Part shown: positions 1 to 64,000 of the stretch, one piece after another
Layout of the letters: every line of letters starts with the position of its first letter
How positions within the stretch are numbered: position 1 is the first letter of the stretch
NCBI GenBank assembly: GCA_002269645.1
Contig: NIVC01000695.1
Location: forward strand, 186,001 to 250,000
Origin: Macrostomum lignano
Taxonomy: Eukaryota
DNA length: 64,000 nt
Direction: 5' to 3'
Position numbers and translations under genes: made by a program
Notes under the pieces: model-generated
Databases searched by the model: none
Told to the model about the DNA's origin: nothing
Seen by the model: the letters and a program-made list of their open reading frames with translations, nothing else

Positions 1-1902
1 TAAACAGCTCTTTCCGGATCCAAACCTCCTGTGTCCTTCCTATCCTCCTCCAGCAAGCAAGTTAACTGGGCCCTGGGGCTTTCCTTATACTCGTAACGCA
101 AAATAGGAAGAGTGCCGAAAATTGAAAAAAACGCGACGCAACCTATTTAATTGGCTGAATAGAAGACATTGTGTTTGAAATTTTTGCGCATTTGGCTCAA
201 TTTCTGCTGCTAAGGCTTCGACTCCGGAGTCCGGACGATATTTATTTCGAAGTCGAAATATGCCGGTAAGAATTGGCTATTTTATAATTTTCCTGTTTTG
301 TCAATAACACGGAGTCCAGTCCAGGCGGTCCAGTCAGCCGTTAGCCGACCAAACCCACTTGTCGTTGTCTTCTAAGTCTTAAAAAGGTTATCTAGCTTAA
401 TTTGTTTTAATTCTTTAATCCAGTAAAAGTAAAAGAATAATCAAAACTACGCAGTGTGATTTCGATTAGGCTATTTCGTATTTAGCAATATTTCCTTTCA
501 TTTCGCTTCTTAGCGTTCTCGAATCTCGTGCGCAAATTCCACTTTCTTCATCCTGCCGCTATAGTCGATATTTTTAGTATACGAGTATCAGTAATAATAA
601 AGCATCCCATGAATGAATGGCCAAACGTTAATCGAAAGCAATCGAGTGTCCTGTACATGTGAGCTATTGGTGATCTTGGTCAGAACCAAGCCATTATGAG
701 CTGATCCGACACTTAATAAATTAGTGTTGATTTTGGCTTGGCGTTGGTTTTGGTTAACTTTAAAGCGTTAATCGTCAAAAGCTCGTATCTACAGGTATAC
801 CCGTTGTGTTAATCGCCGATCAGATGAACCATCAATTATTCGTAATTCTGTTTCAGAAAAGACAAAAGTTTCAGTTCAGATGACAGTTAAAATAAAATGC
901 TGTTTTGAACTTTGTTTGGTTGACCTCTGTGCTACTAGCCCATAGTTTTTTGCCTCCAACCCCGTGTTTCTCTTTTAATAATTTGACTAAGACTTCTGAA
1001 CGAAGAGCTTGTTAAAATTGAAGATTCAAAGACAAACGAAATTGATTTTCAGTCTGTTTTGCAGCAGAGGGCAAAAAGTCTTAATTTGCGAGACGGTCGT
1101 GTTGGTGGCACCGCCTACTAAAACAAAAAGCGCAACAGTGAATTATATTTATAGTTATTAATTATTCATTTAAAACAAATGGTCTGCGCTATGAATCAGC
1201 CTCAGAAGTAGCTCATATATGTACCTTTAATTTCATTAATTTTGTTATAACCGCATTTCTCAGAGACTTCTTAAATCGCGTTTATCTGTAGATTTTTTAT
1301 TCAATTCAAATAAAAAAGCCGCAACTGCTATTAGAATTTTAGTTGTCTTATCGCTATCAAACTGGTACACCGTCATTCAAATACCATTGTCTACAATCAC
1401 TTTATTTCAAATATACCTAAATAAATTGATTTAAAAAAACTGTCTGCTTGACTTCGTCTGTTTAATTACTTTTTAATTGATTTAATAACAACAAAATTAT
1501 TTGCAGTATATATCAAATTTTAATTGATTTCGATTTCAACCAAAAAAGGCATTAAAATTGGCTCGCAAATTTTTAGCTTGATTTAAAAAAAATTGCCGAT
1601 CGAAAGTAACTTTGTTTTGTAGAATGTGTACATAGAGCTACGCTTCCTTGTAACACTGCAGGGTCAATGCTAGGTGCTAGCCGACTAATTAATTAATACG
1701 AGCGTACTTCAGCCTCTGATACTTCAGCAGCCTCAGCCATTCGCCTCTTCTTAATTACATTCACCTTTCCATGTACCTCTTCAACCCTTCGATATTACCT
1801 CCTTATTCTCACTCTAATCTATTCTACTTTTGCATAGTAATATCCCAACCCACTCAATCAGCTCCCTTACTTCCCATTTTCCGTTTCCCACTCTATCACT
1901 AT

Positions 1903-3325
1903 TTCCGCTCCCCATCTCTGCCGCTCTCTTTTTCCGCTCCCAGTCTCTTTCCGCTCCCTCACTCTCTTTTTCCGCTCCCTCACTCTCTTTTTCCGCTCCC
2001 CCGCTCTCTTTTTCCGCTCCCAGTCTCTTTCCGCTCCCTCACTCTCTTTTTCCGCTCCCTCACTCTCTTTTTCCGCTCCCCCGCTCTCTTTTTCCGCTCC
2101 CCCACTCTCTTTTTCCGCTCCCTCACTCTCTTTTTCCGCTCCCTAACTCTCTTTTTCCGCTCCCTCACTCCTTTTTCCGCTCCCTCACTCTCTTTTTTCC
2201 GCTCCCTCTTTCTCTTTTTTTCCGCTCCCTCACTCTCTTTCCGCTCCCTCTCTCTTTTTCCGCTCCCTCACTCTCTCTTTCCGCTCCCTCACTCTCTTTT
2301 TCCGCTCCCAGTCTCTTTCCGCTCCCTCACTCTCTTTTTCCGCTCCCTAACTCTCTTTTTCCGCTCCCTCACTCTCTTTTACCGCTCCCTCACTCTTTTT
2401 TTCGCTTCCTCACTCCTTTTTCCGCTCCCTCTCTCTTTTTTCCGCTCCCTCTTTCTCTTTTTTTCCGCTCCCTCACTCTCTTTCCGCTCCCTCTCTCTTT
2501 TTCCGCTCCCAGTCTCTTTCCGCTCCCTCACTCTCTTTTTCCGCTCCCTAACTCTCTTTTTCCGCTCCCTCACTCTCTTTTACCGCTCCCTCACTCTTTT
2601 TTTCGCTTCCTCACTCCTTTTTCCGCTCCCTCACTCTCTTTTTTCCGCTCCCTCTTTCTCTTTTTTTCCGCTCCCTCACTCTCTTTCCGCTCCCTCTCTC
2701 TTTTTCCGCTCCCTCACTCTCTTTTTCCGCTCCCTCACTCTCTCTTTCCGCTCCCTCACTCTCTTTTTCCGCTCCCAGTCTCTTTCCGCTCCCTCACTCT
2801 CTTTTTCCGCTCCCTAACTCTCTTTTTCCGCTCCCTCACTCTCTTTTACCGCTCCCTCACTCTTTTTTTCGCTTCCTCACTCTCTTTTTCCGCTCCCAGT
2901 CTCTTTTTCCGCTCCCTCACTCACTTTTTCCGCTCCCTCACTCTCTTTTTCCGCTCCCTCACTCCTTTTCCCGCTCCCTCACTCCTTTTCCCGCTCCCTA
3001 ACTCTCTTTTTCCGCTCCCTCACTCCTTTTTCCGCTCCCTCACTCTCTTTTTTCCGCTCCCTCTTTCTCTTTTTTCCGCTCCCTCACTCTCTTTCCGCTC
3101 CCTCTCTCTTTTTCCGCTCCCTCACTCTCTCTTTCCGCTCCCTCACTCTCTTTTTCCGCTCCCTCACTCTCTTTTTCCGCTCCCAGTCTCTTTCCGCTCC
3201 CTCACTCTCTTTTTCCGCTCCCTCACTCTCTTTTACCGCTCCCTCACTCCTTTTTTCGCTTCCTCACTCCTTTTTCCGCTCTTTGCCGCTCCCTCTAATC
3301 TCCTTTCCGCTCCCCTCCACTCTTT
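1903..3325. repeat. CT-rich ~20-23 bp minisatellite (TTCCGCTCCCTCACTCTCTTT)
   Basis: Tandem units visible directly; ORFs 1771..2817 and 1830..3377 are translations of it. Confidence 0.95.
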
Positions 3326-3714
3326 TGCTCCTTATTTCCTGTCTTGCCCGCTCCAACCTGAACTGCTCATGAACTGAATCTCCTTTTTACGGCTAGAATG
3401 CCACCATAATCATCAAGCATCATCGAAAAACGCAATTTGTTTTGTCAATTGAAATCGAAATTGCCTACTTGCTACTTTAAGTAGGCGAAGCAGAATTTTC
3501 TTGACTTGACTTGAGAATTTTAAACAATTTCAAGTTTACCAACAGATCTTGTTTCATCTTGTTTCAATGACAGACAATTGTAAGTTGTGAACGATTAGTT
3601 CACACGGTGATGAACCACAGATGCGAATGACCACTAGCCTATGACAAGAAAGGTCATAAAAGACGGGGCATCTGTATGTAGATCTCCTAGTAAGGTTGTG
3701 AACAACAGATCGAC

Positions 3715-4060
3715 ATCGAATGACAGATTCACTGCCTGTGAATGACAGATTTAAGGTTTGTGAATGACAGATTTAAGGTTTGTGAATGACAGATTTAAGG
3801 TTTGTGAATGACAGATTTAAGGCTGTGAATAGATTGAAGGTCTGTGAATGACAGATTTAAGGTTTGTGAATGACAGATTTAAGGTTTGTGAATGACAGAC
3901 TTAAGGCTGTGAATGACAATTTTAGGGCTGTGAATGACAGATTTAAGGCTGTGAATGACAGATTTCAGGCTGTGAATGACAGATTTAAGGCTGTGAATGA
4001 CAGATTTAAGGCTGTGAATGACAGATTTAAGGCTGTGAATGACAGGATTAAGGCTTGTGA
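3715..4060. repeat. 21-22 bp minisatellite (TGTGAATGACAGATTTAAGGC)
   Basis: About 15 tandem units. Confidence 0.95.
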
Positions 4061-4718
4061 ACAGTATATTTTTGGCTGTTTCTAGCCTGAGAACTAAAAA
4101 GTAAAAAAGTCAAATTATCTGGCACAATCCCTTAATTTTTCTAGCTCCGGTCCCCTCCCTGACGCCGCTTCCCAAGCCTCTGACGCCCTGACAACAAAAA
4201 AATGGGACGCGCGGCGGGGTGTTGCAAAACTTTCCGTGCTGCTGCTGAAGGATTACCGCCGGTTTAGTACCATCAACAATCGTACATAGCAACCGGAAGC
4301 CTAACGCGGATCTGACTCCCCTCCCTATAGATCCTGGCTTTTATATTCCCAAAATTTTATCGCTAATTCCATAAAAATTTTATTGAATTCTGCAGGAAGG
4401 CATGCAACAACAGGACACGAGAAAGGTGATGCCCCATTGCCCTTATCTTTTCTCCCCAATCTTGTCTGCTTTTGGATTGCTTGCTGCAGTTTTGCAGTCT
4501 GCATAAGTATATGTTAACTACCAATAGGTGGCACCTTATATAGAGCTTTTGACACTGTCATTGCGTTATAATATCGCATATGACACTTGTGGCTCTTGGA
4601 TACTTATCAGTTAGTTGTTTATACGAAACCGATATTGTACCCGAGCGGCAAACCCATAGGATGCATAAAATTATAACATGTAACTACGAGCGTATACTCA
4701 CGTAAAATGTAAATGTGG

Positions 4719-7395
4719 ACTGTCACAGAGTGATCCTCATGAACTGTCATAGAGTGATCCTCATGAACTGTCATAGAGTGATCCTCATGAACTGTCATAG
4801 AGTGATCCTCATGAACTGTGATAGAGTGATCCTCATGAACTGTCATAGAGTGATCCTCATGAACTGTCATAGAGTGATCCTCATGAACTGTGATAGAGTG
4901 ATCCTCATGAACTGTCATAGAGTGATCCTCATGAACTGTGATAGAGTGATCCTCATGAACTGTCATAGAGTGATCCTCATGAACTGTCACAGAGTGATCC
5001 TCATGAACTGTCATAGAGTGATCCTCATGAACTGTCATAGAGTGATCCTCATGAACTGTGATAGAGTGATCCTCATGAACTGTCATAGAGTGATCCTCAT
5101 GAACTGTCATAGAGTGATCCTCATGAACTGTCATAGAGTGATCCTCATGAACTGTCATAGAGTGATCCTCATGAACTGTCATAGAGTGATCCTCATGAAC
5201 TGTCATAGAGTGATCCTCATGAACTGTCATAGAGTGATCCTCATGAACTGTCATAGAGTGATTCTCATGAACTGTCATAGAGTGATCCTCATGAACTGTC
5301 ATAGAGTGATTCTCATGAACTGTCATAGAGTGATCCTCATGAACTGTGATAGAGTGATCCTCATGAACTGTCATAGAGAGATCCTCATGAACTGTGATAG
5401 AGTGATCCTCATGAACTGTCATAGAGTGATCCTCATGAACTGTCACAGAGTGATCCTCATGAACTGTCATAGAGTGATCCTCATGAACTGTCATAGAGTG
5501 ATCCTCATGAACTGTCATAGAGTGATCCTCATGAACTGTCATAGAGTGATCCTCATGAACTGTCATAGAGTGATCCTCATGAACTGTCATAGAGTGATCC
5601 TCATGAACTGTCATAGAGTGATCCTCATGAACTGTCATAGAGTGATCCTCATGAACTGTCATAGAGTGATCCTCATGAACTGTGAGTGATCCTCATGAAC
5701 TGTGATAGAGTGATCCTCATGAACTGTGATAGAGTGATCCTCATGAACTGTCATAGAGTGATCCTCATGAACTGTCATAGAGTGATCCTCATGAACTGTG
5801 ATAGAGTGATCCTCATGAACTGTGAGTGATCCTCATGAACTGTGATAGAGTGATCCTCATGAACTGTGATAGAGTGATCCTCATGAACTGTCATAGAGTG
5901 ATCCTCATGAACTGTGATAGAGTGATCCTCATGAACTGTGAGTGATCCTCATGAACTGTGATAGAGTGATCCTCATGAACTGTGAGTGATCCTCATGAAC
6001 TGTGATAGAGTGATCCTCATGAACTGTCATAGAGTGATCCTCATGAACTGTCATAGAGTGATCCTCATGAACTGTCATAGAGTGATCCTCATGAACTGTC
6101 ATAGAGTGATCCTCATGAACTGTGATAGAGTGATCCTCATGAACTGTGATAGAGTGATCCTCATGAACTGTCATAGAGTGATCCTTATGAACTGTCATAG
6201 AGTGATCCTCATGAACTGTCATAGAGTGATCCTCATGAACTGTCATAGAGTGATCCTCATGAACTGTCATAGAGTGATCCTCATGAACTGTCATAGAGTG
6301 ATCCTCATGAACTGTCATAGAGTGATCCTCATGAACTGTCATAGAGTGATCCTCATGAACTGTCATAGAGTGATCCTCATGAACTGTCATAGAGTGATCC
6401 TCATGAACTGTCATAGAGTGATCCTCATGAACTGTCATAGAGTGATTCTCATGAACTGTCATAGAGTGATCCTCATGAACTGTCATAGAGTGATCCTCAT
6501 GAACTGTGAGTGATCCTCATGAACTGTGATAGAGTGATCCTCATGAACTGTCATAGAGTGATCCTCATGAACTGTGATAGAGTGATCCTCATGAACTGTG
6601 ATAGAGTGATCCTCATGAACTGTGATAGAGTGATCCTCATGAACTGTCATAGAGTGATCCTCATGAACTGTCATAGAGTGATCCTCATGAACTGTCATAG
6701 AGTGATCCTCATGAACTGTCATAGAGTGATCCTCATGAACTGTCATAGAGTGATCCTCATGAACTGTCATAGAGTGATCCTCATGAACTGTCATAGAGTG
6801 ATCCTCATGAACTGTCATAGAGTGATCCTTATGAACTGTCATAGAGTGATCCTCATGAACTGTCATAGAGTGATCCTCATGAACTGTCATAGAGTGATCC
6901 TCATGAACTGTCATAGAGTGATCCTCATGAACTGTCATAGAGTGATCCTCATGAACTGTCATAGAGTGATCCTCATGAACTGTCATAGAGTGATCCTCAT
7001 GAACTGTCATAGAGTGATCCTCATGAACTGTCATAGAGTGATCCTCATGAACTGTCATAGAGTGATCCTCATGAACTGTCATAGAGTGATTCTCATGAAC
7101 TGTCATAGAGTGATCCTCATGAACTGTCATAGAGTGATTCTCATGAACTGTCATAGAGTGATTCTCATGAACTGTCATAGAGTGATCCTCATGAACTGTC
7201 ATAGAGTGATCCTCATGAACTGTCATAGAGTGATCCTCATGAACTGTCATAGAGTGATCCTCATGAACTGTCATAGAGTGATCCTCATGAACTGTCATAG
7301 AGTGATCCTCATGAACTGTCATAGAGTGATCCTCATGAACTGTCATAGAGTGATCCTCATGAACTGTCATAGAGTGATCCTCATGAACTGTCATA
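4719..7395. repeat. 24-bp minisatellite (AGAGTGATCCTCATGAACTGTCAT), ~2.7 kb, very homogeneous
   Basis: Roughly 110 near-identical units with occasional 5-bp-deleted variants; no spacers. Confidence 0.97.
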
Positions 7396-7783
7396 AAACT
7401 GCGAGTTGACAAGCATGTGGAATGTCGGATGATGGAGTACAATGTATGGCTGATTTTGCTGACTATTCATACAACAGTCCATTCGTTGTAAAAACGGCAG
7501 GTCCAAGGATGGACGGCAGGTATAAAACAAGCTTTGCATTGCATATTTTATGAGCCTCGCTTATGGTCGAGCGGATACTCAAATCGTATTTGGATACGAG
7601 CTGGGCTGGGCTGCAATTTATATAATGGGCATTGCTCAAGGAATACTACGAGTATATCTAGAGTTTCCTATAACAGACAGTGCAGATTGAATATTTTACA
7701 ATTCTAATTTAAAATAACTCGTGGGATTAATGATTTTAATTTCTAAACCTTAGCTAAACACAAGCTTGATTTATGGTCCTATT

Positions 7784-8205
7784 ATAGCACCCATAATCTT
7801 AATAGCACCCCTAATCCTAATAGCAATCCTAATCCTAATAGCACCCCTAATTCTAATAGCACCCCTAATCCTAATAGCACCCCTAATCCTAATAGCGCCC
7901 CTAATCCTAATAGCACCCCTAATCCTAATAGCACCCCTAATCCTAATAGCGCCCCTAATCCTAATAGCACCCCTATTTCTAATAGCACCCCTAACCCTAA
8001 TAGCACCCCTAATCCTAATAGCACCCCTAATCCTAATAGCACCCCTAATCCTAATAGCACCCCTAATCCTAATAGCACCCCTATTTCTAATAGCACCCCT
8101 AACCCTAATAGCGCCCCTAATCCTAATAGCACCCCTAATCCTAATAGCACCCCTAATCCTAATAGCACCCCTAATCCTAATAGCACCCCTAATAGCAATC
8201 CTAAT
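7784..8205. repeat. 18-bp minisatellite (AATAGCACCCCTAATCCT)
   Basis: About 23 tandem units. Confidence 0.95.
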
Positions 8206-8282
8206 AAAAATAAGACAACAGTCAGAGCACTCGTGAGTGCCCTAAAAGGCAGCGCCACTAAGATTCTGGTTTCCAATCCAGA

Positions 8283-8793
8283 TGTTCGTATCCCTGCAGT
8301 CTAGCTCCATGGTGTCCAAGGCTCGCGTTTTCCGCCGCTCACCTCCCCTCTTCGCCCCCCTCCCCACCGGCCCGCCCGCCCCGCTTGTCGAGTCTTCTGC
8401 TTCAACAGCCAATCAGCAAGGAGACCGATTCTCCTGTCTCCGAGCTCTCCGCCGCTTTCTGTCAGAGCGCCGCAATCTGTATCAGGCAAGGCAAGGGGTC
8501 TCCACGCGGTCGCTAGGGGCTCGTAACCCCGGCCTTTATATATCTAATCCCAAAACATAAATCCTTCGACCCGCAATACACGCACACACACACACACCCA
8601 AACATTTCAGTCCCGCTATATAGCTCTGCCTTCAAACCATAAATTTGGCAATATTTAGCCCATTAAACCTTCTTAGTTGCCGTTGGACCCCTTCTCTCTC
8701 TCTCTCTCTCTCTTACGATCCACCTCGACAACTACTAGTGATTACAATATCTGTCCTAGCACTGCATCTCTGTCCCATCTCTAGTCGGCAACA
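8283..8793 (+). other. Orphan promoter-like island, possibly a solo LTR
   Basis: TGTT at 8283 and AACA ending 8793. Contains GC boxes (CCCGCCCGCCCCGC), AGCCAATCAG, TTTATATAT, then CA and CT runs. No clean TSD and no gene found downstream. Confidence 0.3.
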
Positions 8794-9068
8794 AATCCTT
8801 TTATTGCGTCATAATTTTTCGGCCTTTTAAGAGGTAAGCTAGCCCTGCATGCATACGGTTTTTATTATTTGGGTTAATGCTAAAGTTAACTGCATTCGCC
8901 TGCATGGCGAGTTATGGGTGTTATATATAGGGCCAGGAGTTAGAGCCAAGATGTGCGCTGTAGGCTCGAACTCCCAAGCCAAGATTTGTTTGCTTGTTTA
9001 TCTTGTCTCGGCGGAATTGCCGTCAGCCGAAGTCGTTGCGCGTTAGGATTCCCACAACAGCCTTCCTG

Positions 9069-9268
9069 CATGCAAATTAAATGTACTCAGCAACATTGAG
9101 AAGTCGCCAACCCTTTGCCCCAGTGAGCAGTGTCTTTCGATCACAAGATGCGTGTGCAAGTGGCGCAAGTTGCGTCACTCAAAAGTCAATAAATACTGAG
9201 CTGGAGTTTACTGCGCACTCTCAAAGGTGGCGACTTTTTTAATGTTGCTGAGTATTTATTTATGCATG
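9069..9268. mobile_element. ~200-bp MITE-like fold-back element
   Basis: TACTCAGCAACATTGAGAAGTCGCCA (~9084) is inverted as TGGCGACTTTTTTAATGTTGCTGAGTA (~9228-9254); the imperfect IR extends to about 45 bp. Confidence 0.6.
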
Positions 9269-9329
9269 GTTGTCCATGTCTACAACCCTACAATAGCACC
9301 GTAAGAGAGCCCCGGTACGAGATCCGGTC

Positions 9330-10005
9330 CTGCAGGGTTATAAGGGTGCTGCAGGGTCTAAGGGGTGCTGCAGGGTCTAAGGGGTGCTGCAGGGTCCAAG
9401 GGGTGCTGCAGGGTCTAAGGGGTGCTGCAGGGTCTAAGGGGTGCTGCAGGGTCTAAGGGGTGCTGCAGGGTCCAAGGGGTGCTGCAGGGTCTAAGGGGTG
9501 CTGCAGGGTCTAAGGGGTGCTGCAGGGTCCAAGGGGTGCTGCAGGGTCTAAGGGGTGCTGCAGGGTCTAAGGGGTGCTGCAGGGTCTAAGGGGTGCTGCA
9601 GGGTCTAAGGGGTGCTGCAGGGTCCAAGGGGTGCTGCAGGGTCTAAGGGGTGCTGCAGGGTCCAAGGGGTGCTGCAGGGTCTAAGGGGTGCTGCAGGGTC
9701 TAAGGGGTGCTGCAGGGTCAAAGGGGTGCTGCAGGGTCTAAGGGTGCTGCAGGGTCTAAGGGGTGCTGCAGGGTCTAAGGGGTGCTGCAGGGTCCAAGGG
9801 GTGCTGCAGGGTCTAAGGGGTGCTGCAGGGTCCAAGGGGTGCTGCAGGGTCTAAGGGGTGCTGCAGGGTCTAAGGGGTGCTGCAGGGTCTAAGGGGTGCT
9901 GCAGGGTCTAAGGGGTGCTGCAGGGTCTAAGGGGTGCTTCAAGGTCTAAGGGGTGCTGCAGGGTCTAAGGGGTGCTGCAGGGTCTAAGGGGTGCTGCAGG
10001 GTCTA
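9330..10005. repeat. 20-bp minisatellite (GGGGTGCTGCAGGGTCTAAG)
   Basis: About 33 tandem units. Confidence 0.95.
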
Positions 10006-10059
10006 CGGGAGATATAGAAAAATCTGGGGAATTGCAAGAAATGCAGGAAGGTGTAGGGG

Positions 10060-10158
10060 AGTGTAGGGAGATGTAGGGAATGCAAGGACATGTAGGGAAT
10101 GCAAGGACATGTAGGGAATGCAAGGACATGTAGGGAATGCAGGGAAATGTAGGGAATG
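10060..10158. repeat. Short 19-bp array (ATGTAGGGAATGCAAGGAC)
   Basis: 4-5 units; reverse-complement relative of the array at 11405. Confidence 0.8.
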
Positions 10159-10469
10159 AAGGGGAGAGGTAGGAAAAGGATCGATCGAGATGAGGGCGAA
10201 GATTCTGCAGGTAGACAAAGGTGCAGACAGGTAGAAAAAAATCAAGATGCTTCAAAGAAATCCAGATGGACTGCAAAGCATACACTCGAAAAGCTTTTTA
10301 AAAAAGCAGAACGACTTATGCATCCTATAATTTCCACTTCATTTCTTGAACACAGAATATCAAAGCAACTTTATTAAAACGAAAGGATGGAAAAATTTAA
10401 CTGACAAAACGAAAGTTCGGTACCAATACTAATTTAGGGGCTCATCGACTTCCGCCCGCGGGATCGCTC

Positions 10470-10935
10470 GTCTCTCCTCCTATCTCCTCTCCCATTCCTT
10501 TTCCTCCCTCGTCTCCTCTCTCATCTCCTCTCTCATCTCCTCTCTCATCTCCTCTCTCATCTCCTCTCTCATCTCCTCTCTCATCTCCTCTCTCATCTCC
10601 TCTCTCATCTCCTCTCTCATCTCCTCTCTCATCTCCTCTCTCATCTCCTCTCTCATCTCCTCTCTCATCTCCTCTCTCATCTCCTCTCTTATCTCCTCCC
10701 TTGTCTCCTCTCTCACCTCCTCTCTCATCTTCTCTCTAATCTCTTCTCTCATCTCCTCTCTCACCTCCTCTCACCTCCTCTCTCATCTCCTCTCTCGTCT
10801 CCTCTCTCATCTCCTCTCTTATCTTCTCACTTGTATCCTCTCTCACCTCCTCTCTCACCTCCTCTCTCATCTCCTCTCTCATCTCCTCTCTTCTCTCCTC
10901 TATCGTCTCCTCCCGCGTCTCCTCTTTCATCTCTT
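10470..10935. repeat. 12-bp minisatellite (TCTCCTCTCTCA)
   Basis: Tandem units; source of the EEMR artefact ORF. Confidence 0.93.
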
Positions 10936-11404
10936 TTCTCTCTTCCCTCCCTTTTCCTGTCTCACCTGGCCGCAGCCATGAGCTGGGCATGGATATCTGG
11001 CCCTTGAGGTTGAAAAGTTTGCCAACCCCCCCCCCCTGAAGGCGATTGCAACAATAAGGAAAGTGTATACAAACTAAAAGGCCGCCCACTTGTTCTTTGT
11101 ATACTTGAATCTGCAGCACAGATGCTTCTAGTTTAAAAGTATCAAATTAAAAGAACTGAAAAGATTAAAGTCATAAAAATTGAAAAAACTGAAACTGCCC
11201 GCTCAATCATGCTTGTTAAAGATGCCTAAAATCTTCTATAATAAGCTTCAAGCTCTTTGATTCAGCGAAGCACTTAAGGCCCTAGTGACAATGGCCAATT
11301 AAATCAGGCATGCATTTCGTTTTCATAATTAATTTGCAATTCATCGATTGTAAAAATAGCAGCACTCCTTAGACCCTGCCTGCAGCACCCCTACATCTCT
11401 CTGG

Positions 11405-11866
11405 GCCTGCCTTCCCTACATCTCCTTGCCTTCCCTACATCTCCTTGCCTTCCCTACATCTCCTTGCCTTCCCTACATCTCCTTGCCTTCCCTACATCTC
11501 CTTGCCTTCCCTACATCTCCTTGCCTTCCCTACATCTCCTTGCCTTCCCTACATCTCCTTGCCTTCCCTACATCTCCTTGCCTTCCCTACATCTCCTTGC
11601 CTTCCCTACATCTCCTTGCCTTCCCTACATCTCCTTGCCTTCCCTACATCTCCTTGCCTTCCCTACATCTCCTTGCCTTCCCTACATCTCCTTGCCTTCC
11701 CTACATCTCCTTGCCTTCCCTACATCTCCTTGCCTTCCCTACATCTCCTTGCCTTCCCTACATCTCCTTGCCTTCCCTACATCTCCTTGCCTTCCCTACA
11801 TCTCCTTGCCTTCCCTACATCTCCTTGCCTTCCCTACATCTCCTTGCCTTCCCTACATCTCCTTGC
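11405..11866. repeat. 19-bp minisatellite (CCTTCCCTACATCTCCTTG)
   Basis: About 24 essentially perfect units. Confidence 0.96.
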
Positions 11867-12554
11867 ACTACTTATATCTGAATATACGCTCGTAATGAGC
11901 TTACCATCTAAAAGCAAAGAACTTTAAGCCATGCAGAACTGCAGTCAAAGAAAATTATGAATTAATGTTGTAAATCTTAACATCTTGCTTGCCATTAAAT
12001 GCACAGCAATTATAACAGGCATGGCGACACGTGACTGCTTGCTTGGCGTTGGCGCCTGCTTTTATAAGGCAAAGGCGACGTTGAGACTTCTGAAAATTAA
12101 TTGGTGCAATAATTGTATTATATAGTATAATGTTGTAAAGAACGTTCGTTATTAGTATAGAATGTATTAGTTTAGTTAGTAATCAAATTTCTCAGAGTGC
12201 AGTGGGGAGTATGTACATGTTGTCTCCAGTAAGTCTGCCGCTAATAATTGATAAAACGATTTATAAATACAAATACGACTTGACTTAATAAACGATCCAG
12301 CCAGTCATTCAGGCGACGGTCTAGTGAAAGCCAACAAAAATAATAATGTAATAAAATAAGTTTATATAATTGGCAATTAAGTTTGAGTTTGAGTTTGAGC
12401 TTGTAAAAGATCTTGCAAATGCACGTATGCAGAACATTTACACTTTGGTGGATTAAATTAAACGCCCTTAATTAATAATTAACAGGTAAACTGTTATAAC
12501 TGTGCATGGATCCCTTAGGCTCTGTGCTAGCTTCCTCTCATATTCCACCTTCAC

Positions 12555-13262
12555 AATCTCTATCTATACCCTCTATATATACTCTCCGCTCTCTTCCAAC
12601 TTTACCCTCTCTATCTATCCTCCGCTCTCTCCAAACTTTACCCTCTCTATCTATCCTCCGCTCTCTTCCAACTTTACCCTCTCTATCTATACCCTCCGCT
12701 CTCTCCCAACTTTACCCTCTCTATCTATACCCTCCGCTCTCTCCCAACTTTACTCTCTCTATCTACACCCTCCGCTCTCTCCCAAATTTACCCTCTTTAT
12801 CTATACCCTCCGCTCTCTTCCAACTTTACCCTCTCTATCTATACCCTCCGCTCTCTCCCAACTTTACCCTCTCTATCTATACCCTCCGCTCTCTCCCAAC
12901 TTTACCCTTTTTATCTATACCCTCCGCTCTCTTGCAACTTTACCCTCTCTATCTATACCCTCCGCTCTCTCCCAACTTTACCCTCTCTATCTATACCCTC
13001 CGCTCTCTCCCAACTTTACCCTCTCTATCTATACCCTCCGCTCTCTCCCAACTTTACCCTCTCTATCTATACCCTCCGCTCTCTCCCAACTTTACCCTCT
13101 CTATCTATACCCTCCGCTCTCTTCCAACTTTACCCTCTCTATCTATACCCTCCGCTCTCTTCCAACTTTACCCTCTCTATCTATACTCTCCGCTCTCTCC
13201 CAACTTTACCCTCTCTATCTATCCTCCGCTCTCTCCCAACTTTACCTACTCTATCTACCCTC
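12555..13262. repeat. 38-bp minisatellite (CCCTCCGCTCTCTCCCAACTTTACCCTCTCTATCTATA)
   Basis: About 18 units. Confidence 0.95.
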
Positions 13263-14254
13263 AGCTCTCTGCCTGTCTGCACAGACACAGAGTGAATTAT
13301 TTTGTTTCAACACCACATCAAAGGAAGCCGAACAGGGCACGCACTGGTGTTAAAGATCGAAGAAGAAAAAAAGGCCAAATAAAATAACAAATAGAGAACA
13401 GAATGTGATATATGGAATACATAGAATCTGCTGAAAAAAATGCAAAACCCACCCCCTCTGTCCGCCCATGCAGATCTTGAGCGCGGAAGTTGTAAAATTT
13501 CAGTTGTTATATTCCATAACTTCGGCGGGTAAGAGAGCGAGTGTTTGTTTGAGTGAGTGCCGCGACACTATAGGATATATGGAGGGATGGCACCCACATG
13601 CTGAGCAATTTCTGGCCTTCACTTTCATAGAGAAAGAGAATATTATATTTTTTGAGAAGCCTTCCCTTAGGTATAGTATAGGTAATTCTTATATATGATA
13701 TGAGCAGGGGGGGGCGACGAGAATAGAGCAGTTTTGTTTTTATTGACAGTGTTTTTAGGGTGGAGGAGTCGGGGTGTTGGCCTCTGCGAGGTTGTAAAAT
13801 CGGCGCCCGCCCGCTTTGCCCTCTGCCTCTGCTTTGGCCGACCGGGGGCCCCGCACTCTGTCCGTGTGCGCCATAAAATCTGTCTTCGGTTTCATATCAG
13901 CTCATTCACTCCGACTGACTGGTCCTTGCGGTCCGGGATATGGGCAGGGCCAGGCGGCCAAAAAGCCTGTCTGTCAGTCTCTTTTCACTTTCCTCAACTT
14001 TTTTATCACTTGAAAGTCAAGCCTTATTTACCGTAGCTTGAGTTAGGTGCCTGCCTGGATTTATTTCTATGTTAGGTTTGTTTTCATTTTATTTGATGCC
14101 CTAGAGAGTTATGGGTATGACATTCTTATCCGGCTGCTTCAGTTCGGGATGGGACTTATAGTTAGAGAGATTAGAGGACCGAGGGGTACTCAACTAGGGG
14201 ACAGAGGCGTAGACACAAATCCGGGTAAAGAGAGAGGGTCAACTAAAAGAAAAG

Positions 14255-15327
14255 TTAGGACACAGGGGGGTCAAGTCAAAAGGGAGACCGGAGGGTCAAC
14301 TCAAAGTTAGGACGCAGAGGGGGGGGGTCAAGTCAAAAGGGAGACCGGAGGGTCAACTCAAAGTTAGGACGCAGAGGGGGGGTCAAGTCAAAAGGGAGAC
14401 CGGAGGGTCAACTCAAAGTTAGGACGCAGAGGGGGGGTCAAGTCAAAAGGGAGACCGGAGGGTCAACTCAAAATTAGGACACAGGGAGGGGGTCAAGTCA
14501 AAAGGGAGACCGGAGGGTCAACTCAAAGTTAGGACGCAGAGGGGGGTCAAGTCAAAAGGGAGACCGGAGGGTCAACTCAAAGTTAGGACGCAGAGGGGGG
14601 GTCAAGTCAAAAGGGAGACCGGGGTCAACTCAAAGTTAGGACCCAGGGGGGGGGTCAAGTCAAAAGGGAGACCGGAGGGTCAACTCAAAGTTAGGACCCA
14701 GGGGGGGGGTCAAGTCAAAAGGGAGACCGGAGGGTCAACTCAAAATTAGGACACAGGGGGGGGTCAAGTCAAAAGGGAGACCGGAGGGTCAACTCAAAGT
14801 TAGGACACAGGGGGGGGGTCAAGTCAAAAGGGAGACCGGAGGGTCAACTCAAAGTTAGGACCCAGGGGGGGGGGTTAAGTCAAAAGGGAGACCGGAGGGT
14901 CAACTCAAAGTTAGGACCCAGGGGGGGGTTAAGTCAAAAGGGAGACCGGGGTCAACTCAAAGTTAGGACCCAGGGGGGGGTCAAGTCAAAAGGGAGACCG
15001 GAGGGTCAACTCAAAGTTAGGACCCAGGGGGGGGGGGTTAAGTCAAAAGGGAGACCGGGGTCAACTCAAAGTTAGGACCCAGGGGGGGGTTAAGTCAAAA
15101 GGGAGACCGGGGTCAACTCAAAGTTAGGACCCAGGGGGGGGGGTCAAGTCAAAAGGGAGACCGGAGGGTCAACTCAAAGTTAGGACCCAGGGGGGGGGTT
15201 AAGTCAAAAGGGAGACCGGGGTCAACTCAAAGTTAGGACCCAGGGGGGGGGTCAAGTCAAAAGGGAGACCGGAGGGTCAACTCAAAGTTAGGACCCAGGG
15301 GGGGGGGTCAAGTCAAAAGGGAGACCG
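14255..15327. repeat. ~55-58 bp minisatellite with variable poly-G (GGGTCAAGTCAAAAGGGAGACCGGAGGGTCAACTCAAAGTTAGGACNCAG)
   Basis: About 19 units. Confidence 0.95.
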
Positions 15328-16870
15328 CAGCTGGTCAGCTTACACTGTGAGTCCGCTTGTAAAGAGTTCATGGGTTCAACTGAACTTAAGGCTTGGTCGT
15401 CTCCTAATTTTGACTTGCTATTGCAACCTAATCACTGTTATAAATACAATTTCACTCTATCTAATCTGTCAAATAGCTTATTGCATAAAAATAGGTTTAA
15501 TCGAATTGACAAACGGAGAAATCTTCAACTTCAAGCAACCGATGAAAAAGATTGAACCGTATGGAAGTTTGAAAATCATGAATAATCGGCGCTGCAAAAA
15601 TGTCAGAAAGACCCAATTCCTTCGCTTCTTCTTGAGAGAGGGGGAATTAATCCCAAACTGCGGAAAGAGGAAGTCTCCCTCACTTCCTCCCCTATCTCTT
15701 CCGTTCCGCAACTCTTCCCTGACTTCATCGCGACTCGCTAGCTCTCCATATCTCCCCTAGAAGCAGAGAGGCCCCTGCATGGCCCTGCTCTAAGAAAAGC
15801 TGCGAAAGCAGAAAAGGCAGAAATGTTTTTACGACCGCCTCGCGCGCAAAATGTCGTTCGGTGGGACGAACCTCCGGCTTGGGGGGTTGGGAAGGCTGAA
15901 ATGGCCCGGCATACGGAGCCCTGCGCTGCGCAGCCAGTATTTTTAATGCCGCATTTATTACCCTATGCCAGCTGCGCAGCGTTCTCTCCATCCCATCCTA
16001 TCTATTCCCTTTTCTGCCCTCCCCGGTCTCATCCCCCAAGAAAAGAAATCCCAAAAGCCTTGGATTTTCCGCCGAGACTTTCAAGGTGAAACTGTTGTAT
16101 AAATCGTACTACTCTACTGCAATAAAGTAGCATGTTACGATCACAGGAAAATTTGCCAAAGTTTGTCGCATAGTGTTAAATGAAGCGTTATATTTTTGCA
16201 CTTTGGACTTTAAAATAAATATTCAGTAGCTATTTATTTCGTAGTTTTAATTTAAAAAACATATACTTTCAAAACAATTAAACGGCTTCAAAAACTATTC
16301 AGCTAATAAGAGTATAACTTAATTCATTCTATTTAGCTTACTTGAATTGTAACGGGCCTTGCTTTGGCTTAATTGGGTTTGTAATTAACTGAGACTTAAA
16401 TAAGTCTTAAATTAAATAAGATTAGAGGAAGGTTTTGAGGAAAGTTCAAGGTCGATCGATTGCCCGCTTAAAAGGGTGGTTGCGTTGTTTACGACTAAGG
16501 AAAGGCCAAACGCGGTCGAATTTCCTTCCCTCTCCAGCCAGCCAGACCCCTCCCAGACGCGTAACCTCCAACCCCAATCAAAGCCCAGACAATCCAGCCC
16601 CACATCTACACCCACCCCAAAACCGAGCCTTATATTAGTACAGCCGGGGGGGGGGGAGAATCTAAAATAGAACCACAGTTCTAAAATAGTAGGGCCTTGT
16701 TATTGCAAGAAGTTTAAAAAAGATAAAGTCAATTGCAAACCTATTAAGCTGTAAATTTTAATCATTTCACTGGAAATCTATATTAGCTTTCTATCGTGAT
16801 CGTTATCTACGAAGGATCAGTTTGATAATATTTAATATTCATTTAAGCCAAGATAAGATAAATATTGAGA

Positions 16871-19671
16871 ATGCAGAAAGCTAGCCAAGCCTTATCGGAA
16901 GTACAACAACAGGACAGTTTCAATCGACGACAGTACGCCGCGGACAGGTGCAACTATGAGTACTATTATGATCATGACTATGACTATTCACAGGTTCGGA
17001 ATAGCGAAACCGATAACACCAATTCTGCAGTATCAACAACTTCAAGCGACAAAGAAGAGCATTCAGCAGACACGAATAACAATAGATATTACTACGATTA
17101 TACAATTAATAGCTGGAAAAACAATAATTATTGGAAAACAATGGCCGTGATGGAGTCGCACGCTACACCAACTGGCCTGTTTGCCGGCTATCCAACGCAG
17201 CAGGACACTCGGGCTGCCTACACTTGGCCACCACCGCCGGCGCCGCATCATGGCTACGGCATCACGGACACTCCTATGCATCACCAACAGCAGCAGCAGC
17301 AGCATCTGCACCAGGGCCACCACCAGCTTCATCCTCAGCATTACGGTTTTGGAGGCCCAGTTAAGTCCGTCAGTCCGCCGCCTCCGCACGGCTGCTATGC
17401 CGCATTCGCCAGTCCATCATCTGTCAGTGTCAGTATGGCCCAGATGCAATGCGCGGACTTTGCGTTCAGTCACGTGACCGGCTTCTCCAATAACAACAGT
17501 AGCAATAGCAACAATAGCCAGCAGGCTCAGCACCAACATCTGCAAGGATTTTCGCCAAATTCGCAGCAGCAAAGGTAGGGATTTTTATCTCGCTTAACTC
17601 TATTCACTCTGTCCGACTCTTTGTTTTCTGACTCTCCACCTGACTTTACTCTTCATTCTGTTACTCCCATTTGAGCAGACACTCGGAGCTCTACATGAGC
17701 CGAGCCAGCCACCAATCGAATCCCTATGCCAGCATGTTCGGACCGGCGGCCCATGATATCATGCTGCCACCCAGGTCGTCAGCGGCGGCTGCCGCGGCGG
17801 CTGCTGCAGCGGCAGCGGCGGCGGCGGCAGCGGCGGCCCATCATCACCAGCATCAGCATGAAGATGAGACAGTGCAACAGCAGCAGCAGCAATTGCTGGC
17901 TTCAGACGATTCCGAGTGCATTAGTTCAGGTGAGTGAGATTGAGTTTAGAATTAGACTATTGAATAATCCTCAAATTCAATTTCAAGATCCCATCCTGTG
18001 GGAAGAATCCTCAAATTGAACATCCGTCCTGTGGGAAGAATCCTCAAATTGAAGATCCCATCCTGTGGGAAGAATCCTCAAATTGAAGATCCCACCCTGT
18101 GGGAAGAACCCCTCAAATTGAAGATCCCTCCCTGTGGGAAGAATCCTCAAATTGAAGATCCCATCCTGTGGGAAGAATCCTCAAATTGAAGATCCCATCC
18201 TGTGGGAAGAATCCTCGAATTGAAGATCCCATCCTGTGGGAAAGAATCCTCAAACTGAAGATCCCACCCTGTGGGAAGAATCCTCAAATTGAAGATCCCA
18301 CCCTGTGGGAAGAATGCTTATCTTTTGAAGAATTTCATTCTGATAAACATTTATTACTATATCACTATTATACTACTTATCGTTCAATGCTTGTCAGTAG
18401 TATGATCACTAAGCAAAAAAAACTCAATTCGCCCTCGTCCAGTTCGCAGCCGAAAGAAGCGCAAGCCGTACACAAGGTACCAGACGGCCATGCTGGAACG
18501 GGAATTCGTCAGCAATGCTTACATTACTCGACAGAAACGTTGGGAGATTTCCTGCCAGCTGCATCTCACTGAGAGACAGGTTGGTTTAGATTTCTTGCGA
18601 TTTTAATATCACCTCGGATGATTGATCGGGATTTCGGTGGGATTTAATTAAAAGAGATAACGGGGAGATTTTAGAGAGATTCCAGAGAGACGTCAGGGAT
18701 ATTTCAGTGAGATCTTAGGAATATTTCAGGGAGACTTCAGGGATATTTCAGTGAGATCTTAGGAATATTTCAGGGAGACTTCAGGGATATTTCAGTGAGA
18801 TCTTAGGAATATTTCAGGGAGATTTTAGGGAGATTTTAGGAGGATTTCAGGAAGATTTCAGGGAGATTTCAGGAAGATTTCAGGGAGATTTCAGAAGAAT
18901 TTCAGGGAGATTTCAGGAAGATTTCAGGGAGATTTCAGAAGAATTTCAGAGAGATTTCACAAGGATTTCAGGGAGATTTCAGGAAGATTTCAGGGAGATT
19001 TCAGAAGAATTTCAGGGAGATTTCAGAAGGATTTCAGGGAGATTTCAGAGAGATTTCAGAGAGATTTCAGAGAGATTTCAGAGAGATTTCAGAAGGATTT
19101 CAGAGAGATTTCAGAGAGATTTCAGAAGGATTTCAGAGAGATTTCAGAAGGATTTCAGGGAGATTTCAGGGGGATTTCCAGATGATTCCAGTGGCATCTA
19201 TGAATAGTTTTAACAAATTATCCCCATCCGAGTTTCCCAATCGCAATTCCCGGGCAGGTGAAAGTTTGGTTTCAAAACCGTCGAATGAAGCGCAAGAAGC
19301 TGCAAAGCAGATCGACTGGGACTCGGTCTGCCGCCGCGGCCGCGGGCAGCAACAGCAGCGAATATCCGGACTACAACGAGGACAGCTCCTCCGCTGCCGG
19401 AGCTTCTTCGGCTGTAGCGGCAGTCGCTGCAGCTGCCGCCGCCGCGGCCGCCTCGGAGAGCTCGGCTCCGACGATGATGCACCAGCAGCATCAGCACCTG
19501 CTGCATCGTCTGTCGATGCAGTGCCACGCCGCGGCCGTCACCACCGCGCCCCAGGCATTCGGCGTCAATGTTAAGCAGGAACAGCTGCAGCAGCAGCAGC
19601 AGCAGGGGTCACTGGCACCAGCACTGGACCTCACCGGAGGATCTGCTGCTATCTGCGGAACTCGCCTGTAG
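16871..19671 (+). CDS. Post2: Posterior Hox (Post2/AbdB class) homeodomain transcription factor
   Basis: Exons 16871-17574, 17679-17929, 18443-18579, 19258-19671; GT-AG, phases 2/1/0 all consistent. Homeodomain RKKRKPYTRYQTAMLEREFVSNAYITRQKRWEISCQLHLTERQ|VKVWFQNRRMKRKKL has Post2-type residues (RQKRWEISC). The start ATG could lie further downstream in exon 1. Confidence 0.93.
17975..18312. repeat. 34-bp intronic minisatellite (GGGAAGAATCCTCAAATTGAAGATCCCATCCTGT), Post2 intron 2
   Basis: About 10 units. Confidence 0.92.
18660..19180. repeat. 10-11 bp degenerate repeat (GAGATTTCAGG) in the Post2 homeobox intron
   Basis: Tandem units with a 31-bp sub-block at the 5' side. Confidence 0.88.
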
Positions 19672-19869
19672 CATCCTATACCTCTAATTTGCTTTCGTGC
19701 GCATCTGCTTTTAATATTTGACCCAAGCACAGCTGCTAGCAAAGAAAGTTTTGTCGTTGGTTTTCACGCAGCTTAGCGGTCTTCTGATTAAAATCGCCTC
19801 GGCATCATCAAGCCATTCCTTTAGGTTAGGTTCTAAATTGTTTTATTGATTAGAATTAGAATCTTTTTT

Positions 19870-20488
19870 TGAGAATCACCCCTTAGCCATTAAGAATCGC
19901 CCCTCAGTCATCAATGGGAATCGCCCCACAGCCATCAATAAGAATCGCCCCTCAGCCATCAATAAGAATCGCCCCTCAGCCATCAATAAGAATCGCCCCT
20001 CAGCCATCAAAAAGAATCGCCTCTCAGCCATTCATAAGAATCGCCCCTCAGCCATCAATAAGAATCGCCCCTCAGCCATCAATGATAATCGCCCCTCAGC
20101 CATAAAAAAGAATCGCCCCTCAGCCATCAATGAGAATCGCCCCTTAGCCATCAATAAGAATCGCCCCTCAGCCATCAATAAGAATCGCCCCTTAGCCATC
20201 AATAAGAATCGCCCCTTAGCCATCAATAAGAATCGCCCCTTAGCCATCAATGAGAATCGCCCCTCAGCCATCAATAAGAATCACCCCTTAGCCATTAAGA
20301 ATCGCCCCTCAGTCATCAATGGGAATCGCCTCTCAGCCATTCATAAGAATCGCCCCTCAGCCATTAATGATAATCGCCCCTCAGCCATAAAAAAGAATCG
20401 CCCCTCAGCCATCAATAAGAATCGCCCCTTAGCCATCAATGAGAATCGCCCCTCAGCCATCAATAAGAATCGACCCTCAGCCATCAAA
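19870..20488. repeat. 24-bp minisatellite (AAGAATCGCCCCTCAGCCATCAAT)
   Basis: About 25 units downstream of the Post2 stop. Confidence 0.94.
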
Positions 20489-20789
20489 AAATCTTTTTTG
20501 ACCAACTTTTTTGACAACATTGAGCCAATCAATGCAGGAGATGACATAATTCAAGTGTATTTACGAGCTGAAATCGTAATATTTTTTGAACGAAAGGTTT
20601 TTTGCGACTTGAATTGATATGACGTGGACCGATCAATATTTGTTGTTTTGCAGTTTGCGCGTTGCTTTTACATACTTGCGTTACATTATAATATCTTTTT
20701 AGTTCTGTTTAATCGTGCAAAAAGCAATGCAAAATTTGACCTTTTTTTCTACGTTGCAAAAATATCAGCGCGGTGTTTTTAAGGGTTTG

Positions 20790-21395
20790 AGATGTAAGGT
20801 GAGATTTGAGGACTGGGGATTCTGAGAGTGTAAGATCTAGGGTGAGATTTGAGAGCTGGGTATTCTGAGTGTAAGATCTAGGGTGAGATTTGAGAGCTGG
20901 GTATTCTGGGTGTGAGATCTAGGGTGAGATTTGAGAGCTGGGTATTCTGAGTGTGAGATATAGGGTGAGATTTGAGAGCTGGGTATTCTGAGTGTGAGAT
21001 CTAGGGTGAGATTTGAGAGCTGGGTATTCTGAGCGTGAGATCTAGGGTGAGATTTGAGAGCTGGGTATTCTGAGTGTGAGATTTGAGAGCTGGGTATTCT
21101 GAGCGTGAGATTCGAGAGCTGGGTATTCTGAGTGGGGGATCTAGGGTGAGATTTGAGAGCTGGGTATTCTGAGTGTGAGATATAGGGTGAGATTTGAGAG
21201 CTGGGTATTCTGGGTGTGAGATCTAGGGTGAGATTTGAGAGCTGGGTATTCTGAGCGTGAGATCTAGGGTGAGATTTGAGAGCTGGGTATTCTGAGTGTG
21301 AGATTTGAGAGCTGGGTATTCTGAGCGTGAGATCTAGGGTGAGATTCGAGAGCTGGGTATTCTGAGTGTGAGATCTAGGGTGAGATTAGAGAACT
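20790..21395. repeat. ~41-bp minisatellite (GAGATCTAGGGTGAGATTTGAGAGCTGGGTATTCTGAGTGT)
   Basis: About 15 units. Confidence 0.93.
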
Positions 21396-22739
21396 GAGAT
21401 GCGCAGCCATACTATAGGTGGCAGAACAAACTGAATAATTTTAACCAATCATTTCTGATATTACACCGCCATTTCATTGTCGTGTTCAGCTTTACATCAT
21501 CTTAAAAAATAGTATTTCCTGCGAAATGCATATCTTTGACTCCTTACTATTAACAGTAGATTGGCTGAGATACAAGTTGAATCAGCTTTTCGGCTTTATA
21601 ATCCAAGCAACTAATAGCTACAGCAAGGCCTATTTTAAGCTAAAATGTACTTTTTATATACTCTACTGACTGGACAAGTTGGAGTGCATGTTTTTTGCGC
21701 CAAATTGCAAGTAGAGCATAGTCGGAAAAGTTGTCTAAGAACAAATATAAAAAAATATATATACAATCTGTAATACAGTGCAATCATTCTCTCATTGATA
21801 AGATGAGGAACTCCAGTCTCTTTCATTATTTTGCTGCATCAAGTAGGCAGTTGGGAAATTTGCTGGGTTGCTTTAATAAATTCAATATATATTTTTTATG
21901 GTTTAAAACAAATATAACACACTGTGCTCGCTACATACTACTATTGTTACAACATAGCAGTAGAGATAGGAGAAAATTTGATTAAAAAACTGGACAAAGG
22001 AACGCAAAATATATGATAAAATAGAGAGCCATAAGCATAAATTGATTTTTTTCATTCAACAGAAAAATAGCATAGCGAACTCGAGAATAAACCAAGCAAC
22101 CAGATAATAAATCATTCAGTTGCCATCAGAAGCGAAACAATTCAAATCTGATGGAGCTGAATAAGCAGATCGATTAAACAAATATTGAAACTGAGGACAA
22201 CTAAGTACTCGTAAAATCAATAGTAATTAAAAATTTAATGATTCAAGTTTCAGCTGCTGCCAACACAAAACCAATCAATAAATAGGACACTATAGTTATT
22301 AGTAGCATTGTATAGATATTTTTAGCGACAATCAAAGACGCACAGCAAGCCGGTTAAACAAAATTTAAACTTTGATTCACTTTTCAAATTTAATGTCATA
22401 CGAAACATTGTGATTAGCTATACTATAAAAACGCAAATAACACTACTCACAGTAAGATAACGTAGCAGCAAAAAAAGGAAGGGAACAATAAATAAACAAC
22501 AATAAAAATTATTTTAGAAAAAACGGCAAAAAAGTTATAAACACAGTTTGTACTTTTTATTAAACAAGAAAATGAACGAACGCCACGTCGATAAGTCAAA
22601 AAGATCAACTTGTCAATCAATTTAAAAAAACTGTTCAAAGAGCAACTAATATTATAACAAATATTTAATCGCTAACTTAGCCCAGTGTGAATCGATTGAT
22701 AAAACTTACTGATGAATCGATAAAATCAATCAGTGGATT

Positions 22740-22894
22740 GATCAATCAATAAGTCAACCAAACAACCAATCAACCTATCAATCAGTTAATTATCGACCTA
22801 TCAATCTATCAATCAATGAATTGATCAACCAACCAATCAATCAATCAACCAATCAATCAATTAATTGATCAATCAATCAATCAACCAATCAACA

Positions 22895-22925
<31 letters not shown>

Positions 22926-23234
22926 TAATTGATCAACCAATCAACCAACCAATCAATCTATCAACCAATCAATCAATCAATTAATTGATCAACCAATCAA
23001 CCAACCAATCAATCTATCAACCAATCAATCAACCAACCAATCAATCAATCAATTAATTGATCAACCAATCAACCAACCAATCAATCAGCCTATCAATCAA
23101 TCAATAAATTGATCAACCAATCAATCAATCAACCAATCAATCAATTGATCAACTAATCAACGATCGAATCAATCAACCTTTCAATCAATCAATGAATTGA
23201 TCAACCAATTAATCAACTGATCAACCAATCAACC

Positions 23235-23265
<31 letters not shown>

Positions 23266-23286
23266 GAATTGATCAACCAATCAACC

Positions 23287-23321
<35 letters not shown>

Positions 23322-23360
23322 TAATGAATTGATCAACCAATCAATCAACCGATCAAGTGA
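22740..23360. repeat. Degenerate (ATCA/ACCA)n microsatellite
   Basis: Tetranucleotide periodicity. Confidence 0.9.
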
Positions 23361-23454
23361 CAAGCAGATAAAAATCAATCAATCAACCAACAAAAGCAAC
23401 TAAAAAATCAGTCCAAGCGGTCCGCAACCCACAGAAAGTCGCAGAATAGGTCAA

Positions 23455-26400
23455 TCAACGATCCAATCCAGCCTGCTTCTGCTGCTGCTGCTGTTGCGCA
23501 GCGAACAGCTGTTTAACCAAGCGCAATTTTCGATCGGCGTCCTCAGCAGTTGCAGAATTGGCGAAGGCGCCAAATGCCGACTCGGCCTGGCGCAGGCAGA
23601 AGCTGGCGGCCAGCGGGTTGGCGCCGCTCAGCAGGCGCAGCGCCGCCTCGTGCGCCGCCAGCCAACGTCGGGGATCGGCGCCAATTCTGAGAGAGACATC
23701 CCGAGCCGAGCGTAAATCCGACTGATAAGCGGTGAGCAGCCGGCGGCAGGCCCGGTTGCCGGGCTGTTGCTGGGCGATGGCCGTACGAGCAGAGAGCAGC
23801 CAGTCCAGGCCGATTAGACACCAGGCCTGAGCGCGGGAGATGGGGAAGAAAGTAAGAAGAATGAAGGAATCTGGGGTTTGGGGATTTCTGTGAAGGATCT
23901 GGGATTTGGAGATTTCTTGTGGATCTGGGATTTGGAGATTTCTTGTGGATCTGGGATTTGGGGATTTCTTGTGGATCTGGGATTTGGGGATTTCTTGTAG
24001 ATCTGGGATTTGGGGGTTTCTTGTAGATCTGGGATTTGGGGATTTCTTGTAGATCTGGGATTTGGGGATTTCTTGTAGATCTAGGATTTGGAGATATCTT
24101 GTGGATCTGGGATTTGGGGATTTCTTGTGGATCTGGGATTTGGAGATTTCTTGTGGATCTGGGATTTGGGGATTTCTTGTGGATCTGGGATTTGGGGATT
24201 TCTTGTGGATCTAGGATTTGGAGATTTCTTGTCGATCTGGGATTTGGAGATTTCTTGTGGATCTGGGATTCGGAGATTTCTTGTCGATCTGGGATTTGGA
24301 GATTTCTTGTGGATCTGGGATTCGGAGATTTCTTGTCGATCTGGGATTTGGAGATTTCTTGTGGATCTGGGATTCGGAGATTTCTTGTCGATCTGGGATT
24401 TGGAGATTTCTTGTGGATCTGGGATTTGGAGATTTCTTGTGGATCTGGGATTTGGAGATTTCTTGTGGATCTGGGATTCGGGGATTTCTTGTGGATCTGG
24501 GATTTGGAGATTTCTTGTGGATCTGGGATTTGGAGATTTCTTGTGGATCTGGGATTTGGAGATTTCTTGTGGATCTGGGATTTGGGGATTTCTTGTGGAT
24601 CTGGGATTTGGAGATTTCTTGTAAATCTGGGATTTGGAGATTTCTTGTGGATCTGGGATTTGGAGATTTCTTGTGGATCTGGGATTTGGAGATTTCTTGT
24701 GGATCTGGGATTTGGAGATTTCTTGTGGATCTGGGATTTGGAGATTTCTTGTGGATCTAGGATTTGGAGATTTCTTGTGGATCTGGGATTCGGAGACATG
24801 TGAAGGATCTAGATTTTAGGGACTTTTGGAGAATATTTTGGGGATTTCTTGTGAATCTGGGATTAGGATTTTTGAGGGACCTGGGATTTGTAGGGATTTT
24901 TAAGGATCTGGGAATCGGCATGTTTAAATCCAAGGAATAATAAACTCTTACTAAGTAAAGTTATTTTAGAAAACACAAACTAATTACCATAGTACTACTA
25001 AGCAGAAAGATAAGCAAGTAGTATATAGTTATGTGCGAGAGAATATAACAGCATTAACTTAGGGCATGCTTGGCAATCGAACGGCTTTTGTTTCGTCGAG
25101 CAAAACTCGCTCTGATAAAAATTACAGCTTCTATAGCGGCGATTGAAGCACCTCGATGAACACTGTAGTGACACCGCGCCGTTACAAGTCATATTGAGTA
25201 ATTTTTTTATTATTAGCAACTTGTCGCAAAAACACAGCGCAATGCAACTACAATGCATCACCAAGTGGTGCTGACATTATTATGATTCTTCCAGATTTAA
25301 TTAATAATTAGTATCACGAAGCTTAATTAAATGATTCACAGATCAAACAGTAAGCCGCAGGCAGATTTCAAAAAGCGCATATTAAACTGCAAGCCGCTAA
25401 TTATTGCTTCGATATAAAAAACTGTTATAGAAGCCATTCAATTGCAAGCTGCCAAGTAAAAAAACTAATTTGCGATTCATGCAGATACACACACTTAACA
25501 CCCTACTTAAAGTAGGCAAGTAGAGAATATCAATTCCATATTTTGTGACCAAAACGTACATTAAAAATATTAAAGTATTTTGCGTCTCAAAACGCACTAC
25601 TGAGAGTAGGCGACTAAAGAATATTGGTGCTGGTTTTCATTCTTTTCAACTAAAATAAGTAACTGAGATTTACTACTATAACAAAATACACTTACATGTA
25701 AATAACAACTAAATTTATATTACGAGTCTAGTACTTTTCACCTACTTAAAGTAGGTACAAACTGTGTGTAATTAACGCAAAAATATTTTTGGCTTAATTA
25801 TCCTACTGTAGGCAAATAGCATATATCAGTGTCGTTATTTAAACATTTTTCCTAACTACTCTACTAAAAGTAGTCAAGTAGCGAGTTTTGTTGATAAATG
25901 AAATAAAATATGCATACCTGCGTCATCCAGCGAAGCCGCTGCTGCGGCTGACCATCGTCAGGAACAGACGACGACGACAAGAGTTCGCGCAGACCGGCTG
26001 ACGCCAAATCGGCTGCTTGTTCAGTGGCAGCTAACGCCGAAGCGGCGCTAGAAGTCCCGGTCAGGCCGAAAACAGCGGTTCGGTAGGCGCGCGCCGCCAG
26101 CGTCAGTGAGGCGGCCAGTCTGTCGGCCTTCAAACCGGCCGGCAGCGGCGCCGGCGTCATCGAGGCGGCTTCGGCGTTGTCCCCGTTGCGCCAGGCGGCG
26201 GCTAGGCGGGCGGTGGCGGCCCACCAGCAGGACTCCGGGTCGCGGCCGGCGAAAAGATCCTGCGATATGGGATGGATTGAATGGGAAAATTGGATTCAAA
26301 CTCGGGACCTCAATGTATTATATTTTTCGAATCTAAAAATAGATTTTAAAGCAATTTGCTTAGGTTCTTTTAACAGGTCTTTATATGCAACTGTGAATCG

Positions 26401-29400
26401 CAGAATCTGGGAGGCTGGTGGCCCAGCAACTGAGGATCTGGGAGGCTGGTGGCCCAGCAACTGAGGATCTGGGAGGCTGGTGGCCCAGCAACTGAGGATC
26501 TGGAAGGCTGGCCCAGCAACTGAGGATCTGGGAGGCTGGTGGCCCAGCAACTGAGGATCTGGGAGGCTGGTGGCCCAGCAACTGAGGATCTGGGAGGCTG
26601 GCCCAGCAACTGAGGATCTGGGAGGCTGGTGGCCCAGCAACTGAGGATCTGGGAGGCTGGTGGCCCAGCAACTAAGAACCTGGGAGGCATTAAAGGCTCC
26701 ACAGAGCTATTAAAATTTGCAGTGTTAATTAATTAGCCTACCTGGCACAGTCTAGTGGTATCAGCGATGCAGCAGTTTGAAGTAGCCAACGAAGCTGACA
26801 AAACCAAATCCTCAACCGAAGCTTCTAGCAGGCTTTCCACAAACACAGACCGAGCCCGGTCCAATGGCTTGGCTGGACAACCGCTTGACGAATAGACGGT
26901 ATCGTCAAGCCTGTGAGACATCGGCAGTGGACCTCCCGGACGGTACTCGGCCAGGAAGGCGGCGCCCTGCGGTGTGGCCATCCAGCTCAGACTGCCGCTA
27001 CTACTATTAGTATTATTAGCAGCAGTAGCAGAGGCCAGCGTAGCAGCTCCATCATAGAACTGTTTAGCTATGCAAGCGGGCAGGCCTACCCGCCTGGCGG
27101 CCAGTCCCATTGACGCTAGCAGACGGATTCGTTCGCCAATCGGTAGGACAGTATCGGCACTGCTACCAGCTAGGTTTAGAAAGTTATTACAGTTGAGTAG
27201 TAGGACTCGGAGTTGCCACCGGCTCACCGTGCAATCGCTTCTGTGTCTGTCGGTATCGCCAATGCCGATGGTCAGTTGGAGCAGGCGGCCGTATGTTAGA
27301 GAGGCCAGGGCTGCCAGATGGCGCTGCTGCTCTGACACTGGCAGGGCTAGCCGGAACTGGATTAAGGCGAGGAGGGGATGAGGCAATAAGAGATTGCTAA
27401 TCTGTTGGTAGAATGGTGTAGCTTAGATTGCTAATCTGTTGGTAGAATGGTGTAGCTTAGATTGCTAATCTGTTGGTAGAATGGTGTAGCTTAGATTGGT
27501 AATCTGTTGGTAAAATGGTGTATATTGGTAATACTAACAAAGCGGTAGGTAATACCAACAAAGCGGTAGGTAATACCAACAAAGCGGTAGGTAATACCAA
27601 CAAAGCGGTAGGTAATACCAACAAAGCGGTAGGTAATGCTAACAAAGCGGTAGGTAATGCCAACAAAGCGGTAGGTAATGCTAACAAAGCGGTAGGTAAT
27701 ACCAACAAAGCGGTAGGTAATGCTGCACTAACCCAGACTCACCAGAGAGCAGATCTGCAGGCAGGCGGCCAGCACCAGATGCCAGCCCATCTGGGCCATC
27801 CAATCAAAACTGCCAGCCACGGGCAGAGGCCGATGAAGCAGCACGAGACAGGTGCGCAGCCTGGACCAAGCTCGATCCCAGCTGCCAGCTCGAATATCCG
27901 AGTCTGCAAGGCTGCAGCACCGTTCGAATGCCAGCAGGCGTGCGGCGTGTCGCTTCGGATCCTCCGACCGACTCACAGTGCTTGGCAACGGGCTATAGCG
28001 GCAGCCCAAGCACAACAGAATCAAACAGTTCACCAGAGTGGTCAGCCACCACCACACAGAGCTGCTCCAGCCGTTGTCTTCTTCTTTTACTAAATCCACA
28101 CTTTTCAATGCTCGACCAGACGCGGAGCCAGATAAGCCGACACCGGCGCCGACACCGCCGCTGAGCCAGACGGCGCCCAGCTGCAGCGGATTAAGCAGAA
28201 ACAGAAAACAGCAAGCGGCAAGCATCATAGTGCAGCGAACTGCTGTAGATGGCTGTTGCATACTACTGCCGCTAGTAACTGTAGCAGTAGTCACTCCCGA
28301 CTGCTGCAACAATTGTACCAGAGTGGAACCAACTCCGATAGCATTGTTGCCATGGTTACCGCCGGAAGAAGATGGGCTAGGCAAACTGGTTGGCGAGTCT
28401 GTGCCATTGCCAGCGCTACTGTTGTGATTGCTGCTGCCGCTGCTGACCACGTCTTCGAATGCGCCGGGTGACAGGCCGCCGGCTGAGAGAGAGGAGTCTG
28501 CGGGTGTGGGTGATTGCATTGGAGACTTGGGTAATGTGATGGCATTGGAGACTTGGGTAATGTGATGGCATTGGAGACTTGGGTAATGTGATGGCATTGG
28601 AGACTTGGGTAATGTGATCGCATTGGAGACTTGGGTAATGTGATGGCATTGGAGACTTGGGTAATGTGATGGCATTGGAGACTTGGGTAATGATGGCATT
28701 GGAGACTAGGGTAAGGTGATGGCATTGGAGACTTGGGTAATGTGATGGCATTGGAGACTTGGGTAATGTGATGGCATTGGAGACTAGGGTAAGGTGATGG
28801 CATTGGAGACTTGGGTAATGATGGCATTGGAGACTTGGGTAATGTGATGGCATTGGAGACTTGGGTAATGATGGCATTGGAGACTTGGGTAATAATGATT
28901 AAATAAAGCCAATAACATTTACCTCGCTCATGGATGTAGTAACCAGACCCGTTACTATGCTGTTGCTGGCCCAATTGTCGTCGCAAGCTTTCATTCTCGC
29001 GCTCCAACAGGTGAATACGATCGATAGTGCGCTTCAGCACCAGACTCTTGCTTAGCTGCAATGCGAGGGTTGGGAAATGCAGAGGTAGAAAAATGTTACA
29101 ACTTGCTTGCATATCGCATATATAAGCCTCAGTTCGCATCGGCCTTGACTTTAACAACCAATCGGAACTTCCACCTCATGAACCTTTTTTCGGTTATTGC
29201 TTGGGCTTGGGTTTCTAATCCAGACAATCCAGACGTCCCTGACAAGCTTGAAGCACTCTGTCATTTCTGACAGGCGAAACACTTCTTCATGTGCGCCTGG
29301 CGCGGATTCCGAAGAGGATCTGCTTTGATCAGCAAGCCGCTATCTTGCCCGACTCATGGAGTTCTAGGACGTAGTCTGGATTGGAGGGCCAACCCCCAAG

Positions 29401-32400
29401 TCACTGAGAGTGTGTACATGCCCATTACATGCGCAATATCTTGGCAAAAGGGGGCCCAGCCAAGGTAAGTCGCAGAAACAACCACCCAAAAAATACGGAC
29501 GTAGTACTATGAGTAATTAGATGACGAGGCATATAGACCTAATAATACAGTGATAGTTACTCCTGCCGTTTACCAAATATTAATAAAGCAGTTGGACACC
29601 AGCAAATTTTAGCACTCCTTGTCTCAGAACCTTGCATCCAGTGCAGGAAAGAAGAAGGGTCATAAATCATTTTACTCCCGATTTCCTTTCCTCTCTGACA
29701 GGGGGATGGGTACCTAATCCTGCCCTTTGCTTACCTGTAATGTTATACACTGCGATGGTTAATTTATTGCAGTAACATTTCCCTATCACACTCAGTGGCA
29801 TAGCCTATGTATATAGATTGACTAATATAATCATTTCTTTTGTAATTAAACCCAACCCTGTTGCTTATGAAACACTGGTTAAACCAAAAAAAGTTTATTT
29901 AAATTGTTTACTAAAACACAATTGTAGTTTGTGGATTCGCCTGCTATTGCACTCAAGGAGTGGATAATGAATTAGGGGAGAGGGTACTGAATAAGGGGAG
30001 AGGGTAATGAATAAGGGGAGAGGGAAATGAATAAGGGGAGAAGGTAATGAAGAAGGGGAGAGGGTAATGAATAAGGGGAGAGGGTACTGAATAAGGGGAG
30101 AGGGAAATGAATAAGGGGAGAGGGTAATGAATAAGGGGAGAGGGTACTGAATAAGGGGAAAGGGTAATGAATAAGGGGAGAAGGTAATGAAGAAGGGGAG
30201 AGGGTAATGAATAAGGGGAGGGATAATGAATAACGGGAGAGGGTAATGAATAAGGGGAGAGGGTAATGAATAAGGAGAGAGGGTAATGAATAAGGGGAGA
30301 GGGTAATGAATAAGGGGAGAGGGTAATGAAGAAGGGGAGAGGGTAATGAAGAAGGTAAGAGGGTAATCAGAGAAGGTAATTGATAAGTGGAAAGAGTAAT
30401 TAGAGAAGGTAATGAAGAAGGGGAGCGGGTAATCAGAAGGGCAATCATTGAGAGTAATGAAGAGGTGTAAATACCAGCAAATAAGTAATTTTACAAAACG
30501 CACCTTGCCATCACGCCCAACCAGCATCCTGCGCAGCTCGTCAATCTTGTTATTAATACTCTGCCTGTACTTCTTCTCGATGACGGTGTGCGAAGATTTT
30601 CGACCGCCGCTGCCGCCGCCAGAGCGTCGGTTGGTCGAGCCGCTGACGCCGCCGCCGACATCCTGATCGACCAGCATCTCCTCGTCTTCCTCATCATCAT
30701 CCTCGTTGTCCTCGAAGGTCGGGGCTGGAGGTTCAGCAACTCGAGTGTGCTGCTTTTGCTGCTGCTGTTGAACAATGTGCTGCTGAAGCGGCAGCGACGG
30801 TGGCGACGCCTTCGGTGGGGAGACTGACAGAGGCGGGGTCAGCCGCTCCAGCTGAGGGCGAGAATTTCAGTCGCATGAGAATTGCGAATGGCGACTTGAG
30901 ACATCCCTGAAGACACAGCAGATTTCAGCTGAGACACCCCTGAAGACACAGCAGATTTCAGCTGAGACACCCCTGAAGACACAGCAGATCTGAGACACCC
31001 CCGAAGACACACCAGATCTCATCTGAGACAACCCCGAAGACACAGCAGATCTCATCTGAGACAATCTTGAAGACACAGTAGATCTCATCCGAGACACCCC
31101 TGAAGACACAGCAGATCTCATCTGAGACACCACCGAAGACACAGCAGATCTCATCCGAGACACCCCTGAAGACACAGTAGATCTCAGCTGAGACACCCCT
31201 GAAGACACAGCAGATCTTATCCGAGACACCCCTGAAGACACAGTAGATCTCAGCTGAGACACCCCTGAAGACACAGCAGATCTCATCCGAGACACCCCTG
31301 AAGACATAGCAGATCTCATCTGAGACAATCTTGAAGACACAGTAGATCTCATCCGAGACACCCCTGAAGACACAGCAGATCTCATCTGAGACACCCCTGA
31401 AGACAAAGCAGATCTCATCCGAGACACCCCTGAAGACAAAGCAGATCTCATCCGAGACACCCCTGAAGACAAAGCAGATATCAGCTGAGACACCCCTGAA
31501 GACAAAGCAGATCTCAGCTGAGACACCCCTGAAGACAAAGCAGATCTCAGCTGAGACACCCCTGAAGACAAAGCAGATCTCAGCTGAGACACCCCTGAAG
31601 ACAAAGCAGATCTCAGCTGAGACACCCCTGAAGACAAAGCAGATCTCAGCTGAGACACCCCTGAAGACAAAGCAGATCTCAGCTGAGACACCCCCGAAGA
31701 CACAGCAAATCTGAACTGCTGCGATGCCAGTACCATGTACTAAAAATTCTCAACTATAACTTTACAATAAAAGAAAAACTCACTTTAAAATTAGCTGCAG
31801 TCACAGTCGGCTGCTGCTGCTGCTGATGCACAGTTGACACATGACCGGGATTTTGAATTGGCGCCAAAGAAACCGCAGGATGATTAGCGGCAGTAGTAGT
31901 AACAGTAGTATTATTAGCATTTGGCAATACAAGTTGCAAACTACCACTAGCCAATTGTTCCAACTGAGCGGTGGAAAGTTCTCTAAAAGCAGCGGCTAGC
32001 TGCTCTGCTTGTGGTCCGGGCCTGTGCTGCTGCAACTGTTGCTGCTCCTGGCAGACTTGGCGTACTAATTTAGCAATGAGATCTTCGCGCTTGGCTGTGT
32101 CCTCGCGCTGTTGCAACAGCAAGGCGATGAGTTTATCAGTGGCCGTGACAGACTGGTTAGCAGCGGACTGAGAGGCAACTGCTGTGGAAGTGGTTGAACT
32201 GACAGCACACGGCGTGGTTGTCACGGCAGGCGGAGCGGGTGTCACCACGGGTCCGGAGGTTGGATTGCGCAACAAAGACTCGAGAACGTTGAACTTTTGT
32301 TGATGGACAGGTTCAGCTTTTAGCAATGCTGGCTGCTGCTGCTGTTGTTGCTGCTCCAGAGGCTGGTCCAGCACGCCATTGAATTGGTCAAACTCGCCCA

Positions 32401-32523
32401 TGATCTGCTGGACAAATGTATCATCGAGCAGTGGATCGTGATCTGGTATCACGCCTGACATTAGGTCAAAGTCGGTGCCAAGCTCATCTGTGCGCAGGTC
32501 GCTCAGGATGTCATCTAGAGGAT
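23455..32523 (-). CDS. SREBP: Sterol regulatory element-binding protein (bHLH-Zip, two TM segments, C-terminal regulatory domain); 5' end unresolved
   Basis: Minus-strand exons 32514 (or 32523)-31784, 30851-30504, 29055-28923, 28497-27743, 27356-26742, 26259-25918, 23826-23455; phases consistent. bHLH SHTVIEKKYRQSINNKIDELRRML...|LSKSLVLKRTIDRIHLLEREN carries the SREBP-diagnostic Tyr. Acidic N-terminus, TM1 with NP, luminal GRALKS, and C-terminal motifs DPESCWWAA, CLIGLDWLLSAR, LAAHEAALRLLSGANP. Confidence 0.92.
23865..24800. repeat. 26-bp intronic minisatellite (GGATTTGGAGATTTCTTGTGGATCTG), last SREBP intron
   Basis: About 35 units. Confidence 0.95.
26405..26685. repeat. 28-31 bp intronic minisatellite (GATCTGGGAGGCTGGTGGCCCAGCAACTGAG)
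   Basis: About 9 units inside an SREBP intron. Confidence 0.93.
27388..27722. repeat. Two adjacent intronic arrays: 34-bp (AGATTGCTAATCTGTTGGTAGAATGGTGTAGCTT) and 21-bp (AATACCAACAAAGCGGTAGGT)
   Basis: About 3.5 and about 9 units. Confidence 0.9.
28515..28892. repeat. 24-26 bp intronic minisatellite (GGAGACTTGGGTAATGTGATGGCATT)
   Basis: About 15 units. Confidence 0.94.
29965..30440. repeat. 20-bp intronic minisatellite (GAATAAGGGGAGAGGGTAAT)
   Basis: About 22 units in the intron that splits the SREBP bHLH. Confidence 0.93.
30895..31705. repeat. 33-bp intronic minisatellite (GAGACACCCCTGAAGACACAGCAGATCTCAGCT)
   Basis: About 24 units. Confidence 0.95.
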
Positions 32524-34370
32524 CTAGAGGAGAAGAGGTTGTTGGGAATAAGAAATGATGGGAAAAAATTAATGACAAGAAAAACTAGTTCAAGATCTCA
32601 AATATTTTCAGGACTTAGAATATAGGTCAAATAAATAGATTTGATAAAGGATTTCTTATATTTTCTGATATCTCTTCAACAATAAGTATCCCCTGGCAGT
32701 CTATTGACAGTCCCTTGATGGGCTTCTTACAGACACTTGATAGCAAATTTGTATACTTAGTTCTTAGCTACAGATTTATATTACTGCATATCTAAGTTAG
32801 TATTACTCTTGCTGTGATACAATGTAGATGAATTAAGGATATACTATAAAAGGTCCTAAGATATACTTATGAAAATGTAAGTGCAAATAATGTTCCTTAG
32901 CATTCTTAAAATCACTCTTTATGCATTTATCACCTTTGGCTAATATATGGTTTGCTACCTTCCCTATGTATCTCTTCTGCTGCTAGCTAGGCTGGAGCTA
33001 TCATTAGCTTTATTCTGTAATTTTTTATGTACCACCTATTGCCATGCCAGCCTAGTAAATAAATGCAAATTTAAACAAAAGTTAGCCTCTATCAATTGTC
33101 ATGAATATTGCCAATTTGACTCAAGTGTTATTTGAACATTAAATTTGATTGCCATCTATCAAAGTATTTGTATTGCTTCAAAAAGTTCTATCACTATACC
33201 CATACAAAAACTCTTTATACTAGGTCAATTGATAGGGACTCAAGTGAAATTTTGAAAGTTACTTTTTAGTATTTTTCGATTAGGTCTTTCAATTAATAAT
33301 TTATAGAATTAGTGATTACTTGAAGGTATTTTGCTTTAACTTGTACTCGTTACATTATTTACTTTGCTGGTTACAAAACTTCATATCAATTTCGTTGTGT
33401 TTTACTTCTTCATCTTGACAATCTTTTCTTAATTTTGTTTAACTTTACATGGACAATACACTAAAAGACCTGATCCTGATTCCCGAATCCCAATCCCGAT
33501 CCCGAGAAAAAAATTATTCCCGATTCTGATCCCACCCAAAGATTTCAATCCCGTCCAACCTCTAGTCTCAACCTTATTACCAAAGCTAATAAATTGACCC
33601 ACTGAATACAAATTGACAACCAACCCTTTCCCATAATAGACTAAACCTTTGGTTCTCCTGAATATTTTGAACCCATTGTAAATTGAGCCAATTGAGCTTC
33701 TTATTTGGAATACTATCTTTTTATGTTATTAATATGTTTTAAGACAATATCTAGAGATTGTGACTATCAAACACAACAATCTGTAAGTTACTATCAAGTG
33801 ATTTGCATCATCAAGAAGTCAGTTGAATCTGCTACCTCAGTTATTTAGCTCTCAGTGATTATCAAAGTTATATATAGAGCCAAAGTAGTAAGAAACTAAA
33901 AGACTAATGATACTCAAGATAGAAAACAACAAACATCTAAAATAATCCACTAATATAACTAGAATAACCAAAAACCTTTGCAACAATGTTTAAAAATTAG
34001 ACCTAGATTTAAAATATAAATAGGATTATAAAAAAACATTTTTTTACAATTTGGCTACAACAAATGCCTTTGTTGCAAATATAATTTAACATTTAAAGTT
34101 ATTTTTTTCTAGGGACAACAAAGGCAAAGCTAACCTTTTGAAAAAATAAAAACAATATCAATGAGAATTTTGTCAATTTTTTAGCATATCTAATTTAAAA
34201 AATAGTTTATTATATTAGCTTTATATTTTATCCTAGAAATGACTTTTCATGCTAGAAATTTCCATTTTAAAAAAATACAAAAATAGAGGCCTCTTTGTAT
34301 CTTGTACATTATAGTTTTTTTAAAAGCCACTTCTATGCAAAAGATAACATAGTTTGCTATTACTCTATAC

Positions 34371-34835
34371 CCATAGTCCGGAAGGTGGCCTTTACGCCGG
34401 AATTTTCCGGCGTCATTTTGCACTTGCTGACAATCTTGGCGTACATTTGGCGTATAGAATATTCAGGTTCAACATGAAGTGTAAACAACCGGCGTACAAG
34501 AAATAGAAAAGTTCAGGGCCGATGCAATCATGTAGTTAAATATCAATCAACCAAAGCTCTTCTCTTCTGAATATAAACGGTTAACAAAACAGAAAATATT
34601 AACGAAATTTACGAGAAAAACAAAATTAAAACAAAGAATATTAGTTTTTGGAAAAAATCAGCCATTTTAAAGTTAATGATAATTGTTAAGTTTTTAAAAC
34701 TATAAATTCTTTAAAAAATTGGCGTATAAACAACTTTTGACTTGGCATAAAAAATTTTTGAACTTTACGTCGGCGTAAAATTGAAAAGACACGAATTTTC
34801 ACTCCGGCGTACGCCTGCCATGATCTGGACTATGG
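34371..34835. mobile_element. 465-bp non-autonomous TIR element (MITE) with 8-bp TSD
   Basis: Left CCATAGTCCGGA...TTTACGCCGGA; right TCCGGCGTAC...TCTGGACTATGG; TSD CTCTATAC at 34363-34370 and 34836-34843. Confidence 0.88.
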
Positions 34836-35371
34836 CTCTATACCCTATTATCCTAACAAAATATAAAAAGAAGAATGTTTTAGATAATAAACATTTTTTA
34901 AGTTTTTTTCAAAGATAACTTGTATTTTTTCTTTTATCTAATAATATATATTTGCTTTTTATTCTATGTATATATAAGTTATTCTATGTAATAGTATTAT
35001 AAATGTATGTATATAATGTATCCCATGTAATATACAATTGCATTTAAAAGTTACCTATAAACCTGCAATATTTCATTTGAATTTTCAATGAAAAAAGTAT
35101 AAATAGTAAAGCAATATATTGTAAAAATGGCAAAAAGGTCAATTTTTATATGATAGTTTTTTAGTATACTTTTATTTAGAACTTTAGATAAAAAATTATT
35201 GTTAGTTACATTTTTCAACTATAGTATAATTTAATATTTAAGTATCAAATTGCATAAGTTTAGACTTGAGTAAGATATAACACAAAGTATTAAAATTGAA
35301 GTACAAAATTATTCTATTTTTGAACAAGCTTTTCAAAGCTTTGGCTTATATTGAAAGACATAATAGCAATA

Positions 35372-35983
35372 GGCTAGCTTGGAAAAAAGATCAAAATATC
35401 TCTAGGCTAGCCTAGGAAAAGATCTGGCTATCCTGCAGAATCATTGATTTTGTTAAACTCACTGTATGTATATTTTTTAGCCATTGATATGAAACTTGCC
35501 AAAAATGAGTATTTTCATTATGCCAATATTTTGGAAGTGTTTTGGCATTAAAATTCCATTTGTGGGTTTTTTGTCTGGTTTAACAAATGATTCTGCAGGA
35601 TAGCCAAAGATCTTCTATTTAGCTTTCTTATATAGACCCTATTTTGCCTGGAAAAAGATCATCTTTGACTAAATGAATTAAATATCAAAGTGTCAATGTA
35701 GAAAATAAGCAAAACACATATTTGCTTATGTTTGGTATTCACTTAAAAATGACAAGAAGTTTAAATTGAATTTTTTCTCCTAATTTGAATTACATGAATT
35801 ATAAATTTATAAACTTCTTGTTTTTTTATTATATCATATTATATTATATATTATATTATATATATTATAATTTATTTATAAATTGAACTATATAATTTGA
35901 ATGAATGTATATAAGCAAGATCAACAGAATATCTTTTCCCAGGCTAGCCTGGAGATATTTTGATCTTTTTTTCCAGGCTAGCC
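35372..35983. mobile_element. ~610-bp TIR element with ~55-bp bipartite TIRs (GGCTAGCYTGGAAAAAAGATCAAAATATCTCYAGGCTAGCC)
   Basis: Left 35370-35425 is the near-perfect reverse complement of 35930-35985; flanked by TA; no longer TSD visible. Confidence 0.8.
35426..35605. mobile_element. 180-bp nested MITE with GG...CC ends and 8-bp TSD (Merlin-like signature)
   Basis: TIR GGCTATCCTGCAGAATCATT / AATGATTCTGCAGGATAGCC; TSD AAAGATCT at 35418-35425 and 35606-35613. Confidence 0.88.
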
Positions 35984-36464
35984 TACTACTGCCGTAGGGT
36001 GCACCATTGAAAAGAAAAAATGTTTGTACTTACACGACATTGTGCTCTAGATCAGCCAAAAGTAAGTGTACTTTTGGAACTCTAGCAGCACTGAAGGCGT
36101 CGAACAATGAATACCGGAGTCTCTATATGACTATTTTGTCGGACTATAGAAAAACTTTAGTACAGATGAAGTTTAGTTATATAGCTAATGCGTACAATAC
36201 AAACAAACGAACGAAACATGAGACCATGAGTTAAAAAGCTTTCGTTCAAAGCTGTTAAATTAGCGCTAAACAAAAGTCACACCACTTCTTTAACATTAAA
36301 ACAAACTTATGATTAGAAGAATCTTTAAAATAAAGCAGATTGTAGATAAGTCAGTTCAAAGACAAACAAAGTAAACATTTATGCTACAACTGGGTCAGTT
36401 TACATTTTTAACTATATTTCATTTGTCACAGTGATCACGCGATTTTCCTGACCAATTATTTCGA

Positions 36465-36656
36465 CTAACTAGGCCAAGGGCCAAGAAATTTGTTGAGGGA
36501 GCGGATTTTGAAGGGTTAAAACCGGGGGGCGGAGAGGGTGCGGCTCTGTATTTTGGCGAAAATTCGCTTGGTCCTTCCTCCCTTTGATTTTTTTCTGGTC
36601 TCCGCCTAAGAGGGGGGCGACCACCCTCCACCCCCCCCCCCTAGTTGCGCCACTGG
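36465..36656 (-). mobile_element. Possible truncated MITE with a CAGTGGCGCAACTAGGGGG end
   Basis: GC-rich island in AT-rich DNA; only the AACTAGG/CCTAGTT core is inverted at the other end; no TSD. Confidence 0.3.
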
Positions 36657-37422
36657 GCAAACTACGTCTTATGCTAATCAGTGGCTCGATCCACCGACGA
36701 AAAATAAGGCCAAATTTCGTGTTATCACCTAACTTATAACATCAAATATTCCTTTCGGTCGTGCGATTTGATTGAACAAGTGTGAATGAAGCCAATTAAA
36801 GCCAAAAATCATGTCAATACATGTCATTTTAATCGGCGGATGACTGGATCTAAATGGGCAATTTTCACATTTTCAAGGGGCAATTTTTAATTGCACTTTA
36901 GAATGCTATCAATAATAAAGGTATAGGCTTTCATGTTTTTAATTCAGATCCAATTCCGCCTGTCGATCGTGCCCGGCCTCGATCCTGCTTGTACACTGTA
37001 ATCGGTGCGGTGGAACTCTACGCCGATTCGTTGACTTAAAAGTCTGAACGGCAAAACAGATCGTTTGAAAGTGCTTCAGGCTTATAGTTCGACCAGCAGG
37101 TCCTAATCGACAATTACAAGCGTTATTCGAACGCTAAAGAACAATTACTGTTACGTGTACAAATGCAAATTTTACGAGGCAATAATTGCATGCACTTGTA
37201 CATTAATGTACATGTATTCGGCAGTAAATCTTTGACATTTAGTTTGTTTTCGGGATGTTCAATATTATATTCTTTTATAACTTAAATATGGATGGGCACA
37301 AGCTGGAGACGCATTTAAGTGGAGAAGATGTTTGTAAAGTACAAACATCTGTTTCTCAGGTTGTGAAGTTCATTCTTCCAGTTTCATTGAAATTCAAACA
37401 GCCGCGAGAATTGACTCGTCGA

Positions 37423-39239
37423 TCAGCCGCAGCTGGTTGATGCGAACCTGACAGACACGAAGCCCTGATCGCCAGTGCAGCTGCTGCTGGAGACGCAGCC
37501 GTCCAGGCAGAAGGAGCCACCGCCGCCGCCGATGTGACTGCGGCCGACACCCGCGCCGCCGCCACTGAAGCCTCCGCCTCCGCCAGCAGCGCCTTTGATC
37601 GAGCCGCGCATGCAGCCGCAGCCGCCGCCGCCGCCGAAGCCGCCGTGGCAGGCGCTGCCACCACCGGCGCTGCCGCCGACCCAGCCTTGGGCCCGACTGC
37701 CGCCTCGTTTGCCATCCCAGGAGCTCCGCCTAGGGTTGACTGCCCTGCCAAGCCAGCCGGCGCCGCAGCCTCCGTGGTCAGAGTTTGATGGGGTGCCACT
37801 CGGATTGTTGGAGCCCGGCTGGCCGTTGATGCCGCCGAAGCCTTTGTTGTTCTCAGCTCCGATGCTGTCCGAGCCGTTAGTTCCCACTTGTCCTGGCCTT
37901 CCTGCAGTTTTTTGTATTACTATCGTACAGAGAACTACACGATGCACAATAGGGTACGGAAACTTAATGTCCTGTAGAAACCACAATTAGTTATACCGAC
38001 ATATCAACTATCAAACTATAATACGTTTTTGGAAAGTTTTTATCAGACAGTCCAGTTTTTACCGAAAATATATACATTACGGAGATAAGAGCTGCATGTT
38101 TTCATGCTATCAGCACAAAATTTATTAATGCTTTGAATGGCAGGCAGATCCAATGTTCATCTTATTATTGATATGTCTTGCCTTTCTTTTGTATAGCTCT
38201 ATTGATATTCATAGAGCCTTTTGTTTACGTCCTGTGCCTAAACATCATAAAAAATGGCACAACTTGATTCACTAATTTTATGAATCTTTTTTATCATGCT
38301 TTGCTCATTGACAGTAACGATATGAATTTTTTTTTAAACTGCAGTTATTAAGCATTCAAACAAATGGGACAGGCTTTTAAATAAATATGGCTTATTGGAC
38401 TAATTTATCAAAAAAACCTGCCTCCTTAAAAGTTCGAGAAACATTCACGCTCACCATCGTGTCCTATACCGGCGCCACCGCCCCCGCCGGCAGCCAGCAG
38501 CAGCAGCTGGTCGTTCGTCCGGTACACGAAGCTGCCGCCGCCTCCGCCGCCTCCTTCGCTGCTCAGGGAGGTCGAGCCGCCTGTCTGGCCCACAACGATG
38601 CTCAGCTGGGTGCCGGCCGTCAGGTTGACTCTGGCGCTCACCTGGGCTCCGGGGCCTCCGAAGTTCATCAGGGCGTTGTTGCCTCCTCTGGCACCGGCTG
38701 CCTCAATGAGGTAGCAGCCGCTAGCGGGAGCCGTGAAGGTTTCGATCGATCCGTTTCTGCCCGAGCTGCTGTCTGTGGGAGTTTATGATGAAGCTTTGAC
38801 TGCAACGATTGTCGCAGACATTTTCAAACAATTCCATATCTCGAGACTCACTTCTCAGCAGCACTGAAGCCGACGTCAAACTCATAAGGTTTTGGTCAAA
38901 CTCTTCCGCTTTCCACAAATTCACAGCGCTATCGTCAGGCGAGCCGAGCTGTATCGTCACGTGACTTCCGTTTGGACCGGCGGGCTGCCCCAATGACTCA
39001 TTGTTGATGCTGACTGTCCGACAGACTCTGGCGGTCTTGTTCAGCTCGACGACAGCGCAGCCCCTGAGCTGGCACAGCAGCAGGCAATGACTTTCCTGAG
39101 CGACATCGGTCTTGACGAACAAGCTGATCACAGAGTCAATCAGCTCAACGGAGCTGCTGGTGACGAATCGATTGAAGCGTTTGAGGCTCAGAACGTTTTT
39201 CACTGAAATTCGAGCGAGTATAAAAAGCAGTTCACACAT
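37423..39239 (-). CDS. Predicted secreted protein: PAN/apple-like Cys motif plus ALK/LTK-type glycine-rich domain
   Basis: Exons 39239-38852, 38772-38455, 37901-37423 (both introns phase 1). Hydrophobic N-terminus MCELLFILARISV; SHCLLLCQLRGCAVVELNKTARVC; then IETFTAPASGCYLIEAAGARGG...GAQVSARVNLTAGTQLSIVVGQTGG...GGGGGSFVY...LLLAAGGGGG and terminal GFVSVRF, the layout of the ALK/LTK glycine-rich domain. No TM segment or kinase. Confidence 0.8.
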
Positions 39240-40065
39240 GCACATCCGCATGCACTCTCGTAGGAGTAGCAGGGGAGGCACGAAGCAACGAGACCGTACT
39301 CACCGCTTACTTGAATAAGCACAATCGCGAAAATTACCCAGAATTTCATAGTCTACGACAAGATTGTAAGCTTTTAGCCTGTTAATGCTATTCAGATTGA
39401 TGGTGTGCGGGGAGATGGGAAGCAGGTATATAGATCTGCTTTATACAATTTATACCGTTTGGAGCGCAAGCTGCAGCCAATCCGTGATGAAGGACGGAAG
39501 CTGGGAGATAGGAGCTCTCAGTCTCAGCTGTCGCCACCCTGTAAGTCTAACAAAGAAGCTAGCTCCATCTCAAACCGCCCCCTAAAAAAATTTCGGCTGC
39601 CACATCTAGTCTTCATCACATGCCACCGCCTGCTGAGTAGTGATTCTCATTTTACTTCAGTAGTTAGTAACTGACGGGTTAGCGGGTTGAAGAAAACTGC
39701 AGAGCTGGATGCATGTAGAAGCAAATTATTGCTTCTTTTGGTTTTCTGCTTTTAATGAGAGCCACCCCATACCGGCTATACGGGCTAACAACTAGAGTAT
39801 AAAATATGCGTTTGCATAGCCATTTGAGAACAATAGCGTATGACGCATGTCAAGACGATGAACAATGCTTCAATTCTACTATTTGCTGTCGCCCTATGAT
39901 GTTCGCACTTTGCAGCTCTCGCAGGAAAACCGGCGGGAAGTACCCAATTTGTCGCATGGTAGAGAAAGGAAGGCACTTGCATGTCTTTCGTGACTAAGAT
40001 AGATCAATTATGCATACCGCGTGGCTGCCGCAGACATTACTTAGTCGCCATGCACCCGATGCAAC

Positions 40066-40398
<333 letters not shown>

Positions 40399-40858
40399 GA
40401 AGCTCTGAGACGATTCATGATTACTAGTCATTTCAGCGTATTAGAATATAGGCAAAAGAATCGATCCTTTTTACTGGTGGTTCGCTCTTGATCAGCCCAT
40501 TTTGCATACTTCAACCCTACCTACACCAAACCCCAACCCTCCCCCCACTGACGACTCTTCAAAGCAGCTGCAGAGGCAGATCTGCCTATTGTGCCTTCTT
40601 CAGTCCGAATCGCTATTGTGTGGCGCCAAAGCCTTTGAGACCCCACTGCGCCACTGCTCTTCCTAAATGGTTGCTGCTGCAGCTCCAACTATAGCTTTAG
40701 TTAGACAGTATCTTCTGCGAATACCAATGCCTCCCTTCCCCCTTGAGTCGCCTTGCCCATTCGAACAAGGAGTTGAGCCCAGGGAAAAAGCTGCTGGTAA
40801 TTATGGCTGGGAGAAACCTGTTTCCGCGTGGGGTGGTCAACGCCGTGTCGATCTAGGC

Positions 40859-40865
40859 TATATAA
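40859..40865 (+). promoter_or_regulatory. TATA box of the micro-exon gene
   Basis: GGCTATATAATCTACC about 95 bp upstream of the ATG; conserved in the paralogous copy at 47503-47509. Confidence 0.7.
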
Positions 40866-40958
40866 TCTACCAGCATAGCTCCCTCCGCTTCCTCGCTCAC
40901 TTGTCAAAAATTGAAGACTGAATTTTGAACTTGAGTTAAGCTTTCTACACACGAGGCG

Positions 40959-42401
40959 ATGTCTATCCTGAGCAAAGCTACTCTCGGAGCCGTCTTGTTG
41001 GGTCTGGTGCTGTGCTGCAGCGTTAGCGCCATCCCAGTATACAAACCCAGATGTAAGTTAACACGCCTCGACTTATTGTTGACTGAAACTGACCTTTGGA
41101 ATAAATGAATTTTTATAACCCGCAGTTGCTGACTCCGGCAGTTCCGGTTCCGGAAGCTCCGAGCCTCCAATGCCTCCTCCGATGCCAACTGGCGAGGCTC
41201 CGGGTGAGTGGCTCAGATATTTGACAGTATTCTTCCTAGCTATAAAGATGCATATAAGTGATTTGACAATTAATTGACGCCTTCTTTACAGCCAGCGAAG
41301 CCCCACCACCGTTCATCCCAGGCGTCGGAATCCGTGAGTTTCTTTGGAGCTGAGTTTTATAGTTGCTCCTAAACAATCAAGTGTTCTAAAACGTTATAAA
41401 GTTATTTTGACAATTATATTTATTGACTTATTATACTTGCAGCCAGCGACGAGCCGCCAACTTATTCCCCAGACATCGGAATCGGTAAGTCTTTCGAAGC
41501 TGATATTCTTAGCTGTTCCTTAACAATCATGCGTTTTTAACATGCAAAGCTGTTTTGACGATTGGACCAAATCACTACTTAATTACAGCTAGCAATGCGC
41601 CGCCACCGTTCATCCCAGGCGTCGGAATCCGTGAGTTTCTTTAGAGCTGAGGTTCACAGTTTTTTCCTGAACAATCAAGTGTTCTAAAACGTTATGAAAG
41701 CATCTTACTAGTTGTGAAGTTTGCTAACTGTAATATGTTTTTGACAATTGCATTGATTGACTTGCTTACAGCCAGCGAAGAGCCGCCAACTTCTTTCCCA
41801 GGATTCGGAAGTCGTAAGTTTATCGGAACTGATTTTTGAAGTTGTTACTGAACAATAAAGTGTTCTAACATGTTTTTAACACGTTAGTTTTTGACAATTG
41901 CATTGATTAACTTGCTTACAGCCAGCGAAGAGCCGCCAACTTCTTTCCCAGGATTCGGAAGTCGTGAGTTTCTCGGAGCTGATTTTTTAAGTTGTTACTG
42001 ACCAATAAAGTGTTTAGCACATGTTTTCAACACGTTAGTTTTTGACAATTGGATTTATTGACTACATTCTTACAGCAAGCGAAGAGCCGTCAACTTCTAT
42101 CCCTGTTGTGCCGTACGGAGGAAATGGTGAGTTTCTAAGAGCAAACCACGAGTATGAAAGGTTTCTGACATTCATGCTGGATTGAATCCGAACTTCGAGG
42201 CCTATCAAGCGCAGATAATTCATTTACCGAATTCACATTGCCAAATAATCCGCAGCGATGAACGAAGAGCCGACTTCTCCGCCAGGAGCTGGATTTGGAA
42301 GTAAGTGCTAAAGCAGTTAATTTTATATATGATAGACAGCAACAGACTTTGTGCATGACACTCCGTTATCCGCAGCTCCACTGCCGGTAGTCCGCGGCTG
42401 A
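40959..42401 (+). CDS. Micro-exon gene encoding a 167-aa secreted Pro/Ser/Glu/Gly-rich peptide
   Basis: Exons 40959-41052, 41126-41203 (78 nt), 41292-41333, 41443-41484, 41589-41630, 41772-41813, 41922-41963 (each 42 nt), 42076-42126 (51 nt), 42256-42300 (45 nt), 42376-42401. All introns are GT(A/G)AGT...(T/C)AG and phase 1. Open protein: MSILSKATLGAVLLGLVLCCSVSA-IPVYKPRFADSGSSGSGSSEPPMPPPMPTGEAP-ASEAPPPFIPGVGI-PSDEPPTYSPDIGI-ASNAPPPFIPGVGI-PSEEPPTSFPGFGS(x2)-PSEEPSTSIPVVPYGGN-AMNEEPTSPPGAGFG-TPLPVVRG*. AATAAA at 42504-42509. Confidence 0.9.
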
Positions 42402-44046
42402 AGGCCTGACCTGGCAGAACCTGCCGCAGCGATTGTGAACGAAGCTTGACGCGACACCGAATGAAGACAACAATTTCTAAGACGAGAATTAAGCAACTCT
42501 CAAAATAAAGACATTTAACTACCTAATCATTTTGGAAGTTTTTTTTCATTTTCCTTTTGCCTAAGTGCATGTTTATCCACACACCTCTTGTAAGTTCCTT
42601 TTGAGACGCGGTGGAAAGTTAAATAATATAAAAGTGACATTTATCGGTTGAGAAGACAATAAAAAATTCTTGAAACCCAAGACTGTTTATCATGGACAAC
42701 TGAAGTATCATATTCAAGGATGCTAGAAGTTATCTAGCAAAAGAATTGTGGGGTGAGTTCACTAATTCAAAAGTAGCCATCCCTCTACTGAAGTTGTCCA
42801 TGCTCTTTATCTTTATTCTCATTTATCTTGGTTGTTTCATCTGAGCAAAGTTAATAAAATGACAGCTAGCCTTTTGATTTTTGTTCGGAAACTTCATTTA
42901 AAACTGCGGTAGATGCATTGAATGGGACGTAGCACCGTCCGTCGCAGAGGTCAAACGTACATGCAGTACTGCAGTACCACTAAAGCTCAAAATGGAGTTG
43001 AAACCGTTTTGCGTGGCTTAACAATGGAGTTTACTTCATTACGCTCGTAAAAACGCTTGTGCATACATAATCAAACTTCAACAACAGTTGTACACAAATG
43101 CTGTTATGAACAAACAGTATTGTCTCGTTTTACTAATTTTCTACGATAAAACAAAGGCAAAATCGACTGACAGCAATGTGGATTTTCAATTAGATACTGG
43201 CCATTGAGCATTGACGCATTGGTTGATTTACTGATCTATCAGTGAACTTCAAGTCTCCATGCCATGTCTATTTAAGGCTTTTTAGCTTATCTACCAGCCT
43301 TAGTTTATATATTTTATATTGTAAAACACCTTTCTAGAGCTCCAGGTCGTCACCAAAATATCACAGGAATCAGAAAGACAATTGATGGCTGGAACTGCGG
43401 ATGACGGTGCATTGGAATACAGGTATATGTGCACTACTGAATCAATAAAAATACCTTTAAAAATGCATTTCAAGAATGTTGATTTGTATCGAGGTGATAG
43501 TTTGACATTCTCTAGTCTTGCTATTCCAAAAATCATCTCCTTTAGTTTCTCTTGAGAAAGTTTAGATACAGGCTTCGCATTTGCATGCCAGATGTAATTA
43601 GTCAAAATTTGAGCTCGGTATTACATACATTGAGAGGCATGCGATGATCGTATTAGAGCAAAGAGGCAATGCAATTGCTTGGACGACATTCAAAATAGGA
43701 CTATTCAATAAGGACTGCTCTAACTTAAAAGTCGATTATTTGCAATTTTACTGCTCGCTGCACTCAATAAAAATGATCAATATCATTTTTGGGGAGTTGC
43801 TCTGCTTTCTATAGCCTCCGTAAGTTCTCTACACCATTTTAATGTGCAGCCAGCTAGGAGTATCGACCAGGAGCTTCTGCGCATGCACGCCATGCATGAT
43901 TCGATATGCTGTCTTGTCTTCGCCAGCACGAGGCTTCCTCATGCAGGTACTGTAAGAGCCACATTCAAGAGTCGCACCACCCCAACACTTCCAACTCTAA
44001 CAATCACAACTCCTGCTGGTAGTTTAAACTCACTTCGTATTGATCC

Positions 44047-44049
44047 ATA

Positions 44050-44143
<94 letters not shown>
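44047..44143. repeat. (CA)n(GA)n compound microsatellite
   Basis: Direct inspection. Confidence 0.97.
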
Positions 44144-44147
<4 letters not shown>

Positions 44148-44919
44148 ACTTTTGGCCACGGCCGGTTTTGCTTAGCTGTCTCGCTTCTCTATTATAATGT
44201 CTCGCTCTAAGGTCAATGTCTTTTTCAAATGCGACCTGCCATTTGAGTCGTCATGTTGAGGCCCATCTTTTGATACGTCTTGCCTTTTTTATAGCCCATT
44301 GATATTCAAATAAAATCGAATTCTACGTTAATTTTTTATTCTGGCCTACGTACAATCGTACATTTCTTATGACTCGTTCGTAGCTGACTTAAGGCTAGCA
44401 TTGACCTGTCATCCAAACTAAAAAAGTGTGCTACACGAATCCTGCTCACAAACCACATAAATTCATTGACTCTGAGTCGATCACCTTGCTCTGTAGCACA
44501 TCAGGTCTGATGTGAACATCTTCTGCATGGAAGTAGCTGTTGATTACGTGACGGTCCATGATCATGGAATTCTCGCCGGCCACGGTCACGTGACGGCCGA
44601 TTGGAAGCCAATCAAAGTACACGCAGACCTTTTTATTCTGCGATTTCTGCGGCTGTGCAGGGTGGGGACAACAACAGAAAGGAGTTGTCACAAGTGTCGG
44701 CGAGCTGCATGGGCCGCTGCGATAGCGTCATGGATAGCGTCATGGATAGCGTCATGGACTGCCGGGCAGGCCGTGGCGAGGATGAAGGTGTCGGTTTTTA
44801 AGTTTTTTTTAAAGTATTTCTGCTAGCCGCGGAACAGGCAGAACGGCTGGGGGAAGCCGCGTCTGATTGCATCTTTCAGATCGCGGATGGGCTTCGTGTG
44901 CGTCTGCGGAGGGAAAAGC

Positions 44920-45150
44920 TGGAGGGTATAACGGATGCGGAGGGTGAAGCGGGTGTGGAGGGTAAAGCGGGTGCGGAGGGTAAAGCGGGTGTGGAGCGTA
45001 AAGCGGGTGTGGAGGGTAAAGCGGGTGTGGAGGGTAGAGCGGGTGCGGAGGGTAAAGCGGGTGTGGAGGGTAAAGCGGGTGTGGATGGTATAACGGGATC
45101 GGAGGGTGAAGCGGGTGTAGAGGGTAAAGCGGGCGTGGAGGGTAAAGGGG
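44920..45150. repeat. 18-bp minisatellite (GGAGGGTAAAGCGGGTGT)
   Basis: About 12 units. Confidence 0.9.
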
Positions 45151-45789
45151 GTGCGAAGAATCTCCTGCGCAACTTTTGGGTGGCAATTGGTAGATGAATT
45201 TGAAGATTATTTCTAAATTTATTAAGTTCAGGGGCAGTGCCCCTGATGACAAAAAAGTTACCTTTAGATTTTGGTTATAAAAAACTAAGAACTGCAATGG
45301 GGACCCATCTAGGGGGTCGAGTCAAGATGGTCAATCTTGACCACCCAGGAAAAATGAAAGTTCTGTGCCAACATAGCAATAAAATCTCACCTGAGATGCT
45401 AAAATTGGCTTCAAATCTGCTTTGAGTGTAATTTGTAGGTTGCCTTGTACTCTGTAGCGTACTACATGTACATGTAACCGTGTACTAACCGTGGCCAACC
45501 TGCTTAACCTGGCATTGCAGACCGCCTGGACGCCGTGCACGATTGTCGATGCCGATAAGCATCCGCCGGTCAACTTCCAGCATCGCGTGGTGGATTCGTC
45601 GATATTATGGTTGGCCGCGCCATGGTGAGCACTAGCGGCTTTCTCCGGCTTGAATTTTTTGGCTCGCAGATGCAGACCACGCCTCACCGTGGCTGAAAGC
45701 ATTCAAAGCTCTTGCAATCTCTAAAACGATTGCCGACAACTTCACGGCCTTGTACGTGTGGACTGAATACACTTGAGAAGCTAACTCGC

Positions 45790-46590
45790 ATCATTGTTTT
45801 GAGACGCTGCCATTCTAAGAGAAGGAATCTGCTATCGTCAATTATATGAAGCCCAAGAAGTCTTCAAGAGAGCACGAGATTTTTTGGTCCTTCGCCAAGC
45901 AGCTGGTGAGGAGTCCATCACGGATGTTCTATCCCGCATGAGGTCACCGCAGGAATCAGCAACCCAGAAGTTCAGAGGCGGGTGCTGGGTGCGATTCAGA
46001 CCTCGTCTGGCGTGTCTGGCCCAGAAGAACAAAGGCAAAAGAAGGAACTGCCAATGTCGGATATTGTCGACCTCGTCAGGAACATTGAACAGGTATCGTC
46101 AGGTAGACAATGATTCGGTTCATTTTGCCAAAGATCGTGTCGATTTGTCGATCATCTCTGGAGGCAACTCAATTGCGAGGAACTGTGAGTTTTGTTGCAA
46201 GTCTCATCCTGTCGGCAAATGCCCAGCTTACACCAAAGCTGCTCAAAATTCGGAAAGCGCAACCATTGTTGCCTCAGTTTGTCGCTAGGCCGGAGTGAAA
46301 GCAGTGCATCACTCGGATGTCCGACCTGATGAGACCAGTGATGGTAGTATACCTGAAGTTCTTCATCTTACGGACACGGACACTGTTCAAGCTATATCTG
46401 AAGCATTAGAGGACATCATAGTCAATGGTACTAAAGTGCCCATGCAGCTTGACACTGGTGCTTGCTTTCAAGCAAAATCTGAAAGGCCCTAGATTGTCCC
46501 GTTCAATTGCTGCATATCATCGCAAGCTCGAGGCCTGTGACGGACACGAAATTTGCGTAAAATGCTCGGAAAGCTTTCCAAGACCGTCTG
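45790..46590 (+). mobile_element. Degenerate Ty3/Gypsy gag-protease remnant
   Basis: Zinc-knuckle-like CEFCCKSHPVGKCPAY...ASVCR followed by aspartic-protease motif IIVNGTKVPMQLDTGA; broken by stops and frameshifts. Confidence 0.72.
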
Positions 46591-46600
46591 GATGAGAGGA

Positions 46601-47307
<707 letters not shown>

Positions 47308-47632
47308 GCTCTATCCAGTCAAAGCTCTTCCCAATGTAGCTAGCAGCATCTTTTGCGGACATGAATGCTTCACTTCCCTTTTTGAGTGGCCATTATCATT
47401 CGAACAAGAATTAAGTCCAGAAAAAAGCTGCTGGTAACGCTGGTGCTGGAAATTATTTTAGGTTATTTCGGCTTGGTGTGATCCCGCCCTCTCGGTCTAG
47501 GCTATATAATCTACCGGCATGGCTCGCGTGACATTTAGCGCCGACAACACAATCTTCACTTGATGTTTAACAACTAGAAATAGGTCTCTTGCTGCTAAAC
47601 ATTATCATTCACCATTTGAATTGAATCCACAG

Positions 47633-48230
47633 AAAAGCTCAGCTTCAACAAGTGCTTCCAGACCTCGGTGGGCTGGAACGGAGTCTGCAAGCGAGCCATG
47701 GACGGAAACAAAAGCCAGGACTACTGGAAGCACTCCTGCAGCCACACTAATAACTTCAAGGGATTCAAGAGCTTTACTAAACCTGTTCATATAAAGGAGG
47801 TCGTCATCTACAACAGGCAACCAGCTGTCTCTGAGCCAGTGCTCTCAGAGCTCTGTTGGCTGGGATGTCGTCTGCGGCAGAGCCATCGATGGAAACACCA
47901 ACCAGTACTACTGGGGACACTCGTGCACTCACACAAATCTGGAGAAGGGCTGGTGGATGGCCAAGACTCCGAAGCTGGCTCACATCAAAGAGGTCAAGAT
48001 CTTCAACAGACTCGACTGCTGTTCTAAAAGACTCACAAACTTTGTGGTTACGGCGGACGGTCACTTGCGCGCCTCGTACAACTCTAAAAGCGCTTTCAAT
48101 GTGAAGACGTTCAGTTGCAACAGACTAGGCAGGGTAGTGAAGATCACCAATCGCAAAAAAAACTTTCCTGACCCTATGCTAAGTTCAGGTGTTCGGCTTT
48201 TGCGGAAATCGGTATACGGGCAGTAAGTTG
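47633..48230 (+). pseudogene. F-type lectin (fucolectin) two-domain pseudogene
   Basis: Domain 1 (CFQTSVGWNGVCKRAMDG...SCSHT...IYNR) is truncated and joined out of frame to domain 2 (SQSSVGW...RAIDGNTNQYYWGHSCTHT...WW...IFNRLDCCSKRLTNF), which has the H...RxDxxxxR fucose-binding motif. The end reads LTLC*VQVFG only after a frameshift near 48160, with TAA at 48180-48182 where E is expected. Confidence 0.85.
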
Positions 48231-49375
48231 ATAAGTCTTTCTGCGTTGCCTTCGAAGACATTGCTAGGCTAAATTGTCTCGTGAAAAATTCACTAAGCCA
48301 AACTTCAAATGAGTGCTAAAGAATGCAGTTTAACATATTATAAATAGTAAACAGACGCTCCGTTATCCGCAGCTCCACTGCCGGTTGTCTACGGTGTTGT
48401 GAGGCTTGACGACATCGAATGAAGAGTAGAAGACGAACGATTTCTAAGATGGAGAGGATTGAGCAACTCTCAAAATAATACTTTTAATTAGCTAACAATT
48501 GTGGAAGTTTTTTTTCATTTTCCTTTTGTGCAGGTTTAATTAAACACTTCTTATCAGTTCCTTTTTGAGAGGTTGGTGGAAAGTTTTTTATACAAAACAT
48601 TTATCGGTTGAGAAGACAATATAAAAATTCACGAAACCCAAGAATATTTATCATGGACAACTAAAGTATCACGTACAAGGATGCCAGAAATTCTCTAGCA
48701 TCTTTAAGAAATTGTCCGAAGTAGGTTTACTGGTTCAAAAGTACACATCCCTGTACTTAAATTGTCTATGCTACTTTCTTTCTTTTCATTTATCTTGGTG
48801 CTTTCAACTGAGCAAAGTCGATAAAATGACAGCCTTTTGCTTTTTGTTTGGAAACTTCATTTGAAACTGCGGTAGATGCATTGGAAAAGACGTTGCACCG
48901 CCTTTGCAGAGGTCAAACGTTCAACATGCAGTACTGCAGTACAACTAAAGCTCAAAATGGAGTTGAAATCGCTTTACGTGGCTTAATAATGGACTTTAAT
49001 TCAATAAAACAAAATACATGCGCTTACATAATCAAGCTTAAACAATAAAGTTGTACACAGATACTGTTATAACCAAACAGTATTGTCTCGTTTTACTTAT
49101 TTGCAACGATAAAACAAAGGAATAAATCGACTGACAGCAATGTGGATTTTCACGAGCCATCGGTCACTGGGCATAAACGAATGGGTCGACTGGTCTATCC
49201 GTGAAATTTGAGTCTCCTTGACTGATCTATTTAAGTTTCTTAAATTTATCTACCTGCTTCTATAGTACATGTAGAACACCTTCCGTCAGTACTGGAGCAT
49301 CAATTGGCATCAATACAAAATCACAGGAATCATGCAGGACAATTGGTTGCTGAACCGCGGATGCATTGGAATACA

Positions 49376-51384
49376 TGATGAGGACGCACTTTTTTCCAAA
49401 CCACGCGCTAGCACATGGGCTCTAAACTTACTAGCCTACTAACAGTGGGCAGTGGGCATTTTTATTCTTTTTCTGCGAATTGTCATAGAATCTATACTAG
49501 ATATAATGTCTGGTCATGCTAGTAGTCATAATAACATAGGTGCAGCTTTTTGGGTCATAAATCATCGCTTTCGAAGCTGGTCTGACAGCCACCTGCGCCT
49601 CACTCAGTGTTGAAGCGGGCGCCAGATGGTCTGAGAGGATGCGGGCGGTAGCTTTTTTCTCATCATTTTGACAGGCCATCAAGATTTATGAGGTCAGAGC
49701 CTATTGTTCGTGTTCACTCAAGCGTGTGACAGCTTTGACAGCTATGCGTTTTACCTCTAAAAGTACTTTGGGATTAGCGATTAGCGGTTTCTCTTCATTA
49801 TCTTCACTTTCTATTTAATAAGAGCTTTCTAATGTATATTTTTTCATTAATTTCTGTCAATCCTACGCGAAAAGTCATAAATCATTTTGTTGCGATTTTG
49901 ATTGATTTATGGCCGCACCTGTCATCTTTTTACGATCCTGTGGGAACTGATAGGATCTCCCGGTCACGTGATTCTGGGTAGCAACCAGCTTAGCCAATCA
50001 GAAAATTCGGCGATCAATTTAACAAAACGGCTCAGCCAATCAGAATCGACGTGTCATTATAACAAACTGTGGTCCAGTTGGCGGCTATTTAAACCGGTGT
50101 TTTTGGCCCGCTCGGACCTCAACCGGCTCAACCGGCTCTCCCGCGGAGGAACCTTCCCGACATTTCTGGTTCCCGGAGCCCGACCGTCGTTTCTTGATCC
50201 CCGGATTGCGACTTCCCCCCTCATCATCAAGGACGAGTCCCCCGGTCACCAGCAGCGAACATCAAAGTTAAGATCATCACCTGCTAGCTATCAGCGAAGA
50301 TTGTGTCAGCGCGCATCATTCCGAGTCTACAGCTGCGAAGCATCAAGCCGATTAGGTCACTGTGGATTTCCTGGTCTCCGGCTGTTGAGTTTCTGATTGG
50401 TTGGGTGAGAGGCTACCTGGACTTGCTTGATTGGGTGATTCCTTATCTGTCCCCTGTTTCAGTAGCTGAATTAGGCGCACACTTTTGCTCACTTTGTTCA
50501 GTAGTGCTGTTGCTGAGGCAGAAGTCATTCAATAATACTGCTAGTAGTCTAAAACTCCAATTCAATCTAAAGTGTGAAGTGATTGATCTAAGGAGAAGGT
50601 TAAATCTAACAGTTATTTTTATCGGTTTTATTTCTTTGTTCGCCGATGGCTCAGATGAGTAGCTAAGCTAGTAGGCGCCGGTCACAGTGGACCAATGGCA
50701 AGGCAGTTCTCAGTCGATCAACCTATCAAATCAATGAGCAAAATTGCCAATAGTGCGAAATCGGCGCCAGAGATGTACTCTGTGCACTCTAGGTTCGCCA
50801 AGCGGCTCGGGTAATGAATCATGCGGTCTCTGAAGTTCGAGTTAGTCTATCATCAGCGCTATGAGAGGCTAGTTGGCGCGTTGAAGGCCAAAAGTACAAT
50901 TCTTCGTATTTAGCAATGTAATAGTACATGTAGCTACCCCATAGTCTCGCCACTGCAAGAATCCCCTGCACAAGTCCCCTCTGTACCTGCATGGCCAATG
51001 CGATCTAGTCCCAGCAGTGTCCCTTATCATCGGCTATGACTTCGAGATTGACAGCAAAAAGACACTAGTTGGCAGGTAAGTGCAAAGCGGTCTAGTCGGA
51101 AGCCCGATTTCGAGAGTCCCGGTGTGGTGAGCCAGGACGTACGGGCTGGTGGCAGCAAGTTAGTTGATCTGCGGATTAGCTAATTTCTACTTTCAAAATT
51201 CTCCCTGCTCGTCTCTCGCTGTCCCTCTCTTAGCTATAGGACCTAGGCTGCTCGCCACACGATCAAGCTACCATGGGGATGACCATCTGACAGGAGTGGG
51301 GGGCCAGGACTCTAATTGATTTATTTCTGAGACCTGAGGCCCGAAAGCTTCCCCACAAGGGGGCCGGAAGGTCGAAACCCATCA
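49376..51384 (+). mobile_element. 2009-bp solo-LTR-like insertion (Gypsy-type signature)
   Basis: Ends TGATG...CATCA; 4-bp TSD TACA (49372-49375, 51385-51388). The empty site is preserved in copy A (GCATTGGAATACAGGTATATGTGCACT, ~43410). Internally two AGCCAATCAG boxes and TATTTAAA near 50010-50095. Confidence 0.85.
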
Positions 51385-51401
51385 TACAGGTGTATGTGCA
51401 C

Positions 51402-51691
51402 TACTGAATCAGTAAGACTATCAGTAGGAATGCATTTCAAGAATGATGATTGTATCGAAGTATTATATAGTTTGACATTCTTTAGTTTCGCTAATCCAAA
51501 AATCATCTTGCAGTCTTTTTTCTTGAGAAAGTTTATGTACTGATACTACTGAATCAGTAAGACTATCAGTAGGAATGCATTTCAAGAATGATGATTGTAT
51601 CGAAGTATTATATGGTTTGACATTCTTTAGTTTCGCTAATCCAAAAAACATCTTGCAGTCTTTTTTCTTGAGAAAGTTTATGTACTGATAC
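51402..51691. repeat. 145-bp direct tandem duplication
   Basis: Two near-identical copies starting 51402 and 51547; single copy in duplicon A. Confidence 0.9.
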
Positions 51692-52599
51692 TAAGCATAC
51701 CTGCGAAAATTGAGTTCCTAATACACGCAACTTAGCAGTAGCTTTCTTGGGAGTTGCTTCGCTTCCTATACAGTAGCTGATAGACGACTTTCTACACCAT
51801 TTTAATTTTCAGTCAGCCAGGAGTATCGACCGAAACCACAAGTTTCCTCAAGCAGTTGCTGCAGAGCCACATTCAAGAGTTGCTGTGGCACCAACCCAAC
51901 ACTTTACAACTGGTCCACTGTAGCATGTTATAGACACGATCTAACAGAAAATGAATTTTTTTCAGTTTTATTTTAAGTCTTCTGGTTTAAACTTACTTTG
52001 TACTGATAAATACGCAGAATTAAGTCATAGCTGGATTGTTTTTCGGTTGCGCCTGACTGTCTGACTATGAGAAAGTCCGGATCGCTGCATGTACACTCTG
52101 AATGTACATGACCGGTTTAAGATTATTGCATAAACTCAAACAGAATAAACCACTACGATTAGAAGTTGATAGGCTGAATCAAGAATTTTTTAGAGTCTAA
52201 TTAAATTATTATTAATCAGTTAGCTACGTTAAAAGCACAATACTGACTTTCACCAAGCAATGCAAAAATTATTCCAACGTTCGTAGGTGATAAAAAATTA
52301 GCTATAGTTATTACGAATGATTTGTAATGACACACCTTGCTCAAAAGAATCACGGCTCCAAAATTGAAAAATCCCATAATTTGCTAACAACAGCGTAGAC
52401 TAAACATCAGCTTGTTGAAAAATGACTAAAAATTCGATAGCAAAGAGTCACTGAGCTCACAGCTGACAGGCAGCAAGTCAGCAGCAATAGCAATGCATTT
52501 AATTGGGAAAAACAACTCAAAAAATGGGTACTCTCCGGAGTGAGATGAAAGCATTTATGAAAGTGGGAAAGGACGAGTAGGGAGACAGTGAATGAGTAG

Positions 52600-54240
52600 G
52601 GGAGAGAGCAGATGAGTAGGGGAGAGAGTGGATGAGTAGGGGGGAGCGGATGAGTAGGGGGAGCGGATGAGTAGGGGGAGCGGATGAGTAGGGGGAGCGG
52701 ATGAGTAGGGGAGCGGATGAGTAGGGGGTGGATGAGTAGGGGGAGCGGATGAGTAGGGGGTGGATGAGTAGGGGGGAGCGGATGAGTAGGGGGTGGATGA
52801 GTAGGGGGAGCGGATGAGTAGGGGGCGGATGAGTAGGGGGAGCGGATGAGTAGGTGGAGCGGATGAGTAGGTGGAGCGGATGAGTAGGGGGAGCGGATGA
52901 GTAGGGGGCGGATGAGTGGAGAGCGGATGAGTAGGGGGAGCGGATGAGTAGGGGTGGATGAGTAGGGGGGAGCGGATGAGTAGGGGGCGGATGAGTAGGG
53001 AGGAGCGGATGAGTAGGGGGAGCGGATGAGTAGGTGGAGCGGATGAGTAGGGGGAGCGGATGAGTAGGGGGCGGATGAGTGGAGAGCGGATGAGTAGGGG
53101 GAGCGGATGAGTAGGGGGCGGATGAGTAGGGGGGCGGATGAGTAGGGGGCGGATGAGTAGAGGGGAGCGGATGAGTAGGGGGAGCGGATGAGTAGAGGGA
53201 GCGGATGAGTAGGGGGGAGCGGATGAGTAGGGGGAGCGGATGAGTAGAGGGGAGCGGATGAGTAGGGGGGAGCGGATGAGTAGGGAGAGCGGATGAGTAG
53301 AGGGGAGCGGATGAGTAGGGGGCGGATGAGTAGGGGGGAGCGGATGAGTAGGGGGCGGATGAGTAGGGAGGAGCGGATGAGTAGGGGGAGCGGATGAGTA
53401 GGTGGAGCGGATGAGTAGGGGGAGCGGATGAGTAGGGGGCGGATGAGTGGAGAGCGGATGAGTAGGGGGGAGCGGATGAGTAGGGAGAGCGGATGAGTAG
53501 AGGGGAGCGGATGAGTAGGGGGAGCGGATGAGTAGGTGGAGCGGATGAGTAGGGGGAGCGGATGAGTAGGGGGCGGATGAGTGGAGAGCGGATGAGTAGG
53601 GGGAGCGGATGAGTAGGGGGTGGATGAGTAGGGGGGAGCGGATGAGTAGGGGGCGGATGAGTAGGGAGGAGCGGATGAGTAGGGGGAGCGGATGAGTAGG
53701 TGGAGCGGATGAGTAGGGGGAGCGGATGAGTAGGGGGCGGATGAGTGGAGAGCGGATGAGTAGGGGGCGGATGAGTGGAGAGCGGATGAGTAGGGGGGAG
53801 CGGATGAGTAGGGAGAGCGGATGAGTAGAGGGGAGCGGATGAGTAGGGGGAGCGGATGAGTAGGTGGAGCGGATGAGTAGGGGGAGCGGATGAGTAGGGG
53901 GCGGATGAGTGGAGAGCGGATGAGTAGGGGGAGCGGATGAGTAGGGGGCGGATGAGTAGGGGGGAGCGGATGAGTAGGGGGCGGATGAGTAGGGAGGAGC
54001 GGATGAGTAGGGGGAGCGGATGAGTAGGTGGAGCGGATGAGTAGGGGGAGCGGATGAGTAGGGGGCGGATGAGTGGAGAGCGGATGAGTAGGGGGGAGCG
54101 GATGAGTAGGGAGAGCGGATGAGTAGGGGGGCGGATGAGTGGAGAGCGGATGAGTAGGGGGGCGGATGAGTAGGGGGGCGGATGAGTAGGGGGGAGCGGA
54201 TGAGTAGGGGGAGCGGATGAGTAGGGGGGGAGCGGATAAG
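52600..54240. repeat. G-rich ~17-20 bp minisatellite (GAGCGGATGAGTAGGGGG)
   Basis: About 90 units; source of the 608-aa and 581-aa artefact ORFs. Confidence 0.96.
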
Positions 54241-54447
54241 AAAGGAGACAGCGGATGAGTAGAAGAGTGGATGAGGAGGGAAAGAGCGGTTTGGATGCAA
54301 AATTGTTAAAATTATTAGACAGGCAAAAATTATGACGGCTCAATGCACGTCAGGGCAATGCAATGCTTAGCAAAAAAGCTTTAAAACAATTCAGCCACCA
54401 TTAAAACCATGAAAACTAAAAGCACAGCAAAAGTTATTCGGGTTGGT

Positions 54448-57613
<3,166 letters not shown>

Positions 57614-58679
57614 CTGTGGACGACAGGAAGGTCGTGCATGCAGATGAAAATGCAGGTACAGATCCTTACTTACACTGCACATTGGCTGCCTAAGACATCT
57701 TGAATTAAAGCTACCAAAGTACTTAGATCAGGAGTCAGACAACTCCGGCTCGCAGTCTCACTATCCGGCCCTCGGGTCCTTGGAAACTTCACAATATTAA
57801 TCCGGACAGCTCAAGATTCGTGTCTCTGCTCAGCGCTCTTCACTCCCCCCTTCTCTCCTCTCTCCCCTTCCCTACTCTCTCCCCTTCCCTACTCTCTCCC
57901 CTTCTCTCCTCTCTCAAAGTTTGCTGACCCCTATACTAGATTTTAAAAATCTTCAAGTTTCAAAAAGTAAAACAAACAAACCAGAATTTCGCTGTAACTA
58001 TAAAAATTAATAACTTTTATTTGGACGGACGTAGTCTTATAATATTTTAGTTATTTTTTAAGTTTTGAAAAAAATGAAACTGACGTGCAACAAAACGTTT
58101 TGAAAGAGAGTCCCAGCTCAGAAATCGAACGGGAACTCAAAAAAAGACTGCACAGCAGGGAGCAAATGGAATGTACGACAAAAAGTGCTAGCCTGAAAAA
58201 TTTACGGAAACAATTTACATTAAACCTACTGTTAGTAGCAAGATTTAGTAGTTTACTTAGATTTAAATTGATACAATGTAAAGAATGAAGATTGATTGAA
58301 AATTTCGATTTGGGGGTTTGTCTTACATCCATGAGGGCCAATCCCCAATCCACAGTAAGTCGTTAAAAAGGTCGTTAAAAAAGTCACAAGAGTCGGCTAA
58401 GATGTGTGCAACCGACAGCTCAGCCGCAGCTATTGTCCAAGGACTGGGAGGGGTCGCCACACACCCTCAATTAGCTAATGCTGGCACACATTTTACAGCT
58501 GGGTGAACTGAATCAATGCAGAGTTACAAATCTTATCAAGTAGGTCGAAAATCGATTTTTCTAACTACTAAAGCTACAACCAATTTTGTTTGATGATAAA
58601 CCAATGAAAAGACACAACGTACTTTTACAGCTAAATAGTTTATTAAAACTAAAACCAGCTAAGTTTACGATGCTAACAA

Positions 58680-61600
58680 TCAGGCGCTAGAGGCGTCAAA
58701 GCTATCAGCGTAGCTGTACGCCCCTCCGCCGCTGCGCCCCGTGTCGCCGACGTCCTCCTCTTCGATTTCCTCCTCAAATTCCTGAGCAGCGTCCTCAGCC
58801 TCCAGCTGTTGCGATGGCGGCGACAGCACAGGAGGCGGCGGCGGAGTTATCGACTGCGCGGCCGCCGCCGCCGCTGCCGACGGGCCCCTGGAGGCGGCGC
58901 CTTCATCCTCAGCGTCGGAGTCTGGGAAATCGTTGAACTGCAGCTGGTGCCGCTGTTGAAAGGCGTCGCCGGAGTCTGCAGTTGGTTGATGTTGCTGCCG
59001 CTCGGCGACAACCGCGGAATCAGCTGCCGCTGCCGACGATGGTGCAGCAGGCTGGAGCAGCGGCTGCTGACCGGATGGCCCCAGGTCCTGCAGCACCTGG
59101 TCACCTGGGTTGGCGGGCGGGACAGAAAAGCTGAGCTCTGGGACACCTGGTGCCAACCAGCACCAGAAAGGCAACTGGTTCCAACCCAGAGACACCCCGT
59201 CCCAACCCAGAGACACCCAGTCCCACCCCAGAGACACCCAGTCCCACCCCAGAGACACCCCGTCCCAACCCAGACACCCCCAGTCCCACCCCAGAGACAC
59301 ACCCAGTCCCAACCCAGACACACCCAGTCCCAACTCAGACACCCCCAGTCCCACCCCAGAGACACACCCAGTCCCAACCCAGACACACCCAGTCCCAACC
59401 CAGACACACTCAGTCCCACCCCAGAGACACACCCAGTCCCAACCCAGACGCCCCCAGTCTCACCCCAGAGACACACCCAGTCCCAACCCAGACACACCCA
59501 GTCCCACCCAGAGACACACCCAGTCCCAACCCAGACACACCCAGTCCCACCCCAGAGACACACCCAGTCCCAACCCTGACACACCCAGTCCCACCCCAGA
59601 GACACACCCAGTCCCAACCCAGACACACCCAGTCCCAACCCAGAGACATCCAGTCCCAACCCAGAGACATCCAGTCCCAACCCAGAGACACACCCAGTCC
59701 CAACCCAGAGACACCCAGTCCCAACCCAGAGACACACCCAGTCCCAACCCAGAGACACCCAGTCCCAACCCAGAGACACACCCAGTCCCAACCCAGAGAC
59801 ACACCCAGTCCCAACCCAGACACACCCAGTCCCAACCCAGAGACACACCCAGTCCCAACCCAGAGACATCCAGTCCCAACCCAGAGACACACCCAGTCCC
59901 AACCCAGAGACACCCAGTCCCAACCCAGAGACACCCAGTCCCAACCCTGAGACACCCAGTCCCAACCCAGAGACACACCCAGTCCCAACCCAGAGACACC
60001 CAGTCCCAACCCTGAGACACCCAGTCCCAACCCAGACACCCAGTCCCAATCCAGAGACATCCAGTCCCAACCCAGAGACAACCCAAGCAGCTCACCAGTC
60101 AGCAGCTCCTGATCCCTAGCCAGCTGCAGGTGCCTCCTCAGCCGGTCATATGTCTGATCGGCATCCCGCTTAACCCTGGTAGCCCTGCTGTACATCTCGT
60201 CCCCGTTAGCGTCGTCGAACTGCAAGGAGTCGGCACCAACAGCTGCGGAATTCGTATCGACGAGATTGTCAGCATTTCTCGACTGTTGTCGCTTCTGCTG
60301 TTGCTGAGGCTTCTTGCTACGAGCAGCGGGTGAAGGGTTCTTGGCCGCTGGTCTGCCACGAGGAGGCTGGCGTTGCTGCTGCTGCTGCTGCTGTCTCTGT
60401 CCAGGGGACTCCACGGCAGCGGCACTTGGACCGGCGCCAGTCGAAACAGCTCTGTCAGCCAAATTGAGTCCGCTTGGTAAATTGTCCATGCCTGCGGCTG
60501 TGACCACTCTGCCTAGGCCTGCGGAGACAGGGATTGGCTTTGTTGAGCTGGCGGAATTCTGTCTGATATCTAACCCTATCTGTCTGATATCTAACCCTAT
60601 CTGTCTGATATCTAACCCTATCTGTCTGATATCTAACCCTATCTGTCTGACATCTAACCCTATCTGTCTGACATCTAACCCTGATATCTATCCCTATCTG
60701 TCTGATATCAAACCCTATCTGTCTGATATCTAACCCTTTCTGTCTGATATCTAACCCTTTCTGTCTGATATCTAACCCTATCTGTCTGATATCTAACCCT
60801 ATCTGTCTGATATCTAGCCCTATCTGTCTGATATCTAACCCTATCTGTCTGATATCTAACTTTATCTGTCTGATATCTAACCCTATCTGTCTGATATCTA
60901 ACCCTATCTGTCTGATATCTAACCCTTTCTGTCTGATATCTAACCCTTTCTGTCTGATATCTAACCCTATTTGTCTGATATCTAACCCTATCTGTCTGAT
61001 ATCTAACCCTATCTGTCTGATATCTAACCCTGATATCTATCCCTATCTGTCTGATATCTAACCCTATCTGTCTGATATCTAACCCTATCTGTCTGATATC
61101 TAACCCTATCTGTCTGACATCTAACCCTGATATCTATCCCTATCTGTCTGATATCTAACTCTATCTGTCTGATATCTAACCCTATCTGTCTGATATCTAA
61201 CCCTATCTGTCTGACATCTAACCCTGATATCTATCCCTATCTGTCTGATATCTAACTCTATCTGTCTGATATCTAACCCTATCTGTCTGATATCTAACCC
61301 TATCTGTCTGACATCTAACCCTGATATCTATCCCTATCTGTCTGATATCTAACCCTATCTGTCTAATATCTAACCCTATCTGTCTGATATCTAACCCTAT
61401 CTGTCTGATATCTAACCCTTTCTGTCTGATATCTAACCCTATCTGTCTGATATCTAACCCTATTTGTCTGATATAACCCTATCTGTCTGATATCTAACCC
61501 TATCTGTCTGATATCTAACCCTGATATCTAACCCTATCTGTCTGATATCTAACCCTGATATCTAACCCTTTCTGTCTGATATCTAACCCTATCTGTCTGA

Positions 61601-64000
61601 TATCTAGCCCTATCTGACTGATATCTAACCCTATCTGTCTGATATCTAGCCCTATCTGTCTGATATCTAACCCTATCTGTCTGATATCTAACCCTATCTG
61701 TCTGATATCTAACCCTATCTGTCTGATATCTAGCCCTATCTGTCTGATATCTAACCCTATCTGTCTGATATCTAACTCTATCTGTCTGATATCTAGCCCT
61801 ATCTGTCTGACATCTAACCCTATCTGTCTGATATCTAACCCTATCTGTCTGATATCTAACCCTATCTGTCTGATATCTAACCCTATCTGTCTGATATCTA
61901 GCCCTATCTGTCTGATATCTAACCCTATCTGTCTGATATCTAACTCTATCTGTCTGATATCTAGCCCTATCTGTCTGACATCTAACCCTATCTGTCTGAT
62001 ATCTAACTCTATCTGTCTGATATCTAACCCTATCCCTTTGACATCCGCTTAATGACAGTCCTCCAAATGACGTCAGCACATCTCATCCATCTATTCCCAC
62101 CGCCTGCACTCACCCGCATCCCTTAATATATCCAGAAATTTATGAAACCTCCTAAAAGAAGTCTCAATGCTCTCCAACAGTTCCTCATCCTGCAGGAGGC
62201 TGGCTCCGCCGCCCCTGCCAGCCTCCCGGATCCGCTGCTCAAGCTGACGTTTCAACGCCGAATTCTCCGCCCGAAGTCGGCGAGCCTCTTCGTCGGCACG
62301 CTGTCGACAGGCCGACTCGCGACGGAGCCGTCGGCGCTGATTAGCCAGCTCGATTTTCAGCGCCTTGATGGCGCTAGGCGCCGGCGGCGCCTCCTCCATC
62401 TCCTTGACCAGCGGGGACACCACCGTGGCGTCCTCCTCGTCGCCTGACTGCTCATCGTCGATGTCTACAAAATTGTCGTCCTCGTCGACAATCTGCTGGC
62501 GAGGTCGGAGAGGCTCGTCCAAATCGGCTGCAGTTCTGGGCGTGGCCATGGGGCTGGTCTTCTCCTCCAGGTGGCTCTTGCCCGGCGTGTGGTTGCTGGG
62601 GTAGCCTGGGATGGGAAAGATGATGATGAAGAACTCATGATTATCAGATTTTTAGGGCACTGATACTGTATGGAGGCACATAGTCGATCGTACGGCCCAC
62701 GTAGCTACAATTGAAATGTGTGAACCCATGTGAAATCGAATTAAAATAAGCAACCGGAAGTAGGAAATAAACTAAGCAATCGGAAGTAGGAAACAATCTA
62801 AGCAATCGGAAGTAGGAACCAATCTAAGCAACCGGAAGTAGGAAACAATCTAAGCAATCGGAAGTAGGAACCAATCTAAGCAACCGGAAGTAGGAACCAA
62901 TCTAAGCAATCGGAAGTAGTATCTAAGCAACCGAAAGTAGGAACCAATCTAAGCAATCGGAAGTAGGAACCAATCTAAGCAATCGGAAGTAGGAACAAAA
63001 CTAAGCAACCGGAAGTAGGAACAAAACTAAGCAACCGGAAGTAGGAACAAATTTAAGCAACCGGAAGTAGAACTAAACTAAGCAGCCGGAAGTAGGAACA
63101 AATTTAAGCAACCGAAAGTAGGAACCAATCTAAGCAACCGGAAGTAGGAACCAATCTAAGCAACCGGAAGTAGGAACAAATTTAAGCAATCGGAAGTAGG
63201 AACCAATCTAAGCAACCGGAAGTAGGAACCAATCTAAGCAACCGGAATTAAGAACCAATCTAAGCAATCGGAAGTAGGAACCAATCTAAACAATCGGAAG
63301 TAGGAACCAATCTTAGCAATCGGAAGTAGGAACCAATCTAAGCAATCGGAAGTAGGAACAAAACTAAGCAACCGGAAGTAGGAACCAATCTAAGCAATAG
63401 AAAGTAGGAACCAATCTAAGCAACCGGAGGTAGAAACTAAACTAAGCAACCGGAAGTAGGAAAAAATTCAAGCAACCGGAAGTAGGAAAAAATTCAAGCA
63501 ACCGGAAGTAGAACTAAACTAAGCAACCGGAAGTAGGAACAAATTTAAGAAACCGGAAGTAGAACTAAACTAAGCAGCCGGAAGTAGGAAATAAACTAAG
63601 CAATCAGAAGTAGGAACAAAACAAAGCAACCGGAAGTAGGAACCAATATAAGCAATCGGAAGTAGGAACCAATCTAAGCAACCGGAAGTAGGAACTAAAC
63701 TAAGCAACCGGAAGTAGGAACCAATCTAAGCGACAGGAGGTAGGAACCGGCTTCCTAATTAACGCGCGAAGAACAGGAAAAATGAGAACCAGCAGACGAG
63801 AACCAGAAGTAAAAGAGAGCTCACCCTTGTAGCGCGAGGCACGCTGCGCCGTGCGCCACGGAATACCGACACGCCTGCCGCTAGAGGCGCCCCCGCCTCT
63901 GTGCCCGTCAGCGGTAGGCCAAAAGGCCTCCGAGCCGCCATAGTAGCCTTCGCCTCCGCGCGGCTCAGCGCTGCGACTTCGCAGTCTGCTGACGCCCGCC
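58680..64000 (-). CDS. Uncharacterised coiled-coil / low-complexity protein, 5' end outside the window
   Basis: Exons >64000-63825, 62605-62114, 60518-60096, 59104-58680; all introns phase 1 and frame open throughout. Coiled coil LKIELANQRRRLRRESACRQRADEEARRLRAENSALKRQLEQR and motif ELLESIETSFRRFHKFLDILRDAG|LG. Family not recognised. Confidence 0.8.
59185..60080. repeat. ~22-24 bp intronic minisatellite (CCCAGTCCCAACCCAGAGACACA)
   Basis: About 38 units. Confidence 0.94.
60560..62035. repeat. 21-bp intronic minisatellite (CTATCTGTCTGATATCTAACC)
   Basis: About 70 units. Confidence 0.96.
62745..63740. repeat. 26-bp intronic minisatellite (AAGCAACCGGAAGTAGGAACCAATCT)
   Basis: About 38 units. 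Confidence 0.95.

Follow-up and report, generated by a model that had tools for sequence, protein, structure and literature searches.

A predicted ten-exon gene of micro-exon type in the free-living flatworm Macrostomum, with 42-nt exons multiplied by tandem duplication

The micro-exon gene (MEG) organisation has been listed among proposed genomic gains of the parasitic flatworms (Neodermata), though Laumer et al. (2015; PMC4398949) suspected that it could be otherwise. By the operational definition of Olson et al. (2020; PMC7653826), a MEG has at least seven exons, of which at least half are shorter than 70 nt and divisible by three, with a run of at least four. The products carry an N-terminal signal peptide, are secreted or membrane-anchored, and come in variants produced by alternative splicing of the symmetric exons (PMC4350168, PMC10526429). 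Most of the exons are very short (typically 6–36 nt, and most often 15 nt), the introns range from 100 to 5000 nt, and the sequences fall into named families (MEG-1 to MEG-35 and others). No report of MEGs from either Macrostomum or planarians was found in the literature searched. Here, we draw attention to an unannotated locus in a 64-kb stretch of DNA (the window, by which we mean the whole stretch that was analysed) from Macrostomum (M. lignano or a very close relative). A sequence-only reading of the window had already guessed at a free-living flatworm host, correctly as it turns out, and had taken the layout of the locus to be one that defines the MEGs of Schistosoma. The likeness holds under the operational definition, but the layout is not restricted to Schistosoma, being found also in tapeworms (PMC7653826).

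The predicted gene (positions 40959–42401 of the window, + strand) has ten exons, of 94, 78, 42 (five times), 51, 45 and 26 nt, separated by nine introns of 73–141 nt, all of which have GT[AG]AGT donors and YAG acceptors and are in phase 1 (Table 1). The resulting coding sequence of 504 nt would specify a protein of 167 aa with the C-terminus PLPVVRG. The ATG of exon 1 is the first after the TATA box, and the only one between 40861 and 40962. Every structural feature that had been read from the letters was reproduced (ten canonically spliced exons, the eight internal ones being multiples of three, and phase 1 introns throughout), and both the TATA box and the AATAAA signal are intact. The gene is indeed invisible to the calling of open reading frames: no + strand ORF of at least 50 aa lies over the exons in the coding frame.

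Table 1. Features of the predicted gene and of the paralogous block downstream of it (positions are those of the window)
Feature	Start	End	Strand	Details
Core promoter	40852	40871	+	TATA box TATATAA at 40859–40865
Putative 5'UTR	40890	40958	+	Start assumed about 30 nt past the TATA box; no upstream ATG
Exon 1, coding part (94 nt)	40959	41052	+	ATG, predicted signal peptide, then IPVYKPR; ends in phase 1
Exon 2 (78 nt)	41126	41203	+	FADSGSSGSGSSEPPMPPPMPTGEAP
Tandem array of exon-plus-intron units	41286	42103	+	Period about 148–150 bp (Tandem Repeats Finder, alignment)
Exon 3 (42 nt), module type A	41292	41333	+	SEAPPPFIPGVGI
Exon 4 (42 nt), module	41443	41484	+	SDEPPTYSPDIGI
Exon 5 (42 nt), module type A	41589	41630	+	SNAPPPFIPGVGI
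Exon 6 (42 nt), module type B	41772	41813	+	SEEPPTSFPGFGS
Exon 7 (42 nt)	41922	41963	+	Identical to exon 6 (42/42)
Exon 8 (51 nt), diverged module, +9 nt	42076	42126	+	SEEPSTSIPVVPYGGN
Exon 9 (45 nt), diverged module	42256	42300	+	MNEEPTSPPGAGFG
Exon 10, coding part (26 nt including TGA)	42376	42401	+	(T)PLPVVRG; TGA at 42399–42401
Polyadenylation signal AATAAA	42504	42509	+	103 nt past the stop; T-rich block downstream at 42533–42558
Paralogous block B of tandem segmental duplication	46600	49375	+	Found by blastn; matches the gene in the (TAAC)n repeat, the promoter, the last intron and exon, and the 3' flank

Set against the operational definition, the gene has ten exons, seven of which (five of 42 nt, one of 51 and one of 45) are shorter than 70 nt and divisible by three, the 78-nt exon being too long to count, and exons 3–9 form a run of seven. 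Its host, like Schistosoma and the tapeworms Echinococcus and Hymenolepis, belongs to the Platyhelminthes. As in MEGs, a longer 5' exon carries the (predicted) signal peptide, small exons divisible by three make up most of the coding sequence (384 of 504 nt, or 76%), and the product is small, Pro-rich, free of recognisable domains and, by prediction, secreted. The gene is also lineage-restricted and overlooked by automatic annotation, and in these respects fits the description of MEGs in PMC4350168. It departs from typical MEGs in its larger internal exons (42–78 nt) and shorter introns, in the recent origin of its internal exons, with their introns, by tandem copying of one module, and in belonging to a free-living rather than a parasitic animal.

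Nor could the gene be joined to any named MEG family. A similarity search of the product against 5.8 billion protein clusters, including the UniProt proteins of M. lignano, gave nothing at E ≤ 10, and a Pfam search gave no family. Exact look-up of the full product and of eight exon-skipped isoforms found none of them among 15 billion proteins; a metagenome scan for the spliced junctions between exons 6 and 7 and between exons 7 and 8 gave no match; and of the 600 metagenome stretches matched by a scan with the back-translated protein, none was confirmed by tblastn. The gene is thus a member of the MEG structural class, without detectable sequence kinship to any known MEG family. Rfam and tRNA scans of the window found nothing, the neighbouring ORFs at 37423–39281, 45331–46288 and 49902–50396 gave no Pfam family, and tblastn of the modules against the window revealed no other micro-exon array. 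The window is also packed with non-coding minisatellites.

Three better-known systems offer partial analogies. In vertebrate tropoelastin, exon borders split the codon uniformly, giving small in-frame cassette exons, and the protein combines VPGVG motifs with Lys/Ala cross-linking domains. The Macrostomum gene may be likened to this and other elastomeric repeat proteins in having one codon-split phase at all borders and a Pro/Gly-rich, probably disordered product whose P-G-hydrophobic-G motifs (PGVGI, PGFGS) recall VPGVG, although PG-x-G occurs only about six times and the mature protein, at only 143 aa, is acidic, shows no homology to tropoelastin and has no Lys/Ala cross-linking domains. The secretory calcium-binding phosphoprotein (SCPP) genes of vertebrates (for caseins, salivary proline-rich proteins and statherin) expand through the duplication of exons, with a degree of in-frame exon skipping. 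In them, as in the present gene, the signal-peptide exon precedes a series of many small symmetric exons, and their disordered, secreted products, rich in Pro, Ser and Glu, likewise have S-x-E phosphorylation motifs (of which there are five here, phosphorylation of the present protein being a guess at the level of motifs), but their introns are in phase 0 rather than phase 1, the lineages are unrelated, and there is no homology. Finally, in the class 1-1 exon shuffling of extracellular modules (Patthy), the modules are folded domains; the arrangement of a signal-peptide exon ending in phase 1, with each later module 1-1 symmetric, is formally similar, whereas the Macrostomum modules are low-complexity repeats of 14 aa.

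How the gene came by its internal exons is plain from the array itself: the 42-nt exons are tandem duplicates of a single exon-plus-intron unit of about 150 bp. Introns 3–7 are homologous to one another, with pairwise identities of 72–91% (80–100% for the exons). The introns flanking the identical exons 6 and 7 are 85–91% identical, and exons 3 and 5 differ by one non-synonymous codon and three synonymous changes. A unit comprising one 42-nt phase 1 exon and its intron was copied in tandem several times, and the frame was kept only by those copies in which exon length stayed a multiple of three. As the gene grew by duplication of units, its symmetric phase 1 pattern is a by-product. Such symmetry in turn allows the gene to tolerate a varying number of modules, be it through unequal crossing-over or through exon skipping.

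If the gene operates as its signals suggest, transcription would be driven by the TATA promoter, the nine short introns would be removed, most probably constitutively and by intron definition, and the 167-aa precursor would enter the secretory pathway, losing its signal peptide after Ala24. The predicted signal peptide (aa 1–24, nt 40959–41030, with cleavage between SVSA and IP) was borne out, as a prediction, by inspection and a Kyte–Doolittle profile: Lys6 lies in the n-region, a 14-residue hydrophobic core scores up to 3.1 (9-mer), and the −3/−1 rule is satisfied by Val and Ala, respectively. The mature part of 143 aa consists of 27% Pro, 14% Ser, 13% Gly and 8% Glu, with a pI of about 4. 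Its only basic residues are K29, R31 and R166, and it is free of Cys, as had been claimed, Cys being confined to the signal peptide. Seven modules of 14–17 aa have the form S-E-E-P-P-T-S-F-P-G-F-G-S. The mature form would thus be an acidic Cys-free repeat protein of about 14 kDa, rich in Pro, Ser, Gly and Glu and almost certainly disordered; to judge from composition, it is likely to be a structural or lubricating part of an extracellular secretion, perhaps of one of the kinds guessed at in the sequence-only reading (gland, mucus, adhesive or seminal). Phosphorylation or O-glycosylation could take place at the S-x-E motifs and at the numerous Ser and Thr residues adjoining Pro.

Might the symmetric cassettes be used combinatorially, with different subsets of exons skipped to give many secreted isoforms from one gene, as has been proposed for schistosomes? 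The sequence-only reading thought so, and the frame permits every skip tested: all eight single-exon skips, and the double skip of exons 6 and 7, remain in frame, and since the codon at the new junction is always NCN (Ala, Pro, Thr or Ser), skipping cannot create a stop codon there. The near-identical donors and acceptors of the repeated units could, moreover, pair promiscuously, and the layout is that of a MEG in the operational sense. However, short introns with strong splice sites belong to the intron-definition regime, in which constitutive inclusion is favoured and exon skipping is rare. As all nine donors are full-consensus and every intron is shorter than 150 nt, constitutive splicing is favoured over combinatorial skipping here. 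The introns of schistosome MEGs are far longer, at up to about 5 kb (PMC10526429). Even in a genuine schistosome MEG, meg-8.2, a skipped exon was seen in only one of ten cDNA clones (PMC12998952); the failure of all nine isoform sequences to appear among the 15 billion proteins also speaks against a combinatorial system. What stands of the proposal is therefore the permissive frame, and we consider it rather unlikely that the exons are variously skipped. It seems unlikely, too, that this is a working MEG-type cassette gene of an early-branching free-living flatworm in the fuller sense, whose symmetric phase 1 micro-exons, by being skipped or by differing in copy number, supply a set of related acidic isoforms for secretion. 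More speculative still is an extension of that reading, in which a small, strongly acidic protein of this kind would be a candidate for the releasing factor, negatively charged, that the duo-gland adhesive organ of Macrostomum employs (PMC9229212).

We think it probable, instead, that the locus is a real, intact, lineage-restricted Macrostomum gene for a constitutively spliced, secreted, acidic repeat protein from which no small peptides are released. The pattern of splice signals goes beyond chance: the + strand of the 64-kb window has 32 GT[AG]AGT sites, and nine of them fall within the 1.44 kb of the locus, against 0.72 expected. No other part of the window yields a comparable splice chain of more than one intron (the maximum in 30 shuffles being three), though the counts of splice signals include five or six tandem-duplicate units and so are not independent. 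The minus strand of the locus has no such donor. A branch-point motif (yTnAy) is present 10–45 nt upstream of the acceptor in eight of the nine introns, all of which on read-through would lead to an in-frame stop within 3–24 codons, and exons are much richer in GC (59.3%) than introns (34.7%). SFXN5, a conserved gene in the same window (Pfam 190 bits), likewise has a GTGAGT donor and a YAG acceptor. The 42-nt exons can be read without a stop in any of the three frames, so it is exon 1, through its ATG and signal peptide, that sets the frame, together with the unique exons 2 and 8–10.

The opposing possibility is that there is no working gene here, but a young or decaying unexpressed locus (such as a silent duplicate in a polyploid genome), or a 150-bp minisatellite with chance splice-like signals. 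The genome of M. lignano abounds in tandem repeats (PMC5730564), the product has left no trace in the databases searched, and a comparison among the paralogous units showed exons (80–88% identical) to be no better kept than introns (72–91%). As the excess of variable columns at third codon positions in the modules (8, versus 5 and 5) was also not significant, the unit comparison gives no support to purifying selection on the modules; a test of codon usage in the gene was likewise not significant. On the other hand, exons 1, 2, 9 and 10 and introns 1, 8 and 9, which are unique, match the repeated part in phase, signals and GC contrast. The five repeated exons are each exactly 42 nt long, whereas their homologous introns vary from 104 to 141 nt; the remaining exons are off by +3, +9 and +36 nt, so that exon changes are all multiples of three and intron changes are not.

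A second copy, about 6 kb downstream, bears on the same question. This block B appears to be a pseudogene, its reading interrupted by a frameshift and a stop codon, one donor dead and AATAAA changed to AATAAT, and its decay may be counted on the side of a non-functional locus; but the copy described here (copy A) is unbroken from TATA box through ATG, signal peptide and nine consensus donors and acceptors to stop and AATAAA, and that it should be non-functional strikes us as improbable. In block B, the micro-exons are replaced by a body (47529–48320) of decayed F5/8-type-C/galactose-binding-like (lectin-like) sequence (Pfam PF22633, 33.7 bits, cutoff 27.8), the lectin-like exon being joined in phase 1 to the shared last exon. 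The 20-nt TATA block recurs identically at 47496–47515 (these being its two occurrences in the window), and the upstream block to which it belongs, 75% identical over its whole length, has no longer perfect run. A perfect 28-nt run (42361–42388, spanning the last acceptor and the start of the exon) is repeated at 48358–48385, but was rejected as a sign of constraint, as the downstream block has many runs of 20–28 nt; a likeness between block B and intron 8 plus exon 9 was also set aside as a case of homology (z about 2.3, with some shuffles higher).

It is very improbable indeed that the gene encodes a prohormone from which the modules, or TPLPVVRG with its terminal Gly converted to an amide, are freed as bioactive peptides, since the signal peptide, repeated modules and C-terminal Gly behind Arg that might suggest this are accompanied by no mono- or dibasic site beside any module or before TPLPVVR, and the RG-stop appears to be a derived early stop, the paralogous last exon at 48373 running on as PLPVVYGVVRLDDIE for 16 codons as against 8 here, so that the amidated TPLPVVR-NH2 envisaged earlier gives way, at most, to an Arg-amide end on the whole 14-kDa protein.

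Taken as a probably genuine gene for a constitutively spliced secreted protein, a lone orphan repeat-protein gene predicted from sequence is, on its own, a modest finding. It does exemplify how secreted genes with short exons slip past annotation, and the two tandem copies, with a common promoter and last exon but swapped bodies, make a tidy small case of phase 1 exon shuffling. More generally, a MEG-like architecture has here visibly been produced by plain tandem duplication of an exon-plus-intron unit, and even one intact gene in Macrostomum that falls within the operational definition indicates that the architecture can arise, or pre-existed, outside parasitism. If the less likely reading as a working cassette gene were true, the MEG organisation would be no innovation of Neodermata, in line with the suspicion voiced in PMC4398949; and if the gene is expressed, MEG biology would become open to study in a flatworm with transgenesis and RNAi.

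When the micro-exon gene, an unannotated gene of ten exons, was rebuilt by script from a reading of 40700-42700, the exons proposed by the sequence-only reading were reproduced exactly in length and position, including the internal exons of 78, 42 (five times), 51 and 45 nt. All nine introns (73-141 nt) interrupt the frame in phase 1, as claimed, with donors conforming to GT[AG]AGT and acceptors to YAG, and the 504-nt coding sequence gives a stop-free translation of 167 aa, MSILSKATLGAVLLGLVLCCSVSAIPVYKPRFADSGSSGSGSSEPPMPPPMPTGEAPASEAPPPFIPGVGIPSDEPPTYSPDIGIASNAPPPFIPGVGIPSEEPPTSFPGFGSPSEEPPTSFPGFGSPSEEPSTSIPVVPYGGNAMNEEPTSPPGAGFGTPLPVVRG. The TATA box and AATAAA said to be intact are indeed so: a TATATAA lies at 40859, the first ATG downstream of it is at 40959, and an AATAAA is found at 42504, 103 nt 3' of the stop codon. 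As no plus-strand ORF of at least 50 aa spans the exons in frame, the gene is invisible to ORF calling, which had also been asserted. Tandem acceptors (CAGCCAG) are present at exons 3, 4, 6 and 7 (41288-41295, 41439-41446, 41768-41775 and 41918-41925); a switch to the second AG, which lies 4 nt further on, would put the exon out of frame, so the gene model relies on the first.

Features of the window: the micro-exon gene, the duplicated blocks and the sideroflexin-5 gene
Feature	Position	Strand	Remarks
Exon 1 (coding part)	40959-41052	+	script-rebuilt model
Exon 2	41126-41203	+	78 nt
Exon 3	41292-41333	+	42 nt
Exon 4	41443-41484	+	42 nt
Exon 5	41589-41630	+	42 nt
Exon 6	41772-41813	+	42 nt
Exon 7	41922-41963	+	42 nt
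Exon 8	42076-42126	+	51 nt
Exon 9	42256-42300	+	45 nt
Exon 10 (coding part)	42376-42401	+	script-rebuilt model
Block A	40066-43421	+	blastn
Block B	46600-49375	+	blastn
Sideroflexin-5 gene	54451-57590	-	Pfam SFXNs, 190 bits, exon 56599-57051

Could such an arrangement be fortuitous? The plus strand of the window has 32 GT[AG]AGT sites; the 1.44-kb locus holds nine of them, against 0.72 expected, and on its minus strand none occurs. A splice-chain finder linked eight introns at the locus, at most one elsewhere on either strand of the window and at most three in 30 shuffles, exons 3-8 and their introns being tandem copies and hence not independent in such counts. The GC content of the exons is 59.3%, against 34.7% for the introns, a contrast seen also in the non-repeated exons and introns; a yTnAy branch-point motif is found 10-45 nt upstream of the acceptor in eight of the nine introns; and retention of any intron would bring translation to a stop after 3-24 codons. 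The sideroflexin-5 gene of the window, a conserved gene, likewise has a GTGAGT donor and a YAG acceptor. The 42-nt exons lack stops in all three frames, so the frame is set by exon 1 and the unique exons 2, 9 and 10. The gene model is very likely to be real.

The repetitive layout is explained by tandem duplication of units of about 150 bp, each an exon with its intron. Tandem Repeats Finder gave two arrays of period 148-150 bp (41286-41691 and 41737-42103), and alignment of each intron with its following exon showed introns 3-7 to be mutually homologous, with a common block (TTTTGACAATTG..ATTGAC) that holds branch-point-like TTGAC motifs. Between units, introns are 72-91% and exons 80-88% identical. 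Exons 3 and 5 resemble each other, as do exons 4 and 6, and exons 6 and 7 are identical (42/42 nt), which suggests an older duplication of two units followed by recent copying of unit 6 to give unit 7; exons 8 and 9 encode diverged versions of the repeated module and are 9 and 3 nt longer, respectively. The repeated exons are all exactly 42 nt, whereas their homologous introns vary (104, 108, 109, 112 and 141 nt), as reading-frame constraint would give. Purifying selection at the sequence level is only hinted at: between exons 3 and 5, three changes are synonymous and a single codon is altered non-synonymously, and the third codon position has 8 variable columns against 5 at each of the other two, but among units the exons overall are conserved no better than the introns.

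Comparison of the gene ends with the window (blastn) revealed a tandem segmental duplication, of which the locus is one copy (block A). Common to it and to block B, the downstream copy, are a (TAAC)n microsatellite, a promoter region of about 190 nt (some 75% identity) in which a stretch spanning the TATA box is identical (20/20) and is found nowhere else in the window, intron 9 and exon 10 with a 28-nt perfect run, and the 3'UTR with 0.9 kb downstream (77-85% identity). The microsatellites (40067-40398, about 83 copies; 46600-47310, about 175 copies) lie some 450-560 nt 5' of the two promoters. The bodies between these common ends are unrelated: that of block A comprises the 5'UTR and exons 1-9, and that of block B about 1.5 copies of an F5/8-type-C or galactose-binding-like sequence (PF22633, 33.7 bits; cutoff 27.8), in which no signal peptide was found. 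Block B looks decayed, its body being split over three reading frames with an internal stop in the motif FLTLC*VQVFG, its equivalent of the exon-9 donor dead (ATGAGT), and AATAAA replaced by AATAAT. It has a donor of its own (GTAAGT at 48225) that, read against the lectin frame, is again phase 1 and would therefore join the common last exon in the frame of block A, and we read the pair as exon shuffling in phase 1, on a small scale, between tandem copies. That every signal is intact in copy A, whereas several are lost from copy B, is mild evidence that copy A has been maintained.

The host was rightly taken for a free-living flatworm: the window comes from Macrostomum lignano or a very close relative. 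The sideroflexin exons (57590-54451) match two M. lignano entries of UniProt (P0060 and P0087, predictions that are frameshifted or chimeric) at 93-100% identity where these remain in frame, the next best matches, mostly vertebrate, being only 70-78% identical. A long CTG/CAG-type trinucleotide repeat (57067-57570) separates the first two coding exons. The abundance of minisatellites fits the repeat-rich M. lignano genome, 15% of which is simple and tandem repeats (PMC5730564): long arrays occupy 1771-3377, 4619-7442, 7766-8276, 11426-11927, 12502-13387, 23543-24803, 30867-31736, 52517-54343, 58680-60507 and 61549-62079, and account for spurious ORFs, 150-600 aa long, that occur on both strands and in several frames. 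Minisatellites inside or beside exons also break up minus-strand ORFs (26733-32578) that resemble an SREBP-like bHLH-zip transcription factor (HLH, PF00010, 26.9 bits at 29895-30677). A probable homeobox gene lies at 16865-19671 (+), where the ORF 19258-19671 starts KVWFQNRRMKRKK, the end of homeodomain helix 3, although this fragment gave no Pfam match; a 187-aa ORF at 37423-37986 (-), in which Gly is very abundant (with runs of GGGGG) and Cys is scattered, belongs to no Pfam family.

Might the symmetric cassettes be skipped in combination to yield isoforms, as had been proposed? In silico, every single-exon skip, and the double skip of exons 6 and 7, keeps the frame, as foreseen, and base 2 of each downstream exon is C, so that every junction codon reads NCN and cannot be a stop; skipping is thus permitted. 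However, all donors are of full consensus and all introns under 150 nt, and short introns with strong sites are spliced by intron definition, in which exon skipping is uncommon. It is the long introns of schistosome MEGs (micro-exon genes), reaching about 5 kb (PMC10526429), that provide the regime favouring skipping, and even in schistosome meg-8.2 an exon was skipped in only one of ten clones (PMC12998952). Given the short introns, the full-consensus donors and the few skips in meg-8.2, constitutive splicing seems more likely, and combinatorial skipping is unsupported. Diversity could at least as plausibly come from unequal crossing-over between the 150-bp units, which would vary the number of modules.

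The layout is truly MEG-like, and the gene falls within the operational definition used for flatworm genomes (seven or more exons, of which at least half are divisible by 3 and shorter than 70 nt, and a run of at least four such exons; PMC7653826). Like MEGs as generally described (platyhelminth-restricted, with a signal peptide and a coding sequence mostly of small symmetric exons; PMC4350168), it has the bulk of its coding sequence in such exons, a predicted signal peptide and a platyhelminth host; unlike them, it has larger exons, short introns, internal exons that are recent tandem copies, and a free-living host. No similarity to any MEG family was found. Since MEGs are a structural class and not a homologous family, the gene can be filed among them as a new member, probably of independent origin. 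Elsewhere, the nearest functional analogues would be tropoelastin, the products of vertebrate SCPP genes and similar repeat proteins built from cassette exons. A literature search for micro-exon genes in Macrostomum or planarians gave passing mentions only.

Residues 1-24 of the product form a predicted signal peptide (Lys6, a hydrophobic core of 14 residues, and SVSA|IP, where Val occupies -3 and Ala -1), and the remainder is free of Cys, both as the sequence-only reading had it. The 143-aa mature protein (Pro 26.6%, Ser 14%, Gly 13.3%, Glu 8.4%; no His, Trp or Gln either) has five S-x-E motifs, 15 acidic residues against three basic, and a pI of 4.05; such a composition makes an extended, disordered chain almost certain. 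A Pfam search assigned it to no family, no relatives were found at E <= 10 among 5.8 billion protein clusters, exact look-up in a 15-billion-protein collection did not find it, and the spliced product was absent from two metagenome scans. It does end in RG-stop, but the amidated peptide TPLPVVR-NH2 proposed on that account is unsupported: the basic residues of the mature protein are only K29, R31 and R166, leaving nothing to free TPLPVVR. The paralogous last exon 6 kb downstream reads PLPVVYGVVRLDDIE before its stop, running for 16 codons rather than 8, and the C-terminal Gly is therefore most simply seen as an accident of an early stop. The adhesive organ of Macrostomum is thought to release by means of a secreted, unidentified negatively charged substance (PMC9229212), and it may be speculated that a small, strongly acidic secreted protein would be the right type of molecule for such a role.
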